This document shows, one piece after another, positions 1 through 53,678 of a stretch of 53,678 bases of DNA. Source of the stretch: Anaerolineae bacterium (GTDB lineage: Bacteria; Chloroflexota; Anaerolineae; B4-G1; SLSP01); assembly GCA_034434315.1 (NCBI GenBank), contig DAOTZR010000057.1, positions 1-53,678 of the forward strand, in the 5' to 3' direction. The position numbers and the translations under genes were made by a program. The notes beneath the pieces were generated by a model, which worked only from the letters and a program-made list of their open reading frames with translations, was not told the origin of the DNA and searched no databases. Every line of letters starts with the position of its first letter. Within the stretch, counting starts at the first letter, position 1.

Positions 1-317
1 GCATTTGGTGAAGGCTGGGATGGGCATGGGATCGGCCCCGGCAGTCCTGGGGGCGCGGACGTCCCGTCCGCGTTTGCTGGCATTCGGACCACATCCGGGA
101 TGGATGCGCTCCCAGCATTTTCGGCGGTGTTTGACCAGGGCCAATCTTCTGGATCAGCCACCAGTCCGGCCTTGACCGGATTTGGGTGGATGTGTTCGAT
201 GACGGCGTCAAAATGCTTTTGGTTATGGATGAAACGGTCGCAGTAATCGGACATGCAGAAATCGCCAGTCTGGTTAATTTGATGCTGATCCCCTTTATCC
301 GAACCATGCTGGCGCAT
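1..317 (-). pseudogene. IS200/RAYT-like (Y1 HUH transposase family) C-terminal remnant, open to the window edge
   Basis: Manual minus-strand translation (absent from the ORF track because it runs off the window): MRQHGSDKGDQHQINQTGDFCMSDYCDRFIHNQKHFDAVIEHIHPNPVKAGLVADPEDWPWSN... This matches the C-terminal I..NPV+AGLV...DWP(W/F)S signature of REP-associated tyrosine transposases. The HUH/catalytic N-terminal two thirds cannot be present because prfB stops 22 nt upstream. The tail after WPWSN is P/G/S/A-rich with no stop. Confidence 0.4.
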
Positions 318-339
318 CCGGGCGCCAGCATGATTACCA

Positions 340-1426
340 TTACGCCTGGATGGAGGCCCGCAGGTAGGCTTCGATGAAGGCGTCGATATCCCCATCCAGC
401 ACGGCCTGGGTGTTGCCGGTTTCGTAGTCGGTGCGGTGATCTTTGACCATCTGGTAAGGGTGCAGGACGTAGGAGCGAATCTGGTTGCCCCAGGCGGCAT
501 CGCGGTGTTCGCCTTTCAGGGCTGCGATTTGTTCGCGGCGTTTTTCCTCTTCCATCTCGTACAGCCGGGCCTTGAGCACGCGCAGGGCGTTTTCGCGGTT
601 TTGGGTCAGTGAACGCTCATTCTGGCAGGAGACGATTAGGCCGCTGGGAATGTGATGGATGCGCACGGCGGTTTCGTTTTTCTGCACGTGCTGCCCACCA
701 GCCGAGGAGGCCCGGAAGGTCTCGATTTCCAGGTCTTCGGGACGGATCTCAATCTCAATGGTGTCGCCGATGTCGGGCCATACTTCGACCAGGGCAAAAG
801 ACGTGTGGCGCCGGTGCGCGGCATCGAAGGGGGAGAGGCGCACCAGCCGGTGTACGCCCCGCTCGGCCCGTAAGTAGCCGTAGGCGTACAAGCCGCGGAC
901 GTTGAGCAGAACGCTTTTAATACCGGCCTCTTCACCGTCGGTCTGGTCCAGGAACTCGACTTTATAGCCCCGGCGTTCGCACCAGCGCAGGTACATGCGC
1001 AGGAGCATGGCAGCCCAGTCCTGGGAGTCGGTACCGCCGGCTCCGGCGTGAATGGCCAGCAAGGCGTCGCCCTTATCGTGTGGGCCGGAAAGCAGCAGGC
1101 GGAATTCGGCCTGAGCATACTCTTTCTCCAGGCGCTCAACTTCGGCCTCCAGTTCCGGCAGGAGCTCCTCATCTTCCAGGGCCAGCAGCTCCTGGGCGTC
1201 GTAAATGGCCCGGCGCAATCGTGACCAGTAATCCACATTTTCCTGTAACGCAGCCAGGCGCTGCATCACCTCGCGAGCCTGCTGCGGATCGTTCCAGAGA
1301 TCAGGCGCCGCAGCCTGTTCCTCCAGACGTTTCATTTCTTCAATCTGGTCAGGTAAGTCAAAGTGACCTCCAGATAGTGTTGATGGATGAGGCCAGAGTT
1401 TCAAGTCTTTCTTGCAGGTTATTCAT
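340..1426 (-). CDS. prfB: Peptide chain release factor 2, made by programmed +1 ribosomal frameshift
   Basis: The 354-aa ORF carries the SPF tripeptide (RLSPFDA) and the GGQ motif (SSAGGQHVQK). The true N-terminus MNNLQERLETLASSINTIWRSL is in frame 0 from the ATG at 1426 and ends at an in-frame TGA (1360..1358). The +1 frame continues DLPDQIEEMKRLEE, giving about 361 aa when joined. Confidence 0.95.
1357..1371 (-). other. RF2 autoregulatory +1 recoding site: GGAGG-TCA-CTT-TGA-C
   Basis: The minus strand reads tGGAGG TCA CTT TGA C. The SD-like GGAGG (1371..1367) lies 3 nt before the slippery CTT (1363..1361), followed by TGA then C. This is the same architecture as the classical E. coli prfB site. 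Confidence 0.9.
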
Positions 1427-1454
1427 GCTTTTTCCCTCGTTACTCTTGAAAAGT

Positions 1455-2357
1455 TCATGCGTCTTTGCCCAACAGACCTTCGACAAAAGCCTCCCGGTCG
1501 AAGGGCGCGAAGTCCTCCAGTCCCTCGCCGGTACCGACAAAGCGCACGGGCAGGCCGAGCTGCTGGCCGATAGCCAGAACCATGCCGCCGCGCGCGCTCC
1601 CATCGAGTTTGGCGAGGATGATGCCGGTAACCTTAACCGCGGCCATGAATTGCCGGGCCTGGAGCAGGCCGTTCTGGCCCGTCGTGGCATCCAGGACCAG
1701 CAGGACTTCGTGTGGGGCCCAGGCTACGCGCCGGGCGATGACCCGGCGGATTTTTTCCAGCTCGGCCATCAGATTGTGCTGGGTATGCAGGCGTCCGGCG
1801 GTATCTACAATGACCGTATCCAGTTTACGCGCCTGAGCGGCTTCCAGCGCATCGAAGGTGACGGCGCTGGGATCGCCGCCCGCCGGCCCACTGATGACCG
1901 GCACGCCGACGCGCTCGCCCCAGACCTTGAGCTGCTCGATCGCCGCCGCGCGGAACGTGTCCCCGGCGGCCAGCAAAACCCGTCGTCCCTGGCGTTGCAA
2001 CATCGCCGCCAGCTTGGCAATGCTGGTGGTTTTTCCCGATCCATTGACTCCTACAATCAGGATAACGGCCAGCGGCCAGTCAAGGTTCAAAGGAGGCGCT
2101 TCGGGCAGCAGGGCCAGAATCTCCTGGCGCAGCAGGCGCTGCAGGTCCTGGGAGCGGATGATACCCTCCTCTTTTGCGCGCTGGCGCAGTCGGCTGAGCA
2201 ACACCTGGGTGGTTTCCACACCTACATCGCCCTGGAGTAGCAGGGCCTCCAGGTCCTCCCAGGTCTCCTCGGTCAGGTCGCCGGCTCCCAGCAGACTGCT
2301 GATTTGTCCAAATATGGTGTTGCGCGTCTTGCGCAGGCTTTCAAAAATGCTCTTCAT
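1455..2357 (-). CDS. ftsY: Signal recognition particle receptor FtsY (NG domain only)
   Basis: SRP-GTPase motifs [15 protein letters not shown] (G1), DTAGRL (G3) and [11 protein letters not shown] (G4/G5 region). 300 aa. Confidence 0.93.
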
Positions 2358-2428
2358 ATCTTAAAAATCCCTTAATCCATAGCAGGTGATGCGGTTTTCA
2401 TGCTTTTTCCTGGCGGAACTGAAGGACA

Positions 2429-2923
2429 TTACAACAGGGTGCGCGGGTCTGGGAATTGCCTGGGCCGCAGAAGCCGCACGGCGTCGGCATAACCTTCGGC
2501 TTCCATGGCATATGGATTGACCTGACGCACGTGGCGGATGGCCTGATCGGGTTCCAGGCTGCGGTAGAGGACCAGATACCCGGCCAGGACAGCGCCTGTG
2601 CGGTCTCGCCCGGCGTAGCAGTGCACCAGTGTGGGGATATGCGCCTGGAGTAACGCATCCAGTTGGCGCCATACTGGCAGGGCCTGGTAGATGAAGGCCT
2701 TCTGCAATCCCGAACTGCTTAGCAAGATGGGCGGGAAAGCGTAGCGATAGTGCTGGAAGGGATAACCGTTCAGGTCGTCCACCGGAACTTCTTCAGCCAG
2801 GGATATGATAGCGCCGATGCCCCCGGCATACAGCTCCGCCGGGTCCCACGGTGCATAGGTGGGCCCCGGTCTTCCGGCTAAAAGGCCTTCTAAAACCCAA
2901 TAGACTGATCGCATGGCCGTCAT
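2429..2923 (-). CDS. Dual-specificity / protein-tyrosine phosphatase (CX5R)
   Basis: Active-site loop VHCYAGRDRTGAV (HCX5R-T). 164 aa. Confidence 0.75.
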   Translation of the reverse strand: MTAMRSVYWVLEGLLAGRPGPTYAPWDPAELYAGGIGAIISLAEEVPVDDLNGYPFQHYRYAFPPILLSSSGLQKAFIYQALPVWRQLDALLQAHIPTLVHCYAGRDRTGAVLAGYLVLYRSLEPDQAIRHVRQVNPYAMEAEGYADAVRLLRPRQFPDPRTLL

Positions 2924-3202
2924 TCTACCTGATTGCAGTCAGAATTCAAGTGGAAAAAGTAACTGCCTGTGGAAAATGCGCTAAACTATTGCCGATTTTC
3001 TTTCCTCACTCAGAGACACGAAGCCATAAAGATTCATTGCTCCATGTCTCGGTGTGAATCAGACTGAAAAGTCTGCCCTGTATCGCCCCTTTGGGGTAGG
3101 GTGGGTAGATACTGGAAAACGCCATAATCAAGCCGGTGACTTTACCGCTCAAGGCTCTGAAGCACCCAGGTGTGGATCGGAAAAGCCCCTCTCCAGATAG
3201 AG

Positions 3203-3230
3203 TTGCGGCTTTGGTGATTGGGCTTATAAT
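3203..3230 (+). promoter_or_regulatory. Putative sigma70-type promoter for the lepB pair: TTGCGG-N16-TATAAT
   Basis: TTGCGG at 3203..3208 and TATAAT at 3225..3230, with a 16-nt spacer. It lies 64 nt upstream of the 3294 ATG. Confidence 0.5.
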
Positions 3231-3293
3231 GCTTTTCAATCAAGGGCTGAGAGTATCAGTTCCTGCAAAAGAGTTGGAGATAGAAAACGAAAT

Positions 3294-3881
3294 ATGTTGA
3301 GTGTTGATGCCCATGTGCCCAGGACACCAGTATGGCGCTCCTGGTTGACGGAGGTCGCTATGACCCTGCCGGTCATCCTGGTCCTGCTCTTGGGACTTAA
3401 CCTGATTAGCGGGCGTTATCAGGTCCATGGCCAGAGCATGGTCCCTACGCTGACCGATGGAGAGTTCGTCCTGGCCAGTAAGGTGAGCTATTGGTTCGGC
3501 CAGCCTCAACGGGGCGACGTCGTTGTAGTACGCCCGCCCCAGACGAACGGCACCATGCCTTACATCAAGCGCATCATCGGACTTCCCGGTGAGCGCGTGA
3601 CCATTCGGGATGGGCGGGTTTTCATCAATGGCGTAGTACTCAACGAACCTTACGTCAGCGGCCCACCCTTGTACAACGGAGAATGGCTGGTAGGGGAGGG
3701 GGCGTACTTTATCCTGGGTGACAATCGCAACAATTCCAGCGATTCGCACGCCTGGGGCACCTTAACACGTGATCACATTATCGCCAAAGCTATACTGGGC
3801 TACTGGCCGTTGGACCAGATGGGATTTCTCTTGTACGACCGCTACCCGGAGCTTATGGCACAGGGGAATGAACATGAGTGA
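3294..3881 (+). CDS. lepB: Signal peptidase I (copy 1)
   Basis: N-terminal TM helix, catalytic Ser box GQSMVPTL, Lys box YIKRIIGLPGE, and GDNRNNSSDSHAWG. An alternative start at 3360 (GGAGG-preceded ATG) would truncate the TM lead-in. Confidence 0.9.
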   Translation: MLSVDAHVPRTPVWRSWLTEVAMTLPVILVLLLGLNLISGRYQVHGQSMVPTLTDGEFVLASKVSYWFGQPQRGDVVVVRPPQTNGTMPYIKRIIGLPGERVTIRDGRVFINGVVLNEPYVSGPPLYNGEWLVGEGAYFILGDNRNNSSDSHAWGTLTRDHIIAKAILGYWPLDQMGFLLYDRYPELMAQGNEHE

Positions 3882-4521
3882 CCCGGAAATGACACTGGCC
3901 GACCTGAAGGCTCCCTCTGAAAACACTATTGGCGTTGATGGTGATGCGTTGGAGCCTGTTGAAGAGAAACGGAGCGTTGCTTCGGGTACGCGCACCTGGT
4001 TGGATGAGCTGCTCGAAACCCTGCTCATGGCGGCGGCCCTGTTTTTCATTATCAACCTTTTCACAGGGCGCTACCAGGTCCTCTCCATCAGCATGGAACC
4101 AACGCTTCACGAAGGGGAGTATGTGATTGCCTTGAAATCGGCTTACTGGTTTGCCGACCCTCAGCGCGGGGACGTAGTGGTCTTCCAACCCCCATCCGGC
4201 AATGGCACGGTGCCCTACATCAAGCGGGTGATTGGCCTGCCCGGTGACGAAATCGAAATCCGCGCCGGGCGTGTCTGGGTCAACGGTACAGCGCTGGATG
4301 AGCCCTATATCGCCCAGCCGATGGCGTATGAGGGGACCTGGGTTGTGCCCCAGGATACCTATTTTGTGTTGGGGGATAATCGCAACAATTCCAGCGATTC
4401 TCACATCTGGGGCGTGATTCCCCGTGCCAATATCATAGCCAAAGCGGTCTTTCGCTACTGGCCCTTTAACCGTTTGGGCGTGATTCAACATTACACCTAT
4501 GGAGTGAAAGCGACGGAGTGA
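3874..4521 (+). CDS. lepB: Signal peptidase I (copy 2, tandem paralog)
   Basis: SISMEPTL, YIKRVIGLPGD and GDNRNNSSDSHIWG. The start is taken at ATG 3874 (or 3868), overlapping the copy-1 stop (3879..3881). The upstream part of the 250-aa ORF is read-through of copy 1 in another frame. Confidence 0.88.
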   Translation: MSDPEMTLADLKAPSENTIGVDGDALEPVEEKRSVASGTRTWLDELLETLLMAAALFFIINLFTGRYQVLSISMEPTLHEGEYVIALKSAYWFADPQRGDVVVFQPPSGNGTVPYIKRVIGLPGDEIEIRAGRVWVNGTALDEPYIAQPMAYEGTWVVPQDTYFVLGDNRNNSSDSHIWGVIPRANIIAKAVFRYWPFNRLGVIQHYTYGVKATE

Positions 4522-4523
4522 TT

Positions 4524-5187
4524 ATGAAACGCGATGAACTGGCGCGCATGATTGACCATACGCTCTTGAAACCGGAAGCCACGCCGGCTGATGTGCAGCG
4601 GGTGTGCGAAGAGGCCCTGCGCTATCATTTTGCCTCGGTGTGCGTCAATCCTGTTTTTGTGCCGCAGGTGGCGCAGAGCCTGCGGGGTAGTGATGTGAAA
4701 GTCTGCACCGTGGTGGGCTTCCCGCTGGGCGCTACCAGCACCGCGGCGAAAGTCTGCGAAACGGAAATCGCCCTGGCTCAGGGGGCCCAGGAAATTGACA
4801 TGGTGCTGGCTGTTGGGCTGCTCAAAGCCGGGGACCTGCGAGCAGTGGAAGCGGACATTGCGGCTGTGGCGGCTGTCTGTCGCGCGCACGGCGCGTTGCT
4901 CAAGGTCATCCTGGAGACCGCGCTGCTCACCGACGAAGGAAAAATTGGCCTGCCAGCTCGCCGTCTCTGCCGGTGCGCACTACGTAAAGACCTCGACCGG
5001 CTTCTCCCGCAGCGGCGCGACGGCTGCCGACATCGCCCTGATGCGCCGCACCGTCGGCCCGCACATCGGCGTTAAAGCTTCGGGAGGCGTGCGCACCTAC
5101 GCCGATGCCCTGGCCATGATCGAGGCGGGGGCTTCGCGCCTGGGGGCCAGCAGCAGCATCGCCATCCTGGAGGGATGCCCTGACTGA
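4524..5187 (+). pseudogene. deoC: Deoxyribose-phosphate aldolase interrupted by a 1-nt insertion (or sequencing error)
   Basis: The N-terminal part lies in ORF 4518..5075 (MIDHTLLKPEAT...VCVNP...VVGFPLG...IDMV...[13 protein letters not shown]). The C-terminal part lies in ORF 4795..5187 ([22 protein letters not shown]...VKASGGVRT). The frames join cleanly if G4938 is skipped. Confidence 0.85.
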
Positions 5188-5210
5188 AACAGGGGGAACG
5201 GGGGGAAAAC

Positions 5211-5483
5211 GTGATGTACGTATGTCCGGTTTGCGGCTATGGCCGACTGCGCTCGTACCGCAGTATCTACGCCCGGCGTTGGGGGGAAAGCTTCGTGACC
5301 ATGCCGAATTTTCCCGCCTGGCGCTGTGATCACTGCGGTTACACCCGCTATGATGCCCCAGCCCTGGCCCAGCTGGATTTGCTTTTAGGGCCGGATGAGG
5401 ATGATCTGACGACGCAGAGCACGCAGCCGCAGGTGAGTGGCAATGGGCCGGCCGGGCGTGGACCGCGCCGTTGGTCCTTTTAA
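5211..5483 (+). CDS. YgiT/MqsA-N-type zinc-ribbon protein (no HTH domain)
   Basis: Two CxxC pairs (CPVCGYG ... CDHCGY) with the FPAWRCDHCG spacing typical of YgiT-type zinc fingers. 90 aa. Confidence 0.6.
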   Translation: MMYVCPVCGYGRLRSYRSIYARRWGESFVTMPNFPAWRCDHCGYTRYDAPALAQLDLLLGPDEDDLTTQSTQPQVSGNGPAGRGPRRWSF

Positions 5484-5491
5484 CATGCGAG

Positions 5492-5514
5492 GGGGAGCTA
5501 CGGCTCCCCTTTTT
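5492..5514 (+). terminator. Intrinsic terminator
   Basis: GGGGAGC-tacg-GCTCCCC followed by TTTTT, starting 9 nt after the zinc-ribbon gene stop. Confidence 0.75.
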
Positions 5515-5539
5515 ATGCCTCGGCTTTCTGGAGGAGCTT

Positions 5540-6973
5540 ATGGACGACCCCAAAGCGCGGACCATTGATCGCAAAAGCCGTTTTGCTCTTCCGCCTCAGC
5601 GCGCTGAACTGCGGTCACCCGAAGAGCGACGGCGGGATTTCAACCCCATCACCATTCCCATGACCCTGACCCAGGCTCAGGCTGAGGCCAGCCGCTGCCT
5701 GCACTGTACCCCGGCCCCTTGCCAGCAGGCCTGTCCGATCCACAACGCCATCCCCGTGGCCCTGGGTTTTCTGGAAGATGGGGACCCTGTTCGTGCGGCC
5801 CAGGTTTACCTGGAGACCAATCCTTTTCCCGCCATCTGTGGACGGATTTGCCCCACAACCTTTTGTGAAGAAGCCTGCGTCCTGGCTAAGGTGGGTAAAC
5901 CGCTGGACACCCGGGCTTTAGAGGCCTTTGTGGCGGATGAAGCCAGCCGGCGAGGAGCGCTTCCCTCTTCGGCGCGGTCTGCCGGTATGCCGGGGCGGGT
6001 GGCGGTTGTGGGTTCAGGCCCAGCCGGTCTGACCGTGGCCGACTACCTGGCGCGGCGCGGTTACAATGTCCATGTTTACGAGCGCCATCCCTTCCCCGGC
6101 GGCCTGCTGCGTTACGGCATTCCCGGCTTCAAACTGGAGCCGCAGGTGGTGGCTCAGACCATAGCCGACCTGGAAATGCTAGGGGTAGTTTTTCATACCA
6201 ACATCACCGTGGGCCAAACTATAAGCTGGGAGGACCTGCGTACCCATTACGATGCCCTGTTCCTGGGTCTAGGCACGTCGGCCTACAGCCTGCCTGGCAT
6301 ACCCGGCGAAGACCTGCCCGGGGTTTACGGTCCTACTGAGTTTCTCGTGCGCGGTATGGTCGCTCCGGAACTTTTGCCGGAAATCTGGCAGGGCCCCTGG
6401 CAGGTTGGACCGCGCGTCCATGTCCTGGGCGGGGGCGATACCGCCATGGACTGTTTGCGCACAGCCTTGCGCCTGCCCGGCGTTCAGGAAGTCACCTGCT
6501 ACTATCGCCGCAGCGAAGCAGAAATGCCCGCGCACAAAGCCGATTACACCCATGCGCTGGAAGAGGGGGCGCGCTTTGAATGGCTAACCGCGCCGGTGCG
6601 GTTCGAGGCGGGCCCAAACGGACGTGTAGCCCGTGCTGTCTACCAACGGATGACTCTGGGCGCACCGGATGCGAGTGGGCGTCGCCGTCCCGAACCCGTG
6701 CCCGGCTCGGAATTCAGCGTGGACGTAGATACCGTCGTTCTGGCCCTGGGCTATCAGCCCGAAAGCGAACTGCTGCCAGATGGTATACAGATCACGCGCA
6801 AAGGATTGATTGCGGTGGATGGGGCCGGACGCGCGAATCTGCCCGGCGTCTTTGCTGCTGGCGACGCGGTGCGCGGGGCCGATCTGGCCGCACCTGCCAT
6901 CGCCGACGCGCTGCGCGCTGCGCGGGCGATGGAGGCCTATCTCCAGGCCAGGCAGATGACTGATGGAAGCTGA
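5540..6973 (+). CDS. Glutamate synthase small-subunit-like FAD/NAD(P)H oxidoreductase (GltD family)
   Basis: N-terminal Fe-S Cys cluster CLHCTPAPCQQACP...CGRICP and dinucleotide fold VAVVGSGPAGLTVADYLARRG, with a second fold VLGGGDTAMDC. The start at ATG 5540 is preceded by GGAGGAG. No large subunit is adjacent. Confidence 0.8.
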   Translation: MDDPKARTIDRKSRFALPPQRAELRSPEERRRDFNPITIPMTLTQAQAEASRCLHCTPAPCQQACPIHNAIPVALGFLEDGDPVRAAQVYLETNPFPAICGRICPTTFCEEACVLAKVGKPLDTRALEAFVADEASRRGALPSSARSAGMPGRVAVVGSGPAGLTVADYLARRGYNVHVYERHPFPGGLLRYGIPGFKLEPQVVAQTIADLEMLGVVFHTNITVGQTISWEDLRTHYDALFLGLGTSAYSLPGIPGEDLPGVYGPTEFLVRGMVAPELLPEIWQGPWQVGPRVHVLGGGDTAMDCLRTALRLPGVQEVTCYYRRSEAEMPAHKADYTHALEEGARFEWLTAPVRFEAGPNGRVARAVYQRMTLGAPDASGRRRPEPVPGSEFSVDVDTVVLALGYQPESELLPDGIQITRKGLIAVDGAGRANLPGVFAAGDAVRGADLAAPAIADALRAARAMEAYLQARQMTDGS

Positions 6974-7032
6974 ATCCAGCCGAGTGGCCCTGAAGCTGGA
7001 GAGTGTGCGACAATGACCTTGAGGAGGGATCT

Positions 7033-8313
7033 ATGCCGGTTACGGTTTTAGTAGGTGCTCAATGGGGGGATGAAGGTAAGGGGCGCGTTGTGGATGACTA
7101 TGCCGCGCGGGCGGACATCGTGGCGCGCTACAACGGCGGCGACAATGCCGGGCACACCATCGTGGCCGAGGGGCACACGCTGGCTTTACATCTGGTCCCT
7201 TCGGGGATTTTGTACCCGCACGTCGTCAATCTCATCGGTGCCGGGACGGTGGTCAATCCCCTGCGACTGTTGGAGGAAATCGCCATGCTGGAAGCGGCAG
7301 GCATCCCCGCCGGACCGGACCGCATTAAACTTTCCGCCGCGGCGCACCTGATTTTACCCACGCATCGCGCGCTGGACGGGGCGCATGAGAGCCGCCTGGC
7401 CGGACGGGCTATTGGCACGACCCAGCGTGGCATCGGCCCGGCCTACGCCGATAAAGCCGCGCGCATCAACCTGCGGGCCGGACAAATGCGCGATCCCGAC
7501 GCTTTCGCCAGCGCCGTTGAGGCGCTGTTGAGTACGCACAATGCTTATCTGGAAAAGCTATATGGCCTGCCCAGGGCCGATATTCCCCAGGCCGTGGCAG
7601 CGTTACGTCAGGCAGCGCAGCAACTTGCCCCCTATCTGGTGGATGGATCGCAATGGGTCGCCCAGGCGCTGGCCCTGGGCCAGCGCATCCTGTGCGAAGG
7701 GGCGCAGGGCACGCTCCTCGATCTGGATCATGGCACTTATCCTTACGTGACCAGCTCTTCGACCATCGCCGGCGGCGCCCTGACCGGCCTGGGGTTTGGC
7801 CCTGGCACCGTGGACAATGTCATCGGCGTGGCAAAGGCCTACACGACGCGCGTCGGTGCCGGGCCTTTCCCCACCGAATTGCTGGATGAGACTGGCGAAC
7901 GGCTACGCCATATCGGTCATGAGTACGGCACAACAACCGGGCGTCCGCGTCGTTGTGGCTGGCTGGATGCGGTAATTCTGCGTTACGCGGCCCAGGTCAA
8001 TGGGCTTACCGGCCTGGCTCTCACCAAGCTCGACGTGCTGAGCGGACTTCCCGAATTGAAGATCGCCGTGGCTTACGACTATCATGGAAAGCGGGTGGAA
8101 CATTTCCCGGCGGAATGGGGCAGCGCCGTGCTGGCGGATATGACGCCGATCTATGAAACGCTTCCGGGATGGGGTGAGGACCTGAGCCAGATGCGTCGGC
8201 GCGAGGACCTGCCGGACGCTGCTCAGCGGTATCTGGCGCGCATCGAGGAACTGACAGGCGTGCCAATTGTCTTTATCGGGGTAGGGCCGGCGCGCGAAGC
8301 CTTTATCCGCTAG
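7033..8313 (+). CDS. purA: Adenylosuccinate synthetase
   Basis: GAQWGDEGKGRVVD P-loop, GTTQRGIGPAY, GTTTGRPRRCGW and TKLDVL. The start at ATG 7033 is preceded by GAGGAGGG. Confidence 0.95.
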   Translation: MPVTVLVGAQWGDEGKGRVVDDYAARADIVARYNGGDNAGHTIVAEGHTLALHLVPSGILYPHVVNLIGAGTVVNPLRLLEEIAMLEAAGIPAGPDRIKLSAAAHLILPTHRALDGAHESRLAGRAIGTTQRGIGPAYADKAARINLRAGQMRDPDAFASAVEALLSTHNAYLEKLYGLPRADIPQAVAALRQAAQQLAPYLVDGSQWVAQALALGQRILCEGAQGTLLDLDHGTYPYVTSSSTIAGGALTGLGFGPGTVDNVIGVAKAYTTRVGAGPFPTELLDETGERLRHIGHEYGTTTGRPRRCGWLDAVILRYAAQVNGLTGLALTKLDVLSGLPELKIAVAYDYHGKRVEHFPAEWGSAVLADMTPIYETLPGWGEDLSQMRRREDLPDAAQRYLARIEELTGVPIVFIGVGPAREAFIR

Positions 8314-8328
8314 TGCTTTGGACTGTAT

Positions 8329-8385
8329 GCCGCCTGTTTCGCCGAGTCGTCGGGGGACCGGCTTTGCGGACAGGCGGCTTTTTTT
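8329..8385 (+). terminator. Putative intrinsic terminator after purA
   Basis: GCCGCCTGT (8329..8337) pairs with ACAGGCGGC (8370..8378) and is followed by TTTTTTT. The 32-nt loop is unusually large. Confidence 0.55.
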
Positions 8386-8530
8386 GTGCTGGATCAGGCC
8401 CCGTCATGTCAGGGAACTTGTCTTGCCAGCAGCGAAAGGGGTGATGATAGGACTGATCAGGTCAGCGCCGCCCTTTCTAAGGGTTTGAGGCAGAGACCTG
8501 GCTGGGCCAGAATGATGCAGTTTTGTCCGC

Positions 8531-11062
8531 TCAGGCGATGGGCAGGCGCACGTAGAACGTGCTACCGGGGAAGTTGACCTCATCGTGACCGGGGCTTTCG
8601 GCCCAGATACGTCCGCCGTGTGCCAGTACAATGCCGCGCGCAATGGCCAGCCCCAGGCCAGGACCGCCCCCTTTGAACTTGGTACGTCCAGAGGAATGGA
8701 ATTCCACTTCGCCGATCTGGTAAGCCGGTTCAAAAATCAGCTCCAGATACTCCGGGTCAATCCCAATGCCTGTATCTATCACGGCTACTTCCACCATAGG
8801 GACGGTATGGTCAATCACTTCTCGCCCTACGATGCGGATGGTGCCCCCATCGGGCGTGTACTTGATGGCATTGCCGATGAGCTGGTAGAAAACTTTAATC
8901 AGCAGGTTGAAATCGCCGTGAATGATGGGCAGGGATTCGAGGGATTCGTCTTGAATCAGAGTTAGTTGGCGTTCGCGAAGCGCCGTGATGTAAGGTTTGG
9001 ACGCGCTGCTGATCACGTGCGCCAGTTTGACGGGTTTGCGTGCCGCTTCGAGGGCCTCGTTTTCGATGCGGGCCACATCCAACATGCTGTTGACAATTTC
9101 CAACAGACGCTCGGTCCCGTTGCGAATGCCGGTGAGGAACTGGTAGGCCGGATGATTCTCTTTGATTTGGGCCATATGAGGCAAAACCTGAGTGTTGGCC
9201 TGGATCACGGTGAGTGGCGTGCGTAGCTCGTGAGCAGCGACCTCGATAAATTTGGTCTTGCTCTTGTAGAGCTGTTCCAGACGCTGATTGGCCTGATTGA
9301 GGGCCTCGGTGCGTTCCTGCACCATTTGCTCCAGGCGCTCGTTGAAGTCCAGGATTTCCGCATACAGACGGGCATTTTCCAGGGCAATCGCGGCCTGGCC
9401 GGCGAAGGCCTGGACGACGGTCTTATCGTCGGGCGTGAATTGTCCGACTTCGGCGCGGGTGAGCGAAATCATACCGATGACTTTGTCGCGCGCAATCAGC
9501 GGAACACCCAGCCAGGAGTGGTCGAGGGGCAAATCTTCAACTTGTTGCCAGCCGGGTTCGCTGGCGACGTCGCTGATGAGAACGGGTTCCAGCGTTGTGG
9601 CCATGCGGTGATAGACGTCTCCCTCCCGAATGGCCATGGTGGGAGCCTGGTAGTCCTGGGGATAGCCCTGGCTGGCGATCATGGCCAGGTTGCTATCTTG
9701 TTGGAGCCATATGGATCCCCGCGCGAAGGGGACAACGGTGGAAAGCTGCTCCAGGATGCGTTGGGGCACCTCTTTCATGTCCAGGCTGCTGGTGAGGGTG
9801 CGGCCCGTTTCCACCAGGATTTCGGCCAGTTGGCGTCGGCGCTTTTCGGAACGGTAGAGCTCGGCGTTACGGATGGCGATGGCGATCTGGTTGGCCAGGG
9901 TTTGCAACACCATGATGTCATCGCTGCGGAAAGCCGCTACATTTTCGCTCTGGATGTCCAGGGCGCCGAAGAGTTTATCGCCGATTTGCAAGGGGAAGAC
10001 GCATTCCGAGCGGGTGGCTGGTAGTTCGGCCAGGGCCAGGTAATCGGTGGCCAGAGTGACGTCGTCTTCGACCCGTACCTGGGCTTCACGACAGGTGCGC
10101 GTGACCAGGCTGGGGTGATCGAGAGGGATGGTGATGGCCTTATCTTGCAGGGCATCCATGCTTTCCGGGCCGGCATAGGCCCGGAGCTCCACCTGGTTCT
10201 GTTCGGAATTGATGAACCAGACGCCAACGAAATAATAGCCAAAGCGATTCCGAATCAGCCGCACCAGGAGAGGGAGCAAGTCCTTCGGGTCAAGGACAGA
10301 GGTAATTTGCTGGCCTACCTCGTTGCTCAGGGCCAGTTGCATGGCACGGCGTGAAATTTGTTCATTAGCGGACTGGAGTTCGGCGTTCAGGCGATCGCGA
10401 ATCTGAAGCAATTTTTTGAGGGTTTCCCGGCTTTCGTGCAGTTCCAGGGCCCACTGGTGGTATTTCTCATAGCTGGAGGCGTACCAGGCCGCGAACATGA
10501 ACACCTGCCCGGCGATGCTGTGAATGACGCCAGCCGAGGCGGCGGCGACTAAAATCCCCCACAACCGTAAGGGGGGGATACTTAAACGTCCAACCTGAAT
10601 GGATGAAATCAGTAAAGTGAACGCGCTGAATATGCCCAGCAAGATCCATGGCGCCCAGCGCGGGAGCATGATGCCCGCGATGATGACCAGAAGCGGCAGC
10701 CCGAAAACAGCGACATCTCCCGTCGCCCCCCCTTTGTAAATCAGGCTGAAAAGCGCCAGGGTTGAACCCAGCACAAAGACCCAGGCGGCAACTTCTTCTT
10801 TCTCTTCGTTCAAGAACCGACGGGTACCCCAAACCGTGGCGCCTAATAAAAAGCCGGGGACGAAAAGCTGGCTTAAACGCTGTCCAATTTCGTTGGAACT
10901 GCGGGCGGTAAAACTCCAGGCCAGGCTGAAGAATAGTCCTACCAGGATGGCAATCGTCAGCAGATTGAGCTGGTCATGACGTGTGGATTGTAACACGGAC
11001 CCCCGGCCCCGGGTGGGGTCGGGAATGTCCTGACTCAAGTCGGGTTCCATGCGCATGCTCAT
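8531..11062 (-). CDS. Membrane sensor histidine kinase (polytopic N-terminus, 2 GAF, HisKA, HATPase_c)
   Basis: About six hydrophobic helices in the first ~200 aa. Two GAF-like blocks each end in ...AIAIRNAELY and ...AIALENARLY. H-box AAHELRTPLT, N-box QLIGNAIKYTP, G-boxes DTGIGI and GGPGLGLAIA. Confidence 0.88.
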   Translation of the reverse strand: MSMRMEPDLSQDIPDPTRGRGSVLQSTRHDQLNLLTIAILVGLFFSLAWSFTARSSNEIGQRLSQLFVPGFLLGATVWGTRRFLNEEKEEVAAWVFVLGSTLALFSLIYKGGATGDVAVFGLPLLVIIAGIMLPRWAPWILLGIFSAFTLLISSIQVGRLSIPPLRLWGILVAAASAGVIHSIAGQVFMFAAWYASSYEKYHQWALELHESRETLKKLLQIRDRLNAELQSANEQISRRAMQLALSNEVGQQITSVLDPKDLLPLLVRLIRNRFGYYFVGVWFINSEQNQVELRAYAGPESMDALQDKAITIPLDHPSLVTRTCREAQVRVEDDVTLATDYLALAELPATRSECVFPLQIGDKLFGALDIQSENVAAFRSDDIMVLQTLANQIAIAIRNAELYRSEKRRRQLAEILVETGRTLTSSLDMKEVPQRILEQLSTVVPFARGSIWLQQDSNLAMIASQGYPQDYQAPTMAIREGDVYHRMATTLEPVLISDVASEPGWQQVEDLPLDHSWLGVPLIARDKVIGMISLTRAEVGQFTPDDKTVVQAFAGQAAIALENARLYAEILDFNERLEQMVQERTEALNQANQRLEQLYKSKTKFIEVAAHELRTPLTVIQANTQVLPHMAQIKENHPAYQFLTGIRNGTERLLEIVNSMLDVARIENEALEAARKPVKLAHVISSASKPYITALRERQLTLIQDESLESLPIIHGDFNLLIKVFYQLIGNAIKYTPDGGTIRIVGREVIDHTVPMVEVAVIDTGIGIDPEYLELIFEPAYQIGEVEFHSSGRTKFKGGGPGLGLAIARGIVLAHGGRIWAESPGHDEVNFPGSTFYVRLPIA

Positions 11063-11429
11063 CTGCGTATCCTGTGGTTTTTCTCTTCCTTAAAAGGTCG
11101 GGCTGTATTAACATACTGAGCTCAGCCGCGCTTCCACAAGCGACGTCGGCTAGAGCAAATGACTGGCCATTGCCGATCTTTCACCAACCACTCTGCTAAC
11201 CGATTCTTAATCCGGTCTAACCTGTCTAAGGTAATTTTGAGATTGTTTCAGAAATCCTTTGTTCAATCATCGCGCTCTCCACCTGGTATTATAACCCGCA
11301 CATATCCCTTTGTAACAATAAAGCACCCGACCTGATTGTATACGTGTTTTGAAAATTTGTAAATGCAACTAACCGGCGTGTCGGTGAACATCCCAGTTCG
11401 TTCCAGAGACAAGGCCGGTATCGCTGGAA

Positions 11430-12416
11430 TTACCGCTGAATTTTCAGACTGCCTGATCCCAGGTCTACGGTGAGTGTCACCGAGCGGTTTGCCTTGTCAT
11501 AATCGGGCGTTACCCAGGTCTCTTCATATGATGATTCGACCTTGACCAGGTCCGGGGGCAGCGTAATACTACCACTGCCGCGATCCTCGATGATGAGTTG
11601 GAACGCGCAGCCTTCGTCCAGGGTTATGAGGATGGCGCCAGAGCTCCCGTTCAGGTAGAGATCGGCAGCGGCATCAGCCGGAAAACGCAGCTCCAGACTC
11701 CCACTACCTGCATCTATAATTCCCTTAAAAAGTGGGGAATACTGGGGCAGTGTCAGGTCCAGACTACCGCTCCCAGCTTCCAGGTTAAACCAACGCAGGG
11801 AGAGCGCACGCAGGTCAAGCTCCGCTGGCCCCGAGCCGGCTGTAATATCGAGATTCAGGGGAACACCAGGCGCCAGAGCAATGTCCCAACAGGCAGTTTC
11901 TGGATTGGAAGAGCGAGTGGAAAGAAAAGTCCAGAGGTTATCTTCAGAAGCCAGTTGGATGAAACTTTCGTTCAGGTTTGAGATGTAGGTCTTGTAGGTG
12001 TACTTTCCTACGTAACTGATGGCGGCCTCTAACAGCATATCGTTAGTCTTCAGTGCCGTCAGGCGGGCAGGCATGGCGGGTAGCTTCAGTTCAATTGTAG
12101 CGCTGCGGATGTCGGTCAAGGGTTCGCGCAGCGTCGCACGTTGGATTTCCGCGCTGGGTAGAAGCCCTAAATTGGGGCCATACACCAGCAATCCCAGCAG
12201 CAGGCTCATGGCAGAGAACCATACCAGCAAATTGAGCCAGCGCGAACGGTAACCGATGAGAATGTCCAATCCCCAGAAAACCAACAACAAGGGCCACAGG
12301 TAAGCCAATCCGGCCAGGTTGGCCAGGGGAAGCTGCCCTGAGTTGACCAGCCAGATAACCAGCCCTGCTGTAATCAGCAGGAGCGGAAAAAACACTGAGC
12401 CGCGCTGATGCTGCAT
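11430..12416 (-). CDS. LiaF/DUF4097-like membrane protein (TM N-terminus plus repeated GSGS beta-strand 'toast-rack' domain)
   Basis: Four predicted TM helices are followed by about six repeats of the form (A)GSG(S/P)xxLxL (AGSGPAELDL, AGSGSLDLTL, AGSGSLELRF, GSSGAILITL, GSGSITLP, GSGSLKIQR). Confidence 0.55.
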   Translation of the reverse strand: MQHQRGSVFFPLLLITAGLVIWLVNSGQLPLANLAGLAYLWPLLLVFWGLDILIGYRSRWLNLLVWFSAMSLLLGLLVYGPNLGLLPSAEIQRATLREPLTDIRSATIELKLPAMPARLTALKTNDMLLEAAISYVGKYTYKTYISNLNESFIQLASEDNLWTFLSTRSSNPETACWDIALAPGVPLNLDITAGSGPAELDLRALSLRWFNLEAGSGSLDLTLPQYSPLFKGIIDAGSGSLELRFPADAAADLYLNGSSGAILITLDEGCAFQLIIEDRGSGSITLPPDLVKVESSYEETWVTPDYDKANRSVTLTVDLGSGSLKIQR

Positions 12417-12716
12417 AAATTCTCAGCCTTCCTGATGGTATAGTCCATCTAAGTTTAGCATGAAATGGGAAAATGTGGTAAAGGCCCTGAGCTGGAAAAA
12501 TGTTTGCAAGGGTACTTGTCTGGACGGCGGGGCGGGAGGGGCGTTGGGTGAAAAGGACCCTGGCCGGGAGCCGGGGATGGCCTGGTTGGCATCCATGATG
12601 CCGGGGGCGTTACACCCTGCGGCAGGGTTGTGGCGCCTCATCCGGTATGTTGCATCTCCGCTCTGTAAACGCAGCCGCTTTCTGGAAACTTGAAGTATAA
12701 TTTTACCCATGGTGGC

Positions 12717-13766
12717 ATGATGATGAAAAGATGGCTGCTCACTGTATCCTTACAGAAACGCTGGCTCTTGTTGAGCTTTGTGGGGCTGGCTCTGAGTGCG
12801 GCGCTGGATTACGCCGCTGGCAGTCGCTTTAACGTCGGAATCCTTTACATGTTTCCCGTAGCCTGTGCGGTGATGGGAAGTGGTTTCTGGCCTGGGTTGA
12901 TCATGGCCGTATTGGCCAATGTGATTCATCTGACCCTGGCTCTGGCGTTCCAGCCTGAAGCTCTGAAGCCTGTATATCTGGAGGCTACGCTTTATTTTCT
13001 GGTGGAGCTGGCGGTTGTCTATGGCTTGACTTTCTTAAGTCAGGCCCAGGAAATGCGCGAGGAGTTACTTCAATTTATTGCGCATGATTTCCGGACTCCT
13101 TTAGGGAACATTATGATTGGGCTGGATATTCTCCATGATCAGCCTGGCGTTCAGGACCAGCCTACCGCGCGGCGTCTGGTGGAAATGTGCCAGACCTCGG
13201 CCCAAAGGCTGCAATATCTTTCCAATTCAATGCTCGACCTGGCCCGGCTGGAGAACGGCCAGATGCAGGTGCAACGGGTTGCCGTGAATGTGGCTGAAGC
13301 TGTCCAGGCCGTGTTTGACCAGTTGAGCCTGTGGGCCGAACAGTCCCAAATTACGCTCCAGTTTCACCATGATGCGGAGGCCCAATGGGTGTTGGCCGAT
13401 GCTTTATTGCTGAATCGGATACTGATCAATCTTGTGGGCAACGCCATCAAATATAGTCGGCCACAGTCTACCGTAACCATCCAGGTCGGATTGGTGCAGC
13501 AACAGGTGCATTTTGCTATTCGCGATCAGGGCCCCGGCATCCCGCCGCATCTGGTATCGCGGGTTTTCGATCGCTTCTTTCAGGTGGAGGCGCGGCGTTT
13601 TGGTCAGGCAACCGGGAGCGGCCTGGGGCTGACGTTTTGTCGCGAGGCCGTAAGGGCACAACAGGGGGACATCTACGTGGAAAGTGAGCTGGGGCGTGGA
13701 ACGACAGTGAGTTTTACCCTGCCCGCATCGGCGAGCCCGGAGGAAGTGAAGCGTGAAATTTCGTAA
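12717..13766 (+). CDS. Membrane sensor histidine kinase (HisKA + HATPase_c)
   Basis: Four hydrophobic helices, then H-box FIAHDFRTPL, N-box NLVGNAIKYS, and DQGPGI, GSGLGLTFCRE. The ORF-track start at 12690 is a TTG. The ATG triplet run at 12717 was preferred, and a TATAAT at 12696..12701 lies inside the longer ORF. Confidence 0.85.
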   Translation: MMMKRWLLTVSLQKRWLLLSFVGLALSAALDYAAGSRFNVGILYMFPVACAVMGSGFWPGLIMAVLANVIHLTLALAFQPEALKPVYLEATLYFLVELAVVYGLTFLSQAQEMREELLQFIAHDFRTPLGNIMIGLDILHDQPGVQDQPTARRLVEMCQTSAQRLQYLSNSMLDLARLENGQMQVQRVAVNVAEAVQAVFDQLSLWAEQSQITLQFHHDAEAQWVLADALLLNRILINLVGNAIKYSRPQSTVTIQVGLVQQQVHFAIRDQGPGIPPHLVSRVFDRFFQVEARRFGQATGSGLGLTFCREAVRAQQGDIYVESELGRGTTVSFTLPASASPEEVKREIS

Positions 13767-14142
13767 CCGTTATGTGGTTCGTGCAACTGAGGATCAGGAA
13801 GAGCTCTGGGCGGTCTGTGAACGTCAGGGCGTCGGGGAACAGATTCTGGCCTGGACTCACGATCGCGATGTAGCCTACCTGATCGCAGAAGCCCTGGAAG
13901 TGCTCCCCATCACCGTTGCGGCCATGGAAGAATGGGACGCCGGCTTTCGGGATAGCCCCAAGCTGGAAGCGTTAAAATATCGGCTTTTGGATTTGCACAG
14001 TGCTAAAAAGCGCTCTGATTTGCGCCTTGAAACTCATTCGTTTGTGGGCGACGCTCTGGAGTTGTTGCGAGCGATTCTGGTTGGCATGGTGGTTCTGTTG
14101 GCCCTGATTTATGGGCTTTCCTGGTTGGCGAAACTCTTGTAA
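13753..14142 (+). CDS. Hypothetical small protein with C-terminal tail-anchor TM helix
   Basis: The GTG start is preceded by GGAGGAAG 9 nt upstream and overlaps the kinase stop by 14 nt. The acidic helical body ends in ILVGMVVLLALIYGLSWLAKLL. No family was recognised. Confidence 0.5.
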   Translation: MKFRNRYVVRATEDQEELWAVCERQGVGEQILAWTHDRDVAYLIAEALEVLPITVAAMEEWDAGFRDSPKLEALKYRLLDLHSAKKRSDLRLETHSFVGDALELLRAILVGMVVLLALIYGLSWLAKLL

Positions 14143-14208
14143 CCCCCCCTGACCTTTTGCCGTTGAGCTGAAGGTGGGGTCCGGGCGAAAGCTGGCCCTG
14201 TAGAAGGC

Positions 14209-15864
14209 ATGGAGTTGAACATGATGGAATCTGAACTGGATACCTGGTTCCCACGAACGCACTATGAGACCACGCCCCTGGGCGTTGTGGTTGCAGGCAG
14301 CCTCAGCCAGGGGCTGGAAGTGCGCCTGGCCCCAGGGCGGCTGGTGGAAGGCCTGGCCGTTGGCCGTTATGTCGTTGTCCATGGGCAGACGGACCTGCGC
14401 TTTTTCGGCATGATTACCGATATTGCCCTGGAATCGCGTAATCCTGATGTGTTGCATTTTCCGCCGACCAGGCCGGAAAGCTTTGTGGCACGCGCCTACA
14501 GTGGGACCTTGACCTACGCCCGGCTGCATGTGACGCCGTTGCTGGTTGTTGAACAAGGCGTTGCCCGTCCAGCCCGCACCATTCCCGCCCACTTTACTCA
14601 GGTCTACGATGCTACGCCGGAAGAAGTGGCCCAAATCTTCGGCAGTGAAAAAGACCCAGGCCATTTCTACATCGGCTCTCCTCTGGAGATGCCCGATACC
14701 CGCATCACCCTGGATTTGCGCCGTTTCGTGGAACGCTCCAGCGGAATTTTTGGCAAGAGCGGTACCGGCAAGACTTTTTTGACGCGGATGGTGCTGGCCG
14801 GGATTATCCAGCAGCAGGTGGCTGTAAATTTGATTTTCGATATGCACAACGAATACGGCTGGAAGAGCCAGGAAGAAACCTCCCGGCAGGAGGTCAAGGG
14901 CCTGCGTCAACTGTTCCACGATGGGCGTGTGAGTGTGTTCACCCTCGATCCGGAGTCCTCACGGCGGCGCAAGAGCAAGGTGGATTTTGAGGTGCGCATC
15001 AGCTTTGAGCAGATCGAACCTGAGGATGTGGAGATGCTCGCGCCTCTGTTGGGCTTTACCGATGTGCAAACCAATGCCCTTTACATGTTGCGGCGCAAGC
15101 TGGGCCGTAAGTGGTTGCTACAGCTCCTGGATGAAGAAGGAAAAAATGAAACGCTCCAGGCCTTGATTGACGAGGATAAAATTCACGAAGGCACGCTGGG
15201 CGCTATGCAGCGCAAGCTTTCCCTCCTCCAGCGCTTTGATTTCCTGGTCCCGGAGATACGGGGAGACCAGGACCCGGTCCAACGGATCCTGGATTACCTC
15301 AACAGCGGCAAGAGTGTCGTACTGGAGTTTGGCCGGTACGGTAGCGCTTTGGAGGCTTACATCCTGGTCGCCAACTACATCACGCGCCGCATCCACAAGA
15401 CGTATGTCGAGCGCAAGGAAGCGGCGTTAGGCGATCGCGGCCAGGAGCCGCAGCCTCTGGTCATCACGATTGAGGAAGCGCACAAGTTCCTCGATCCAGG
15501 GATCGCGCGCCACACGATTTTCGGGACCATCGCCCGTGAAATGCGCAAGTATAACGTGACCTTGCTCATCGTGGACCAGCGCCCAAGCGGAATTGACCCG
15601 GAAGTGATGAGCCAGATCGGAACGCGCATCACGGCCTTGCTGGATGAGGAAAACGACATCCGGGCGGTGTTTACGGGGGTTTCCGGGGCCGGGGCTTTGC
15701 GGGAGGTGCTGGCCAGCCTGGAGACGAAGCAGCAGGCTTTGATTTTGGGCCATGCTGTGCCCATGCCCGTCGTCATTCGTACCCGCGATTATGCCTCGCT
15801 TTATGGGATGGTCGAGGCTGAAACCCGTGCGGCGCAGGATGCGGCAGCGCTGTTGTGGGACTGA
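14209..15864 (+). CDS. HerA/FtsK-superfamily (DUF87-like) ATPase
   Basis: N-terminal beta-barrel-like region (VGRYVVVHGQTDLRFFGMITDI), Walker A FGKSGTGKTFL, Walker B/DEAH-like VITIEEAHKFL, and LLIVDQRPSGIDPEVMSQIGTRI, which is typical of HerA. Confidence 0.75.
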   Translation: MELNMMESELDTWFPRTHYETTPLGVVVAGSLSQGLEVRLAPGRLVEGLAVGRYVVVHGQTDLRFFGMITDIALESRNPDVLHFPPTRPESFVARAYSGTLTYARLHVTPLLVVEQGVARPARTIPAHFTQVYDATPEEVAQIFGSEKDPGHFYIGSPLEMPDTRITLDLRRFVERSSGIFGKSGTGKTFLTRMVLAGIIQQQVAVNLIFDMHNEYGWKSQEETSRQEVKGLRQLFHDGRVSVFTLDPESSRRRKSKVDFEVRISFEQIEPEDVEMLAPLLGFTDVQTNALYMLRRKLGRKWLLQLLDEEGKNETLQALIDEDKIHEGTLGAMQRKLSLLQRFDFLVPEIRGDQDPVQRILDYLNSGKSVVLEFGRYGSALEAYILVANYITRRIHKTYVERKEAALGDRGQEPQPLVITIEEAHKFLDPGIARHTIFGTIAREMRKYNVTLLIVDQRPSGIDPEVMSQIGTRITALLDEENDIRAVFTGVSGAGALREVLASLETKQQALILGHAVPMPVVIRTRDYASLYGMVEAETRAAQDAAALLWD

Positions 15865-15907
15865 GGCTTTAATGTCATCAAGAACTGGCCTTGAGGAGGT
15901 TATCACA

Positions 15908-16804
15908 ATGAATCAGGATCTGGATGAAAGCGCTTTCGCCATACAGACGCGCCTGAATCGCTGGCCACCGCTCAAACTGGCCTATATCATCGTCACGCGC
16001 CTGCGCACGCAGGGCCTGCGCACAACGCGATTGTGGCTAAAGGACAAGCTGGTGCGGCGTTTCTACGGTTTTTCGACCCCGGACATTGCCGAGGTGCGGC
16101 CCGGCCTCTTTGTCGGCGGTCAGCATTTTCGCTATGGCCTGCAGCGCATGCGCGCCCTGGGGTTGACCGCTGTAGTCAATTTACGCCGGGAATGGGACGA
16201 TGCGGCACGGGGATTGGCGTTAGACGCTTACCTCCATCTGCCCGTGACCGATGACGCACCGCCGACCGTGGACGATTTTCGGCGGGGTGCGGCCTTCATC
16301 ACCGCACAACGCCGCCTGGGCCGGGGCGTGTATGTGCATTGCGCCAGCGGAGTGGGGCGGGCACCGACAATGGCGGCCGCTTATCTGATGCTGGAACAGG
16401 GCCTGTCTCTGGAGGCTGCGTTGGCTACCATCCGCCGTGTGCGTCCGTTCATTCGCATCACCCCGCCGCAGATGCAAGCGCTGCAGGCTCTGGCTGCTCA
16501 ACCGCGTGAGGAGGTGACCATGCATCCCTTGTTGCAAACCTTTTGTGAGCGTCTGAGTGAAGATGAAGGGCTTACCGCCGACCTGACCGATGTGGCGGCG
16601 ATGCAACTGCTGCGTTGGGCCGAGGCGGAAATTGCCCGCTGGGAACAGGACCTGACCGCGCAGCCCGACCCCCAGGCCTGGGCGGAGCAGCGCTGGGCGG
16701 TGCTGCGCCGGCATCTGCGCCGGATTGTGCGCGAAGCGACAGCAGCCGCTGACCCTCAGGCCGTCCTGGTCGCGTTGTTAACCCCACCATTGTATGAGGA
16801 GTGA
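15908..16804 (+). CDS. Dual-specificity phosphatase (CX5R) with ~110-aa helical C-terminal extension
   Basis: VHCASGVGRAPTM active-site loop. The ATG at 15908 is preceded by GGAGG. The upstream part of the 350-aa ORF overlaps the HerA-like gene in another frame. Confidence 0.75.
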   Translation: MNQDLDESAFAIQTRLNRWPPLKLAYIIVTRLRTQGLRTTRLWLKDKLVRRFYGFSTPDIAEVRPGLFVGGQHFRYGLQRMRALGLTAVVNLRREWDDAARGLALDAYLHLPVTDDAPPTVDDFRRGAAFITAQRRLGRGVYVHCASGVGRAPTMAAAYLMLEQGLSLEAALATIRRVRPFIRITPPQMQALQALAAQPREEVTMHPLLQTFCERLSEDEGLTADLTDVAAMQLLRWAEAEIARWEQDLTAQPDPQAWAEQRWAVLRRHLRRIVREATAAADPQAVLVALLTPPLYEE

Positions 16805-16807
16805 CCT

Positions 16808-17902
16808 GTGAGTAAGAAAACCTATCGCTATTCCATCCGTGATGTCATTATCGTGCTTGTGCTGCTGGCTCTGACCTTCCTCGCTCAGAGTTTCCTGGGA
16901 GGGGAAGACACAACTCCCTCCGAGACCCCGGTTCCTTCATCTGCGGCTGCCATACGGGTCTACTTCACCGAACCACGCTATCCCGACGACAAAGCCACCC
17001 GGCCCCCGGCGATTGACCGTTTCCTGGTCGAAGCCATCGACGCAGCCCAAAAGACGGTGGATATGGCCGCTTTTGAACTCGACCTGGAATCGGTGACCCA
17101 GGCGCTCATCCGTGCCCATCAACGCGGTGTGCGGGTTCGTATCGTGACCGATTCGGACTATGCCGATGAATACGGGCCGGTCGAACTGCAGAAAGCAGGG
17201 ATACCAGTCGTCTTTGACGAGCGCAACCCGTTCATGCACAACAAATTTACCGTCATTGACGGGAAGCAGGTCTGGATGGGCTCGTGGAACTACACGAACA
17301 ACTGCACCTTCCGCAATAACAACAACGCCGTCGTGTTCGATTCCCCGGAACTGGCCGCTAACTACACGGCTGAATTTGAGGAAATGTTCCTGGAGCATAG
17401 CTTCGGCCCAACCTCGCCTGTAAATGCTAAATACAGGGAAGTGACGGTTGGCGGGGTGAAAGTAGAAAACTACTTCGCCTCGGAGGATAAGACCATCATT
17501 CCCCGTCTGGTCGAGCTGGTCAAAGGGGCTAAAAAGAGCGTCTACTTCATGGCTTTTTCCTTCACGGATGACGACATCGCCAGCGCGATGGTTGAACGCT
17601 ATCGGCAAGGTGTTACCGTCAGGGGCGTGATGGAGGCGCGCAATGCTACGGGGTCCGGTTCCGAGTTTGACCTGCTAAAGCAGGCCGGCATTGACATCCT
17701 ACCCGATGGCAACCCCTACGTCATGCACCATAAAGTCATCATCATTGACGAAGCCATCGTTATCACAGGGTCCTTCAACTTCACCGGTGGCGCGGCCAAA
17801 AGTAACGATGAAAACCTGGTGATCATCCACAGCCCGGAGATTGCCGCGCTTTACAAGGCGGAGTTTGACCGTGTCTATGCCACAGCTCAAACAGCGCAAT
17901 AA
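16808..17902 (+). CDS. Membrane-anchored phospholipase D superfamily protein with two HKD motifs
   Basis: N-terminal signal-anchor helix (KK..R..R then VIIVLVLLALTFLAQSFL). HKD motifs are HNKFTVIDGKQVWMGSWNYT and HHKVIIIDEAIVITGSFNFT. The GTG start lies 3 nt after the phosphatase stop and is preceded by GAGGAG. Confidence 0.85.
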   Translation: MSKKTYRYSIRDVIIVLVLLALTFLAQSFLGGEDTTPSETPVPSSAAAIRVYFTEPRYPDDKATRPPAIDRFLVEAIDAAQKTVDMAAFELDLESVTQALIRAHQRGVRVRIVTDSDYADEYGPVELQKAGIPVVFDERNPFMHNKFTVIDGKQVWMGSWNYTNNCTFRNNNNAVVFDSPELAANYTAEFEEMFLEHSFGPTSPVNAKYREVTVGGVKVENYFASEDKTIIPRLVELVKGAKKSVYFMAFSFTDDDIASAMVERYRQGVTVRGVMEARNATGSGSEFDLLKQAGIDILPDGNPYVMHHKVIIIDEAIVITGSFNFTGGAAKSNDENLVIIHSPEIAALYKAEFDRVYATAQTAQ

Positions 17903-18011
17903 ATCGGGCCACAAATCTGGGCTTTTCAGACTGATGGCGCCCTCTGGTTTTCAGCCAGAGCGCCTGGTTGCTGGCCGTAACCTGCCGCCGTCAGTGGAAA
18001 GCAGCGCGGTC

Positions 18012-18039
18012 TTGACGAAACCCCAGCCCCGCATATAAT
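18012..18039 (+). promoter_or_regulatory. Near-consensus sigma70 promoter for efp: TTGACG-N16-TATAAT
   Basis: TTGACG at 18012..18017 and TATAAT at 18034..18039, 31 nt upstream of the efp ATG. Confidence 0.65.
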
Positions 18040-18069
18040 GGACATGGAATTTGAGGTGAGGAGGCATGA

Positions 18070-18627
18070 ATGTTAGACGCAACTGACCTGCGCAAGGGCA
18101 CAACCTTTATTTTGGACGGGGAAATTTACCAGGTTCTGGAATACCAGCACTACAAACCTGGGCGTGGTAACGCTATCATTCGCACGAAAATTCGCAACCT
18201 GCGCACCGGCGCGATTGTCCCGCGCAACTTCCTTTCCGGGGAACGCTTCGAGGAAGCCCCGGTTGAGCGCCGGCAGGTTCAGTTCCTCTATTCGGATGAC
18301 GAAGCCTACTACTTCATGGATACCGAGACCTACGATCAGATTCGTGTGGGCGCGGATCTGATTGGCGATCGCGGTGGCTACCTGAAGGAAGGCCTGGAAG
18401 TTTACGTCATTCGTCTGGACAATGAGCCGCTCGATGTTGAGTTGCCCGCCGCGGTTGAACTGAAAGTCGTCGAATCCGAAGTTGCCGTTGCCGGTGATAC
18501 GGCTACGGGCGCCAACAAATGGGTCACCTGCGAAACGGGGCTGCGCGTCCAGGTTCCGCTCTTCGTGAACGTAGGGGACGTAATCCGCGTGGACACGCGG
18601 TCGGGTGAATACAGCACCCGCGTTTAG
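18070..18627 (+). CDS. efp: Elongation factor P
   Basis: KGTTFILDGEIYQVLEYQHYKPGRGNAIIRTKIRNLRTG and a length of 185 aa. Confidence 0.95.
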   Translation: MLDATDLRKGTTFILDGEIYQVLEYQHYKPGRGNAIIRTKIRNLRTGAIVPRNFLSGERFEEAPVERRQVQFLYSDDEAYYFMDTETYDQIRVGADLIGDRGGYLKEGLEVYVIRLDNEPLDVELPAAVELKVVESEVAVAGDTATGANKWVTCETGLRVQVPLFVNVGDVIRVDTRSGEYSTRV

Positions 18628-18647
18628 CCTGAATCCTGGGCTACTTC

Positions 18648-18683
18648 CTGTGCGGCGCGGGGCACGCGCCGCACAGTTGTTAT
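18648..18683 (+). terminator. Intrinsic terminator after efp
   Basis: Perfect 12-bp stem CTGTGCGGCGCG-gggca-CGCGCCGCACAG followed by TTGTTAT. Confidence 0.75.
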
Positions 18684-18726
18684 ATCGGCCTGACCGATCG
18701 ATCGGCTAACCCATCAAGGAAAGACC

Positions 18727-20355
18727 ATGACTCTGGCACCCTATGCAGGACGTTGGATTGCCCGCAATCAGCGCAATGACATCGTAGGCGTAGGGGATAC
18801 CCCCCAGGCCGCTCTGGCGATGGCGCGCGCGGTACGCCCTAAGGAGCACTTCCGGGCTGAGTGGGTTACGCCTGGTAGCCCGCACGTGGCCTGGCCTGAG
18901 TGGCTGGTTCGCCGCGTCCTGCCGCATCTGCCTGCCGGGCGCATCTGGCTGGTGGGGGGCGTCGTGCGCGACCTCATCCTGGGGCGTCCGCACCACGATT
19001 GGGACTTCGTTATGGAAGGAGATGCGTCCTCTTTGGCGCGTCTCCTGGGCGAGCAAATCGGCGGAGCTTATGTGCCTCTGGACGAGGAACGCGGCATTGT
19101 GCGGTTGGTAGTGCCACATCTGGAGCCTGCACCCGTCACGTTCGATTTTGCGACCCTGCGCGGCGCTTCCCTGGTCGAGGACCTGAACCTGCGCGACTTC
19201 ACCATCAACGCCATGGCGATGGACTTAACCGGCGCGCTGATAGACCCGCTGGGAGGTATGGCCGATTTACAGGCGGGCTGCGTGCGCCGGGTCAGCCCCC
19301 GCAGCTTTGAGGACGATCCCCTGCGCATGTTGCGCGCCGTGCGGGTCGCCGCCGAACTCAATTTCAGGCTTGATGACGCAACCGTCGCGCAGATTCGCTC
19401 CATGGTGGAACAGATCCGCCGTCCGGCGGTTGAGCGCGTGACCGAGGAGCTCCTCCGCATCCTGCGCGCCCGCCCTCTCATCCGCGGACTGGATCAGTTG
19501 CACGACTTGAGGCTTCTGGAACCCCTGTTGCCCGAAATCGCGGCTCTGGCCTCTGTCACCCAGAGCGCCCCGCACTATCAACCCACGGTTTGGGGTCACG
19601 TCCGGGTTGTCCTGCAGGTCTGGGAAGCTCTGCTGGCCCTGTTAGAAGGCCGCTCCAACACGCCGCCAGCGGACGTGCCCGAAGCGGCCTGGACCATGCT
19701 TGAGCGCAGCCTGTCCCCGTACCAGCCGGCGCTCATCCCTTACCTGCGGGACCATCTGAGCCACGCCATCACCCGTGCTGATGCCATCACCTGGGCCGTT
19801 CTCTTCCACGATGCGGGCAAAACGCTGACCCGCAGTGTAGATGCAGCCGGGCGCGTCCATTTCTATGGCCATGCCGAACAGGGGGCGAAGCTGGCTCGTT
19901 TACGCCTGGAGCATTTGCGCTTTCCTCTGGATGCCCAGACCTTCATCGCCACGCTGGTAGCTCATCACATGGACCTGATAGGCTTTGGCCGCAGGACGCC
20001 CCTGACCCGGAGGGCCATCTATCGCTTTTTCCGGCATACCGGCGAGGCGGGGGTAGGCGTGGCGTTGCTTTCCCTGGTGGATGTCCTGGGCGTGATGGGG
20101 CCGAACCTGGACAAGGCTTACTGGCAGGAACGCCTGGAGCTGGCCCAGGCTGTGTTGACGGCGTATTTTGAACGTGATCAAGAGCTGGTTAATCCGGTTC
20201 CCTTACTCAACGGCCATGACCTCCAGGCGCTGGGGGTCCCCGCCGGGCCGCGTCTGGGGGCGCTCCTGGCGGCCCTGCGCGAGGCTCAGGCCGCGGGAGA
20301 CATCACTACGCGGGATGAGGCTGAAGCTTATGTCCGTGCCCATTTGGCTACGTAG
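18727..20355 (+). CDS. cca: CCA-adding tRNA nucleotidyltransferase (PolyA_pol head + HD domain) with ~60-aa N-terminal extension
   Basis: GGVVRDLILGRPHHDWDF, RDFTINAMA, DPLRMLRAVR and HD motif LFHDAGK. Confidence 0.85.
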   Translation: MTLAPYAGRWIARNQRNDIVGVGDTPQAALAMARAVRPKEHFRAEWVTPGSPHVAWPEWLVRRVLPHLPAGRIWLVGGVVRDLILGRPHHDWDFVMEGDASSLARLLGEQIGGAYVPLDEERGIVRLVVPHLEPAPVTFDFATLRGASLVEDLNLRDFTINAMAMDLTGALIDPLGGMADLQAGCVRRVSPRSFEDDPLRMLRAVRVAAELNFRLDDATVAQIRSMVEQIRRPAVERVTEELLRILRARPLIRGLDQLHDLRLLEPLLPEIAALASVTQSAPHYQPTVWGHVRVVLQVWEALLALLEGRSNTPPADVPEAAWTMLERSLSPYQPALIPYLRDHLSHAITRADAITWAVLFHDAGKTLTRSVDAAGRVHFYGHAEQGAKLARLRLEHLRFPLDAQTFIATLVAHHMDLIGFGRRTPLTRRAIYRFFRHTGEAGVGVALLSLVDVLGVMGPNLDKAYWQERLELAQAVLTAYFERDQELVNPVPLLNGHDLQALGVPAGPRLGALLAALREAQAAGDITTRDEAEAYVRAHLAT

Positions 20356-21874
20356 CAGCTTGTTGATTGTCCTGGCCCTGGGATTGGCCGCCTGTGTCAC
20401 GCCGGCGACGCCGACCCTGGTCACCATCACTTTGCAGGCTGATGGTGCTACACGTGCCATCACCACCCAGGCCCTGACCGTGCAGGACTTGTTGCGCGAA
20501 CAGGCCCTGACCCTGGGCGAACTGGATGTGGTGCGCCCTCCGGAAACCACCCGTTTGCAGGATGGCATGAACGTGACCATCACCCGCATTGTGCAGCAGA
20601 CGGAAGTCATCACCGAAACCATCCCCTTTGAGCGGCGCACTCTGCGTGATGCGAACCTGCCCGAAGGGGACACCCGGCTTCTGCAGGTGGGGCAGGAAGG
20701 CGTGCGCGAGCGCGTCTATCGCCTGACCTTCACCGATGGGGCGTTGAGCGAGCGTGTTTTGCTGCGCGAAACGGTCATCACCAAACCGGTGGATGAGATT
20801 CAGGTCGTAGGCAGCCGCGCTAAAGTGAGCAGTGTGACGATTACCGGGACCCTGGCTTTTGTATCCCGCCAGGAGGCCTGGGTGATGCGCGGTAGCAATA
20901 ATGATCGAAGGCGGATCACCGCCCTGGGTGATGTGGATGGACGGGTCTTTCGCCTGTCGCCGGATGGTCGGCGCTTACTGTTCACGCGCGCCGTGCTCGA
21001 CCAGGAGCAAAAGATGAATGAGCTATGGCTGGTGGATACGACGCGCGTGGACGCCACGCCCATCCCCCTGAACATTGCCAACGTCTTGTGGGCCGATTGG
21101 GATGCCACGGGCCAACGCATTGCCTGGACCACTGCCGAAGTTGTCGAAGCGGCACCTGGCTGGCGCGGGCAAAACGACCTGTGGATTGGGGAAATCAGCA
21201 CGCAGGGGACGCTGCGCGCTTCACGCCGTCTGTACAAGCCCGAAGCCGGCGGGGGATGGGGCTGGTGGGGGACGCGCTATCTCTGGTCGCCGACAGGGGA
21301 CCGGCTGGCCTACTCCCGTCCTGATGAGATCGGCTATGTCACGGTGAGTAATGGGCAACGGGTCGCCCTGATGCGTTTTGCTCCCTATCGCACTTACAGT
21401 TCCTGGGCCTGGAACCCGGGCCTGGACTGGGCCGCCGGGGGCAAGCTGCTGCTCACCGTCTATCACAACCCGGCGGCTGGCGGCGACCCGGAAGAAAGCC
21501 CCTGGTTCGATGTGATGGCCCTTGATGCGACGGGGGCTTACAGCGCCACCCTGGTTCAGAACAGCGGTATGTGGGCGGTGCCCCAGGTCGCACCGGATGG
21601 GACGCGTCTGGCCTTCGGGCAGGCCCGCTTCCCGCAACAGAGCCACCTCAGTGCCTACAGCCTGTGCCTGGCCGATCTGGATGGCTCCGAAGTCACCTGC
21701 CCTTTTCCCCCGGAGGATGAAGTCGGCCTGGAACGTCCTCTGTGGCGTTGGAGTCCGGATAGCCAGAGCATTCTGGTCATTCACCAGGGCCGCCTGGTCC
21801 TGTGGGATACCGTTCAGCAGCTTGCCGTGCCCCTCGCCGAAGATCCTGACGTCACAACTTTTGACTGGCGTTAG
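20330..21874 (+). CDS. Lipoprotein with DUF348-like and G5 domains and a TolB-like beta-propeller
   Basis: Start at ATG 20330 with a lipobox (LALGLAAC). The G5-like block is IVQQTEVITETIPFERRTLRDANLPEGDTRLLQVGQEGVRERVY...VDEIQVVGSR. The C-terminal half has repeated SPDG/W-rich PD40-like blades (RLSPDGRRLLF, WSPTGDRLAY, VAPDGTRLAF, WSPDSQSILV). Confidence 0.7.
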   Translation: MSVPIWLRSSLLIVLALGLAACVTPATPTLVTITLQADGATRAITTQALTVQDLLREQALTLGELDVVRPPETTRLQDGMNVTITRIVQQTEVITETIPFERRTLRDANLPEGDTRLLQVGQEGVRERVYRLTFTDGALSERVLLRETVITKPVDEIQVVGSRAKVSSVTITGTLAFVSRQEAWVMRGSNNDRRRITALGDVDGRVFRLSPDGRRLLFTRAVLDQEQKMNELWLVDTTRVDATPIPLNIANVLWADWDATGQRIAWTTAEVVEAAPGWRGQNDLWIGEISTQGTLRASRRLYKPEAGGGWGWWGTRYLWSPTGDRLAYSRPDEIGYVTVSNGQRVALMRFAPYRTYSSWAWNPGLDWAAGGKLLLTVYHNPAAGGDPEESPWFDVMALDATGAYSATLVQNSGMWAVPQVAPDGTRLAFGQARFPQQSHLSAYSLCLADLDGSEVTCPFPPEDEVGLERPLWRWSPDSQSILVIHQGRLVLWDTVQQLAVPLAEDPDVTTFDWR

Positions 21875-22025
21875 GGCTTCACCCTGGAGAGAATCAGACC
21901 AACACGATAGCATCTGCCGATGTGGTGCAGGATTTATCCTGCGACGTTGGGTTTCTCACTCGGTGTAGGTCGACCGTTGGCCGCAGGCCCATCACCGAAA
22001 GCGCTTCCGACTGGCCCAACCTGCT

Positions 22026-22053
22026 TTGCACCTTTACCACAATCCCGTATAAT
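22026..22053 (+). promoter_or_regulatory. Putative sigma70 promoter: TTGCAC-N16-TATAAT
   Basis: TTGCAC at 22026..22031 and TATAAT at 22048..22053, 25 nt upstream of the rmd-like ATG at 22078. Confidence 0.55.
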
Positions 22054-22077
22054 ACCTCTGAAGCAAAGGGGGTGGAC

Positions 22078-23052
22078 ATGAAGGTTCTCATCACAGGCGC
22101 AGCGGGGTTTGTGGGACAGCATTTGCGGCGGCATCTCCTGGCCAATACCGATTGGGCCTTGTGCCATTTCTCCTACCCTACGTTGATGGGTGGCCTTCTG
22201 CCAGACCGTGAAGAGGAGCACATTGTAGACCTGCGTGATCCCCGTCGGGTCCAGGACAAGCTACGCAGTTTCGCGCCCGATGCCATCATCCATCTGGCCG
22301 GACAATCCCATGTCCCCACGTCGTTTGCGGACCCGTGGGATACGTTGGAGACCAATATTCGCGGCCAGCTCAACGTGTTGGAAGGCTGCGTGCGCCTGGG
22401 CCTTCGTCCACGCATCATTATCGTCAGTTCCGGAGAAGTGTATGGACGCTTGCAGGCCGATCAGGGACCTTTGGATGAAACCCTTCCCTTATTGCCGGAA
22501 AACCCCTACAGCGTAAGCAAGGCGACCCAGGACCTGATGGGCTATCAGTACTTCATCAGTCACAAGCTGCCGGTTATTCGCATTCGGCCTTTCAACCATG
22601 TTGGACCGGGACAATCGGAGCGCTTTGTCCTGCCGGCTTTTGCCGCGCAGATCGCCCGCATCGAAGCCGGGTTGCAGGAGCCGGTGTTACGTGTGGGCAA
22701 TCTGGAGACGGCGCGCGACTTCACCGATGTGCGCGACGTGGCCCGCGCCTACGAGCTGGCCGTGCGTTACGCCCATCCCGGCGAGGCTTACAATCTGGCT
22801 TCCGGCGCTCCGCGCACCATCCGCAGCCTGCTGGAGACCCTCATCGCCATGGCCACGGTGCCGATTCGGGTGGAGGTTGATCCAGAACGTTTTCGCCCTT
22901 CGGATACCCCTGTGCTCTACGGCAATGCCATGAAATTCCGCGGGGTTACGGGATGGCAGCCGCAAATTCCCTTCGAACAAACCATCGCTGACGTGTTGAA
23001 CGAATGGCGCAGGAAAATTGCCTTGTTGCGCAAATCACAAGGTGGGATTTAG
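22078..23052 (+). CDS. NAD-dependent sugar-nucleotide 4-reductase/epimerase (GDP-4-dehydro-6-deoxy-D-mannose reductase-like)
   Basis: Rossmann ITGAAGFVGQHL and SDR catalytic YSVSKATQD (YxxxK). It lies directly upstream of gmd. The start at ATG 22078 is preceded by GGGGGTGG. Confidence 0.7.
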   Translation: MKVLITGAAGFVGQHLRRHLLANTDWALCHFSYPTLMGGLLPDREEEHIVDLRDPRRVQDKLRSFAPDAIIHLAGQSHVPTSFADPWDTLETNIRGQLNVLEGCVRLGLRPRIIIVSSGEVYGRLQADQGPLDETLPLLPENPYSVSKATQDLMGYQYFISHKLPVIRIRPFNHVGPGQSERFVLPAFAAQIARIEAGLQEPVLRVGNLETARDFTDVRDVARAYELAVRYAHPGEAYNLASGAPRTIRSLLETLIAMATVPIRVEVDPERFRPSDTPVLYGNAMKFRGVTGWQPQIPFEQTIADVLNEWRRKIALLRKSQGGI

Positions 23053-23072
23053 AGACCGAAAGGAGACCATAA

Positions 23073-24047
<975 letters not shown>

Positions 24048-24065
24048 TCACAGGAAGGAGTTGTC

Positions 24066-25244
24066 ATGGATATTGAGCGCGTTATTTTGATCGTGTTGGA
24101 TGGGGTGGGGGTAGGAGAACTCCCCGATGCCGCGGACTACGGTGACGTGGGCAGCAATTCGGTGGGCAATACGGCACGCGTCCTGGGCGGTCTGGATTTG
24201 CCTCACTTACAGCGCCTGGGCCTGGGCAACATCATTGATATTCTGGGTGTGCCACCGGCGCATCCGGCAGAGGGGGCCTATGGCAAGATGGCCGAAATCT
24301 CCGCTGGCAAGGATTCCGTCACTGGCCATTGGGAACTGATGGGCATCTGGTCGCGGCGGCCCATGCCGACCTATCCGCATGGCTTTCCAGAGGATGTGCT
24401 GGCCGAATTTACCCGGCGAACCGGCTACGAAGTCATTGGCAACAAGCCCGCTTCAGGGACGGAGATCATCAAAGAACTGGGGGCAGAGCACCTGGCGACC
24501 GGCAAGCTGATTGTGTACACTTCCGCCGATAGCGTGTTCCAGATTGCCGCGCATGAGGACCTTGTTCCGCTAGAGGAACTGTATCGCGTATGTCGTATCG
24601 CGCGCGAGATGCTCACCGGCGAGCACGCTGTTGGGCGCGTCATCGCGCGTCCCTTTCGCGGCGAGCCGGGGAACTTCTGGCGCACCGAACATCGGCATGA
24701 CTTCCCCCTGCTTCCGCCCCGCCCTACGGTGATGATGCGCCTGGTCGAGGCCGGGTACGATGTGGCGGCTGTGGGCAAAATTGACGATCTGTTTGGCAAT
24801 ACCGGCATCACCCTCAACAAACACACGACCAACAATCACGACAGTATCGAAGCCTTGCTGGAATTCCTGCCGGAACGTTTCAAGGGGATGATTTTTGCCA
24901 ATCTGATTGAATACGACATGATTTACGGCCACCGCAACGACCCCCAGGGGTACGCGAACGCCCTGCGCGCCTTCGATGACCGCATCCCGGACATCCGCGC
25001 GGGCATGCGCCCGACCGACATCGCTATCATCGCTGCCGATCATGGCGTGGATCCGACCACACCGAGCACCGATCATTCACGGGAATACATCCCCCTGCTG
25101 GTCTTCGGCGATCCGGTTCGCCCTGGCGTGAACCTGGGCATCCGGAGCACCTACGCTGATGTGGGGGCGACCATCAGCGCTATTTTCGGCCTGCCCGCGC
25201 CGGAAATTGGCACCAGTTTCCTGGAAGATATTCACCGCAGCTAA
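24066..25244 (+). CDS. deoB: Phosphopentomutase
   Basis: [26 protein letters not shown] and ADHGVDPT metal-binding motifs. 392 aa. Confidence 0.92.
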
Positions 25245-25257
25245 GCCGGGGGGTGAG

Positions 25258-26688
25258 ATGAGCGATATCCGATTTGGCACGGATGGCTGGCGGGCGCGCA
25301 TCGCCGAAACCTACACCTTTGCCAATGTACGCCGGGCAGCCCAGGCTTTTGCGCTCTACCTGCACCAACAAGGCCTGGCCGGGCGCGGCTGTGTCATCGG
25401 CTACGACCAGCGCTTTCAATCCGAGTATTTTGCGGCAGCGGCGGCAGAAGTTCTGGCTGGACATGGGATTCACGTCTGGCTGACGGATCGTGCTACCCCA
25501 ACGCCCGTCATCAGCTACGCTGTAGTGGAACGTGGCGCCGGCGGAGCGATTAACATTACCGCCAGCCACAATCCACCTACCGATAACGGCTTCAAGGTGC
25601 GCGATGAGCACGGCGGAGCTATCCCCCCCACCGGACTGAAAGCCATCGAAGCCCTGATTTCGGCGACGGACGCCGAGGTGCGCCGCATGGCGCTGGACCA
25701 GGCGGAAGCCGCCGGGCTGGTGACGCGCTGGGATCCCGCGCCGGCCTACATTGAACATCTACGCTCGCTGGTAGACCTGGAACGCTTGCAGCAGGCCGGG
25801 CTGACCATCCTGGTGGAGCCGATGTGGGGCAACGCTTCGGGCTGGTATCCCCGCCTGTTGGGGGGCGGATCCAACCGTATTGTTGAAGTCCATGCCGGAC
25901 GCAACCCCATCTTCCCGGAAATGAAGCGTCCTGAGCCGATTCGCCCCAACATTGACGTGGCGCTGCAGCACACCGTGGCTATAGGGGCGGATGTGCTGCT
26001 CATCAACGATGGCGATGCGGATCGCATGGGCATCGGCGATGAGCACGGCGTGTTTCTCGATCAGCTTCGCGTTTTTTCGCTGCTTACCTACTACCTGCTG
26101 GAATACCGCGGCGAACGGGGACCCATCGTCAAAACGCTTTCGTCGAGCTGTATGCTCAACCGCCTGGCCGAGCGCTATGGCGTTCCGGTGCACGAAACCG
26201 GCGTAGGATTTAAGTACATTGCCCCCAAATTCCTGGAGACCAACGCCATGATCGGCGGGGAAGAAAGCGGCGGGTACGCCTTCCGGGGCAATGTCCCTGA
26301 GCGGGATGGCATCCTGGGCAATCTGTATTTTGTGGATTTTATGCTGCGAGCGGGCAAATCCCCCTCGGCTTTGATGCAAGAACTGTTTGAGGTGCTGGGC
26401 CAAACCTACCACTACGACCGCATTGACCGGCATTTCCCCGCGGATCTGCGCCCGCAGATTGTGGAACGGCTGAACACCCGGCGTCCGGAGCGCATCGCCG
26501 ACCTTCCGGTGCGTGAGGTGGTGACCCTGGACGGCTACAAATACGACCTGGGACCTTACGGCTGGCTGTTGATTCGCTTTTCGGGCACGGAGCCGCTGCT
26601 GCGTGTCTACTGCGAGGTCACCGCTGCGGAGCTGGTGACACCGGTTTTACAGGCCGGTCTGGCGCTGGCAGGGCTGGAGCCGGCCTGA
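25258..26688 (+). CDS. Alpha-D-phosphohexomutase (phosphoglucomutase/phosphomannomutase family)
   Basis: FGTDGWRA, active-site Ser loop [13 protein letters not shown], metal loop NDGDADR, and GEESGG. The start at ATG 25258 is preceded by GGGGGGTGAG. Confidence 0.9.
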
Positions 26689-26700
26689 ACGCGCTCGATG

Positions 26701-28440
26701 CTACAGGCCTTGCAGGAAGTCGCTGCCGTCGCTTTGAGGCAGGGTAAAGAAAAACGTACTGCCTTGCCCGACCTGGCTGTGAAAGCCAATCTGCCCGCCG
26801 TGAATTTCGACCAGGCGTTTGGCGATCGCCAGCCCCAATCCGCTGCCCGGTATGGCCTGGACGCGCGGATCCTGGGAGCGGAAGAAGGGGGTGAAAAGTC
26901 GTTTCTGATCCTCCGGGGAGATACCGTAGCCGCTGTCTTCGATCGTGCATTGCACCATCAACGGCGTGCCGGGCAGGGTGGTAACCTGCAAATGAACGTA
27001 CCCCTGATCGGGCGTGTAGGCGATGGCGTTATGAATGAGCTGCTTGAAAATCAGACTGAGCGCATCCGAATCGGCCAGAACGGCTGGCAGGCCGTCGGGC
27101 AGCTCCAGGTCCAGGTGAATCTGTTTTTGCTGCATATCCGTCCGGCAGGTTTCCAGGGCTGTTTCCAGAGGGGGACGCAACTTGATAGGCAACAAAGCCA
27201 GGGGAAAACATCCCTGTTCCAGCAAGGCAAACGCGCGTTGATTGTCCCAAATTCGGCGCAACAGGAAAGGGGCACGCGGATCACCGGCCTCCAGGGCCTG
27301 CAAAGCGGGTTCATAACCCTGGAGCAGGTGCTCAATTAAAGCCCATTGTCGTTGTTGGGCCTGGCGCAGGTCATCGTACATTCGAGCGCTTTCCAGATAG
27401 TGGGCTATGAGCCCGGCGACAAGCCGGGCGATGGCCCATTGTCCTTCGCTGAACCCCCCTCCGCCAGCCTGAAGCACCAGCACCCCGATGGGACGATTCG
27501 TGTGTACCAGGGGCAACAGAACTTGCTGAGCTTCCAGCCTGGGGCGCTGGTGATGCAGGACCTGTTGCGCAGCCTCCAGACTGCATACGATACTACCCTG
27601 TTGGGACCGCCAGCGCAATCCACTGGCTTCAAGCAGACCCAGGGCGCCGCTGGCGGCGCCAACAGCGCGTATGGCCCAGCTTAAGCCCTGTTCCAGAATC
27701 CGCGTATAGTTGTGATCTTCTCCCAAAGCCTGTTGCATCTCCAGCAGGAAGTGGAGATCGCGGGTGCGAGCATTCAGCCTTTGTTGGAGAAGCTGATATT
27801 TTTCCGCATGGGTAAGGACCAGCGCCACCCAATCGGCGGCCATGGTCAAGGTCGGCAGATCCGCCTGGGAAAAAGCCGCCGGCTTGTGGTGTTCCAGATA
27901 AATCACGCCTAAGGGACGTCCCAGAGCGATGAGCGGAATGCATAAGACCGAATGCAGGCCTTGCCAGATCACGCTTTCGCGACCGGAAAAACGGGGATCG
28001 CTTTGCGCATCTACCGTGATGATGCTATGCGCCTGATGCAGAGCTTCCTGGACAATGCTCTGGCTAAAGCTAAGGCCTTTGCTTTTGGAACTAAGGGGCG
28101 CGGTATCATGGATAAGTCGGGGGTGGAGCGTACCGCTGTCATCCACCGTAATAGCTATGCCGCGCTCGGCCCCGGTCAACTGAACCATGGTTTTGAGGCT
28201 CTTATCCAGAATATGGTTCCAGTCCATATTGAGGCTGACGTCGCACGCCAATGCATAGAGGAGCTGGAACGCAGGTTCGGTGCGGCACATTTCTTCTGGC
28301 TTTGGGGATGGCGTAACTTGCTCCAGTCGGTCCAACGCCGCCAGCAGGACCGCACGATCCGCCCTTTGCTGGATAGCAGCGCGTAGAGCCTGTATCAGCT
28401 CGTCCCAGGACGGCGAGTCAGGAGCGGGAGGTGTTGGCAT
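26701..28440 (-). CDS. Cytoplasmic 2xGAF sensor kinase with atypical H-box
   Basis: Two GAF-like blocks (…CIPLIALGRPLGVIYLE…, …LPLVHTNRPIGVLVLQ…). The HATPase_c domain is clear (QLIHNAIAYTP, DSGYGI, GSGLGLAIAKRLV). The DHp region reads WALIEHLLQGYEPAL rather than SHELRTPL. Confidence 0.8.
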   Translation of the reverse strand: MPTPPAPDSPSWDELIQALRAAIQQRADRAVLLAALDRLEQVTPSPKPEEMCRTEPAFQLLYALACDVSLNMDWNHILDKSLKTMVQLTGAERGIAITVDDSGTLHPRLIHDTAPLSSKSKGLSFSQSIVQEALHQAHSIITVDAQSDPRFSGRESVIWQGLHSVLCIPLIALGRPLGVIYLEHHKPAAFSQADLPTLTMAADWVALVLTHAEKYQLLQQRLNARTRDLHFLLEMQQALGEDHNYTRILEQGLSWAIRAVGAASGALGLLEASGLRWRSQQGSIVCSLEAAQQVLHHQRPRLEAQQVLLPLVHTNRPIGVLVLQAGGGGFSEGQWAIARLVAGLIAHYLESARMYDDLRQAQQRQWALIEHLLQGYEPALQALEAGDPRAPFLLRRIWDNQRAFALLEQGCFPLALLPIKLRPPLETALETCRTDMQQKQIHLDLELPDGLPAVLADSDALSLIFKQLIHNAIAYTPDQGYVHLQVTTLPGTPLMVQCTIEDSGYGISPEDQKRLFTPFFRSQDPRVQAIPGSGLGLAIAKRLVEIHGGQIGFHSQVGQGSTFFFTLPQSDGSDFLQGL

Positions 28441-29323
28441 GGCTGGTTATTCCTTTCATGGATCCGGAAAATCCCACGCCCAACCAGTAGGCCAGATTTT
28501 CCCAGGGATGCCATGGGTGCAACAGGGTTTCCAGGGTGTCGGGGACAAGGTGATCGGTGTGCAATTTGCCAAAGACGCGGCGATAAGCCATGAGCGATTT
28601 CGGGACATGGTGATAATTCCCGGTTAAGAACATGATCAGATCCAGCGTGCTTTCCTCCAGGTCAGGCACATAATCCAGGATAGTGTTCAGGGTTGTTTCG
28701 GGCAAAGGGGATTGATTCTGACTTTCCAGGTCCGGTCCATGGCGTTGGAACAGCTCGGCAAGCTGGAGCAGATTGCGCGCCAGCTCTGGGCCGAACATGC
28801 CTTTGATAAGAAGCTGTTCCCATAAAAATTGTTCTGGCTGGGGGAAGGCATGGAGGGTGGGATTACGCGGCAGGGCATCGCCTATACGATCCACCAGCCA
28901 GGCCGTGCGATAATCATACCATCCAGGCGGGGACTGGGTGATGATGAAGGCTTTGACCAGGTCCTCGAACAGGGTAGTTCCGCGCAGAAAGCGCGGAGCA
29001 TCGCTAATCATGATTTCGGGCATGATACGACGTTGCAGACCAATAAAAGCGTTCAGGTCTTCACCCAAACGCAAGGCGCGCCACACTTTTCGACTCAGCT
29101 CCTCAACTTCCGCTCCGGTCAGGTGTTCATTAACGCTGAGGGCAACTTCCCGCGGCATTTGCTGGATGACCAGAGCTACCGTCGTACCCGTGCTTAATCT
29201 CTCAATCCGATGCAGGCGTTCGGCGTTTCCGGTTTTTTCAAAGGGACGCAACAAAAAAGGCCACGAGCGTTTAAGCATCTGGGCCAGGGAAAAATCATCT
29301 GGCGTCGTTAGAATCCATTGCAT
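28418..29323 (-). CDS. Hypothetical protein with weak, degenerate HhH-GPD (AlkA-like) resemblance
   Basis: The pattern LRLGEDLNAF...FLRGTTLFEDLVKAFIITQ...LHAFPQPEQF...ELARNLLQLAELF resembles the AlkA core. However, the hairpin GIG and the catalytic Asp positions read DLE and VPKS. The start is uncertain (ATG 29323 or TTG 29398). Its stop overlaps the start of the kinase gene by 23 nt. Confidence 0.35.
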   Translation of the reverse strand: MQWILTTPDDFSLAQMLKRSWPFLLRPFEKTGNAERLHRIERLSTGTTVALVIQQMPREVALSVNEHLTGAEVEELSRKVWRALRLGEDLNAFIGLQRRIMPEIMISDAPRFLRGTTLFEDLVKAFIITQSPPGWYDYRTAWLVDRIGDALPRNPTLHAFPQPEQFLWEQLLIKGMFGPELARNLLQLAELFQRHGPDLESQNQSPLPETTLNTILDYVPDLEESTLDLIMFLTGNYHHVPKSLMAYRRVFGKLHTDHLVPDTLETLLHPWHPWENLAYWLGVGFSGSMKGITSHANTSRS

Positions 29324-29428
29324 AGTGTCAACCCCATTGGTTGGATAACTACTGACTGAAGCATACCATAAGTGGAATGGCGATGGTGTTTCAGGCAAGT
29401 TACGATTGGGTTAAACCCTTGAAAATAC

Positions 29429-29456
29429 TTGACTACTCTTCAGAGCATGATAAAGT
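29429..29456 (+). promoter_or_regulatory. Putative sigma70 promoter of the signalling operon: TTGACT-N16-TAAAGT
   Basis: TTGACT at 29429..29434 and TAAAGT at 29451..29456, 91 nt upstream of the receiver gene. Confidence 0.5.
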
Positions 29457-29546
29457 TGCTTTGATGAAGCTGTGAAGCTGCCAGCATTGGTTCGGGCTTA
29501 AACGTAGCGGCCTGGATGCAGTATTTTTTATTCAGGAGGAACTGAG

Positions 29547-29927
29547 ATGCAAAATCGCAAGATCATGATCGTGGACGACGAAACTTTCATTCGCACTCTG
29601 CTGACGCAAACCCTGGAAGACCTGGAAGAGCAAGGTGTTGAAATTTTGACGGCCGGGGATGGAGAAGAAGCCCTGGCGTTGGCTCTGGATGAGGTACCGG
29701 ATTTGATTTTCCTGGATGTGATGATGCCGAAGAAAAGTGGTTATGAGGTCTGCGCCCAAATCAAGGCTCAACATCCGTCAACTTACGTGATTTTGTTGAC
29801 GGCGAAAGGGCAGGCTGTGGATAAGGAACAGGGCAATCGGGTTGGGGCCGATGAATACATTACCAAACCTTTCGACCCGGACTTCATCATGGAGCGAGCC
29901 GTAGACATTCTGCATCTGGAAGGCTAG
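29547..29927 (+). CDS. Stand-alone CheY-like response regulator receiver
   Basis: MIVDDE acidic pocket, phospho-Asp in IFLDVMMP, LLTA and ITKPF. AGGAGG RBS. 126 aa. Confidence 0.9.
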   Translation: MQNRKIMIVDDETFIRTLLTQTLEDLEEQGVEILTAGDGEEALALALDEVPDLIFLDVMMPKKSGYEVCAQIKAQHPSTYVILLTAKGQAVDKEQGNRVGADEYITKPFDPDFIMERAVDILHLEG

Positions 29928-29944
29928 CCGTGCCTGGATGATGT

Positions 29945-32900
29945 ATGACCACTGAGCTGATCAATCTGCGCCGTAAGGCCATATCCCTTGTAGTGGCCAT
30001 TGCTACAGGGGGTATTGTGCTGTTAATGGTGATCAGCTCCATGTTGACCGGCCAAAACGAAGTAACCTTGCGCCTGATGTTGCGCAACTTTGTGTTCTTT
30101 GGCCCGATCATACCCCTGGTACTGGCGTGGGTTATCTACCGGGCTCTCGATCCGGTAGCATCGCTGGCTCGAACTATCGAGAGCGGGACACCCCCGTCCC
30201 AGGAGATGCTGCGTCAGGCACGCCTGGCTGCTCTGCTTACCCCCCAACGTTTTGTCGTCGTGCCCATAGTGTCTACTCTGATCATCACCCTGGGCTCGGA
30301 TTTTGTGGCCGCCTTGTTAGATTCCCACTATCGACTGAGTGACCATCTCCCCATTTCTGGCGTGGTTATTATGGTCTCGCTGGTCCTGACATTGCTGATG
30401 TATTTTGGGCTGCGCCAGTTACTTCTGCCTGTTTTGTTGGCGACAGTCGCAGTGCAGGACGAAGTGCAAGCCCAGCGCTTTGGGTTGGGGACACGTTTCT
30501 TGCTCACATTGGTGTTCATGAGCTTGATCAGTATCATTTTTTTGAGCCTGGTGGGTTACGCGCTGCTTTACCAGAATGCCCGCGTCATCCTGTATAACAA
30601 GTACTATAACATTCTTCAGATTCTCAATCAACATGTCTTTCCTTACCTGCAGAAAGATGCCGATTGGGTTGCCACCGTTGAAGAACAACAAGGACTGGAA
30701 GGGTATGCGTTTCTGCTGGACGATGAGGGCCATCTGCTAACCCGAATACCGCGGGCTTACGAAGACCTGCAAGCCGATTGGGCCTTGATTATTAAAGGAG
30801 ATACCTATATCGAGGCCGGGCGTTGGGCGGCGGTGACTGCGCCGGTCTATCGCAGCGGTGAAGGACCCTGGCGTGTGGGGTTTGTTTACCGCATCACGCC
30901 TTTGATGTACCCCCTATTCCAGAGGATTTTGGTGATTTTCGGGGGCTTTACGCTGTTGATGCTGGCGTTTGTGGTCGTGGTGAATCGCCTGGTCACCCAG
31001 GACATCACCAGGGATATCACCTACCTCACGCGGCGGCTTCTGGACCTTTCTGGTGGGGGCGAGGTTGACTTTCAGCCGCTTCCGCAGCTCTCTTCGGATG
31101 AAATAGGTGACCTGGTTGGAGCTTTTAATCGCTTCCAGGAGCGCCTCAAAGAACAACATGCGCGGATGGTCCGGGAGCGAAAAGAATTGCTGGTGTTGCA
31201 TAACTTGTCGCAGCGTTTGAATTCAACGCTGGATATCATGCAGATTTTGCAGGAGATCATCACCAGCGTTGAGACGAATTTTGGGTTTTACAACACTTCT
31301 ATCCTGCTCCTGGATGAAGACCAGCAGTCGCTTTATGTAGCTGCCAGCCCCAATTATCTCGATCCTGAAGTGCGCGAGCGCAAGATACCTTTGGGGCAGG
31401 GGATTGTGGGCTATGCGGCGGCTACGGGAGAAGTTTATCTGGCCCAAAATGTGGATGCATCTCCCCATTTTATCCGCACGGATCCGGCGACCCGCTCTGA
31501 ACTGGCCATCCCTTTGCGCATTGAGGACCGGGTTATTGGGGTGTTTAATGTGGAAAGCGACCGCTATAGCGCGTTTGGCGAGGATGACGTCCGGATGCTT
31601 ACGGCGCTCGCCTCTCAGGCGGCTGTAGCTCTGCATAACGCCCAGCTCTATCGCCAGACCGAGGCCGAACGTCAGGTGGCCATACGCCTGGCAGAGCTGG
31701 CCCAACTGGTCAACAGCACCCTGGATTTGCAAGAAGTGCTCAATCGCGGGTTGGAATTTCTGGAACAGGTCCTTAAATTTGACTCGGCTTCAATTTTGTT
31801 ACTTACCCCTGAGGGCAATCTCACCATTGCTGCTTGTCGCGGTTTTGAGCATCCCGAAAGTGTGCTCGGCGCTACCTTTACCCCGGATGAAAGCAATCTC
31901 AGTCACGAAGCGGTCCGGCTCCAGCGGCCCATGCTCATCCCCGATGTGCAAAAACACCCGGCCTGGGGGCATAGCCGTGAAGATGTAGAGGGAACTAAAA
32001 CCATCCGTTCCTGGATCGGCATTCCGCTCAGTGTTCAGGGACAAGGGATTGGTCTGTTAACGGTAGACAAACACGAAGCTGATTTTTACACGCCTGAAGA
32101 TGCGCGTAAAGCTGCTTTGTTTGCTGCGCACCTGGCGACGGCTGTGCATAATGCCCGTTTGTATCAACAGATGCAGGACCAGGCCCGCTACCTCTCCGTA
32201 TTGTTCAATGCCACGGCGCGGATCAGCGGCCTTTTGGATGTTCGCCGGTTGTTGCATGAAATCGTCCATTTTGTGCATGAAACCTTTGCCTATCCGGTCG
32301 TGGCTTTGCATCTGGTGGACGAACGCACAGGCGAACTCTCCTATGTGGCGCAACGCGAAAAAGCTGCCATTTTGATGATGCCGTCCCTGGAGACCACGCC
32401 TGAACACGATCTGGTCCATCAGGCGGTGACAACCCGTCAAATCCAGCATCAGACTTACGCTGAAGACCAGGCCACGATTCGTTCTGAACTGGCCATTCCC
32501 ATGTTTGTCGGTGAGGACGTGATTGGGGTATTTCATCTCATCGGCAATGGCGCAGATAGTTTCGATACCAATGCTGTGCGTTTGTTGACGGCCCTGGCCA
32601 ATCAGGTAGCTGTCGCTCTGCAGAACGCCCGCCTGTATGAGCGGCTACAGATGCAGGCAGCTCGTCTGAGCCTTTTGCAGCAGATTTCGCAGACCATCAC
32701 CTCCATCCTTGAACCGCGCGCTCTAATCGAGAAAATCGTTGAGGTCGTGGCCAGAACTTTCTCCTACCCCCATGTGGGGATCTTTTTGCTCGATGCCGAC
32801 GCTCAAGAGTTGTACATTGGCTATCAGTTGGGCTACCCACAAGAGGTATCCATCTTGCGCTTACCCCTCAATGGCCCAGGAATCACCGTTGCCGCGGCTA

Positions 32901-35002
32901 ATAGTGGACAACCGATCGTCTGCAACGATGTTCAACGGGATGCGCGGTACGTGCAAGGCCTACCGGAGGTGCGTTCTGAACTGGCTATTCCGCTCATAGG
33001 CCGGGCGGGGTTGATTGGCGTCTTCAACATTGAAACGCAGCATCTCAATGCGTTCAGACCTGAAGATGTGGAACTGTTCACAGCTTTGGGACACCAGATT
33101 ACGGTGGCCCTGGAAAACGCCCATCTGTTTGCCAATGTGAGTGAACAAACGCGCCAGTTAACCCGTCTGGCGAACATGCTGGCTCAGGAAAAACGTAAGC
33201 TAGATGTGACTTTGCACACGATCGTAGATGGTTTGTTGGTCACCGCCCCCGATGGCACCGTTCTTTTGGCCAACCCTGCTGCGGAAACGATCTTGCAGCG
33301 CCCTCTGCATGAGTTGGTGGGGCGGCCTTTAGGTACAAGCCACGCAGAGCAGGAACTGCAATACCTGATTCACGAGGCCCGGCGCAATCCCAAGGTTACC
33401 CTGGTGAGTGAAGTGGTCTTGTCCGACTCGCGCAGCTTCAAAGCAACCGCTACTGCGGTGGAGGAAGACCCGGAGCTGGGTGTGGTGACCCTGTTGCGCG
33501 ATATTACCCGCGAAAAAGAACTCGATCGCCTGAAGACTGACTTCATTACGACCGTGTCTCACGAAATGCGAACCCCCCTGACCTCCGTCCTGGGATTTGC
33601 GCGGGTAACTCGCAAACAACTTGAGCGTGAGTTGCAACCCCATCTCCCTCAGGATAATGCGCGTGTCCAGGAGGCATTGAAGCGCATTCTGGATAATCTG
33701 GATATCATTCAAAAAGAGGCGCAGCGCCTGAATAACCTGGCCACGGATGTGCTCGATCTGGCGCGGATTGAGAGCGGGCGCATGGTATGGAACGATCAAC
33801 CCCTGATGGTGTCTTCTGTGTTGGAAAGTGTGTTACAGGAGTTTCGTACTTTAGCTGAATCTAAATCTTTGCACATCATCACCCGCATCCAGGAAGCACT
33901 TCCTCCCCTGGTCGCCGATCGAGAGCGTGTGCGTCAGGTGCTATTGAACCTGGTTTCCAATGCGATCAAGTTCTCCCCTGCCGGTGAAACCATCAGTGTC
34001 AGCCTGACCAGTTTGAAACCGTATGAGACCTGGAAGGGATGGCAGGCCCCCGAAGATGGCGCCTTATTGGTCACCATCAGTGACCGTGGACCAGGCATCG
34101 CCCTCGATTTGCAGAACCGACTGTTTAAACGCTTCCAGCAGCTTACAACCGATGGCCTGACGGATAAACCTCAGGGGACTGGCCTGGGTCTGGCTATTTG
34201 TTATGAGATTGTGACCCATTATCAGGGGACTATCGGCGTGGAGTCCCAGCCGGGCGAGGGAAGCACCTTTTTCTTCGCGTTGCCCTGGCGTAAACGTCAG
34301 GTTGGTCTGGAAGGTAGTATCATGTCCGAAAGCCGCCCCCGTGTCATTTCCCCATCATCCCCAACAGTTCCTCTGGTGCTTATTATCGGTCGGTTGGACG
34401 AAGCCATGACTCATTTGCAGGACGAATTGCAGGGACAGGGCTATCTGGTTATGCATGCGACAGGGGGAAGCGAAGGTCTGGCGCTGGCCCGACAGCAGAA
34501 GCCTGCGCTGGTCGTGTTGTACTCACCGCTCCCTGATCTGACAGCGAGCGACATCCTGCAGTTGTTGAAGTCCGATCTTGCTACCGTGAGCATTCCCGTC
34601 CTTCTGTTGGCGATCAACGAGGCCGATCTCAAGCAGGGGCGGGAACGTGGTGCGGACTTATGCCTGCTTCTACCTGTGGAAAAAGAACTTCTGGTTCAAC
34701 ATGCGCGGACTTTGCTGCGTTTGTTCACCAGCTCTTATGGTGGGCCTGATGGGCCTGTTGGAATGCCTCTGAGTGGGCTGGTCAACTATCTAAACCTGCG
34801 TGGTTTCCAGGCGCAGAGTACCTATGAAGGCGCACTGGCTTTGACACCGGAACAACCTGGAACGATCCATACCTGGCTGAAAGCTCAGCTTCAGACGGGA
34901 AGCGACTGGCAGGCAATCCATCTGAAACATGGCGGGTCAGGCCAGGAAATCATTGTATTGGCAAGGAAAGAACGTGAACATTCCAGGCATGAGCTGGTTT
35001 AA
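29945..35002 (+). CDS. Giant membrane sensor kinase: TM region, HAMP, 4 GAF, PAS, HisKA, HATPase_c, degenerate receiver, unknown C-terminal domain
   Basis: 1685 aa. Four GAF blocks each end in a (A/V)ALxNAxL(Y/F) helix. H-box TVSHEMRTPLTSVLGF, N-box NLVSNAIKFSP, DRGPGI and GTGLGLAICYEIV. The C-terminal REC-like fold lacks the conserved acidic residues. Confidence 0.9.
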   Translation: MTTELINLRRKAISLVVAIATGGIVLLMVISSMLTGQNEVTLRLMLRNFVFFGPIIPLVLAWVIYRALDPVASLARTIESGTPPSQEMLRQARLAALLTPQRFVVVPIVSTLIITLGSDFVAALLDSHYRLSDHLPISGVVIMVSLVLTLLMYFGLRQLLLPVLLATVAVQDEVQAQRFGLGTRFLLTLVFMSLISIIFLSLVGYALLYQNARVILYNKYYNILQILNQHVFPYLQKDADWVATVEEQQGLEGYAFLLDDEGHLLTRIPRAYEDLQADWALIIKGDTYIEAGRWAAVTAPVYRSGEGPWRVGFVYRITPLMYPLFQRILVIFGGFTLLMLAFVVVVNRLVTQDITRDITYLTRRLLDLSGGGEVDFQPLPQLSSDEIGDLVGAFNRFQERLKEQHARMVRERKELLVLHNLSQRLNSTLDIMQILQEIITSVETNFGFYNTSILLLDEDQQSLYVAASPNYLDPEVRERKIPLGQGIVGYAAATGEVYLAQNVDASPHFIRTDPATRSELAIPLRIEDRVIGVFNVESDRYSAFGEDDVRMLTALASQAAVALHNAQLYRQTEAERQVAIRLAELAQLVNSTLDLQEVLNRGLEFLEQVLKFDSASILLLTPEGNLTIAACRGFEHPESVLGATFTPDESNLSHEAVRLQRPMLIPDVQKHPAWGHSREDVEGTKTIRSWIGIPLSVQGQGIGLLTVDKHEADFYTPEDARKAALFAAHLATAVHNARLYQQMQDQARYLSVLFNATARISGLLDVRRLLHEIVHFVHETFAYPVVALHLVDERTGELSYVAQREKAAILMMPSLETTPEHDLVHQAVTTRQIQHQTYAEDQATIRSELAIPMFVGEDVIGVFHLIGNGADSFDTNAVRLLTALANQVAVALQNARLYERLQMQAARLSLLQQISQTITSILEPRALIEKIVEVVARTFSYPHVGIFLLDADAQELYIGYQLGYPQEVSILRLPLNGPGITVAAANSGQPIVCNDVQRDARYVQGLPEVRSELAIPLIGRAGLIGVFNIETQHLNAFRPEDVELFTALGHQITVALENAHLFANVSEQTRQLTRLANMLAQEKRKLDVTLHTIVDGLLVTAPDGTVLLANPAAETILQRPLHELVGRPLGTSHAEQELQYLIHEARRNPKVTLVSEVVLSDSRSFKATATAVEEDPELGVVTLLRDITREKELDRLKTDFITTVSHEMRTPLTSVLGFARVTRKQLERELQPHLPQDNARVQEALKRILDNLDIIQKEAQRLNNLATDVLDLARIESGRMVWNDQPLMVSSVLESVLQEFRTLAESKSLHIITRIQEALPPLVADRERVRQVLLNLVSNAIKFSPAGETISVSLTSLKPYETWKGWQAPEDGALLVTISDRGPGIALDLQNRLFKRFQQLTTDGLTDKPQGTGLGLAICYEIVTHYQGTIGVESQPGEGSTFFFALPWRKRQVGLEGSIMSESRPRVISPSSPTVPLVLIIGRLDEAMTHLQDELQGQGYLVMHATGGSEGLALARQQKPALVVLYSPLPDLTASDILQLLKSDLATVSIPVLLLAINEADLKQGRERGADLCLLLPVEKELLVQHARTLLRLFTSSYGGPDGPVGMPLSGLVNYLNLRGFQAQSTYEGALALTPEQPGTIHTWLKAQLQTGSDWQAIHLKHGGSGQEIIVLARKEREHSRHELV

Positions 35003-37508
35003 ATCTCTCCTCGCGGCTGCCGCTCAGCGCATGGGCTATAGCGTAGCCCTGGCATTGTTGGCTGTGTGCGGCGCTCAGCTCGCCACGCTGTTGGGATTTG
35101 CTTTTGTGGCGGCTATGACCGACTTGTCTTCCCAACACCTCCAGCAGCTCCTGGTGGTTTTGCTTGTTCTGATCATTCCGTTGCTACTGTTTCATCTTCT
35201 GGTTAGTGGATGGGGCCATACACCCCTGAGCCATGCTGTGTGCCGGCGTGTCAATGCTGGCTTTGATGGTGTTCTCCTGCGCGACAATCTGTCTCCGGCT
35301 ATGTTGTCAACACTAACGCAGGACCTGGAATTGCTTCCGGTCATACACACGCGCATCTCGGTTGTATTGACCATGTTGGTAGCGGGAATCATCACGCTAT
35401 ATGCCGCGCTTCACCACTGGGCCTGGGGCTGGTACGCGTTAGGGGGCGGGGTGACGATTATTCTATATGGCATGTTCGTCAGCAGTATTGCCGAATTGGC
35501 CCTGTTCCCGGCTCTGCGTCAGAGCCGGTATCAGCTCCGTCGTCTGGGCTATCCGGTTGTGCCGCGCCGCCTGGGCAGTCTGAATGTCCGCATGACCCGG
35601 CTGCTGATACCGCCCCTGGCCGGCATCCTCATGCTCACAGCCCTGTTTGTTCAGAGGCCGGATCTGGCCCGGCATTGGCTTCAGGTCGTAGCGTTGGGCG
35701 GAGGTGTGCTTGTACTGGACGCTTTTCTTATCCAGCTCATCCTGGCCACCATTCGTCTGGCTCACGATGAGGTGCGTCTGACCCTGGACGTGCTTCTATC
35801 GGAGGGGCGGGCGGATCTGGTTACCGGCAGCACCGATCGCGATTTTGTCGAAATGGCCCAGGATATCTATCAGATCGCTCAAAAAATCCTCGCCATGCAA
35901 CAGACGTTGAAGGATCTGAATCAAAGCCTGGAGCAGCGGATTGCCGAACGTGTGGCGGAGTTAAAACAAAAGCAAGATGTGCTCACAGCTATTTTGGAAA
36001 ATATCGCCGATGGCCTTGTGGTTACCGATCGTCAGGGGCGTTTGTTGATCACCAATGCCGTGTTTCGTCATGTGTTTCCTTATACTGCAACGAAAGACGA
36101 ACCCATGGCCCTGGATGCGGTTCTTCCCAACGCCGGCCTTCAGGATCTGGTACAGCGAACCCTGTCTGACCCGGACTCGGTGCATGAGTTGCAGATTCTC
36201 ACACCCGATCGGCGCGTGTACCAGGTTCTGGGACGGGCTTTACCACCCGCAACCGGGCTGGGCAGTGTGTTGGTGTTGCACGATGTCACGCGCGATGTGG
36301 AGCTGGCGCACATGAAAGCCAACTTCATCTCATCCGTCTCCCATGAACTGCGCACGCCGCTTACCTCCATCCTGGGCTTTGCCAAACTCACCCGACGGAC
36401 TTTTGAGCAGATGCTTCGCCCTTTATTGCCTGATCAGGATAAAGTGCACCGCTCAGTTGAACGGGTTGAGCGCAACCTGGATATTCTCATCCAGGAAAGC
36501 GAACGCCTGACCCATCTTATCAACGATGTATTGGATCTGGCGGCGATAGATAGCGGCAAGATTGAGTGGAACGACTCTATGTGCGAGCCGACTCTGTTGA
36601 TTCAAGAGAGCGTTCGAGAGTTCCGGCCTTTGGCCGAGAGAAAGGGGCTGCGCTTCCTGGTTGAGCTTGATCCGGCCCTGCCTCTGATTAAAGCCGATCT
36701 TGTGCGCATCCGTCAGGTGTTGGATAATCTGATATCCAACGCCGTTAAATTTACTTCCAGCGGGTGGGTTAAGGTCAGCGCCAGGGCTTTACAGCCGGGT
36801 GAAACCGTAGACACCTGGGTAACTCCGGCCTGTGGCGGGATTCTGGTCAAGGTGAGTGATACCGGCCCGGGTGTGCCACCGGAAAGCCAGCCTTACATCT
36901 TCGAACGTTTCTGGCAAGGGGGGGACTACATTCACAATAAACCCAAGGGCACAGGCCTGGGGCTGGCCCTGTCACGGGATATTGTGCAGCATTATCATGG
37001 CTACATCGGTCTGCAGCCTGGCGAGTCGGGACAGGGGACTACGTTTTACGTCGCCCTGCCTACAGGAGAAACCCTGGTATCGGCCTTACCGTTGAGAACC
37101 CATAGCGATTCGGTTGTCAACGATCTCTCGCTGGATAGTCCGGTCTGTGTCGTCGTGGTGGATGACGACTCATCCATCACCGAGTGGTTGCGTGAGGAAC
37201 TGGAACAGCAGGACTATCGCGTTTTCGTTGCCGCTAACGCGACTGAGGGCATGACTCTGGTGCGTCAACATCACCCTGATACGATTGTGTTGGATCTCAT
37301 GCTGCCCGGCATTTCCGGCCTTGAGCTTTTACGCCTTCTGAAAGCGGATGCGACCACATCGTCCATCCCGGTTGTGGTGTTGACTATCGCCGACGAACGC
37401 GAAGCCGCATTAACTCTGGGAGCTGCGGCCTATTTAAAGAAGCCGGTGACGATCGAGATGCTGATCCAGACCTTGCAGCGTGTTCTGGCTGAGGTGAAAA
37501 CCCCATGA
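34989..37508 (+). CDS. Hybrid membrane sensor kinase (TM region, PAS, HisKA, HATPase_c, canonical receiver)
   Basis: The start at ATG 34989 (MSWFKSLL) overlaps the upstream stop by 14 nt. H-box SVSHELRTPLTSILGF, N-box NLISNAVKFT, DTGPGV and GTGLGLALSRDIV. REC motifs VVVDDD, IVLDLMLP, VVVLT and LKKPV. Confidence 0.9.
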   Translation: MSWFKSLLAAAAQRMGYSVALALLAVCGAQLATLLGFAFVAAMTDLSSQHLQQLLVVLLVLIIPLLLFHLLVSGWGHTPLSHAVCRRVNAGFDGVLLRDNLSPAMLSTLTQDLELLPVIHTRISVVLTMLVAGIITLYAALHHWAWGWYALGGGVTIILYGMFVSSIAELALFPALRQSRYQLRRLGYPVVPRRLGSLNVRMTRLLIPPLAGILMLTALFVQRPDLARHWLQVVALGGGVLVLDAFLIQLILATIRLAHDEVRLTLDVLLSEGRADLVTGSTDRDFVEMAQDIYQIAQKILAMQQTLKDLNQSLEQRIAERVAELKQKQDVLTAILENIADGLVVTDRQGRLLITNAVFRHVFPYTATKDEPMALDAVLPNAGLQDLVQRTLSDPDSVHELQILTPDRRVYQVLGRALPPATGLGSVLVLHDVTRDVELAHMKANFISSVSHELRTPLTSILGFAKLTRRTFEQMLRPLLPDQDKVHRSVERVERNLDILIQESERLTHLINDVLDLAAIDSGKIEWNDSMCEPTLLIQESVREFRPLAERKGLRFLVELDPALPLIKADLVRIRQVLDNLISNAVKFTSSGWVKVSARALQPGETVDTWVTPACGGILVKVSDTGPGVPPESQPYIFERFWQGGDYIHNKPKGTGLGLALSRDIVQHYHGYIGLQPGESGQGTTFYVALPTGETLVSALPLRTHSDSVVNDLSLDSPVCVVVVDDDSSITEWLREELEQQDYRVFVAANATEGMTLVRQHHPDTIVLDLMLPGISGLELLRLLKADATTSSIPVVVLTIADEREAALTLGAAAYLKKPVTIEMLIQTLQRVLAEVKTP

Positions 37509-37596
37509 AAAGTCAGGTCTTGCGCATAGATGGAGCATTGTCAACGCAAGGGAATCAAAACCTGGTTGAAGCTGAAAACATGGAAGGATACATCCT

Positions 37597-39447
37597 ATGG
37601 AAACGACCCTGACATTGCGTAAACTTCTCAATCGGCGGACTATCCAGCAATGGCTCCAGGCCCTCTCTGCCGTATTGCCCGAGGCCTATCTGGCCCTGGA
37701 AGATCACGATGGGCGCATTCTGGCAGAAGCTGGTGAGCCTGTTGCCTCCGCGGAGACCTCGGAACGCTATCCCTTGAAATATAGAGAGCATCTCTACGGG
37801 ACTTTACAGGTGCAGTGCGCCGGGTTGGCAATGCCAGAAGTGACCGCGCTGATCTATTTTGCCTTACAGAGTTTATCTAATCTGTTGATGATCGCTTTAG
37901 AAAATCGTTCCCTGGCTCAGGAGACGCTGGAGCGCTACCGCGAGATCAACCTGCTCTACAACATTGGTGAAACCATCAATACATCGCTGGATCCACAGCA
38001 AATCCCTGGTCTGGTACGCGATGAAGCTGCGCGTATCATCAATGCTGATTTTGGCGTAGTGTTGCTCATGGAAACCCAGCGTGCTCCGGGCCTGCGTTCC
38101 AGTTTTGGTGATGAGGTCCTGGTAGATGAGGCGCTCAGTCTGTTGGATAGTTCCATTCAAGCTATTCTGCAGGATGGTAAGCCGCGCATCATCACCACGG
38201 AGCAGTTCGACCATCCAACCCAGACGCAAATCGCCAGCGTGCTCTGCGCTCCCCTGAAAACACGCGAGCGTATTCTGGGAGTTGTCCTTCTGGGGCGCTG
38301 TCTGGGGCGGGAGATCTTTACGGCTGGGGATGAAAAGCTGCTCACCACCCTGGCCACCCAGGCCGCTATCGCCGTAGAGAATGCCCGGCTGTTTGCTGAT
38401 TTGCGTCAGCAACGTGATGAGATTGCCGCCATGAAGACCTACATGGATAACGTCTTCGCCAGTATTGCCAGCGGTGTGATCACGACCAATAACGCCAATG
38501 AAATTGCCACGATCAATCGCGCGGCCCGTGAGATTCTGCGCGTTGAGGATGCACAGGTTCTGGGGCGGTCATGCACTGATGCTATTCCCATGGTCGGCTC
38601 ACTGCTGCTTCCTCTGATGCATGAGGTTCAGCTTACGGATCGCGTGGTCCAGAAAGAACTGAACACCGAACTCCCCGGACGGGGGCCGGTGTATTTGCGG
38701 GTACATCTGAGTCCATTGAAGGACAATTATGCCCAGCGCACCGGTATCGCTATCGTGCTGGACGACTTGACGGAAACGCGCCGTCTGGAAAAGCGCGTTG
38801 AACTGATCGAAAAGACCTTTAAGCAGTATGTTGTGCCCAGTGTCGTGGAACAACTCCTTTCCAATCCAGACCAGGTGCGCCTGGGCGGTGTCCGCCGCGA
38901 GATCACCGTCCTTTTTGCCGACATTCGCGGTTTCACGGCCTTTAGCGAACGCACGGACCCGGAGCGGCTGGTGGAGATCCTTAATCGCTATCTCACGCTG
39001 GCGGCGGACGCTGTCCTGAATGAGGAGGGCACACTGGATAAATTCATGGGGGATGCGGTGATGGCGATTTTTAACGCACCGCTGGAGCAGACCGACCATA
39101 CGTTACGGGCCGTGCGCGCGGCTATTGCCATTCGCGATTCGATTCGGCGCCTGCATGAGCAACTCGATCCGCCTTATCGCTTGAATTTCGGCATTGGCAT
39201 TACGTCTGGGGCGAGCGTTGTGGGCAATATCGGCTCTACAGAGATCCGCAATTACACTGCCATTGGGGATAGTGTGAACCTGGCCTATCGCTTCCAATCC
39301 CATGCCGGACCAGGACAGATTTTCCTGAATGAGCTGGCTTACCGGCATGTGCAGTCGCGAGTTGAAGCAGTGATGCGCGGGCCGATTCTGGTTAAGGGCC
39401 ACACGGAACCGGATATCGTTTATGAGGTCTTGAGCCTGAAGGAATAA
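37597..39447 (+). CDS. GAF-PAS class III adenylate cyclase
   Basis: GAF block (…LCAPLKTRERILGVVLLGR…AAIAVENARLF) and a PAS-like segment. The cyclase core has FADIRGFT and GDAVMA (metal Asp), DKFMGD Lys plus NYTAIGDSVN Thr (adenine-type specificity pair), and VNLAYR (Asn/Arg). Confidence 0.88.
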   Translation: METTLTLRKLLNRRTIQQWLQALSAVLPEAYLALEDHDGRILAEAGEPVASAETSERYPLKYREHLYGTLQVQCAGLAMPEVTALIYFALQSLSNLLMIALENRSLAQETLERYREINLLYNIGETINTSLDPQQIPGLVRDEAARIINADFGVVLLMETQRAPGLRSSFGDEVLVDEALSLLDSSIQAILQDGKPRIITTEQFDHPTQTQIASVLCAPLKTRERILGVVLLGRCLGREIFTAGDEKLLTTLATQAAIAVENARLFADLRQQRDEIAAMKTYMDNVFASIASGVITTNNANEIATINRAAREILRVEDAQVLGRSCTDAIPMVGSLLLPLMHEVQLTDRVVQKELNTELPGRGPVYLRVHLSPLKDNYAQRTGIAIVLDDLTETRRLEKRVELIEKTFKQYVVPSVVEQLLSNPDQVRLGGVRREITVLFADIRGFTAFSERTDPERLVEILNRYLTLAADAVLNEEGTLDKFMGDAVMAIFNAPLEQTDHTLRAVRAAIAIRDSIRRLHEQLDPPYRLNFGIGITSGASVVGNIGSTEIRNYTAIGDSVNLAYRFQSHAGPGQIFLNELAYRHVQSRVEAVMRGPILVKGHTEPDIVYEVLSLKE

Positions 39448-39455
39448 GCCAGGAC

Positions 39456-42400
39456 ATGCTAGCGAACCAGCGTGAACATCAAGAGCGTTCCGACTTGCCT
39501 TCTGAGCGGGTCTGGTCTGCGCTGCGTGCTCTCCTGGAGTGTTCTACGTCCCTCGATTTCGCTCAAGTCATGACCCACCATGTGGGGACCTGGCCGGGTG
39601 TGGCTAAGGCCACACTGATCTTGTTGGATGGTGAGACAGGTCGGCCTCTCCATGCCGTTTATCACATGGCGCCCGCCACGATGCCGGCCTCGGAATCCAC
39701 CACGCTGGCCCTGGACTATCAACAGAAAACCTGCGCCTGGCTGGCCCTGGCCCCTATAGCGGGGGAAGCTTTGCCCGCGGTTACGCTGGCCGATACTCAG
39801 CTCCTGGTTCAGGCGGCTGTCCCGGTGCTGGTCCGGCTCCAGGCTCTGGAGGCCGAACGGGCGCAGCGCTCCCTGGCGGATGTGTTGTGCCGTTTGAGCG
39901 CGGAGATGGGCCAGGCAGCGGAAGAACCCACGTTGCTGTTTCAGGTGTTGAGTTATCTGGCGCGCGTTGTGCCTTATGAGTATGCTACGGTGCTCATGCG
40001 CGATGGGGAAGCCTGGCGTTATTTCACCCCCATCCATCCGGACATGCGTCCGGTAGAGGACGATTTTAGCCTGGCGCATCTGGATTTGTTGGAACAATTC
40101 CGGCAGGAGCGCAGGCTGTTGCTACTGGAAGAGGCTCTTTCCTGGCGCCCAGGGCATGCAGGGGAGCGCGTGGCGAGCTGGATGGGTATCCCCTTGCTGG
40201 TCCGCGGGGACCTGTGGGGGCTGATCGCGCTTGAAAGTCAGTTGTCAGGGGCTTTTCAGCCCGGTCATGCGCAAATGGCCACCGTTTTTGCGGAGCAGGT
40301 GGCGCTGGCCCTGGACAATACTCGCTTGTATCGCGAGGAACGCCAACGCCGTGAGGAGCTGGAGACTATCCAGCGCTTGAATTTGCTGGTGGCTTCGGAG
40401 TTGGAGCTGGAACCGCTGCGTCAGGCCATTGTCCAGGCCGTATACGGCCTGGTGCAACCTGAGCGGGTGAGCTTGTACGTCACCGGCGATGAGGGCGGGG
40501 ATGCGCAGGTGCAGGCTGCTCTCCTGGAGGCCCGGCCCTGGAAAACCCCCGAAACGGAAGACGGCGCCGGAATGCGGCTGGTGATGCCCCTTCACCTGGG
40601 GGCGCGGGTGGTGGGAGCGCTGGATTTGTGTTGGAAACCGGGAACTTATCGCCCCTCCTATCAGAGCCGCCTGCAGGCCCTGGCCCCGCAGATTGCCGTG
40701 GCTTTGGATAAAGCGCGGCTGTACCAGACGGCGCTGGAGGCCGGACAACGGCGCGCTGTGCTCCATGCCGTGGGGCAGGAGATTATCAGCGCTGTACGCG
40801 ATCTGCCCTCGTTGTATGCGGCCATCCATCGTGCCACCTTGCAGTTAATGGCTTGTGATGCGTTCTTCCTGGGCTTGGTGACTGAAGCTGAAGATGCCAT
40901 TGAGGTGGTGTATGCGGTGGACCGGGGCAAGGTGTATACGGGGGTGCGGGCTCCCCGCGGGCAGGGCCTGAGCTGGCATGTGGTCACAACCGGTCAGGCC
41001 CTCCTCATTGGCGAACAGGATGCATCGAATTTGGGCGTTAAGGCTATTCAAGTGGGCGAGGAGCCGGTGCGCTCTTTGTTATTTGTGCCCATGCGTCTGG
41101 AGCAGCGGATCCTGGGTGTGCTTTCGGCTCAGAGTTACCGGCCTGACGCTTATACCAACGATGATATCCTCCTTCTGGAAATGCTGGCGGCTCAGGCTGC
41201 TATCGCCATCGAGAATGCACGGCTGTTGCATCAGACGCAGAGACGCGCGGCTTTTCTGGAGGCTCAGAACGCCATCATTGTTTCGGCGGCGGCGGCCCAG
41301 GACCTGTCGGAGGTGCTGGCGCAGATTCTGGACCTGGTAATGAGCGTGTTACAGGTGTCGCTGGGGGGTATCTGGGTGGGGACACGGTATGAGGTGCGGA
41401 ATCTTCCCCAGTTCGCAGCCTATGTGGATGAGGCTATGCAGTATACGCAACAGTTAGAGCTGACAAGCCCCCTGACTGTTTCTGACTGGTATACGACCGA
41501 GCTGACCGGTCTGCGGGCCTATACCGGGCCTTTCCTGATGCGTCTGGGTTTCCGTTCTTCTCTGACTGTGCCGATTAAGACACAGAACCAGACAATTGGG
41601 GGATTTTTGATCGGGACTTCCGAACCGCGCCATTGGAATACAGAAGAGATTGCTCTGGTGGAGACGGTAGGGCATCAGGTCGGGACGGTGGTCCGCCGGC
41701 TGCAACTTGTGGCGCAAACCCAGGCCCAGGCCCAGGAGTTGGAACGTTACAGCCGTTCTCTGGAAGAGCAGGTGCAGGCACGGACCCGGGAGCTGGAACG
41801 CGCTTACCAGACCTTGAGCGAGCAGCATGCCCGCCTTGACGCGATTTTGCGGCACATCACCGATGCCCTGGTGGTCACGGATAGGGAGGGGCGGATTGTC
41901 CTGGTGAATCCGGCCTTTTGCGCTCTGGTGGGACGGGATGCCGGGAATTTGAAGGGGACGCTTTTAAACGCCGTCCTCCCCTCTCCTGCTCTGGAAGAGG
42001 CTTTGAAGCAGGTGCTACAGGCTGCGGAATCCAGGGTGAGCGCTACTTATGAGTGTGCCGGGGGCGTGTACCGCGGTACGTCCGTTGTGCTCGCGGGGAC
42101 GGACCCGCTTTCCATCGTGACGGTTTTGCATGATATTACGGCTGATGTCGAGATGGCGCGCATGAAGGATGATTTTGTCTCCACGGTTTCTCATGAGTTG
42201 CGCACGCCTATGACCTCCATTTTGGGGTTCAGTCAGTTGATTGGGCGGCAATTTCAGCGCCATATTGTGCCGCATTTGCCCAAGGACAGGCCGGAGGTGC
42301 AGAAAGCCGTGGCGCGGATCACGGAGAACCTGGACATTATCGCTCAGGAGGGGGCGCGGCTTACCCGGCTGGTCAACGACACCCTTGATCTGGCCCGCAT

Positions 42401-42938
42401 GGAATCCGGGCGCCTGGAATGGGCTTCCAAACCTTTCACGCTACAGGAGGTGGTTTCGGCCACTCTGGCCGCTTTGCGCTCGTTGATGTTGGAGAAACAT
42501 CTTGCAGTGCACACGACTGTGCCACCCGATTTACCTGCCCTGGTGGGGGATCCGGATCGCATCATTCAGGTCCTCACGAACCTGGTGGGGAATGCCTTGA
42601 AGTTTACGGATCGCGGGGCGATTACACTGACCGCCGGGCTGGTGCCGCCTGGAAGCGATGTGCCTGCGTGGGGCATACGCCAGCCAGGGGTGGAGATCGG
42701 GCTACCAGCGCCTTGTCCGCTTGTGCTGGTGTGTGTGACCGATAGTGGCCCAGGTATCCCAGAGGCGGATATGGCCCGTCTGTTCCAGCGTTTCCAGCAG
42801 GGTGGGAGTCGGCGCGGCGGGAGTGGCCTGGGCCTGGCGATTTGCCGTGAGATCATTCAACACCATCACGGCGCAATTTGGGTTGAAAGCCGGCTGGGAC
42901 AGGGCAGCCGCTTTTGCTTCACACTTCCCCTGCCTTAA
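39456..42938 (+). CDS. Cytoplasmic multi-GAF (4-5) PAS histidine kinase
   Basis: 1160 aa. The repeated GAF blocks end in ALALDNTRLY, AVALDKARLY and AIAIENARLL. H-box TVSHELRTPMTSILGF, N-box NLVGNALKFT, DSGPGI and GSGLGLAICREII. Confidence 0.88.
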   Translation: MLANQREHQERSDLPSERVWSALRALLECSTSLDFAQVMTHHVGTWPGVAKATLILLDGETGRPLHAVYHMAPATMPASESTTLALDYQQKTCAWLALAPIAGEALPAVTLADTQLLVQAAVPVLVRLQALEAERAQRSLADVLCRLSAEMGQAAEEPTLLFQVLSYLARVVPYEYATVLMRDGEAWRYFTPIHPDMRPVEDDFSLAHLDLLEQFRQERRLLLLEEALSWRPGHAGERVASWMGIPLLVRGDLWGLIALESQLSGAFQPGHAQMATVFAEQVALALDNTRLYREERQRREELETIQRLNLLVASELELEPLRQAIVQAVYGLVQPERVSLYVTGDEGGDAQVQAALLEARPWKTPETEDGAGMRLVMPLHLGARVVGALDLCWKPGTYRPSYQSRLQALAPQIAVALDKARLYQTALEAGQRRAVLHAVGQEIISAVRDLPSLYAAIHRATLQLMACDAFFLGLVTEAEDAIEVVYAVDRGKVYTGVRAPRGQGLSWHVVTTGQALLIGEQDASNLGVKAIQVGEEPVRSLLFVPMRLEQRILGVLSAQSYRPDAYTNDDILLLEMLAAQAAIAIENARLLHQTQRRAAFLEAQNAIIVSAAAAQDLSEVLAQILDLVMSVLQVSLGGIWVGTRYEVRNLPQFAAYVDEAMQYTQQLELTSPLTVSDWYTTELTGLRAYTGPFLMRLGFRSSLTVPIKTQNQTIGGFLIGTSEPRHWNTEEIALVETVGHQVGTVVRRLQLVAQTQAQAQELERYSRSLEEQVQARTRELERAYQTLSEQHARLDAILRHITDALVVTDREGRIVLVNPAFCALVGRDAGNLKGTLLNAVLPSPALEEALKQVLQAAESRVSATYECAGGVYRGTSVVLAGTDPLSIVTVLHDITADVEMARMKDDFVSTVSHELRTPMTSILGFSQLIGRQFQRHIVPHLPKDRPEVQKAVARITENLDIIAQEGARLTRLVNDTLDLARMESGRLEWASKPFTLQEVVSATLAALRSLMLEKHLAVHTTVPPDLPALVGDPDRIIQVLTNLVGNALKFTDRGAITLTAGLVPPGSDVPAWGIRQPGVEIGLPAPCPLVLVCVTDSGPGIPEADMARLFQRFQQGGSRRGGSGLGLAICREIIQHHHGAIWVESRLGQGSRFCFTLPLP

Positions 42939-42960
42939 TCTATGCAGAAAGGAACAGTGT

Positions 42961-43413
42961 ATGGGACGGATTTACGATGGGTTCATTCAGTTTTTCAAGC
43001 AGGATGACTGGCCCTACCAGGAGATAGAAGGTCGTCCCCTTATCCGCACCGGCTTTGCCGGAAAAAACGGGGAATGGGCCTGTTTTGCTCAGGCGCGTGA
43101 GGATATGGAGCAATTTGTGTTCTACTCGATTGCCCCGGTGAAGGCCCCGGCTGAGAAACAAGCTGCTGTGGTGGAGTTTCTCACCCGGGCCAATTACGGC
43201 ATGATCATCGGCAACTTCGAGTTTGATTATTCGGATGGCGAGGTGCGGTATAAAACGGCCCTGGATGTCGAGGGCGGCGACGCCACCTTCCCGATGTTGC
43301 GCAATCTGATCTACATCAATGTACGCACTATGGACCGCTACCTGCCAGGTCTGATGAAGGTGATCTACACGGATATTGCGCCGGCTGACGCTATTCGCGA
43401 AATAGAGGGCTGA
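42961..43413 (+). CDS. YbjN-like putative sensory-transduction regulator
   Basis: The 150-aa acidic protein begins at ATG 42961 (MGRIYDGFIQFF...). The pattern F....W.Y......l...f.G..g.w...... ...Y.....v......LTRANYGMIIGNFEFDYSDGEVRYKTAL fits the YbjN/T3SS-chaperone-like fold. The longer 222-aa ORF is read-through from the kinase in another frame. Confidence 0.55.
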   Translation: MGRIYDGFIQFFKQDDWPYQEIEGRPLIRTGFAGKNGEWACFAQAREDMEQFVFYSIAPVKAPAEKQAAVVEFLTRANYGMIIGNFEFDYSDGEVRYKTALDVEGGDATFPMLRNLIYINVRTMDRYLPGLMKVIYTDIAPADAIREIEG

Positions 43414-43450
43414 AACAACTCCAGAAGCTCCTGAGGCAGGGGGATCAAGT

Positions 43451-43482
43451 AAACCTGGCGCCCAGCACCGGACGCCAGGTTT
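43451..43482 (+). terminator. Hairpin after the ybjN-like gene (possible weak terminator)
   Basis: AAACCTGGCG-(12 nt)-CGCCAGGTTT, a 10-bp stem with no real U-tract. It is followed by TTGCGC-N15-TATAAT (43481..43507), a possible promoter for the next gene. Confidence 0.35.
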
Positions 43483-43631
43483 GCGCCTGTGTCAACCCGG
43501 GTATAATTGTGAGGGCAGGCTTTAACCATGATGTGTGGCCGCCTGTCGCTTTTAAAGCGGCGGACAGCCTGGGCCTGGTATGGTTTTAGGGGTAGTGTTG
43601 TGTTTATTTTAAGGCATTATTTTGAGGTTGT

Positions 43632-45158
43632 ATGGCTGATTCTACAGTACCTGTACATATCCTGGTGGTGGATGACAATCCCAACATTCGTGACTTCATC
43701 AAGGATTCCCTGCTGGAGCCACAGGGCTATCGTGTCAGCGTAGCGGTAGATGGGCAGGAGGGTGTCGAAAAAGCCCTGGAACTCAGGCCCGACCTGATTC
43801 TGCTGGATTACGAAATGCCGCGCCTGAATGGGATTGAGGTGTTGCGAGCCCTGCAAAAGCATCAGGTGATGATCCCCGTCATCCTTATCACATCCTATGG
43901 TTCGGAGTCCGTGGCCGTGGAGGTTTTCCGCCTGGGCGTGCGGGACTATGTGCCCAAACCCTTTACCGCGGAAGAGCTGTTTGCGGCCATAGACCGGGTT
44001 CTGCATCAGGTTCATCTGGAACGTGAACGCGATCAGCTTATGGAGCAGTTGCAGGTGACCAATCGGGACCTGGCCCAGAGGTTGAAAGAGCTGGACACGC
44101 TGTACCATGTGAGCAAATCCGTGACGACGCTGTACGAGCGCGAAAAACTGATGGAACGCATTGTGGACGCCGCGCTCTACATCACGGGCGCTCTGGAGGG
44201 GCTGCTGGTGCTGCTCGATCCCCAGACGGGTGAACCGCGCGTCGCCACGCATCGCATCTATGCCAACAATGAGTATCGCTCTCTGGAAAGTCGGGCCTTG
44301 ATGTTGCACGACACAGATTTGATGGTCAGCGTTCCCCTGCAATCGCGGGGTCAGGTTATCGGCGCCCTGACCATGAGCAATAAAATGAGCCGTCAGCCGT
44401 TCAGTTCACACGATCGGCTTCTGTTAAAGATGCTAGGGGACTATGCTGCAATCGCCATTGAAAATGTGCGTCTGTTAAACGAACTGGAAGAGCGCCGCGA
44501 ACGTGAGAAGCGCGAGTTGCGCACCCTGTTTGAACATTACGTGGCCCCGCAGGTCGTGGAGCGCATCCTGAAACACCCCCAGAGCGTGCAGCCTGGAGGC
44601 CAGCGCCATACCATCAGCATTCTCTTCGCCGATATTCGAGGGTTTACCGCTTTCAGTGCCCAAACTGCTCCAGAGGTTTTGATGGGGGTCTTGAATCAGC
44701 ACCTGGGGTGTGCCGCCGGTGTGATCCTGGAGGAAGAGGGTACCCTGGATAAATTCCTTGGGGACGGCGTGATGGCCTTTTTTAACGCGCCTTTGCCCCA
44801 ACAGGACTATGCTTTGCACGCCGTTCGGGCCGCCTGGAAGATTATCGAGCGCGTTCAGGCCATGCACGCGGAACTCCCGGTCCAGTACCGCCTGCCTCTG
44901 GGCATCGGTATCAGTACCGGTGAGGCCGTTGTAGGCAACCTGGGCACGTCGCATCTGGTCAACTACACGGCGATTGGCTCCACGGTGAACAAGGCCCATG
45001 CTTTGCAGGAGCTTGCTGGCCCCTGGAAGGTGCTTATCTGCCAGCGCACCTATGATTTGGTGCGCGACAAGGTGCGGGCCAGGACCCTCCCCGCCGTATG
45101 GATTAAGGGCCAGGCTCAGCCTGAGCCGGCCTACGAAATCGAAGCGCTGATGGAGTGA
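43632..45158 (+). CDS. Response-regulator receiver + GAF + class III cyclase-homology domain (variant catalytic motif)
   Basis: REC motifs [19 protein letters not shown] and VPKPF. GAF block (…[19 protein letters not shown]…[11 protein letters not shown]). The cyclase core has [18 protein letters not shown] and [10 protein letters not shown], but reads VNKAHA where VN.A.R is expected. Confidence 0.85.
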
Positions 45159-45166
45159 GACAGGCC

Positions 45167-45691
45167 ATGCCGGTCTTTTTCGATCTGGAGACGCAAAATA
45201 TTTTTGAGGACGTAGGGGGCCATTTTCCCGAACGGCTCAGGCTTTCGGTAGCGGTCACTTTCGATGACCGCACCGAAAGCTGGCGGCGTTTCACCGAGGC
45301 CAATGTGGCCGACCTGATTGCACAGTTGCAACAGGCCGACCGCGTCGTGGGGTTCAATCTGCTGGGTTTCGATTACCTGGTCTTGAAAGCCTACACGCCG
45401 CTGGACCTGAGCACGCTACCCACCGTGGACATGTTGGCTATCATCGCCCGGCAGTTGGGCTACCGTGTGAGCCTGGATGCTCTGGCGACGGCAACGCTGG
45501 GCGAAACCAAGAGCGCTGACGGCTTACAGGCCGTGCGCTGGTGGCGCGCCGGGCGCATCGAGGAGGTGTTCCGCTACTGCGAACAGGACGTTCTGGTCAC
45601 CCGGCGCCTGTATGAGTTTGGGCGCAGCTATCACTACGTTCAGTTCTACGATAAACGCTACCGGCTTCAGCGCGTTCCGGTAAACTGGTAA
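45167..45691 (+). CDS. DnaQ/PolB-type 3'-5' exonuclease-fold (RNase H-like) protein
   Basis: ExoI-like FFDLETQN, ExoII-like VGFNLLGFDYLVL and ExoIII-like YCEQDVLVTRRLY. Start is at ATG 45167, or at GTG 45155 overlapping the cyclase stop. Confidence 0.65.
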   Translation: MPVFFDLETQNIFEDVGGHFPERLRLSVAVTFDDRTESWRRFTEANVADLIAQLQQADRVVGFNLLGFDYLVLKAYTPLDLSTLPTVDMLAIIARQLGYRVSLDALATATLGETKSADGLQAVRWWRAGRIEEVFRYCEQDVLVTRRLYEFGRSYHYVQFYDKRYRLQRVPVNW

Positions 45692-45702
45692 GGGCCTGAA
45701 AG

Positions 45703-46278
45703 CTACGTGTCCACGTTCCACTGCAACGGGTGAATGCCGCTCAGCACCACCTCGCCCTCCGGGGTGATGATGACCTCTGCTTCGGGCACGCTGCTGAGCG
45801 CTGCCAGTGTGTAGCGCGATGTAAGGAAGTAGACCTCTTTGTTGGCCGATCCGCGCAGGTCGCGTGCCAGGCGCTGCGTGGCCAGGTACCGCCCGCAGAT
45901 CAGGACATCTACATGCGCCAGCAGCGCCTGGACTTCGGGCATGGCCTCCAGTTCCGTTCGGGTGTAGCCGGTAAAAAGGATGACCGACAGCGTCGAGGCC
46001 GCGCGTACCGCTTCCAGCAACCGCCGCAAAGGGCGCACCTGTTGGAGTGGCTCGCCGCCGCTGATGGTGAGACCTTCGAGCTCAGGCAAAGCCAGGATTT
46101 GCCGGGTCAGGTCTGCCACCGACACGGACGTGCCGCCCTGGGGAGCGTGGGTTTGCGGATTGTAACATCCCCGGCAGTTCAGGGTGCAGCCCTGGACCCA
46201 AAGCACAGCGCGCAGGCCCGGCCCGTTGGCCGCACTCCGCGGCCAGAAACTGTGGATTCTCAGCTCGTCTTCAGCCAT
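45703..46278 (-). CDS. NrdG-like radical-SAM activating enzyme (no glycyl-radical partner in the window)
   Basis: NGPGLRAVLWVQGCTLNCRGCYNPQTH (CxxxCxxC cluster in an NrdG-type context), LTISGGEPLQQ, ILFTGYTRTEL, DVLICGRY and LRGSANKEV. It aligns by eye along its whole length with E. coli NrdG. Confidence 0.8.
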   Translation of the reverse strand: MAEDELRIHSFWPRSAANGPGLRAVLWVQGCTLNCRGCYNPQTHAPQGGTSVSVADLTRQILALPELEGLTISGGEPLQQVRPLRRLLEAVRAASTLSVILFTGYTRTELEAMPEVQALLAHVDVLICGRYLATQRLARDLRGSANKEVYFLTSRYTLAALSSVPEAEVIITPEGEVVLSGIHPLQWNVDT

Positions 46279-46466
46279 GTCTGGTTGGGCAGACTTTCAT
46301 CCGTCGCATAAGCTGCAGGCAGCATGTCGCGCGCCAGAATTTCGTTGCCCAGGGCCTCCTCCAATGCGCGGGTCAGGTCCAGGCAGGCCATGCCCTTGAC
46401 GCCGTGCACCTGGATGGTGACTTCGCCATTGGGCGCGATAATGATTTCGATTTCCTGATACTCCAT
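46260..46466 (-). CDS. DUF2997-family small protein
   Basis: The 68-aa MEYQEIEIIIAPNGEVTIQVHGVKGMACLDLTRALEEALGNEI... begins at ATG 46466. A GAGGAGG RBS overlaps the DUF1257 stop (TGAGGAGGAAGCCATG). It is hidden inside the 171-aa ORF 46260..46775. Confidence 0.7.
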   Translation of the reverse strand: MEYQEIEIIIAPNGEVTIQVHGVKGMACLDLTRALEEALGNEILARDMLPAAYATDESLPNQTWLKTS

Positions 46467-46476
46467 GGCTTCCTCC

Positions 46477-46860
46477 TCAGACCATGCGCCGCAAGCGCAG
46501 ATGGATGCAGCCCTTCTCGTCCACTTCCTCCCCGGCCAGGGTGAATCCCTGCGCTTCCAGACGCTGCCGGGCCAGGATGGTGGCGTACCGTTGGGTGAGC
46601 TGGCGGGTAAACTCGTTGGCTTTGAGTCCCCGGACACCCCACCAGTCGGCGACGATTTCGTAGCCATCCGGCGTCGCCTGGAAGCCGATTTCGTAACTTG
46701 AGCGGCTGGGACGAAACTTAAAGTCAACCCGGTGTTTGGCCCCTCCAAAACCACGGATTGCGCCGGGGCTGTCACTTACCGTGTAGCCCATCTGCTCCAA
46801 CGCAGCAATGAGCGCGGCTTTATCTTTGAGACGAATTTTCAAACGGGTGAAATGGGACAT
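46477..46860 (-). CDS. Ycf35/DUF1257-family protein
   Basis: MSHFTRLKIRLKDKAALIAALEQMGY...IRGFGG...YEIGFQATPDGYEIVADWWGV is the DUF1257 signature. GAGGAG RBS. Confidence 0.75.
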   Translation of the reverse strand: MSHFTRLKIRLKDKAALIAALEQMGYTVSDSPGAIRGFGGAKHRVDFKFRPSRSSYEIGFQATPDGYEIVADWWGVRGLKANEFTRQLTQRYATILARQRLEAQGFTLAGEEVDEKGCIHLRLRRMV

Positions 46861-46883
46861 GGCTTCTCCTCAAATGCATGGTT

Positions 46884-48464
46884 TCAGGTCAAACGGATGA
46901 CAGGGTAATCCTTGTACACTAGCTTGCCGGTGCGCAAATCACGCGCTGTGAGCAAGAGCCGCTTGTTGGCATCAATGCTGAAAACAATTTCAAAACATTT
47001 CTCGCCCTGGTGCGCTGGCGGGTCAGCTACCAGGAAGGTGGGCTGGTGTTCATTCATCCAGAAGTACTGGCGGCGGTATTGCTCTTCGGCACTGGTGGGC
47101 GTCAGGCGCGCCGCTCCACTGGGGTCGAACACCAGCTCGAAAGCCCCTACGGCCTGGGTCCGTGTCTCACTCACCTCGAACAGTGCAACGCCCAGTTGGA
47201 TCTGTTGATCGTACGAGGCTTTGACGGTGAGCCGCGCTATGGCTTCCGCCGGATAGGGAGTGCCGCGCTCAACAATCGTCCAGTAGTCGTAATCCTGCTT
47301 TTCGCGATTCACATAGCGGATGGCGTAGCTGTGTTGAATGTGATCGTAAAAATCCATGCCGGCAGCAAAGGCCGCTGCCCCACGGGCAATGGCATCCAGG
47401 GGCCGTTTCAGCCGGACCCGCTCCGCGCCAAAACTGCGTTGCAGCAGACTTTGTACAGCCGGAATCTGACTGCTGCCTCCCACCATCAAAATCGCCTTGA
47501 TGTGGTCTTCATCGTATCCCCGCTCATAAGCGCCGTTCAGAGCGCGGCGCAAGGTGCGCTCGATGGTGGTAAAAGCGCCGTGACGTTCCAACAGGGCTTC
47601 GAACTGTTCACGGGTGTAATCGGCTGCCAGCACCGTTCCGGTTTGAGGATCCACAACGCTGATGGTCGCCTGGGGGTGCTGCGAAAGGTGGACTTTGGCC
47701 TGCTCGCACTCCAGCAGTAACCAGGTACTGACGCGGCGCACCAACTCGTCAGCATCCGAACGTTGATGGCGCTGCAGGACATCCATGAACAGCCATTGGT
47801 CGAGCACCGCGCCCCCAAGGTCCGCTCCCGCTTTGCCCAACACGCGGCAGCGCTGGCCGCTGGTGTTCTCCTCAATCAAGACCACCGCCGTGTGCACGGT
47901 GCCCCCTCCAAAATCGAAAATCAGATACACATCGCCTGGGCGAATCGGAGCGCCGTACCCAAGGGCCGCCGCCGAAGGCTCATCAATCAGGCGGAAGCGC
48001 GGCATATCGTTTTGCTGGGCAATGCGCGTCAGCCAGTCCTCATAGTGCTCAAAAGCTTCCACCGGAACGCTGAAAGCCACTTCTTCGGCAGGATCCTGGC
48101 CAGTTTCCTGCCGGGCGAACAGGAGCACAGTGCTGAGAAAGTCCTGCGCTGCTTCATAGGGGGTGATGTCGCGGTCACCTACGCGGACGCGATAGGGGCT
48201 GCGCTGCGCGATATACCGCTTCATCCACCGAAAAGTGCCGGGCGCATGGGCCAGGTTCTGCTGCAGCACTTGCGCCCCCAGCCAGCGGCGTCCATCCGCC
48301 TGGTAATGGATGAGCGAGGGGATCACGGCTACCTGTTCACCCCCCTGAGGGTAAAAATGGCTGTAATCGGGGATGAACACGGGTTTCCCTTCCTCGGCCA
48401 GGGCATCCCACAGGGCGATAACCGTGTTGGAGGTGCCGAAATCAATGCCCAACCGGCCTGCCAT
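46884..48464 (-). CDS. Non-canonical Hsp70-family ATPase lacking the helical lid
   Basis: Actin-fold motifs GIDFGTSNTVIA, LIDEPSAAALGYG, IFDFGGGTVHTAVV and MVGGSSQIPAVQ. The SBD-beta-like end IVFSIDANKRLLLTARDLRTGK terminates the protein at 526 aa. A strong GGAGGGAGGAG RBS is present, and the start lies 23 nt inside the GrpE-like gene. Confidence 0.85.
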   Translation of the reverse strand: MAGRLGIDFGTSNTVIALWDALAEEGKPVFIPDYSHFYPQGGEQVAVIPSLIHYQADGRRWLGAQVLQQNLAHAPGTFRWMKRYIAQRSPYRVRVGDRDITPYEAAQDFLSTVLLFARQETGQDPAEEVAFSVPVEAFEHYEDWLTRIAQQNDMPRFRLIDEPSAAALGYGAPIRPGDVYLIFDFGGGTVHTAVVLIEENTSGQRCRVLGKAGADLGGAVLDQWLFMDVLQRHQRSDADELVRRVSTWLLLECEQAKVHLSQHPQATISVVDPQTGTVLAADYTREQFEALLERHGAFTTIERTLRRALNGAYERGYDEDHIKAILMVGGSSQIPAVQSLLQRSFGAERVRLKRPLDAIARGAAAFAAGMDFYDHIQHSYAIRYVNREKQDYDYWTIVERGTPYPAEAIARLTVKASYDQQIQLGVALFEVSETRTQAVGAFELVFDPSGAARLTPTSAEEQYRRQYFWMNEHQPTFLVADPPAHQGEKCFEIVFSIDANKRLLLTARDLRTGKLVYKDYPVIRLT

Positions 48465-48945
48465 CGGCTCCTCCCTCCGTGCTGGCGCTGACGCCGGGCC
48501 GGGCTATCACCCGTCCGCGATAGCGCAGACCTGGCACGCACACCTGGGCGCGCTCACCGGGCCGGAGTGGCGGCCCTACAGGAATGTGCAGCGTGGGGTC
48601 GAAGCGTACCGCCATGCCGATGGGCTCGCTTTCTTCCAGCCCGTGGCTCTTGAGGACGGCGAGCAAGCGCTGCACAATGCGCCACAGGTCCTGCGCCGAA
48701 ACAGCCTGTCCCTGTTCGATGAGCGTGCCTTGCAAGATCAGTTGCGCTATGGGCGCTCCCAGGTCGAGGAACAAAGCCTCCACCCGTGCCACAACCTGAG
48801 CCTCGAGGGCCTCCCCGCCCTGGCGACGCCTTTCGGCCTCGCATTCCTGCAGGGCCAGGCGCAGGCTCTGCACCTCGGATTTCAGTTTCAACAACTCCAT
48901 GGCGTCCTGATCCGTTTTTTCGGCTTTGCGTGACCAGAATGGCAT
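48442..48945 (-). CDS. GrpE-like nucleotide-exchange factor
   Basis: N-terminal coiled coil followed by the GrpE-type C-terminus GLEESEPIGMAVRFDPTLHIPVG...GERAQVCVPGLRYRGRVIARPGVSAS. ATG 48945 is preceded by AGGAGG. The ORF-track start at 48993 is a GTG overlapping the upstream stop. Confidence 0.65.
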   Translation of the reverse strand: MPFWSRKAEKTDQDAMELLKLKSEVQSLRLALQECEAERRRQGGEALEAQVVARVEALFLDLGAPIAQLILQGTLIEQGQAVSAQDLWRIVQRLLAVLKSHGLEESEPIGMAVRFDPTLHIPVGPPLRPGERAQVCVPGLRYRGRVIARPGVSASTEGGADGRPVGH

Positions 48946-48989
48946 GACGTCCTCCTGAATGATTATGTCCCGGCTGGGCCGATGGGCCC

Positions 48990-51092
48990 TCACCCTTCCA
49001 GCTCGATGTCGAACTCGCCCACCACCAATTCTGGCGCTGCTTCCAACTCGATTTCATAGCGTCCGCGATGCAGCAGCACCAGGATGGTGAACTCCAGGGC
49101 GCGGCGGATGGCCGGGTCCAGCGTCGGGCGCTCGGCCAGCCAGCGCAGATGGCCGGCACTGGCGGGATTCAATTGGGCCATGGGCCGGGCGAACAAATAG
49201 GGCAGCTCCAGCAGGCGCAAATCCCAAAGGGCGAACGAGGTTTCGCTGGTTCCCAGGGCCATGAACGCGCCATCGGCTGAAACCTGCAGTCCGGTGACGT
49301 GTCCACTGTGCACATCCAACTCCAGTACCGGCGCCCAGTTTTCCAGATCGACCCCGCGCAACAGGCCGCTGCTATCCAGACTCAGTAACAGATTGTAGCG
49401 CGGCAATGCGGCCAATCCCACCACGGTAGCCGGATGCCGGGTCAGCTCGCGTTTCGGCGCCGAGCTCATGCTCTCCAGGTCCAGCAAGACCACCTGTCCC
49501 TGATGCATACCCAGCACCAGGTCTTTCTGAGCCAGGGTGGCTGTTTTCACCCGACCATTGGCAAAGCGCCAGCCCACTTCCTTGAGATTGGGCAAGGTCA
49601 GGTGCGTGATCAGATGGCCCAGGAACACCAGGCTCTGGTCGTGGACCGGGCAGAGCTGGTGTGCCCAGCCATGCATCTCGCGCTCGCCCAGCAGCCTCCC
49701 CGAAGGAAGCTCCCACAGTCGCAACGTGCCCTCGCGTCCGGATGAAACGCCCCAGGCCTCCCCAACCACAGCCACACTGGCCCGCCCTCGATGCTGTCCC
49801 AGGGCGCGCGTCTCTTCGGGGCGCTTGAGATACACGCTGACGGGCGCGTCAGCGCGTTGGGCGCGTTCGCTGCACAGCAGCCATTCGGTCGGGGTGAAGG
49901 CGACCTGATGGACCGCGTGCTGGAAGCGGGTGAACAGGGCCGTCCGCTGCGCCTTCACGTAATCCCACAGCACGACCCGCCCGGTGCCGATGGCCGCAGC
50001 CAGCAGAGGGCTTTGCGGCGCGAAGGCGACCGCATTCACGCGGCCCGGTGCGCGCACCAGGGCCATCTGTTGCAGCAAGGCCTGCTGCTTGCGGATCTGA
50101 TCGGGCACGGCGAGCACTCCCGCCCGGACCAGGGCGCCCAGTTTGACCAGCAGGTCCTGATCCCCGGCAGCGGACGGTTGCCAGCCTGCAGCCAGCAGGC
50201 GTTCCATCACCCAGGCGCTCCAGGCGGTATGCACCTGCGGGACCAGCTCCCATAAAGCCGGCCATTGCTCTTCCTTGACCATAATGTCCAGCACCAGCTG
50301 TGTTTCAGCAGGCGTGAGGGCCGCAGCCCGGAGCCGGTTTTCGCCACCTGTGAGAATGGGCAGGAAATCCGTCCGTCCGGCTCGTCGCAGCCGCTCGCGG
50401 ATGCGCGCGCGCAGGGGTTCAGTGGCGGTTGTGTAAAGTGCGCGCAGTCGGCGCCGGTCGAAATCCAGGGCGTCGTACGCTTCCCAGCGCTCCTGGAGCA
50501 ACCAGTACAGCGCCCGTTCCTGTTCATCCTCAGGTTCGAACGCCTGGTTGGCCAGCGCCTCCAAAGCCAGAGGATGGTCACTTTGGCGCGCCAGGTCCCA
50601 CAGGGCTTCCAGCGCCTTTTTGCGCTTGAGACCCAAAAGCGCCCGGCGCGCCCGTTCGGCTATCAGGGGATCCGGGTCGGCACAGGCCTCTAACAGAGCG
50701 GGTAAGCTGGCTGCTCCTATGCGTTCGGCTAGCTCCTGCGCTTTGTTCTGGAAGAGGAACGTGAGGACCCGCACATGGATCGGAGCTTCCGCGACCCAGC
50801 CCTGTTCGCGCAAAAACTGGCTCAGATGGGGCGCGCGCGTCCGACTCCAGATCTGGCAAATGTGATCGCGTTTTATGGGCGCATCAATTCGGCGCAACCT
50901 GGCCCGGACCAGGGCCTGGACCTGGGGATCGGGATGTTCCAGGGCCTCGACCAACGCATCCAGTACCGGCAGCGAATTGCCGGCCAGGGTCAGAAGCCAG
51001 GCGGCCAGGCGTTGGACCCAGGGGGCCAGGGCGGGGAGCGCATTCCAGGTGAGCCAGGATTTTAACCAGGGCATGAGCGTGCCGGATATCAC
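48990..51092 (-). CDS. HEAT/ARM-repeat + WD40-like beta-propeller protein
   Basis: The N-terminal half has HEAT-like units (LEHPDPQVQALVRARLRR, ACADPDPLIAERARRALLGL). The C-terminal half has WD-like blades (GRVVLWDY, GTLRLWELPSG, GLLRGVDLEN, TSFALWDLR). The GTG start at 51092 overlaps the ycf46-like stop (GTGA). An alternative ATG is at 51074. Confidence 0.65.
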   Translation of the reverse strand: MISGTLMPWLKSWLTWNALPALAPWVQRLAAWLLTLAGNSLPVLDALVEALEHPDPQVQALVRARLRRIDAPIKRDHICQIWSRTRAPHLSQFLREQGWVAEAPIHVRVLTFLFQNKAQELAERIGAASLPALLEACADPDPLIAERARRALLGLKRKKALEALWDLARQSDHPLALEALANQAFEPEDEQERALYWLLQERWEAYDALDFDRRRLRALYTTATEPLRARIRERLRRAGRTDFLPILTGGENRLRAAALTPAETQLVLDIMVKEEQWPALWELVPQVHTAWSAWVMERLLAAGWQPSAAGDQDLLVKLGALVRAGVLAVPDQIRKQQALLQQMALVRAPGRVNAVAFAPQSPLLAAAIGTGRVVLWDYVKAQRTALFTRFQHAVHQVAFTPTEWLLCSERAQRADAPVSVYLKRPEETRALGQHRGRASVAVVGEAWGVSSGREGTLRLWELPSGRLLGEREMHGWAHQLCPVHDQSLVFLGHLITHLTLPNLKEVGWRFANGRVKTATLAQKDLVLGMHQGQVVLLDLESMSSAPKRELTRHPATVVGLAALPRYNLLLSLDSSGLLRGVDLENWAPVLELDVHSGHVTGLQVSADGAFMALGTSETSFALWDLRLLELPYLFARPMAQLNPASAGHLRWLAERPTLDPAIRRALEFTILVLLHRGRYEIELEAAPELVVGEFDIELEG

Positions 51093-52621
51093 GGTTGGAG
51101 TTGCAATGGCACGAAGCGCTGTTGGGCCTCACGGACTTCACGGAAAGAAGCCGATTGCGCTCGCCCCTCCAGGAGCCAGGCGCGCAGCGCTTCTACCTGC
51201 TCGCGCTGAGAGATGGACAGCGGCACCAGGCGTCTCAGGGCTTCGAGGATGTCGTTGGTAGTAAACTCGCGGTTTTCGCCGAAACCGTTATACATCGCAT
51301 CAATGATGGCCTGTTCGATTTCCGCTCCGGTATACCCTTCAGCCTGACGGGCCAGGCGCGGCAGGTCGAAGTCCTGGGGCAGGCGCTTGCGCTTACGGAG
51401 ATGGACGGTGAAAATCTCCTCGCGCTCCTCCTGCGTAGGCAGGTCGAGGAAGAAGATCTCGTCGAAGCGCCCCCGACGTAGCAATTCGGGGGGGAGGCTG
51501 CTGATGTCGTTGGCGGTTGCTACCACGAAACACGGGGCGGTTTTTTCCTGCATCCAGGTGAGGATGGTTCCAAAAACGCGCGTGCTGGTGCCGCTATCCA
51601 GACCGCCATGGGCCAGGGCCTTCTCCATCTCATCAATCCACACCACACAGGGGGCTATGGTTTCGGCCAGATGCAAAGCCCGGCGCGTGCGCTCCTCCGA
51701 CTCGCCCACCAGACTGCCGAAAAGCGCGCCGACATCCAGGCGCAACAAAGGCAAGCGCCACAATCCGCCAATCATCTTAGCCGTGAGGCTTTTCCCCGTG
51801 CCAGGGATGCCGATGAGGGCAATGCCCTTGGGCGCTGGCAGTCCGTAATCACGGGCCTCTTGCGTGAAAGCACGTTCACGCAGGCGCAGCCAGTTCTTCA
51901 ATACGCCCAACCCGCCGACATCCTCCAGGGTTTCGCTCGCGCTGGAGAATTCCAGGGCTTCATGGCTGCGGATGAGCTGTTTTTTCTCCTCGGTGATCGC
52001 CTCAATATCACGCTCGTCCAGCTTCCCATTGCGGACAAGACAGCGAGCGAAGGCGCGCTGCGCCTGGGCCAGGGTCAGGCCCAACGCCGCCTGCACCAGC
52101 TTCTCCCGCCCCAGCGGGGTCAAATCAGAACGAACCCCCGGCGTCTGGAGTAACTGTCCCAGGGCGGCATCCAGTTCGGCGGCTGAAGGCAGGGGCAGTT
52201 CAGTGAGGACCGCCTCGTCGCGCAGTTCGAGCGGAACCTGGCCGGCTGGCGTGAGCACAAGCAGGGATTTCCGGGTATAACGCAGGTCCTGAGCTGTGCT
52301 GCGCAATTTGCGCTTCACCTGGGCATTGTTCCACACCTCATGGAAGTCCTTCAACACCAGCAACAGGGGATCCGAAGCCTTTTCGACATAGTCCAGGGCC
52401 TGGAGCGGGTCGCGGATGGCCGGGGGGAAGGAAAACGAACCACTGAGCGGCTGAAAGCCGTTGGCCAGGTCCCAGGTCAGGGCAGGGCGCTTCTGCCGTT
52501 CGCAGACGTTCTGGAGCATGCGCAGTGCCCGCTCCTCTTCTACCGTGTTGAGGACAATCAACGTAAAACGCGCGCGCAAGTACAAATCCAGTTGCTCTTC
52601 AAAAATCAACCTGTCTCCCAT
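51089..52621 (-). CDS. Ycf46-family AAA+ ATPase
   Basis: Classical AAA core with Walker [13 protein letters not shown], Walker [14 protein letters not shown] sensor-1 region and [16 protein letters not shown]. The ~240-aa N-domain ([13 protein letters not shown]...LTWDLANG...LLLVLKDFH) and the ~510-aa length match my recollection of plastid/cyanobacterial Ycf46. GGAGG RBS. Confidence 0.8.
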
Positions 52622-52823
52622 CCGGTCATACCTCCATCTCCATCCATCCCTTCAAACTGACCTGAAACCGGGTTGGGATAAACACCTGCCGGGGGAACCA
52701 TAGGGGAGGATAGAACATGACTTTACGTCGTACAGCCAGCCGCAAGCTGAGCGAGCTGCCTGGCTGAATGGCATGGAGCAGCCTTGCCAGGCTGGCCCGG
52801 CCTTTGTAAGGAAGGGGAAGCTT

Positions 52824-53447
52824 TCAGAGCTTCCTCAGAGCAAACACACATTCTGTGGTCTGGGTCTCCCCGACGGCTGCACAGCTCGTCTCGGTGACCT
52901 CAAAATAATCCTCCAGCTCGGCCCATTCCAAAGCCTGCTGCAGGAAGCCCAACGTGCTGTGACAGACAGGCTGGGCCTCATGCTTCCGGCCCCAGCACGC
53001 CGGGCAGGGGGCAACATGATAGAGTAGCACCCCGTTTTCTTCGGTGAGGTACGTGCGTACCGTGCTCTGTTTGCTCATGCCCTTGATGATGGCTTCCAAA
53101 AGGGTTTTAATCCGGGGGCGCGGGGGCAAGAGCTTGAACGCTACACCGGCCAGGCCCAAGGCGCTCCCCAATTGTTCGATGGCGGCGTTAAAAGCCGCAC
53201 GTCCGGCGCGGAGCGCTAGAGCCCGTCCGCCGCGCGGACCGTACATCTCTTCCAGGACCTGGTTCATGCGCGAGAAATCGTCCAGGCTTACTTCCAGGGC
53301 GTCATTGTAGTCGGGCGGATTGGCAATCCAGGCCTCCAGATTCGCCAGACGCAGCACGGCATGCAACCCATGCTGCCCGATAACCTCAGTAATGGCGTCA
53401 AGGTAAATCCGTGTGCGGCGGTTAGATTGCCTGTGTTGTGTTTCCAT
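52824..53447 (-). CDS. V4R (4-vinyl-reductase-like) small-molecule-binding domain protein
   Basis: The C-terminal V4R Cys pattern is VAPCPACWGR...PVCHSTLGFLQQAL...EVTETSCAAVGETQTTECVF. The start was moved to ATG 53447 (METQHR) because a consensus promoter lies inside the longer 243-aa ORF. The RBS is purine-rich (GGAAAGGACGGGGAAG). Confidence 0.65.
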   Translation of the reverse strand: METQHRQSNRRTRIYLDAITEVIGQHGLHAVLRLANLEAWIANPPDYNDALEVSLDDFSRMNQVLEEMYGPRGGRALALRAGRAAFNAAIEQLGSALGLAGVAFKLLPPRPRIKTLLEAIIKGMSKQSTVRTYLTEENGVLLYHVAPCPACWGRKHEAQPVCHSTLGFLQQALEWAELEDYFEVTETSCAAVGETQTTECVFALRKL

Positions 53448-53495
53448 CTTCCCCGTCCTTTCCTGGATGGAACCCTTATCACAAAGGTTATATAG

Positions 53496-53524
53496 ATTAT
53501 AGCTATTCTTGGGTAAGAATGCAA
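53496..53524 (-). promoter_or_regulatory. Near-consensus sigma70 promoter: TTGCAT-N17-TATAAT (minus strand)
   Basis: On the plus strand, ATGCAA at 53519..53524 is the -35 and ATTATA at 53496..53501 is the -10. The spacer is 17 nt, and the -10 lies 49 nt upstream of the V4R ATG. Confidence 0.65.
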
Positions 53525-53678
53525 CTGTGTTAAAGTCCGGGGCTTGTGCTGCCATGGATCGTGCAAGGCTTCAATTGGTTTAAGGAGCTGGAAAAGGCGG
53601 GGCCTTCCTGTGGTCTGGGTGGGAAAGGCCGAGCACACTTCCTCACACACCCACCAGCCTGCCAACCCCTCCCCAGCC

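Follow-up and report, generated by a model that had tools for sequence, protein, structure and literature searches.

Counterparts of some genes of this cluster have been described in cyanobacteria and plastids. The gene for Ycf46 (slr0374 / Synpcc7942_0417) lies within a strongly stress-induced operon. DUF2997, ycf35 and fed7 form a conserved cluster of cyanobacteria, and Fed7, a 4Fe-4S protein, binds a DnaJ-like protein; DnaJ-Fed fusions occur in plants. Red-algal plastids tend to lose ycf35 and ycf46 jointly. The product of ycf34 is an Fe-S protein in Synechocystis. Canonical Hsp70 cycles require a J-protein, and the specialized chaperone HscA does not use GrpE. The findings on Ycf46, on the fed7 cluster and on the plastid losses would fit a role of the cluster analyzed here in stress or redox responses. 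A literature search found no paper describing it, in agreement with the initial annotation, which knew of no characterised system of such composition.

Gene content and layout of the cluster

The window, i.e. the whole stretch of DNA that was analyzed, comprises 53,678 nucleotides of a contig assigned to an Anaerolineae bacterium. It had been described as carrying an operon of eight same-strand genes, and an ORF check recovered all eight on the minus strand where they had been placed. The cluster itself consists of seven genes, not eight, running from 52621 down to 45703, from the AAA+ ATPase (A) through the HEAT-WD40 protein (W), GrpE homologue (G), Hsp70 (H), Ycf35 (Y) and DUF2997 protein (d) to the radical-SAM enzyme (R). 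The remaining V4R-like gene is an unrelated neighbour. The features are the following:

53496..53524, minus strand: promoter-like site TTGCAT-17-TATAAT, preceding only the V4R-like gene (read from the sequence)
52824..53447, minus strand: V4R-like gene, 207 aa, upstream neighbour outside the conserved module (V4R 27.9 bits, cut-off 31)
51089..52621, minus strand: AAA+ ATPase of the SpoVK/Ycf46/Vps4 group, 510 aa (PF00004 94 bits, plus AAA_lid_3)
48990..51092, minus strand: W, consisting of HEAT repeats, a conserved central helical domain and a WD40 propeller, 700 aa, or 694 aa from ATG 51074 (HEAT_2 29-31 bits, many WD40-propeller models)
48993..49067, minus strand: C-terminal tail of W, GRYEIELEAAPELVVGEFDIELEG (family-wide motif match)
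48442..48945, minus strand: GrpE homologue, 167 aa from ATG 48945 (family profile against PDB, PF01025)
46884..48464, minus strand: lidless Hsp70, 526 aa (PF00012 101 bits)
46477..46860, minus strand: Ycf35 / DUF1257, 127 aa (PF06868 67.5 bits)
46260..46466, minus strand: DUF2997 protein, 68 aa (PF11211 52.8 bits)
45703..46278, minus strand: small radical-SAM enzyme of glycyl-radical-activase type, 191 aa (Fer4_12 111 bits, Radical_SAM 34 bits)

Profile searches thus bore out the family calls for the AAA, HSP70, DUF1257, DUF2997, radical-SAM and HEAT/WD40 proteins; the GrpE call held at family level and V4R remained below cut-off. For the V4R-like gene, a start at 53555 was set aside and ATG 53447 is the likely start.

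From the AAA gene onward, the junctions are as tight as initially described. The AAA stop and the W start share the tetranucleotide GTGA; in a near-identical NCBI assembly, the start of W is placed at an ATG six codons further downstream, so that 14 nt lie between the two genes. W and the GrpE gene are separated by 44 nt containing AGGAGG, the GrpE and Hsp70 genes have 23 nt in common, and a 23-nt gap precedes DUF1257. Ten nucleotides separate DUF1257 from DUF2997, with GGAGGA sitting on the stop codon, and DUF2997 overlaps the radical-SAM gene by 19 nt. Short or overlapping junctions are also kept in orthologous loci, and the gene models are matched by independent calls in public assemblies.

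Recurrence across phyla

The neighbourhoods of orthologues of the Hsp70-like gene were surveyed at 80 genome loci (81 for some counts). Only six families recur beside Hsp70 in the 80 loci, namely the AAA+ ATPase, HEAT-WD40, GrpE homologue, DUF1257 (Ycf35), DUF2997 and NrdG/PflA-like radical-SAM proteins. Apart from shadow ORFs, the loci contained no further recurrent family, and no J-protein linked to the cluster was found in them. The loci belong to Chloroflexota, Cyanobacteria, Planctomycetota, Verrucomicrobiota and smaller groups, and linkage beyond close relatives was therefore confirmed, families and order recurring in several phyla. The usual order is A-W-G-H-Y-d-R, sometimes A-W-G-H-Y-d-R(-W); a circular permutation, Y-d-R-A-W-G-H, is found in Planctomycetota, Verrucomicrobiota, Thermaerobacter and one Actinomycetota-labelled contig. 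A, W, H, Y, d and R occur all together in 33 of the 81 loci, H and Y in 61, and Y-d-R in 43, while DUF2997 adjoins DUF1257 in 57 loci.

Sequence identity across phyla reaches 65-86% for the AAA protein and 54-83% for Hsp70. The Hsp70 tree mostly tracks taxonomy, with Cyanobacteria, Planctomycetota, Verrucomicrobiota and Modulibacteria each forming a group, and the genes flanking the cluster are housekeeping genes that differ by lineage. These observations support the AAA+-to-radical-SAM genes as one conserved unit, far from chance adjacency, and show that Ycf35, DUF2997 and the radical-SAM enzyme travel jointly as a sub-module.

Component proteins

The AAA+ ATPase combines an N-domain of about 230 residues, which found no Pfam family and only weak PDB matches, with one classical AAA module. 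Its conserved motifs comprise Walker A (GIPGTGKS), Walker B (WIDE), the pore-loop region GSLVGESE and RRGRFD, and its closest relatives in PDB are NVL, p97, Cdc48 and VAT. The pore-loop position carries Leu, as in p97 D1, instead of the usual aromatic residue, so that threading is not assured. The original assignment to Ycf46 stood as a group name only (SpoVK/Ycf46/Vps4); the gene is a probable counterpart of plastid Ycf46. ATPase motifs are intact in this protein and in Hsp70, as expected for the two ATP-driven engines proposed at the outset.

Hsp70 consists of a nucleotide-binding domain (NBD) that matches DnaK NBDs in PDB, a divergent linker (DFYDHIQH) and a beta substrate-binding domain (SBD), and ends about 10 residues past the last SBD strand. 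All invariant residues checked are present (D8 G10 T11, K82, E162, D184-G188 and G329-G330). The proposed absence of a lid is upheld by two concordant lines of evidence: all 23 PDB matches of the C-terminal profile are Hsp70 SBDs, aligned on PPAxxGxxxxEVxFxIDANxxLxxTA, and residues 379-524 are all-beta in the AF2 model (pLDDT 85.5). The GrpE protein of the window scores 16.7 bits by itself, which is sub-threshold. Its family profile matches the GrpE structures 4ani (8.9e-10) and 1dkg (1.3e-8) over nearly the full length, and 23 of 25 family members match PF01025. These results show a genuine GrpE homologue paired with an Hsp70 that keeps the peptide-binding beta domain without the lid. The GrpE gene was found in 51/81 loci.

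W is present in 60 of the 81 loci, often as 2-5 paralogues. Its best-conserved parts are the central block (residues ~187-320) and the acidic tail, where the motif R[FY]DIE[IV]-x8-10-G[ED][FY]DIE[IL]E occupies the extreme C-terminus of nearly all of 95 W sequences; the motif is also present in loci L086 and L087 and occurs once in the window. At the level of sequence, the HEAT-WD40 proteins are thereby shown to form a specific family with a shared C-terminal acidic tail.

Ycf35 starts with an invariant MSH, a hallmark of the family (PMC13060386); its invariant residues are S2, H3, G59, D72, W73, G75, A93 and R125. No fold relative of its AF2 model (pLDDT 86.6) was found in PDB. In DUF2997, G22, G25 and C28 are conserved. 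The radical-SAM protein has NrdG TIGR02491 as its best NCBIfam match, at 106 bits and below the cut-off of 126, and scores 68 bits with PflA; residues 7-145 align to PFL-AE (3c8f, E 3.6e-11). Its motifs NGPGLR, C31-x3-C35-x2-C38 and GGEP are conserved in 46 orthologues. No glycyl-radical enzyme figures among the recurrent neighbours of its gene, in keeping with its description as an orphan activase.

The Gly of the W tail is retained in 67 of 70 tails from loci with the radical-SAM gene vs 3 of 10 from loci without it, the lineages lacking the gene being few. Of these lineages, Pleurocapsales retain the Gly, which is gone from Pseudanabaena, Prochloron, Modulibacteria and one Chloroflexia locus; L087 (Armatimonadota) also keeps it with no adjacent radical-SAM gene. 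Ycf35, DUF2997 and Hsp70 showed nothing similar between the two sets of loci, and the AAA and GrpE-like proteins displayed three minor differences only, from 3-4 cyanobacterial sequences. The tail context x-G-E-F is unlike the RVxG[FY] motif of glycyl-radical enzymes. The tail of W itself, rather than an outside client, is a possible radical-SAM target, which we offer as a lead only.

A proposed remodelling machine and its alternatives

We interpret the seven genes as an ancient, mostly vertically inherited module that encodes a machine dedicated to the ATP-driven remodelling of proteins, with a radical-SAM enzyme as accessory, a reading in which we place about as much belief as doubt. The HEAT-WD40 proteins, often several paralogues, would be interchangeable adaptors or scaffolds, docked onto common engines by the shared tail, which is expected to form an amphipathic beta-hairpin with alternating hydrophobic and acidic residues. 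Remodelling or disassembly of scaffold-held cargo, or of the assembled scaffold, would fall to the lidless Hsp70/GrpE pair together with a Ycf46-type hexamer. The Ycf35/DUF2997/radical-SAM sub-module may act as a redox- or radical-based licensing unit, whose activase-like enzyme would most plausibly abstract a hydrogen from a Gly in one of the proteins of the cluster, the tail Gly being the best candidate. The absence of GrpE from some otherwise complete clusters, the lack of a linked J-protein, the Leu in the AAA pore loop, the tail context unlike that of glycyl-radical enzymes, the few lineages behind the Gly correlation and the exception at L087 speak against this interpretation.

Chance adjacency or spurious ORFs, a matter of general caution because ORF lists are mechanical, are refuted by seven families in fixed order in dozens of genomes of several phyla and by matching public gene calls, and have virtually no probability left. 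That the machine is gated by a V4R ligand sensor encoded with it in one operon of eight genes, as initially suggested, is very improbable. The V4R-like gene does lie directly upstream on the same strand, a TATAAT -10 element precedes it, and no terminator-like site was found between it and the AAA gene. However, all 80 related loci lack a V4R homologue, even that of L032, the closest relative (80% Hsp70 identity), the profile score of the V4R-like protein is under the Pfam cut-off, and the 202-nt gap to the AAA gene, without Rfam match or unusual RNA structure, differs from the tight junctions elsewhere. The supposed near-consensus promoter of all eight genes precedes V4R only and fits the -35 consensus at just 3/6 positions, which is why it is absent from the consensus scan list; that scan found 1 site vs 1.5 expected in shuffled sequence, not above chance.

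Iron-sulfur or radical-enzyme maturation and repair, modelled on HscA/HscB/IscU, is an unlikely competitor. Hsp70/GrpE and the AAA+ ATPase would then serve a 4Fe-4S cluster, that of the radical-SAM enzyme or of cyanobacterial Fed7-type ferredoxins, by loading, protecting or recycling it, with Ycf35/DUF2997 as scaffold or escort. Ycf35/DUF2997 indeed accompany a 4Fe-4S protein, either the radical-SAM enzyme (the 43 loci above) or Fed7 in cyanobacteria, and the link of Fed7 and plant ferredoxins to DnaJ points the same way, as do Hsp70 scores that are equal against HscA and DnaK models, the invariant Cys of DUF2997 and N-terminal His of Ycf35, and the joint loss of ycf34, ycf35 and ycf46 in red-algal plastids. 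Yet no locus contains an IscU, NifU or SufU-like protein, a cysteine desulfurase or a J-protein, HscA functions without GrpE, the large HEAT-WD40 family and its invariant tail are left without a role, and the core survives in cyanobacterial clusters devoid of both the radical-SAM gene and an adjacent ferredoxin. An anti-phage or conflict system as in multicellular prokaryotes, with WD40/HEAT sensors, a chaperone and AAA+ threshold device and a radical-SAM effector, appears more improbable still. It draws on the enrichment in filamentous or complex bacteria (Anaerolineae, Chloroflexia, filamentous and baeocyte-forming cyanobacteria, Planctomycetota, Modulibacteria), on up to 4-5 W paralogues per locus, on toxin-antitoxin genes inserted in a Pleurocapsales locus, on a DGR-like reverse transcriptase near L087 and on the Hsp70 and GrpE of GTPase-centred conflict systems, which differ in composition by their GTPases, tubulin, DnaJ and FNIII (PMC7159879). 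The AAA protein matches PADLOC IetA models (6e-22), but less well than Cdc48 and FtsH, which indicates generic AAA similarity, and no PADLOC system was matched. Defence islands are patchy and fast-evolving, whereas this cluster is extremely and uniformly conserved, its tree follows taxonomy, its flanks are housekeeping genes that vary with the lineage, Ycf35 and probably Ycf46 are kept in plastids, and no nuclease, protease, TIR or pore-forming effector is present.

Under the remodelling-machine interpretation, Cyanobacteria, and plastids through Ycf35 and probably Ycf46, would have kept the core but not the oxygen-sensitive enzyme. The cluster connects Ycf35, an orphan family of plastids and cyanobacteria, with a chaperone machine, and probably does so for Ycf46 as well.

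Gene content, boundaries and recurrence of the cluster

Eight consecutive ORFs were listed on the minus strand of the window, running from position 53447 down to 45703. Profile searches assigned them as follows.

52824-53447, minus strand: V4R-like protein (V4R 27.9 bits, below the cut-off of 31)
51089-52621, minus strand: AAA+ ATPase (PF00004 94 bits and AAA_lid_3 31 bits)
48990-51092, minus strand: HEAT repeats and WD40 propeller, hereafter W (HEAT_2 and many propeller models)
48442-48945, minus strand: GrpE-like protein (PF01025 16.7-17 bits, sub-threshold singly, cut-off 25.8)
46884-48464, minus strand: Hsp70 (PF00012 101 bits, cut-off 20.6)
46477-46860, minus strand: DUF1257 or Ycf35 (PF06868 67.5 bits, cut-off 22.2)
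46260-46466, minus strand: DUF2997 (PF11211 52.8 bits, cut-off 24.1)
45703-46278, minus strand: radical-SAM enzyme (Fer4_12 111 bits; nearest to NrdG, 106 bits, and PflA)

Re-reading of the window sequence agrees with the tight intergenic junctions described in the initial annotation, and overlapping or short junctions are the rule in orthologous loci as well. A near-identical public assembly starts the W gene at an ATG six codons downstream of the window call. The initial annotation had further described an eight-gene unit transcribed from one near-consensus promoter and possibly gated by the V4R protein. Seven of these genes are a real unit; the V4R gate did not survive comparison with other genomes and the single promoter was not demonstrated. 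A TTGCAT-17-TATAAT site does exist, yet three of the six positions of its -35 element deviate from the consensus; the site precedes the V4R gene, after which 202 nt separate V4R from the AAA+ gene. This site was not listed by a consensus promoter scan, in which promoter-like sites were no more frequent than in shuffled sequence. The 202-nt gap itself gave no match to an Rfam family and folded no better than its shuffles, and a regulatory RNA at this place was rejected on these grounds. V4R was rejected as a member of the system: its domain is below threshold and tblastn returned no match in any of the 80 related loci (0/80), including the closest one, L032, with 80% Hsp70 identity. An Rfam match to RAGATH-10 within the DUF1257 coding sequence (46523-46581, minus strand; 23.7 bits for a gathering threshold of 41.2, E 0.61) is most likely due to chance.

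On the other side of the cluster, an RNase_H_2 or 3'-5' exonuclease-like gene (45155-45691, plus strand) converges on the radical-SAM gene, leaving 11 nt between their ends; at its own start, a GTG, it overlaps the final nucleotides of the preceding cyclase gene. It is present in the near-identical assembly and is not conserved elsewhere. Beyond it lies a dense signalling island (26701-45158, with a further member at 8531-11062), whose genes are not recurrent neighbours of the cluster in other genomes. The island comprises very large multi-GAF/PAS hybrid histidine kinases (29945-35002, 34929-37508, 39456-42938 and, on the minus strand, 26701-28440 and 8531-11062), a GAF-PAS nucleotide cyclase (37597-39447), a receiver-GAF-cyclase (43632-45158) and a YbjN-like gene (42958-43413).

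Full-length relatives of the Hsp70-like protein occur in many phyla at 54-83% identity. The neighbourhoods of 80 distinct loci around such relatives were sampled, all ORFs being called and clustered all-against-all.

Recurrent gene families around Hsp70 relatives (80 related loci and the window)
Hsp70 (H): 81/81 loci
DUF1257 (Y): 61/81 loci
HEAT-WD40 (W): 60/81 loci
DUF2997 (d): 57/81 loci
GrpE-like (G): 51/81 loci
AAA (A): 48/81 loci
Radical-SAM (R): 46/81 loci

The only other recurrent clusters were opposite-strand shadow ORFs of the same genes and one family limited to related Anaerolineae; no J-domain family was present among the recurrent neighbours at these 81 loci. Families A, W, H, Y, d and R are found together at 33 of the 81 loci, and most loci with fewer families are interrupted by contig ends. 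The linkage presumed from the window thus extends beyond it: the seven families recur together in multiple phyla, and this recurrence refutes a chance adjacency of the genes. The commonest order is A-W-G-H-Y-d-R, frequently followed by another W. Planctomycetota, Verrucomicrobiota, Thermaerobacter and one Actinomycetota-labelled contig carry the circular permutation Y-d-R-A-W-G-H, which delineates two sub-modules, A-W-G-H and Y-d-R. The radical-SAM gene is missing from the cluster in Cyanobacteria and Modulibacteria, and the GrpE gene from some otherwise complete clusters. In a Pleurocapsales cluster (L015), small inserted genes (DUF559, DUF7683 and HTH_37/Gp49-type toxin-antitoxin pairs) separate GrpE from Hsp70 and follow DUF2997 (8461-9768 and 12459-13185).

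A neighbour-joining tree of the Hsp70 proteins mostly tracks taxonomy: Cyanobacteria, Planctomycetota, Verrucomicrobiota and Modulibacteria each cluster, and the Chloroflexota sequences are spread over several clades. Together with the very high conservation of the proteins (65-86% identity for the AAA+ ATPase across phyla), this topology argues for an old system under strong constraint, inherited mainly by vertical descent, and not for a mobile island.

The AAA+ ATPase, Hsp70 and GrpE proteins

The AAA+ protein contains one classical AAA module, whose nearest relatives in a PDB search are Cdc48/p97, NVL and VAT. Its Walker A and B motifs and the RRGRFD motif carrying the arginine fingers are conserved, and a leucine occupies the commonly aromatic pore-loop position. 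The N-terminal 230 residues have no Pfam match and only weak ones in a PDB profile search (E 0.13-0.3), several of them to the AAA+ modules of clamp-loader, RFC and HslU proteins. This region (51929-52621 in the window) is highly conserved, with 71% mean column identity, and may correspond to a degenerate AAA-like domain. In two metagenome-assembled loci (L009:2150-5749 and L034:6836-8554), the N-terminal piece is joined directly and in frame to HEAT repeats, with no ATPase module; these joins could be real deletions and fusions or assembly artefacts.

The copies encoded in cyanobacterial clusters have the same length and are 68-73% identical. Close homologues are named 'SpoVK/Ycf46/Vps4 family' by JGI; other source names, 'AAA family ATPase' and 'DUF1257 domain-containing protein', do not prove orthology to Ycf46 and Ycf35. 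In size and architecture the protein resembles the cyanobacterial and plastid Ycf46 (slr0374, Synpcc7942_0417). The three-gene operon of the latter counts among the cyanobacterial operons that stress induces most strongly, and its dependence on (p)ppGpp was reported in a 2025 preprint. Inducers of ycf46 are high light, oxidative stress, the stringent response and the transition to darkness. The genes are dispersed in model cyanobacteria, ycf46 residing in this stress operon and ycf35 with fed7, whereas here a single cluster unites them with Hsp70/GrpE and a radical-SAM gene in a non-photosynthetic genome of the Chloroflexota type.

The Hsp70 matches the DnaK nucleotide-binding domain (NBD) in PDB over residues 1-369, and 64 sequences show no variation at D8, G10, T11, K82, E162, D184-G188 and G329-G330. 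The profile built from residues 370-526 retrieved 23 PDB matches, individually weak (best E 0.041), all 23 of them Hsp70 substrate-binding domains (SBDs); the alignment is anchored on the strand 7-8 signature PPAxxGxxxxEVxFxIDANxxLxxTA. The AlphaFold2 model (pLDDT 85.5) is all-beta over 379-524, shows no helices after residue 464 and ends about 10 residues past the last strand of the beta SBD. Taken together, the profile matches and the model indicate an Hsp70 that possesses the peptide-binding beta domain and is devoid of the C-terminal alpha-helical lid. It scores far below the NCBIfam equivalog cut-offs for DnaK (109 bits versus 822) and HscA (104-107 versus 620-708).

The assignment of the small protein encoded upstream to GrpE holds at the family level, though the window protein alone is sub-threshold. 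The family profile matches 4ani (8.9e-10) and 1dkg (1.3e-8) in PDB over positions 13-173, and PF01025 is matched by 23 of 25 members (best 4.8e-12); by sequence, it is a real GrpE homologue. Apparent GrpE-Hsp70 fusions of about 700 aa were discarded as artefacts of ORF extension through a stop codon.

Comparison with known chaperone systems reveals similarities and differences. The complete NBD, the beta SBD and the GrpE homologue encoded directly upstream and translationally coupled recall DnaK-DnaJ-GrpE. Unlike DnaK, the cluster Hsp70 lacks a lid and has its linker replaced by DFYDHIQH; no J-protein is encoded at any locus and the gene is embedded with those for AAA+, HEAT-WD40, Ycf35, DUF2997 and radical-SAM proteins. 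As in the ClpB/Hsp104-Hsp70 disaggregase, a hexameric AAA+ protein and an Hsp70 are encoded together, and this arrangement suggests the cooperation of two ATP-driven machines. However, the cluster AAA+ belongs to the single-ring Cdc48/Vps4/Ycf46 group and not to the two-ring Clp/Hsp100 proteins, has no M-domain and carries the pore-loop leucine; a scaffold family and a radical-SAM enzyme are added. The presence of an alpha-solenoid and beta-propeller protein with a short C-terminal tail beside an Hsp70 is also reminiscent of clathrin uncoating by Hsc70/auxilin, a likeness that we take to be analogy and not homology: the domains come in the opposite order, the tail is acidic and there is no J-protein.

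Ycf35, DUF2997, the radical-SAM enzyme and the tail of the W proteins

DUF1257 is known as Ycf35 in the literature, where an N-terminal MSH hallmark is described (PMC13060386). The window protein has this MSH N-terminus, and S2 and H3 occur without exception in 118 sequences. No known fold could be attributed to it: with its AlphaFold2 model (pLDDT 86.6), Foldseek found nothing below E 0.1 in PDB and a PDB sequence search was empty. A viral structure library yielded A0A7S5REL3 (31% identity, TM 0.72) as the single true homologue. In cyanobacteria, DUF2997-ycf35-fed7 is a conserved cluster in which fed7 and ycf35 are both SigD-dependent; Fed7, a 4Fe-4S protein, has a DnaJ-like binding partner. 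The Ycf35 studied here shares its MSH N-terminus with that of the cyanobacterial cluster and is likewise adjoined by DUF2997. In both settings, Ycf35 and DUF2997 are associated with a 4Fe-4S protein and a link to an Hsp70 system. No ferredoxin adjoins Ycf35/DUF2997 at the cyanobacterial loci of the present cluster. The losses of ycf35 and ycf46 tend to coincide in red-algal plastid genomes.

Over residues 7-145, the radical-SAM enzyme aligns with the pyruvate formate-lyase activating enzyme (PFL-AE, 3c8f), including RIHSF, NGPGLR (DGPGIR in PFL-AE) and Cx3Cx2C. The (D/N)GxGxR motif has a role in peptide binding, established from the PFL-AE structure. The cysteines C31-x3-C35-x2-C38, GGEP and NGPGLR are conserved in 46 orthologues. 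The enzyme thereby resembles those of the PflA-PflB and NrdG-NrdD pairs, as a small radical-SAM protein with N-terminal Cx3Cx2C, upstream (D/N)GxGxR and GGEP, NrdG being the best family and PFL-AE the best structure. It remains below the NCBIfam cut-offs for both (NrdG TIGR02491, 106.1 bits versus 126.1; PflA, 68 versus 232). Its initial description as an orphan activase is borne out: a glycyl-radical enzyme with an RVxG[FY] loop was found at none of the 81 loci, in any lineage. Contrary to the known activase pairs, its fixed partners are DUF2997 and Ycf35, and the sole glycine that tracks the enzyme lies in the C-terminal tail of the scaffold, in a sequence unlike RVxG[FY].

The W proteins, as judged from their sequences, are a specific family and not generic repeat proteins. 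Members share a conserved central helical block (residues ~187-320 in the window) and the motif R[FY]DIE[IV]-x8-10-G[ED][FY]DIE[IL]E at the extreme C-terminus, which is also found at loci L086 and L087. All W paralogues of one locus carry this tail on differing bodies; some Anaerolineae (L005, L024) have four or five tandem paralogues with the shared tail and varied bodies. An extra DUF1257-like ORF lies amid the W paralogues of L024 and L026. The alternating hydrophobic and acidic residues of the tail suggest two amphipathic beta strands, and the tail would serve interchangeable scaffolds as a shared docking element.

Every cluster protein was screened for residues invariant at loci with the radical-SAM gene and lost at loci without it. 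None was detected in Ycf35, DUF2997 or Hsp70; AAA+ and GrpE-like proteins gave three minor positions, derived from 3-4 cyanobacterial sequences. The tail glycine of W is present in 67 of 70 tails at loci with the enzyme, the three exceptions being second paralogues. At loci credibly devoid of the enzyme, which represent four or five independent lineages, it is present in 3 of 10 tails and is otherwise replaced by Ser, Val or Ile. One Armatimonadota locus retains the glycine without an adjacent radical-SAM gene. We consider this link a lead and not a result.

An Armatimonadota system is split between two contigs, GrpE-Hsp70 (L017) being separate from Ycf35-DUF2997-W-W (L087; 3202-7017 and 10001-16023), where DUF2997 overlaps the W start and the radical-SAM gene is lacking. 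A few kb upstream, L087 carries a second Hsp70 (545 aa), a gene of the FGE-sulfatase fold and a reverse transcriptase, a set that looks like a diversity-generating retroelement.

Interpretation and significance

We propose, with about even confidence, that the seven-gene module is a single, ancient and dedicated remodelling machine. The Ycf46-type AAA+ hexamer and the lidless Hsp70 with its own GrpE would constitute two ATP-driven engines, the W proteins would act as adaptors or scaffolds docking by their shared tail, and Ycf35, DUF2997 and the radical-SAM enzyme would form a sub-module for redox or radical licensing that oxygenic lineages can do without. The clustering of the genes, the intactness of the catalytic motifs, the domain structures and the tail are observations; the roles given to the parts, the docking partner of the tail and the substrate of the radical-SAM enzyme are inferences. 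A more specific extension, which we regard as distinctly improbable, would have the radical-SAM enzyme act on the invariant tail glycine (..VGEFDIELE), the tail, once modified or carrying a radical, deciding whether the Ycf46-type AAA+ and Hsp70 engage the scaffold.

The module might instead be devoted to the maturation of iron-sulfur or radical enzymes, a reading that accommodates the association of Ycf35 and DUF2997 with 4Fe-4S proteins and recalls HscA-HscB-IscU, in which there is a genetic link between a specialised Hsp70, an iron-sulfur protein and small escort proteins. It leaves the scaffold family without a role, and no Fe-S assembly genes accompany the cluster: an IscU-type scaffold, HscB and a desulfurase are all absent, GrpE is present while HscA does not need it, and AAA+ and WD40 proteins are also encoded. 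We therefore judge such a function unlikely. Participation in conflict or defence would agree with the host range and with the multiplication of WD40 paralogues; non-housekeeping Hsp70 and GrpE proteins also occur with repeat proteins, preferentially in multicellular prokaryotes, in the conflict systems of Kaur et al. (2020; PMC7159879). Those systems, however, are built on GAP1-N2 or DO-GTPases, tubulin and DnaJ/FNIII/TPR proteins that are absent here, and neither Ycf46, Ycf35, DUF2997 nor the radical-SAM enzyme has been reported for the Hsp70-containing ones (PMC7159879). The uniformly high conservation, the taxonomy-following tree and the retention of Ycf35, and probably of Ycf46, in plastids all speak against a conflict system, as does the lack of an effector. 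PADLOC matched no catalogued system and does not support membership in one; it returned generic AAA matches to IetA and TRIP13 without an IetS partner and weak matches to PDC-M61B (Hsp70, 6.7e-5) and viperin (0.0024). A defensive role consequently appears very unlikely. The V4R-gated eight-gene version, suggested by the position of V4R at the head of the ORF series, is scarcely credible in view of its absence from the related loci.

The dedicated remodelling machine that we favour is somewhat narrower than the system initially annotated, with seven genes, yet richer in that the scaffold proteins carry a conserved tail with a link to the radical-SAM gene. Each part belongs to a known superfamily. 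A description of the cluster was found neither in literature searches for the combination of Hsp70, GrpE, AAA+, WD40, radical-SAM, Ycf46 and Ycf35, most subscription journals lying outside their reach, nor in publications mentioning DUF1257 or DUF2997. We regard the module as a novel type of system because it lacks the tested features of its nearest counterparts, namely a lid and a linked J-protein, a glycyl-radical enzyme, IscU/HscB, and a GTPase or tubulin.

The cluster defines a new Hsp70 branch, lidless, without a linked J-protein and 54-65% identical between phyla, as well as a radical-SAM activase without a glycyl-radical enzyme; DUF1257 adds a small protein fold without a solved relative. 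Cultured carriers exist, among them Longilinea arvoryzae, Anaerolinea thermophila and several cyanobacteria. Should the tail glycine prove to be the target, a radical-SAM enzyme of this class would have a non-enzyme substrate, and the tail would perhaps be cleavable by oxygen as in pyruvate formate-lyase. The module would then constitute a redox- or oxygen-gated protein-remodelling switch, of which cyanobacteria would retain an oxygen-tolerant remnant, as would plastids by way of Ycf35 and probably Ycf46. To our knowledge, Ycf46 and Ycf35 belong to those reading frames conserved in plastids and cyanobacteria for which no biochemical function has emerged in three decades. By placing Ycf35 and a Ycf46-type AAA+ protein in one conserved operon with Hsp70/GrpE, a scaffold and a radical-SAM enzyme in non-photosynthetic bacteria, the cluster provides these proteins with concrete, testable partners and a candidate chemistry.

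Follow-up and report, generated by a model that had tools for sequence, protein, structure and literature searches.

The only role generally assigned to glycyl-radical activases is to turn on large, oxygen-sensitive glycyl-radical enzymes. The window analysed here (the whole 53,678-nt stretch of contig DAOTZR010000057.1, from an Anaerolineae bacterium) carries towards its end an operon whose last gene encodes a small radical SAM protein resembling such an activase, immediately behind the gene for a short DUF2997 protein, and raises the question of whether this is an activase in the usual sense and on what it might act. The seven genes, with one overlap of interest, are as follows:

45703..46278, minus strand: radical SAM enzyme, 191 aa, ATG at 46278; last gene of the operon
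46260..46278, minus strand: 19-nt overlap in which the radical SAM gene begins before the DUF2997 gene has ended, read from the sequence
46260..46466, minus strand: DUF2997 protein, 68 aa (PF11211, 52.8 bits, above the threshold of 24.1)
46477..46860, minus strand: DUF1257 (Ycf35-family) protein, 127 aa, with an N-terminal MSH motif (PF06868, 67.5 bits, above the threshold of 22.2)
46884..48464, minus strand: Hsp70-family protein, 526 aa (PF00012, 101 bits)
48442..48993, minus strand: GrpE-like protein, ~167–183 aa, start codon uncertain (PF01025, E 0.0063, below threshold)
48990..51092, minus strand: HEAT-repeat and WD40 beta-propeller scaffold, 700 aa (HEAT_2 and many beta-propeller families)
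51089..52621, minus strand: classic-clade AAA+ ATPase, 510 aa (PF00004, 94 bits)

The first-pass annotation had described the radical SAM protein as an NrdG-like glycyl-radical activase, and every motif behind that description is present: NGPG (residues 18–21), GCTLNCRGCYN (30–40), SGGEP (73–77), TGY (103–105) and RGSAN (142–146). The protein scores 111 bits against Fer4_12 (PF13353; gathering threshold 22) and 34.2 bits against Radical_SAM (PF04055; threshold 29.5), and its start codon fits the N-terminus seen in homologues, MAEDxLR(I/L)H. It has the features general to activases, namely a CX3CX2C cluster, a GGE SAM motif and an N-terminal GxGxR loop. Across 46 family representatives C31, C35 and C38, G74-G75-E76-P77, G19 and P20 are invariant and N18, G21 and R23 are at least 90% conserved; this conservation of catalytic residues suggests that the protein is probably an active enzyme. 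All NCBIfam activase models match, with 106 bits for NrdG and 68 bits for PflA, while YjjW, CutD, BssD and other activase models match via the N-terminal NGPGxR-CX3CX2C-N-x-x-T region, and a PDB sequence search returned pyruvate formate-lyase (PFL)-activating enzyme (3c8f, E 3.6e-11) as the only relative. The likeness to NrdG thus stands; the activase role is a reading of the motifs, and the protein is treated below as a putative activase.

Likeness does not make it an NrdG. The best NCBIfam model is indeed NrdG (TIGR02491, E 1.6e-30), but the score of 106.1 bits lies below the curated whole-protein cut-off of this equivalog model (126.1), as do those of all 46 sampled family members (best E 1.6e-33, by estimate still below). 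Alignment along the whole length, as first proposed, did not hold: the entire NrdG model spans residues 8–150, leaving residues ~150–191 as a family-specific C-terminal extension of 40 aa. Between 41 and 60 residues follow GSxN in this family, compared with 17–20 in NrdG, for which a length of ~155–165 aa was taken as the architecture. Both are small single-cluster radical SAM enzymes sharing the NGPGxR loop and the GCxxxCxGCxN, SGGEP and GSxN motifs, and identity to phage and bacterial NrdGs is ~31–37%; the family, however, has CFNPxTH where NrdG has CYNKSTW. In a neighbour-joining tree, the check by phylogeny that had been suggested, three NrdGs taken from records that also carry nrdD group together at 100% bootstrap, outside the family. 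The radical SAM gene follows DUF2997, and nrdD is beside none of the inspected loci, whereas the NrdGs of plasmids and phages do lie near nrdD. The family is therefore a distinct sister family, separate from NrdG, and score, phylogeny, architecture and gene neighbourhood rule out a bona fide NrdG.

The idea that the protein is nonetheless a genuine NrdG, activating an NrdD encoded elsewhere in the genome and placed in this operon by accident, is already largely refuted, and we give it next to no chance. It draws on the top rank of the NrdG model, matched over its full length, on the dozens of family members labelled anaerobic ribonucleotide reductase activating protein in IMG, and on the anaerobic lifestyle of some hosts (e.g. 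Bellilinea, Thermanaerothrix). Besides the sub-cut-off scores, separate clade and extra tail, it is opposed by the position behind DUF2997, kept in 50 of 80 sampled genome loci from many phyla, and by the occurrence of the family in strictly aerobic actinomycetes and, within the same module, on plasmids and viral contigs. Among the hosts are Streptomyces, Actinoplanes and Actinomadura; Streptomyces, as far as we know, has class I and class II ribonucleotide reductases only. The IMG labels would mislead inferences on anaerobic nucleotide metabolism.

Linkage of the radical SAM gene to DUF2997 and DUF1257 in other genomes, on which the first-pass annotation had staked its case, proved very widely conserved. 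Relatives of the enzyme are present in at least 594 species genomes, including those of strict aerobes, and form 188 clusters at 50% identity. What is conserved is not the seven-gene operon considered at first, but a mobile core of four genes, encoding a Cdc48-like AAA ATPase, DUF1257 (Ycf35), DUF2997 and the radical SAM enzyme, to which Hsp70, a GrpE-like protein and WD40 scaffolds are frequently added. The minimal four-gene form, lacking Hsp70, is present in loci L040, L043 and L052 as well as on plasmids of Paenibacillus, Bacillus thuringiensis and Paenarthrobacter and on IMG/VR contigs, and a three-gene core without the radical SAM enzyme is found in phages and cyanobacteria. The module reaches across phyla and onto plasmids and viral contigs; a search of the published literature found no description of it. 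The adjoining V4R-like gene and convergent exonuclease were rejected as members, as neither recurs in related loci.

The ATPase joins a unique N-terminal domain (~230 aa) to a Cdc48/p97 D2-like unfoldase module behind it, with NVL, VAT and p97 as best PDB matches (E ~1e-48) and full-length orthologues in phages and plasmids (phrog_8638, E 9e-151). DUF1257 has conserved MSH, QRYAY, QGF and LRR motifs; its AlphaFold2 model (pLDDT 89) gave nothing below E 0.01 in a Foldseek search of the PDB (TM-scores ~0.3). The Hsp70, present in 46 of the 80 loci, matches DnaK best in the PDB (E 1.7e-25, over the nucleotide-binding domain) and scores roughly equally on HscA and DnaK models; from its translation, the C-terminal ~150 aa appear to be a substrate-binding beta domain without the helical lid. 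The GrpE position shows a weak precomputed GrpE match in two related loci (L001, L086) and an annotated GrpE in a third (L095), and a scaffold homologue, often duplicated, is found in 49 of the 80.

Within the core, DUF2997 and the radical SAM gene are the most closely joined. The ATG at 46278 does lie 19 nt inside the DUF2997 gene (overlap 46260–46278), an arrangement consistent with the translational coupling that had been proposed, and a tight junction is the rule: DUF2997, present in 58 of the 80 loci, is directly upstream in 50 of these 58 (median gap ~3 nt; 12 overlaps). The pair persists even where the rest of the cassette is reshuffled (L024, L031, L063 and L069). Coupled translation shows co-expression, not an enzyme–substrate relationship.

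A conventional partner was sought in the window and beyond. Pfam scans of the seven operon proteins and of all ten open reading frames of at least 500 aa in window positions 1–38000 revealed neither NrdD nor any other glycyl-radical enzyme, in agreement with the translations of two further frames of that size (39456–42938 and 43632–45158), which were judged by reading only; the first-pass statement that the window holds no such enzyme is borne out. No nrdD or glycyl-radical enzyme gene was seen near the gene in more than 100 related loci inspected. That no operon partner ends in an RVxG(Y/F)-type motif was likewise confirmed, as a search for R[VITC]xG[YFW] found no instance near the C-terminus of any real gene in the window, and alignments of 62 DUF2997 and 64 DUF1257 proteins contain no RVxG[YFW]-type loop. 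A canonical glycyl-radical motif is thus rejected for the operon partners and the window, and no acceptor glycine was identified in the module proteins.

Conserved glycines of another kind are present in the alignments of the partners, a check that had been suggested. In DUF2997, G14, G22, G25, C28 and L39 are invariant in all 62 sequences, and the predicted core is strand-strand-helix-strand with an invariant G22-x-x-G25-x-x-C28 loop, the single invariant cysteine at the predicted start of the helix, followed by a disordered tail. This AlphaFold2 model is of low confidence (pLDDT 60) and its fold searches gave only insignificant matches; a shallow homologue search yielded 11 proteins, and PDB sequence searches with DUF2997 and DUF1257 were empty. 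The loop is not exclusive to modules with the enzyme: phage and cyanobacterial modules that lack the radical SAM gene keep it, and the conserved DUF1257 glycines, just as strictly, so these residues have a role independent of the enzyme.

Our leading reading, tentative and given slightly less than even weight, is that this is a catalytically competent sister of NrdG serving a mobile four-gene module and acting on a protein, most likely DUF2997. The window would hold this core expanded with Hsp70, the GrpE-like protein and the HEAT/WD40 scaffold. By analogy with other glycyl-radical activases, the [4Fe-4S] cluster would cleave SAM to yield a 5′-deoxyadenosyl radical, which would take a hydrogen atom from a protein rather than from a small molecule. 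The target would probably be a module partner, the likeliest being co-translated DUF2997, in or close to its GxxGxxC loop; a radical or modification formed in this way might then arm or regulate an ATPase/DUF1257/DUF2997 machine with a part in stress responses or in conflicts of bacteria with mobile elements. A protein substrate fits the company kept by distant relatives of the enzyme, which always accompany TldD/PmbA pairs, ClpB-like AAA proteins with PIN, or DO-GTPases, i.e. protein-handling ATPases or proteases. Activation of a small stand-alone protein has a precedent in PFL-activating enzyme, the one solved structure found by sequence, with GrcA/YfiD. DUF2997, however, is unrelated to GrcA/YfiD in sequence and predicted fold, has no RVSGY-type glycine loop in its 68 aa and also occurs in modules without any activase. 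Against a partner as target stand the lack of a canonical RVxG[YF] motif or identified acceptor residue in the module proteins, the equal conservation of the DUF2997 loop and the DUF1257 glycines where the enzyme is missing, and the biology of the hosts: oxygen destroys glycyl radicals, and many hosts are strictly aerobic. The case for DUF2997 in particular is limited by the low confidence of its model.

A different substrate class is suggested by the mobility and patchy distribution of the module, on plasmids and phages. The enzyme might act on a small molecule (a nucleotide, or SAM itself), yielding a signal, a toxic analogue or a modified base as effector of an ATPase-controlled conflict module, in the manner of prokaryotic viperins or QueE. 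Phage copies of the module adjoin DNA replication genes, and distant relatives on plasmids of Moellerella, Polaromonas and Geminocystis have toxin-antitoxin, anti-restriction and anti-phage dCTP deaminase genes as neighbours. Viperin and QueE matches do occur in the family but are marginal: against pVip the window protein gives E 0.0024 and a plasmid relative 5.6e-6, QueE matches 15 of the 46 members, and the window protein falls far below the QueE cut-offs (TIGR04349, 23 bits against 300; TIGR03963, 15.7 against 260). Protein-directed activases are all far closer in similarity, no nucleotide-handling gene is a constant neighbour, and the NGPGxR loop hardly varies among family members; in PFL-activating enzyme the loop of this type contacts the peptide substrate. 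We consider a small-molecule substrate unlikely.

The module corresponds to no known defence system. PADLOC 2.0 found none complete, its matches being to the generic AAA domain (IetA, E 6e-22, with no IetS present), marginally to viperin, and for the Hsp70 to a candidate model (PDC-M61B, E 6.7e-5); DUF1257, DUF2997 and the scaffold had no match. Among the closest known systems are the NTP-dependent conflict systems of multicellular bacteria (Kaur et al. 2020; PMC7159879), which resemble it in distribution (Chloroflexota, Actinomycetota, Cyanobacteriota, Planctomycetota and Myxococcota) and in parts (chaperone-type ATPases, Hsp70/GrpE and beta-propeller scaffolds); a distant relative of the radical SAM enzyme adjoins DO-GTPases. 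Their defining MoxR-vWA pair and GTPase core are absent from the window module, and PMC7159879 is not among the full-text matches for DUF2997, DUF1257 or ycf35. It mentions a radical SAM enzyme once only, in FtsH ternary systems, where modification of a stand-alone peptide was proposed (PMC7159879).

A comparable role here would make the enzyme a peptide-maturing one, with DUF2997 or its C-terminal tail as a precursor that is modified (e.g. by epimerisation or a crosslink) and then freed by unfolding or proteolysis. The small gene directly upstream would suit a precursor, as would the disordered, variable tail, in which a glycine falls within the last three residues in 44 of 62 sequences, compared with ~6 expected, and a sister subclade of the enzyme adjoins TldD/PmbA peptidase pairs. 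The DUF2997 core, however, is a conserved folded domain rather than a leader-plus-core peptide and is unchanged in modules without the enzyme, the window DUF2997 has no terminal glycine, and Pfam and NCBIfam scans found neither a SPASM nor a RiPP-recognition domain in the enzyme; we regard peptide maturation as highly improbable.

The cyanobacterial form of the DUF2997–DUF1257 pair could point to a role in redox or iron–sulfur chemistry. Nearly all cyanobacteria have DUF2997, ycf35 and fed7 in a single operon, Fed7 being a [4Fe-4S] ferredoxin that binds a DnaJ-like protein, with DnaJ-Fed7 fusions in algae and plants (PMC4284462). Both settings thus combine the pair with a [4Fe-4S] protein in the operon and a link to the Hsp70 system, there through the DnaJ-like partner of Fed7 (PMC4284462), and cassette-borne cyanobacterial DUF1257 copies are 43–46% identical to that of the window. 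By analogy, the radical SAM protein could take a Fed7-like part, sensing redox state or oxygen or exchanging electrons or clusters with DUF2997 and DUF1257, while Hsp70 and GrpE would act on it as HscA does on IscU and SAM chemistry would be secondary. The order of the window operon, with its [4Fe-4S] protein behind DUF2997 and its Hsp70 and GrpE-like genes, would agree with this, as would the even HscA and DnaK scores and the single invariant cysteine of DUF2997 at its predicted helix start. The cyanobacterial operon differs in encoding a ferredoxin, not a radical SAM enzyme, in having no AAA, WD40 or Hsp70 gene, and in being no mobile cassette but a housekeeping locus passed on vertically in cyanobacteria and plastids. 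Moreover, the near-invariant GGEP SAM motif and activase loop argue for catalysis rather than mere electron transfer, phage modules have neither ferredoxin nor radical SAM enzyme, and minimal modules do without Hsp70. A redox partner is, on this evidence, distinctly unlikely.

The favoured reading, an enzyme acting on a protein of its own module, has one more specific form, which we think has only a modest chance of being right: DUF2997 would be a new kind of miniature radical-bearing or radical-modified protein, in whose GxxGxxC loop the NrdG-like enzyme would place a backbone or thiyl radical or a modification arising from such a radical, and the Cdc48-like ATPase and Ycf35/DUF1257 would then use the armed DUF2997 on clients. 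If true, this would be the first glycyl-radical-type activase system outside the classical glycyl-radical enzymes, operating in aerobes, plasmids and phages, and would open to biochemistry ycf35, a gene of plastids and cyanobacteria that has long gone unexplained. The family keeps every activase motif without a glycyl-radical partner and is tied instead to a 68-aa protein and a Cdc48-like unfoldase; either activase chemistry has a broader substrate range than is known, or evolution has put the fold to a new use. Conservation of Ycf35/DUF1257 and DUF2997 extends over cyanobacteria, red-lineage plastids, plasmids and phages, and the radical SAM partner offers a biochemical entry to both.

The 191-aa radical SAM protein is encoded within a run of seven closely packed genes on the minus strand, extending from 52621 to 45703:

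51089-52621, minus strand: AAA ATPase
48990-51092, minus strand: HEAT/WD40 scaffold
48442-48993, minus strand: GrpE-like protein (weak match)
46884-48464, minus strand: Hsp70-family protein
46477-46860, minus strand: DUF1257
46260-46466, minus strand: DUF2997
45703-46278, minus strand: radical SAM protein, 191 aa

From the AAA gene through the scaffold and GrpE-like genes to Hsp70, neighbouring genes overlap by 4, 4 and 23 nt, followed by gaps of 23 and 10 nt on either side of DUF1257. The 19-nt overlap between DUF2997 and the radical SAM gene reported in the first-pass annotation is correct (ATG at 46278; DUF2997 stop at 46260-46262), and all of the enzyme motifs it named are present in the translated sequence. 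Its statement that the window lacks NrdD or any other glycyl-radical enzyme is also borne out: the ten ORFs of at least 500 aa in 1-38000 encode other protein types (ordinary enzymes, histidine kinases, a HerA-like ATPase and similar), as do, judged by reading translations only, those at 39456-42938 and 43632-45158. A motif search of the window found no RVxG[YF]-type loop at a plausible position.

The operon ends at the radical SAM gene, since a convergent exonuclease-like gene stops 12 nt away. This gene (45155-45691, plus strand; 178-aa RNase H-fold 3'-5' exonuclease), the end of which lies 12 nt from the radical SAM stop codon, has no counterpart in the related genome loci; in phages and on a Paenarthrobacter plasmid the module has nuclease or replication genes near it, and a Geminocystis plasmid has an exonuclease gene near a distant radical SAM relative. 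Directly upstream of the operon is a gene for a V4R-like protein (52824-53555, minus strand; 243 aa; 27.9 bits against a threshold of 31), not kept beside the cassette in other loci. GAF/PAS histidine kinases form an unusually dense run at 26701-45158 and 8531-11062, where proteins of 616 and 508 aa look by eye like GAF- or receiver-linked adenylate/guanylate cyclases, and one gene of this region stops just ahead of the exonuclease gene.

The enzyme matches Pfam Fer4_12 (111 bits) and Radical_SAM, and its best NCBIfam model is NrdG (TIGR02491; 106.1 bits). Alignment with NrdG, originally described as whole-length, holds for residues 8-150, with the final ~40 residues falling outside the TIGR02491 model. 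The score falls short of the curated equivalog cut-off (126.1 bits), as, by estimate, do those of all 46 family representatives sampled (best E-value 1.6e-33). An exhaustive HMMER search (E <=1e-30) gave a family of 188 clusters at 50% identity, and the C-terminal extension is aligned in nearly all of the top 150, a few of which are fragments. Three reference NrdGs were taken from records also encoding nrdD (Klebsiella phage KP15, a Salinivibrio plasmid and an Aeromonas plasmid); nrdD adjoins nrdG in two of these and is ~2.5 kb off in KP15. These NrdGs form a clade outside the family, with 100% bootstrap support, in a neighbour-joining tree whose root is E. coli PflA. They have 17-20 residues after GSxN, compared with 41-60 in the family, and CYNKSTW in place of CFNPxTH. 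Although TIGR02491 is the best-matching model, it is thus exceedingly improbable that the enzyme is a true NrdG. C31, C35, C38, G19, P20 and GGEP (74-77) are invariant in the 46 representatives, and N18, G21 and R23 are kept in 90% or more of them; from this catalytic signature the enzyme is predicted to be active and not a relic. It is matched by every activase model and only barely by those for QueE and viperin; among solved structures, sequence comparison detects a single relative, PFL-activating enzyme. Dozens of family members are labelled anaerobic ribonucleoside-triphosphate reductase activating protein by IMG/JGI, and 4Fe-4S single cluster domain-containing protein by NCBI; the name used by IMG is best treated as wrong and probably reflects systematic mis-annotation.

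Scanning a single genome for each species yielded at least 594 relatives, in hosts including Chloroflexota, Planctomycetota, Verrucomicrobiota, Myxococcota, Eremiobacterota, Melainabacteria and Actinomycetota (Streptomyces, Actinoplanes, Actinomadura). When 80 retained loci were searched with the proteins of the window, neighbours found were DUF2997 (58/80), DUF1257 (56/80), the WD40 scaffold (49/80), the AAA ATPase (48/80) and Hsp70 (46/80), several loci missing neighbours being ended by contig edges. Linkage of the enzyme to DUF2997 and DUF1257 is therefore clearly kept elsewhere. DUF2997 lies directly upstream on the same strand in 50 of the 80, with a median estimated gap of ~3 nt and 12 overlaps, and this pair is kept through nearly all rearrangements of gene order, e.g. 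WD40-GrpE-Hsp70-DUF2997-enzyme-AAA-DUF1257 in Streptomyces and Actinoplanes; locus L002 has enzyme-WD40-AAA...Hsp70-DUF1257-DUF2997. Minimal modules (L040, L043, L052) consist of DUF1257, DUF2997, enzyme and AAA only, and the same four-gene set is found on plasmids of Paenibacillus polymyxa, Bacillus thuringiensis and Paenarthrobacter (~35-40% identity) and on IMG/VR viral contigs.

The core also occurs in loci that lack the enzyme. Lytic phages carry full-length AAA orthologues together with DUF1257 and DUF2997, and in the two loci inspected, Rhizobium phage RHph_I4 (L093; 2389-5711) and Pseudomonas phage SM1 (L094; 1794-5653), the trio lies between lysis genes and DnaB/DNA polymerase I replication genes and has no radical SAM gene. 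DUF1257 is also present in Aeromonas phage HJ05 and T4-like cyanophages P-SSM2 and P-SSM5, and the three families correspond to phrog_8638, phrog_20456 and phrog_23133, listed as function unknown in PHROGs. Near-identical cassettes in cyanobacteria (L086, 4436-10651; L095, Pseudanabaena galeata plasmid, 6864-15021) carry AAA, GrpE, Hsp70, DUF1257, DUF2997 and WD40 genes, and the radical SAM gene is absent from both. The core can thus work without the enzyme. The AAA ATPase of the window matches the Pseudanabaena copy with 778 bits, a score suggestive of recent transfer between Chloroflexota and cyanobacteria.

In the classical cyanobacterial locus, DUF2997, ycf35 and the [4Fe-4S] ferredoxin Fed7 form one operon, an arrangement kept from Gloeobacter through to Prochlorococcus; Fed7 has a DnaJ-like binding partner, and DnaJ-Fed7 fusions exist in eukaryotic algae (PMC4284462). 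The theme of a [4Fe-4S] protein encoded alongside the two DUFs, together with an Hsp70 link, therefore recurs, and the enzyme could be a redox or iron-sulfur partner like Fed7, a role that we consider quite unlikely. Ycf35 was still uncharacterised in 2026, and others have remarked on its invariant N-terminal MSH (PMC13060386). Across 127 red-algal plastid genomes, ycf35 and ycf46 (AAA ATPase) tend to go missing from the same, mostly freshwater, lineages, with ycf34 and pbsA (PMC5940233), a shared loss hinting that the module AAA ATPase may correspond to Ycf46.

DUF2997 has a predicted strand-strand-helix-strand core (low-confidence model), with G14, G22, G25, C28 and L39 invariant in 62/62 sequences, C28 at the start of the modelled helix, and a disordered C-terminal tail of variable sequence. 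Of 62 homologues from L001-L084, 44 have a glycine among their three final residues (~6 expected), which looks like a C-terminal docking or tag motif. The glycine often follows W, L or K (e.g. ...WLGG, ...KNG, ...LGH); DUF2997 of the window ends ...WLKTS, without this feature. Peptide maturation by the enzyme, acting on DUF2997, is improbable. The DUF1257 model (pLDDT 89) matches no solved fold, and the N-terminal Met-Ser-His is nearly invariant (Ser 64/64, His 61/64), as in plastid Ycf35. Only the window copy carries T9I and Y94T, changes at two positions that 62 or more of 64 homologues conserve; its closest relatives retain Thr and Tyr. Among L005, L008, L061, L070 and L006, some cassettes have two DUF1257 paralogues, one with an ADWWG motif adjoining DUF2997 and one with ISEYDR...YS adjoining the AAA gene; Streptomyces and Actinoplanes have the latter type only. 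Conserved residues of both DUF proteins are equally found in modules lacking the enzyme, so none is a signature existing only for it. The AAA ATPase most resembles the D2 unfoldase rings of NVL, VAT and p97 and has a unique N-terminal domain of ~230 aa. The Hsp70 match covers the nucleotide-binding domain only; on our reading of the translation, a substrate-binding beta domain probably follows and the helical lid is missing.

More distant relatives have other partners. In a subclade nested in the family (Kofleriaceae, other Myxococcota and one proteobacterial MAG; L045, L057, L066, L073, L076; 44-52% identity), the enzyme gene directly follows two enlarged TldD/PmbA-like metallopeptidase genes, in the place of DUF2997. 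Downstream of the enzyme gene in L066 is one for a carbon-nitrogen hydrolase. Plasmid relatives from Polaromonas (L087) and Moellerella (L090), which have 31-37% identity and retain the C-terminal extension, come last in a set of five genes (large AAA, PIN, hypothetical, ClpB-like AAA that is PDC-M37B/DolB-like in PADLOC, radical SAM), with anti-restriction, integrase and toxin-antitoxin genes close by. On the Geminocystis plasmid (L092) a relative adjoins two DO-GTPase genes, next to an anti-phage dCTP deaminase, in a region also holding a dGTPase and BrnT toxin. These plasmid loci look like uncharacterised defence-island systems, and the distant relatives have in common a protein-handling NTPase or protease and a setting of mobile, island-like DNA. 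No description of the AAA/DUF1257/DUF2997/radical SAM module turned up in the literature library searched, and PADLOC did not call it as a system. Conceptually it comes closest to the chaperone-based conflict systems of Kaur et al. 2020, but their cores differ. Small-molecule effector chemistry by the enzyme is unlikely, though it merits some weight.

We tentatively favour, at a little under an even chance, protein-directed chemistry, in which the enzyme would abstract hydrogen from a module partner. DUF2997 would be the leading candidate, because its gene adjoins that of the enzyme, is translated together with it and remains paired with it when gene order changes. The main weaknesses of this reading include that many hosts are aerobes although glycyl radicals are sensitive to oxygen, and that the core functions without the enzyme. 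What is firmly shown is that these proteins form an orphan family of their own among activase-like radical SAM enzymes, and that the enzyme, though optional, is conserved as fourth member of the AAA/DUF1257/DUF2997 module.

Follow-up and report, generated by a model that had tools for sequence, protein, structure and literature searches.

The window, i.e., the whole stretch of 53,678 nucleotides that was analyzed, contains a so far undescribed module, rare but spread over many phyla, which combines a lidless Hsp70 with a divergent GrpE-like protein. It is a conserved, same-strand set of genes for a Ycf46-type AAA+ ATPase, a HEAT-WD40 protein, the GrpE-like and Hsp70-like proteins, DUF1257, DUF2997, and an NrdG-like radical-SAM protein. 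An earlier note on this DNA had taken the operon to be specific to this genome, which is incorrect, since copies of the same conserved module occur in many phyla. The features are as follows.

51089..52621, minus: Ycf46-type single-ring AAA+ ATPase, 510 aa (PF00004, AAA_lid_3, CDC48-family similarity)
48990..51092, minus: HEAT-WD40 scaffold, 700 aa (HEAT alpha-solenoid 1-336, WD40 propeller 341-624, helices 626-680)
48993..49052, minus: scaffold C-terminal tail, residues 681-700, ...EIELEAAPELVVGEFDIELEG; possible docking peptide, conserved more than any other part of the protein although modeled as disordered
48442..48945, minus: divergent GrpE homolog, 167 aa from ATG 48945 (MPFWSR...); ORF open back to GTG 48993
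46884..48464, minus: lidless Hsp70-like ATPase (P0001), 526 aa, NBD plus SBD-beta (PF00012, phmmer, hhalign, AF2, Foldseek)
47331..47354, minus: invariant DFYDHIQH motif, Hsp70-like residues 371-378; DnaK counterpart, the hydrophobic interdomain linker DVLLLD
47037..47126, minus: family-specific SBD-beta insert of ~30 aa, Hsp70-like residues 447-476; hhalign gap versus DnaK between beta6 and beta7
46477..46860, minus: DUF1257 (Ycf35-like), 127 aa (PF06868, 1.3e-18); 41 of 47 complete loci, co-stranded
46260..46466, minus: DUF2997, 68 aa (PF11211, 3.7e-14); 41 of 47 complete loci
45703..46278, minus: NrdG-like radical-SAM protein, 191 aa (PF13353, 7.1e-32; PF04055); terminal module gene, in 32 of 47 complete loci

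Among the 47 complete loci, the most constant neighbor of the Hsp70 gene is the HEAT-WD40 gene (44 loci); the AAA+ gene is found in 39, and, bar one HEAT-WD40 copy, the module genes are co-stranded. An upstream gene for a 243-aa V4R-like protein was rejected as a module member because it is absent from 80 of 80 related loci.

The lidless Hsp70 and its GrpE-like partner

The Hsp70-like protein (101 bits against PF00012; more than 1,000 homologs of ~530 aa) is a real Hsp70: its catalytic residues are intact, and its substrate domain is a beta-sandwich. (i) Residues D8, K82 (DnaK K70), E162 (E171), D184, and T189 are invariant in an alignment of 16 orthologs. (ii) A phmmer search of the PDB matched DnaK at 1.7e-25 and paired residues 478-514 with its strands beta7-beta8, and profile-profile alignment with hhalign equated residues 1-526 with DnaK 1-508 (probability 100). 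(iii) The AF2 model, of moderate confidence (pLDDT 71.5, and below 50 at residues 433-474, which cover most of the insert), shows a C-terminal domain made only of beta-strands, without a helical lid, and Foldseek matched it end to end with DnaK, lid-deleted constructs included. The C terminus corresponds to the start of DnaK lid helix A (DnaK residue 508). The earlier description of an Hsp70 paralog that keeps all ATPase motifs and an SBD-beta-like segment and ends where the lid would begin was thus accurate, as were the positions and lengths given for this gene (48464..46884, 526 aa) and the HEAT-WD40 gene (51092..48990, 700 aa).

DnaK sites were mapped onto the protein through a profile alignment at 25% identity. 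In all 16 orthologs, linker residues V389/L390/L391/L392 are replaced by H/I/Q/H. The salt-bridge residues K55, R56, and E264 become L, Q, and V, N170 becomes D, and D481 becomes N. The equivalent of R167, which in DnaK contacts the HPD aspartate of the J-domain, is R158 and is invariant (16/16). The pocket floor is still hydrophobic (F426/V436/I438/I472 correspond to V/I, L, I/L/V, and F), and the substrate domain carries the invariant basic residues R383, R400, K415, R453, R465, K501, and R502. The insert region contains the element FWMNE..TFL, with columns F468-E472 and T476-L478 invariant in the ortholog alignment.

In the phylogenetic tree, DnaK, HscA, and HscC form a clade with 99% support, YegD is their sister (95%), and every lidless protein of ~525 aa lies on the opposite side. 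Scores against the NCBIfam models were 104 to 109 bits, with cut-offs of 708 to 822. The phylogenetic placement suggested earlier as a check therefore puts the protein in none of the DnaK, HscA, HscC, and YegD clades, and it belongs to a distinct, deeply branching Hsp70 clade. The same genome also encodes a canonical DnaK. It is very improbable that the lidless protein serves this DnaK as an Hsp110-like co-chaperone or exchange factor through NBD-NBD dimers instead of binding clients. Such a role has been proposed, as a predicted function, for bacterial "DnaK derivates" (FEBS J 2026, PMC13580251), and the required DnaK is present; however, the peptide pocket is kept, the linked genes encode an AAA+ ATPase and a scaffold and not DnaK, and 57% of loci encode their own GrpE homolog.

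The GrpE-like ORF (48993..48442) overlaps the start of the Hsp70-like gene by 23 nt; ATG 48945 is the more likely start than 48993, because the 47%-identical neighbor L038 starts likewise. A profile of 22 orthologs matched the solved GrpE structures 4ANI (3.1e-9) and 1DKG (2.8e-7) over the full length, 19 of the 22 orthologs match PF01025 (best 4.8e-12), and against the ortholog HMM the window copy reaches 146.6 bits. The profile thus identifies a true GrpE homolog. The dedicated, overlapping GrpE-like gene of the earlier note stands on this basis, although the window copy alone, at 16.7 to 17.0 bits, falls under the PF01025 cut-off of 25.8. The factor is dispensable in the module: the gene is present in 27 of the 47 complete loci and missing from 20 (43%), and no second copy was found elsewhere in the genome for loci without it. 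The Hsp70-like columns most tied to its presence cluster at residues 252-278 (DnaK 265-295, lobe IIB), an association that is not significant when phylogeny is accounted for (7 independent pairs, median p 0.2).

J-domain search and the HEAT-WD40 scaffold

A six-frame search with PF00226 found no J-domain in the window; the single match in the genome is its one housekeeping DnaJ, on another contig (C46). None was detected across 83 related loci. In nine genomes inspected around the cluster, there was none within 60 kb in the five with a measurable distance and, for the remaining four, none on the contig that carries the cluster or nearby. The earlier claim that the operon encodes no HPD or J-domain is hence correct for the domain but not for the tripeptide, which occurs once, at residues 53-55 of the HEAT-WD40 protein. 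This HPD was rejected as a J-domain: it lies in a HEAT-repeat loop, only D is conserved, and HPD is found at this position in ~3 of 26 orthologs.

A J-protein encoded elsewhere, the housekeeping DnaJ or another, might serve the lidless Hsp70 in trans, and the missing operon J gene would then carry no mechanistic meaning. We consider this unlikely. The VLLL linker, required for J-stimulated ATPase activity in DnaK, is replaced by the invariant HIQH, N170 and D481 are altered, and no J gene joins the loci despite six tightly linked partners; in addition, specialized Hsp70s such as HscA and HscC normally have a J-protein of their own encoded next to them (PMC8215388). In favor of help in trans are the DnaJ on C46, the invariant R158, and the fact that canonical dnaJ genes are frequently unlinked to dnaK (PMC13580251, section 6).

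The HEAT-WD40 protein (Pfam WD40 and HEAT_2 matches) gave an AF2 model with a pLDDT of 90.7 and a pTM of 0.75, whose closest whole-architecture matches are VPS15 and Raptor; the modeled fold is that of a generic HEAT+WD40 scaffold. Residues 681-700 have a pLDDT below 50 and carry the motif [FY]DIE[IL]...GE[FY]DIE[IL]E, in which G692, E693, and I696 are invariant and D695 is conserved at 90% or more. The motif is retained in 48 of 52 orthologs and in the divergent variants L095 and L094. From its conservation and predicted disorder, the tail looks like a docking peptide. All 14 genomes in which the Hsp70 locus apparently had no AAA+ and/or HEAT-WD40 gene encode a tail-bearing homolog, and in split clusters the tail-bearing gene accompanies the AAA+ gene about as often as the Hsp70 gene. 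Tail-bearing proteins were detected in 2 of the 251 cyanobacterial genomes sampled, both carriers of the cluster-type AAA+; a third carrier has a variant tail.

The HEAT-WD40 protein as a J-protein substitute is only circumstantially supported, because the partner of the tail may be either the Hsp70 or the AAA+ ATPase. Neighbor constancy, the tail homologs in split genomes, and the conserved disordered peptide are associative points for it; the AAA+ company of the tail gene in split clusters and the generic fold count against a specific link to the Hsp70. A less probable reading than the one that we favor below is that the protein is a substrate adaptor of the AAA+ ATPase, with the tail docking on the Ycf46-type hexamer, and that the Hsp70 acts separately, upstream in the manner of DnaK/ClpB or on DUF1257/DUF2997. 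Disordered, conserved C-terminal peptides are typical of AAA+ adaptors such as SspB, which engages ClpX through its tail. In the window, the start of the scaffold gene overlaps the stop codon of the AAA+ gene, and the tail-bearing gene lies beside the AAA+ gene in split clusters G567, G568, G569, and G570, also in G565, G572, and G574. However, in G562-G564, G566, G565, and G574 a tail-bearing gene adjoins the Hsp70 gene at a distance from the AAA+ gene, and the tail is absent from ~160 cyanobacteria that have only the ordinary Ycf46; it is therefore not a general Ycf46 partner.

Spread and proposed action of the module

The module is found in ~1% of genomes and at least 10 phyla, patchily (2 of 301 genomes in the sample of the window's own phylum, 3 of 251 cyanobacteria), and its tree is mixed by phylum in a transfer-like manner. 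It comprises six or seven genes and has apparently spread horizontally. A 226-kb plasmid carries one copy, and there are interspersed toxin-antitoxin genes. These features, the fast-evolving scaffold (30% identity between loci versus 59 to 70% for the ATPases), and the resemblance of the AAA+ protein to IetA/IteA would suit a conflict/defense system or stress-survival island in which the WD40 scaffold is the sensor and the two ATPases are transducers. We regard this as rather unlikely, since there is no recognizable effector (nuclease, protease, TIR, or pore-former), PADLOC gave no system-level match, orthologs are absent from 50,697 phage records, and conservation of the core proteins is unusually high for genes in an arms race. 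Moreover, the Hsp70/GrpE conflict systems of Kaur et al. center on GTPases and tubulin, both absent here.

We tentatively favor, at somewhat less than even chances, a dedicated ATP-driven clamp in a two-ATPase machine, targeted by the HEAT-WD40 scaffold instead of a J-domain. With an intact ATPase domain and a peptide-binding beta-sandwich, and without a lid or a hydrophobic DnaK-type linker, the Hsp70 subunit would probably not act in general protein folding. The tail's partner, the client, and the cellular role that we infer are as follows. (i) The Hsp70 would clamp one dedicated partner or client inside a remodeling machine, jointly with the Ycf46-type AAA+ unfoldase. (ii) The scaffold would replace the J-domain in targeting, its acidic-hydrophobic disordered tail being a candidate ligand of the basic SBD-beta, comparable to the Zuotin pseudo-substrate in the lidless Hsp70 Ssz1. 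(iii) The GrpE-like factor, where present, would engage lobe IIB and so accelerate ADP release. Where a lineage has lost the factor, nucleotide exchange is probably fast by itself, given that the salt-bridge lock of DnaK has not been kept. Counted against this proposal are that the AAA+ ATPase is an equally possible docking site for the tail (in at least four split genomes the tail-bearing gene adjoins the AAA+ gene and the Hsp70 gene stands alone) and that the invariant R167 equivalent and the housekeeping DnaJ allow for J-protein help in trans.

Comparison with known systems

Like the DnaK-DnaJ-GrpE system, the module combines an actin-fold NBD with all catalytic residues, an SBD-beta sandwich with a hydrophobic pocket, and an adjacent GrpE-family gene. 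Unlike DnaK, its Hsp70 has no alpha-helical lid, carries HIQH for VLLL and a 30-aa insert, has lost the K55/R56/E264 salt bridges, is ~25% identical, and falls in a separate clade; the cluster has no J-protein and often dispenses with GrpE. A further comparison is the lidless Ssz1/HSPA14 of the ribosome-associated complex, which acts as a complex subunit and not a free chaperone, as is proposed for the module protein. Fold matches of the model include 7X3K and 6SR6, the latter an example of Ssz1/HSPA14 in that complex. In the eukaryotic Ssz1, SBD-beta is occupied by a peptide of the fixed partner Zuotin, itself a J-protein; here, the HEAT-WD40 protein would by conjecture take that place, and the Hsp70 retains all its catalytic residues.

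HscA/HscB and HscC/DjlC are likewise dedicated Hsp70 paralogs with a narrow client set and genes beside their partners. HscA and HscC keep shortened lids, have adjacent J-proteins, and do not need GrpE (PMC8215388); the window Hsp70, with a GrpE and no J-protein, is the reverse. The "DnaK derivates" of Myxococcales and other bacteria are NBD-containing paralogs with a deleted lid and an altered linker, as here, and their review (PMC13580251) does not include this clade, its GrpE partner, or the gene module. The module also resembles Ycf46/Ycf35 (DUF1257)/DUF2997 of cyanobacteria and red-lineage plastids. DUF1257 and DUF2997 adjoin each other in cyanobacteria (PMC4284462), and the module AAA+, whose homologs are 70 to 86% identical and in part named SpoVK/Ycf46/Vps4 family, is 45 to 50% identical to the common AAA+ present in 164 of 251 cyanobacteria. 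It forms, however, a distinct subgroup (63 to 72% identity), and in cyanobacteria the ordinary genes are not accompanied by those for the Hsp70, the GrpE-like protein, or the tail-bearing scaffold. Finally, the conflict systems of Kaur et al. 2020 (PMC7159879) are built on GAP1-N2 or DO GTPases, tubulin, and FNIII proteins fused to DnaJ or TPR, none of which belongs to the module, but they share with it an additional Hsp70 that has a GrpE of its own and lies outside a housekeeping gene neighborhood.

Gene layout and the lid-less Hsp70-like protein

The Hsp70-like gene belongs to a tight run of seven minus-strand genes, from 45.7 to 52.6 kb of the window, which we refer to as the module. In the order of transcription, its genes are:

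52621..51089 (-), AAA+ ATPase, 510 aa, first
51092..48990 (-), HEAT-WD40 protein, 700 aa, second
48993/48945..48442 (-), GrpE-like protein, 183/167 aa, third
48464..46884 (-), Hsp70-like protein, 526 aa, fourth
46860..46477 (-), DUF1257 protein, 127 aa, fifth
46466..46260 (-), DUF2997 protein, 68 aa, sixth
46278..45703 (-), NrdG-like radical-SAM protein, 191 aa, seventh

The junctions described in the earlier note are correct, including the 23-nt overlap between the stop of the GrpE-like gene and the start of the Hsp70-like gene. Since the orthologues begin with M..W..., the start of the GrpE-like protein is more probably the ATG at 48945. About 200 nt upstream of the module lies a V4R-like gene (52824-53555, minus strand; PF02830, 27.9 bits versus a cut-off of 31). 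A role as the sensor of the module was considered and then dismissed, since none of the 80 related loci inspected has this gene; it is probably a local neighbor outside the unit. On the other side, the module meets tail-to-tail a dense, convergent signaling island (29945-45691, plus strand) that encodes multi-GAF/PAS histidine kinases, two GAF-cyclases, a REC-GAF-cyclase, a YbjN-like protein, and a DnaQ-like exonuclease.

The Hsp70-like protein matched PF00012 with 101 bits (Pfam cut-off, 20.6). In a search against solved structures, residues 1-369, the nucleotide-binding domain, aligned to DnaK (1.7e-25), and residues 478-514 aligned to the final two strands of the DnaK beta-sandwich. Profile-profile alignment of 16 orthologues with DnaK, HscA, and HscC (hhalign) paired residues 1-526 of the window's protein with DnaK 1-508 at a probability of 100, and a substrate-binding beta-sandwich (SBD-beta) following the nucleotide-binding domain was matched to DnaK 393-508. 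The protein thus ends where helix A of the DnaK lid starts, and its C-terminal end, ...YPVVKLT, is common to all aligned orthologues. In the AlphaFold2 (AF2) model (pLDDT 71.5, part of the C-terminal domain being of low confidence), the C-terminal domain is all-beta, and there is no helix past residue 465. A Foldseek search with this model gave end-to-end matches to DnaK, to engineered lid-less DnaK and BiP, and to the naturally lid-less Ssz1. Both the alignment and the predicted structure of the C terminus therefore bear out the claim that this Hsp70 lacks the helical lid.

As mapped onto DnaK by profile alignment at 25% identity, from which we infer the equivalent sites, (i) the catalytic residues D8, K70, E171, D194, and T199 (DnaK numbering) are all invariant in the family (n = 16 orthologues), position D201 being H or D; (ii) the peptide pocket retains its hydrophobic floor; and (iii) the arch residues and the K55/R56/E264 salt-bridge set are not kept. 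An insert of about 30 aa in the beta-sandwich carries the invariant FWMNE..TFL. The DnaK-type interdomain linker DVLLLD is replaced by an invariant D-H-I-Q-H within the following motif:

47331-47354 (-), DFYDHIQH, residues 371-378 of the Hsp70-like protein, in place of the Hsp70 linker

This motif resembles a D/H cluster for metal binding or pH sensing, and the same module encodes an Fe-S radical-SAM enzyme; that DFYDHIQH might serve in either capacity is pure speculation.

The scores of the Hsp70-like protein remained far below the thresholds of the DnaK equivalog models TIGR02350 (109.3 versus 822.55 bits) and NF001413 (106.5 versus 648), the HscA model TIGR01991 (104.2 versus 708.55), and the YegD-type model NF008673 (39 versus 331). 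The same genome carries a separate true DnaK (869 bits against PF00012); its one canonical DnaK with a GrpE is on contig C187. A maximum likelihood tree was built from Escherichia coli DnaK, HscA, HscC, and YegD, the genome's own DnaK, and 45 lid-less members (the window's protein, 6 close orthologues, and 38 cluster representatives). DnaK, HscA, and HscC grouped with 99% support, YegD being sister to this group (95%), and every lid-less protein of around 525 aa was on the opposite side; the phylogenetic placement proposed in the earlier note hence separates the protein from these four with 95-99% support. An exhaustive search (E <= 1e-30) returned 276 clusters at 50% identity, nearly all of 510-550 aa. 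Given the tree and these clusters, the protein does not group with a known, characterized Hsp70 subfamily. A sister group of the lid-less Hsp70s is extended at the C terminus by some 350-400 aa, giving a total of 880-946 aa (proteins P0219, P0222, P0231, P0245, P0249, and others).

The GrpE homologue and the search for a J-protein

The earlier note had also assigned a dedicated GrpE-like factor to this Hsp70. Although the window's copy alone scored only 17 bits against PF01025, under the cut-off of 25.8, a profile of 22 aligned genes located directly upstream of the Hsp70 gene in related loci matched solved GrpE chains over the full length (4ANI, 3.1e-9; 1DKG, 2.8e-7; Mycobacterium tuberculosis GrpE, 8GB3; and human GrpEL1). 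PF01025 was matched by 19 of the 22 orthologues (best, 4.8e-12). The GrpE assignment thus withstands profile searches. The same profile also recovers the canonical grpE beside dnaJ in other genomes.

The GrpE-like gene is an optional member of the module, being absent from 20 of 47 complete loci, including those of Anaerolinea thermophila and Longilinea arvoryzae. Following the exchange logic that links the salt bridges of an Hsp70 to its exchange-factor dependence (PMC8215388), ADP release should depend less on an exchange factor, since the DnaK-type salt bridges appear to be missing; an optional GrpE-like gene would fit this prediction. Six genomes that lack the gene at the locus were searched whole and contained canonical GrpE only, with no second GrpE-like copy, and its presence or absence changed at least 8-12 times on the Hsp70 tree. 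Among the 10 Hsp70 columns most tied to GrpE-like presence, 7 fall within residues 252-278 (DnaK 265-295, lobe IIB), in the lobe on which GrpE acts. We treat this clustering as a hint, because only 7 phylogenetically independent contrasts were available and the association was not significant in a phylogeny-aware comparison (median p 0.2; underpowered). Together with the 23-nt gene overlap, it is indirect evidence that the GrpE-like protein may speed ADP release from this Hsp70.

In the prevailing view, an Hsp70 needs J-proteins to stimulate its ATPase and to deliver its clients. The genome, which is 95% complete, was scanned in six frames with PF00226 and has a single J-domain, encoded on contig C46. 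With a two-seed J-domain HMM and phmmer, nothing above 11 bits was found in the window and 83 related loci (1.64 million translated residues), the DnaJ of C46 being recovered; the absence of a J-protein from the operon, as read from the sequence at first, is upheld by these scans. The only HPD tripeptide in the operon, in a loop of the first HEAT repeat, was rejected as a cryptic J-like loop since it is not conserved. In each of 9 larger genomes, PF00226 identified 2-10 J-proteins. In the 5 that allowed a comparison with the position of the module, the nearest J-protein was 60 kb away, and in the other 4 there was none on the module's contig or nearby.

Distribution of the module and conservation of the HEAT-WD40 scaffold

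The window's protein shares 60-83% identity with more than 1000 Hsp70-like homologues of some 530 aa, and a one-genome-per-species scan returned 207 relatives. Carriers belong to the Chloroflexota, Cyanobacteriota, Armatimonadota, Verrucomicrobiota, Planctomycetota, Acidobacteriota, Actinomycetota, Bacillota, Moduliflexota, and others. Far from being an oddity of this genome, a lid-less Hsp70 with a GrpE and no J-protein is thus a set of family-wide traits. In the 47 loci with enough flank, the median identity of the Hsp70-like protein itself was 59%, and all partners were encoded on the same strand, except for one HEAT-WD40 copy.

Partners of the Hsp70-like gene in the 47 loci with enough flank (number of loci; median identity to the window's protein)
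HEAT-WD40: 44/47; 30%
DUF1257: 41/47; 45%
DUF2997: 41/47; 53%
AAA+: 39/47; 70%
Radical SAM: 32/47; 54%
GrpE-like: 27/47; 33%

The module is rare (2 of 301 sampled genomes of the window's phylum and 3 of 251 cyanobacteria), phyla are intermixed in the Hsp70-like tree, and in Pseudanabaena galeata the module is on a 226-kb plasmid, where RefSeq names two of its products "Hsp70 family protein" and "nucleotide exchange factor GrpE." Taken together, these data point to horizontal spread. The AAA+ protein is 45-50% identical over its full length to AAA+ proteins in 164 of the 251 cyanobacteria sampled, and some of its relatives are named 'SpoVK/Ycf46/Vps4 family' by their sources. A phage collection gave only DnaK-like matches of about 25% identity and no Hsp70-like orthologue.

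Several individual loci deserve mention. (i) On plasmid pPg_01 of P. galeata CCNP1313 (L094, 121362-140945), RelE/ParE and PIN toxin-antitoxin genes break up the module, which includes three or four WD40/HEAT paralogues; one of these, WP_281009473.1, lacks the second half of the tail motif described below. (ii) The Hsp70-like genes of loci L077, L078, and L083 are near-identical (branch lengths, 0.003-0.017) in one MAG labeled Eremiobacterota and two labeled Burkholderiales, which points to mis-binning or very recent transfer. (iii) The copy of a Crocinitomicaceae (Bacteroidota) MAG (L046) falls inside the cyanobacterial clade. (iv) A cyanobacterial locus (G412:C101, L097) contains AAA+ and scaffold genes with in-frame stops (1 TGA and 1 TAG; 1 TAA), in a genome where no Hsp70-like gene turned up; the locus may be a decaying copy, or else an artifact of assembly.

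The AF2 model of the HEAT-WD40 protein (pLDDT 90.7) comprises an alpha-solenoid (residues 1-336), a WD40 propeller (341-624), and three helices (626-680), followed by a disordered stretch of 20 residues that ends the protein. Its best whole-architecture matches are VPS15 and Raptor, both of them scaffolds. Across the family, which is elsewhere 30% identical, conservation peaks in the disordered tail: G692, E693, and I696 are invariant, and 48 of 52 orthologues close with a motif made up of [FY]DIE[IL], a spacer of about 8 residues, and GE[FY]DIE[IL]E, which is kept in the plasmid copies and in a cyanobacterial variant without the WD40 part. This variant (L095, G424:C1:3070000-3089999, ORF 8708..6924) has 594 aa, with a HEAT part and no recognizable WD40 propeller, and still ends in SFDIEIESDLYEFNSDETFNIEIE, a divergent tail that is below HMM detection and was seen by direct reading; the gene order at this locus is permuted (GrpE-like, Hsp70, DUF1257, DUF2997, AAA+, scaffold). 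Conservation of a disordered peptide at a protein's end usually marks a docking motif. Judging from its alternating hydrophobic and acidic pattern, the tail might suit a beta-strand-binding groove lined by the invariant arginines and lysines of the SBD.

Tail-bearing proteins were found in 2 of the 251 cyanobacteria, and the divergent tail in a third genome; all three have a module-type AAA+, and none was found in the approximately 160 cyanobacterial genomes with only ordinary Ycf46-like AAA+ proteins. Fourteen genomes have a seemingly partner-less Hsp70 locus; all 14 encode a tail-bearing protein, and 13 of them a module-type AAA+ elsewhere. This record, along with the cyanobacterial co-occurrence, identifies the scaffold as an obligate companion of the module. 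As to which ATPase it serves, the tail-bearing gene adjoins the AAA+ gene in split genomes G567-G570 and the Hsp70 gene in G562-G564 and G566, and G565 and G574 have one copy at each site; gene linkage is therefore equally compatible with service to the Hsp70 and with the competing reading of the scaffold as an AAA+ adaptor.

Proposed function and comparison with known systems

The first interpretation of this operon stands as regards the lid-less Hsp70, the GrpE homologue, and the missing J-protein. Its further proposal is a HEAT-WD40 protein in place of the J-protein. The evidence for this is circumstantial, namely, the constancy with which the scaffold accompanies the module and its tail of docking type, and the idea competes with a reading of the scaffold as an AAA+ adaptor and with help from DnaJ in trans. 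Our best guess is that the module is a dedicated protein-remodeling machine. A more specific version, which we consider rather unlikely to be correct as a whole, is a two-ATPase machine in which the short acidic-hydrophobic peptide at the end of the scaffold would recruit the lid-less Hsp70 without any J-domain, and the Hsp70 would pass a dedicated client to the Ycf46-type AAA+ unfoldase. Candidate clients would be DUF1257/DUF2997 or the target of the radical-SAM enzyme.

If true, such a machine would target an Hsp70 in a novel manner and would link Ycf46 and Ycf35, long-orphan proteins of plastids and cyanobacteria, to physical partners for the first time. The module connects a lid-less Hsp70 to Ycf46-type AAA+, DUF1257/Ycf35, and DUF2997, families that are conserved in cyanobacteria and plastids and whose biochemistry is, to our knowledge, unknown. 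A clade that has the catalytic residues, the peptide pocket, and mostly a GrpE, but neither lid, hydrophobic linker, nor J-domain linkage, lends itself naturally to testing whether an Hsp70 can act independently of J-proteins. The proposed interactions are directly testable, since there are cultured carriers, namely, Longilinea arvoryzae KOME-1, Pseudanabaena galeata CCNP1313 (plasmid), and Geminocystis sp. CENA526.

No description of this gene cluster was found in the literature searched. A 2026 review (PMC13580251) mentions "DnaK derivates," untested bacterial proteins whose lids are deleted and whose linkers are altered, and describes neither the lid-less clade nor its gene context. A role in conflict or as a stress island is a live alternative to protein remodeling. 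PADLOC made no defense-system assignment, the similarities being a generic one of the AAA+ to IetA and one of the Hsp70 to the candidate PDC-M61B (19.8 bits). Conflict systems with Hsp70 and GrpE were described by Kaur et al.; they are centered on GTPases and tubulin and differ in this from the module, which combines its Hsp70 with an AAA+ ATPase and a HEAT-WD40 scaffold.
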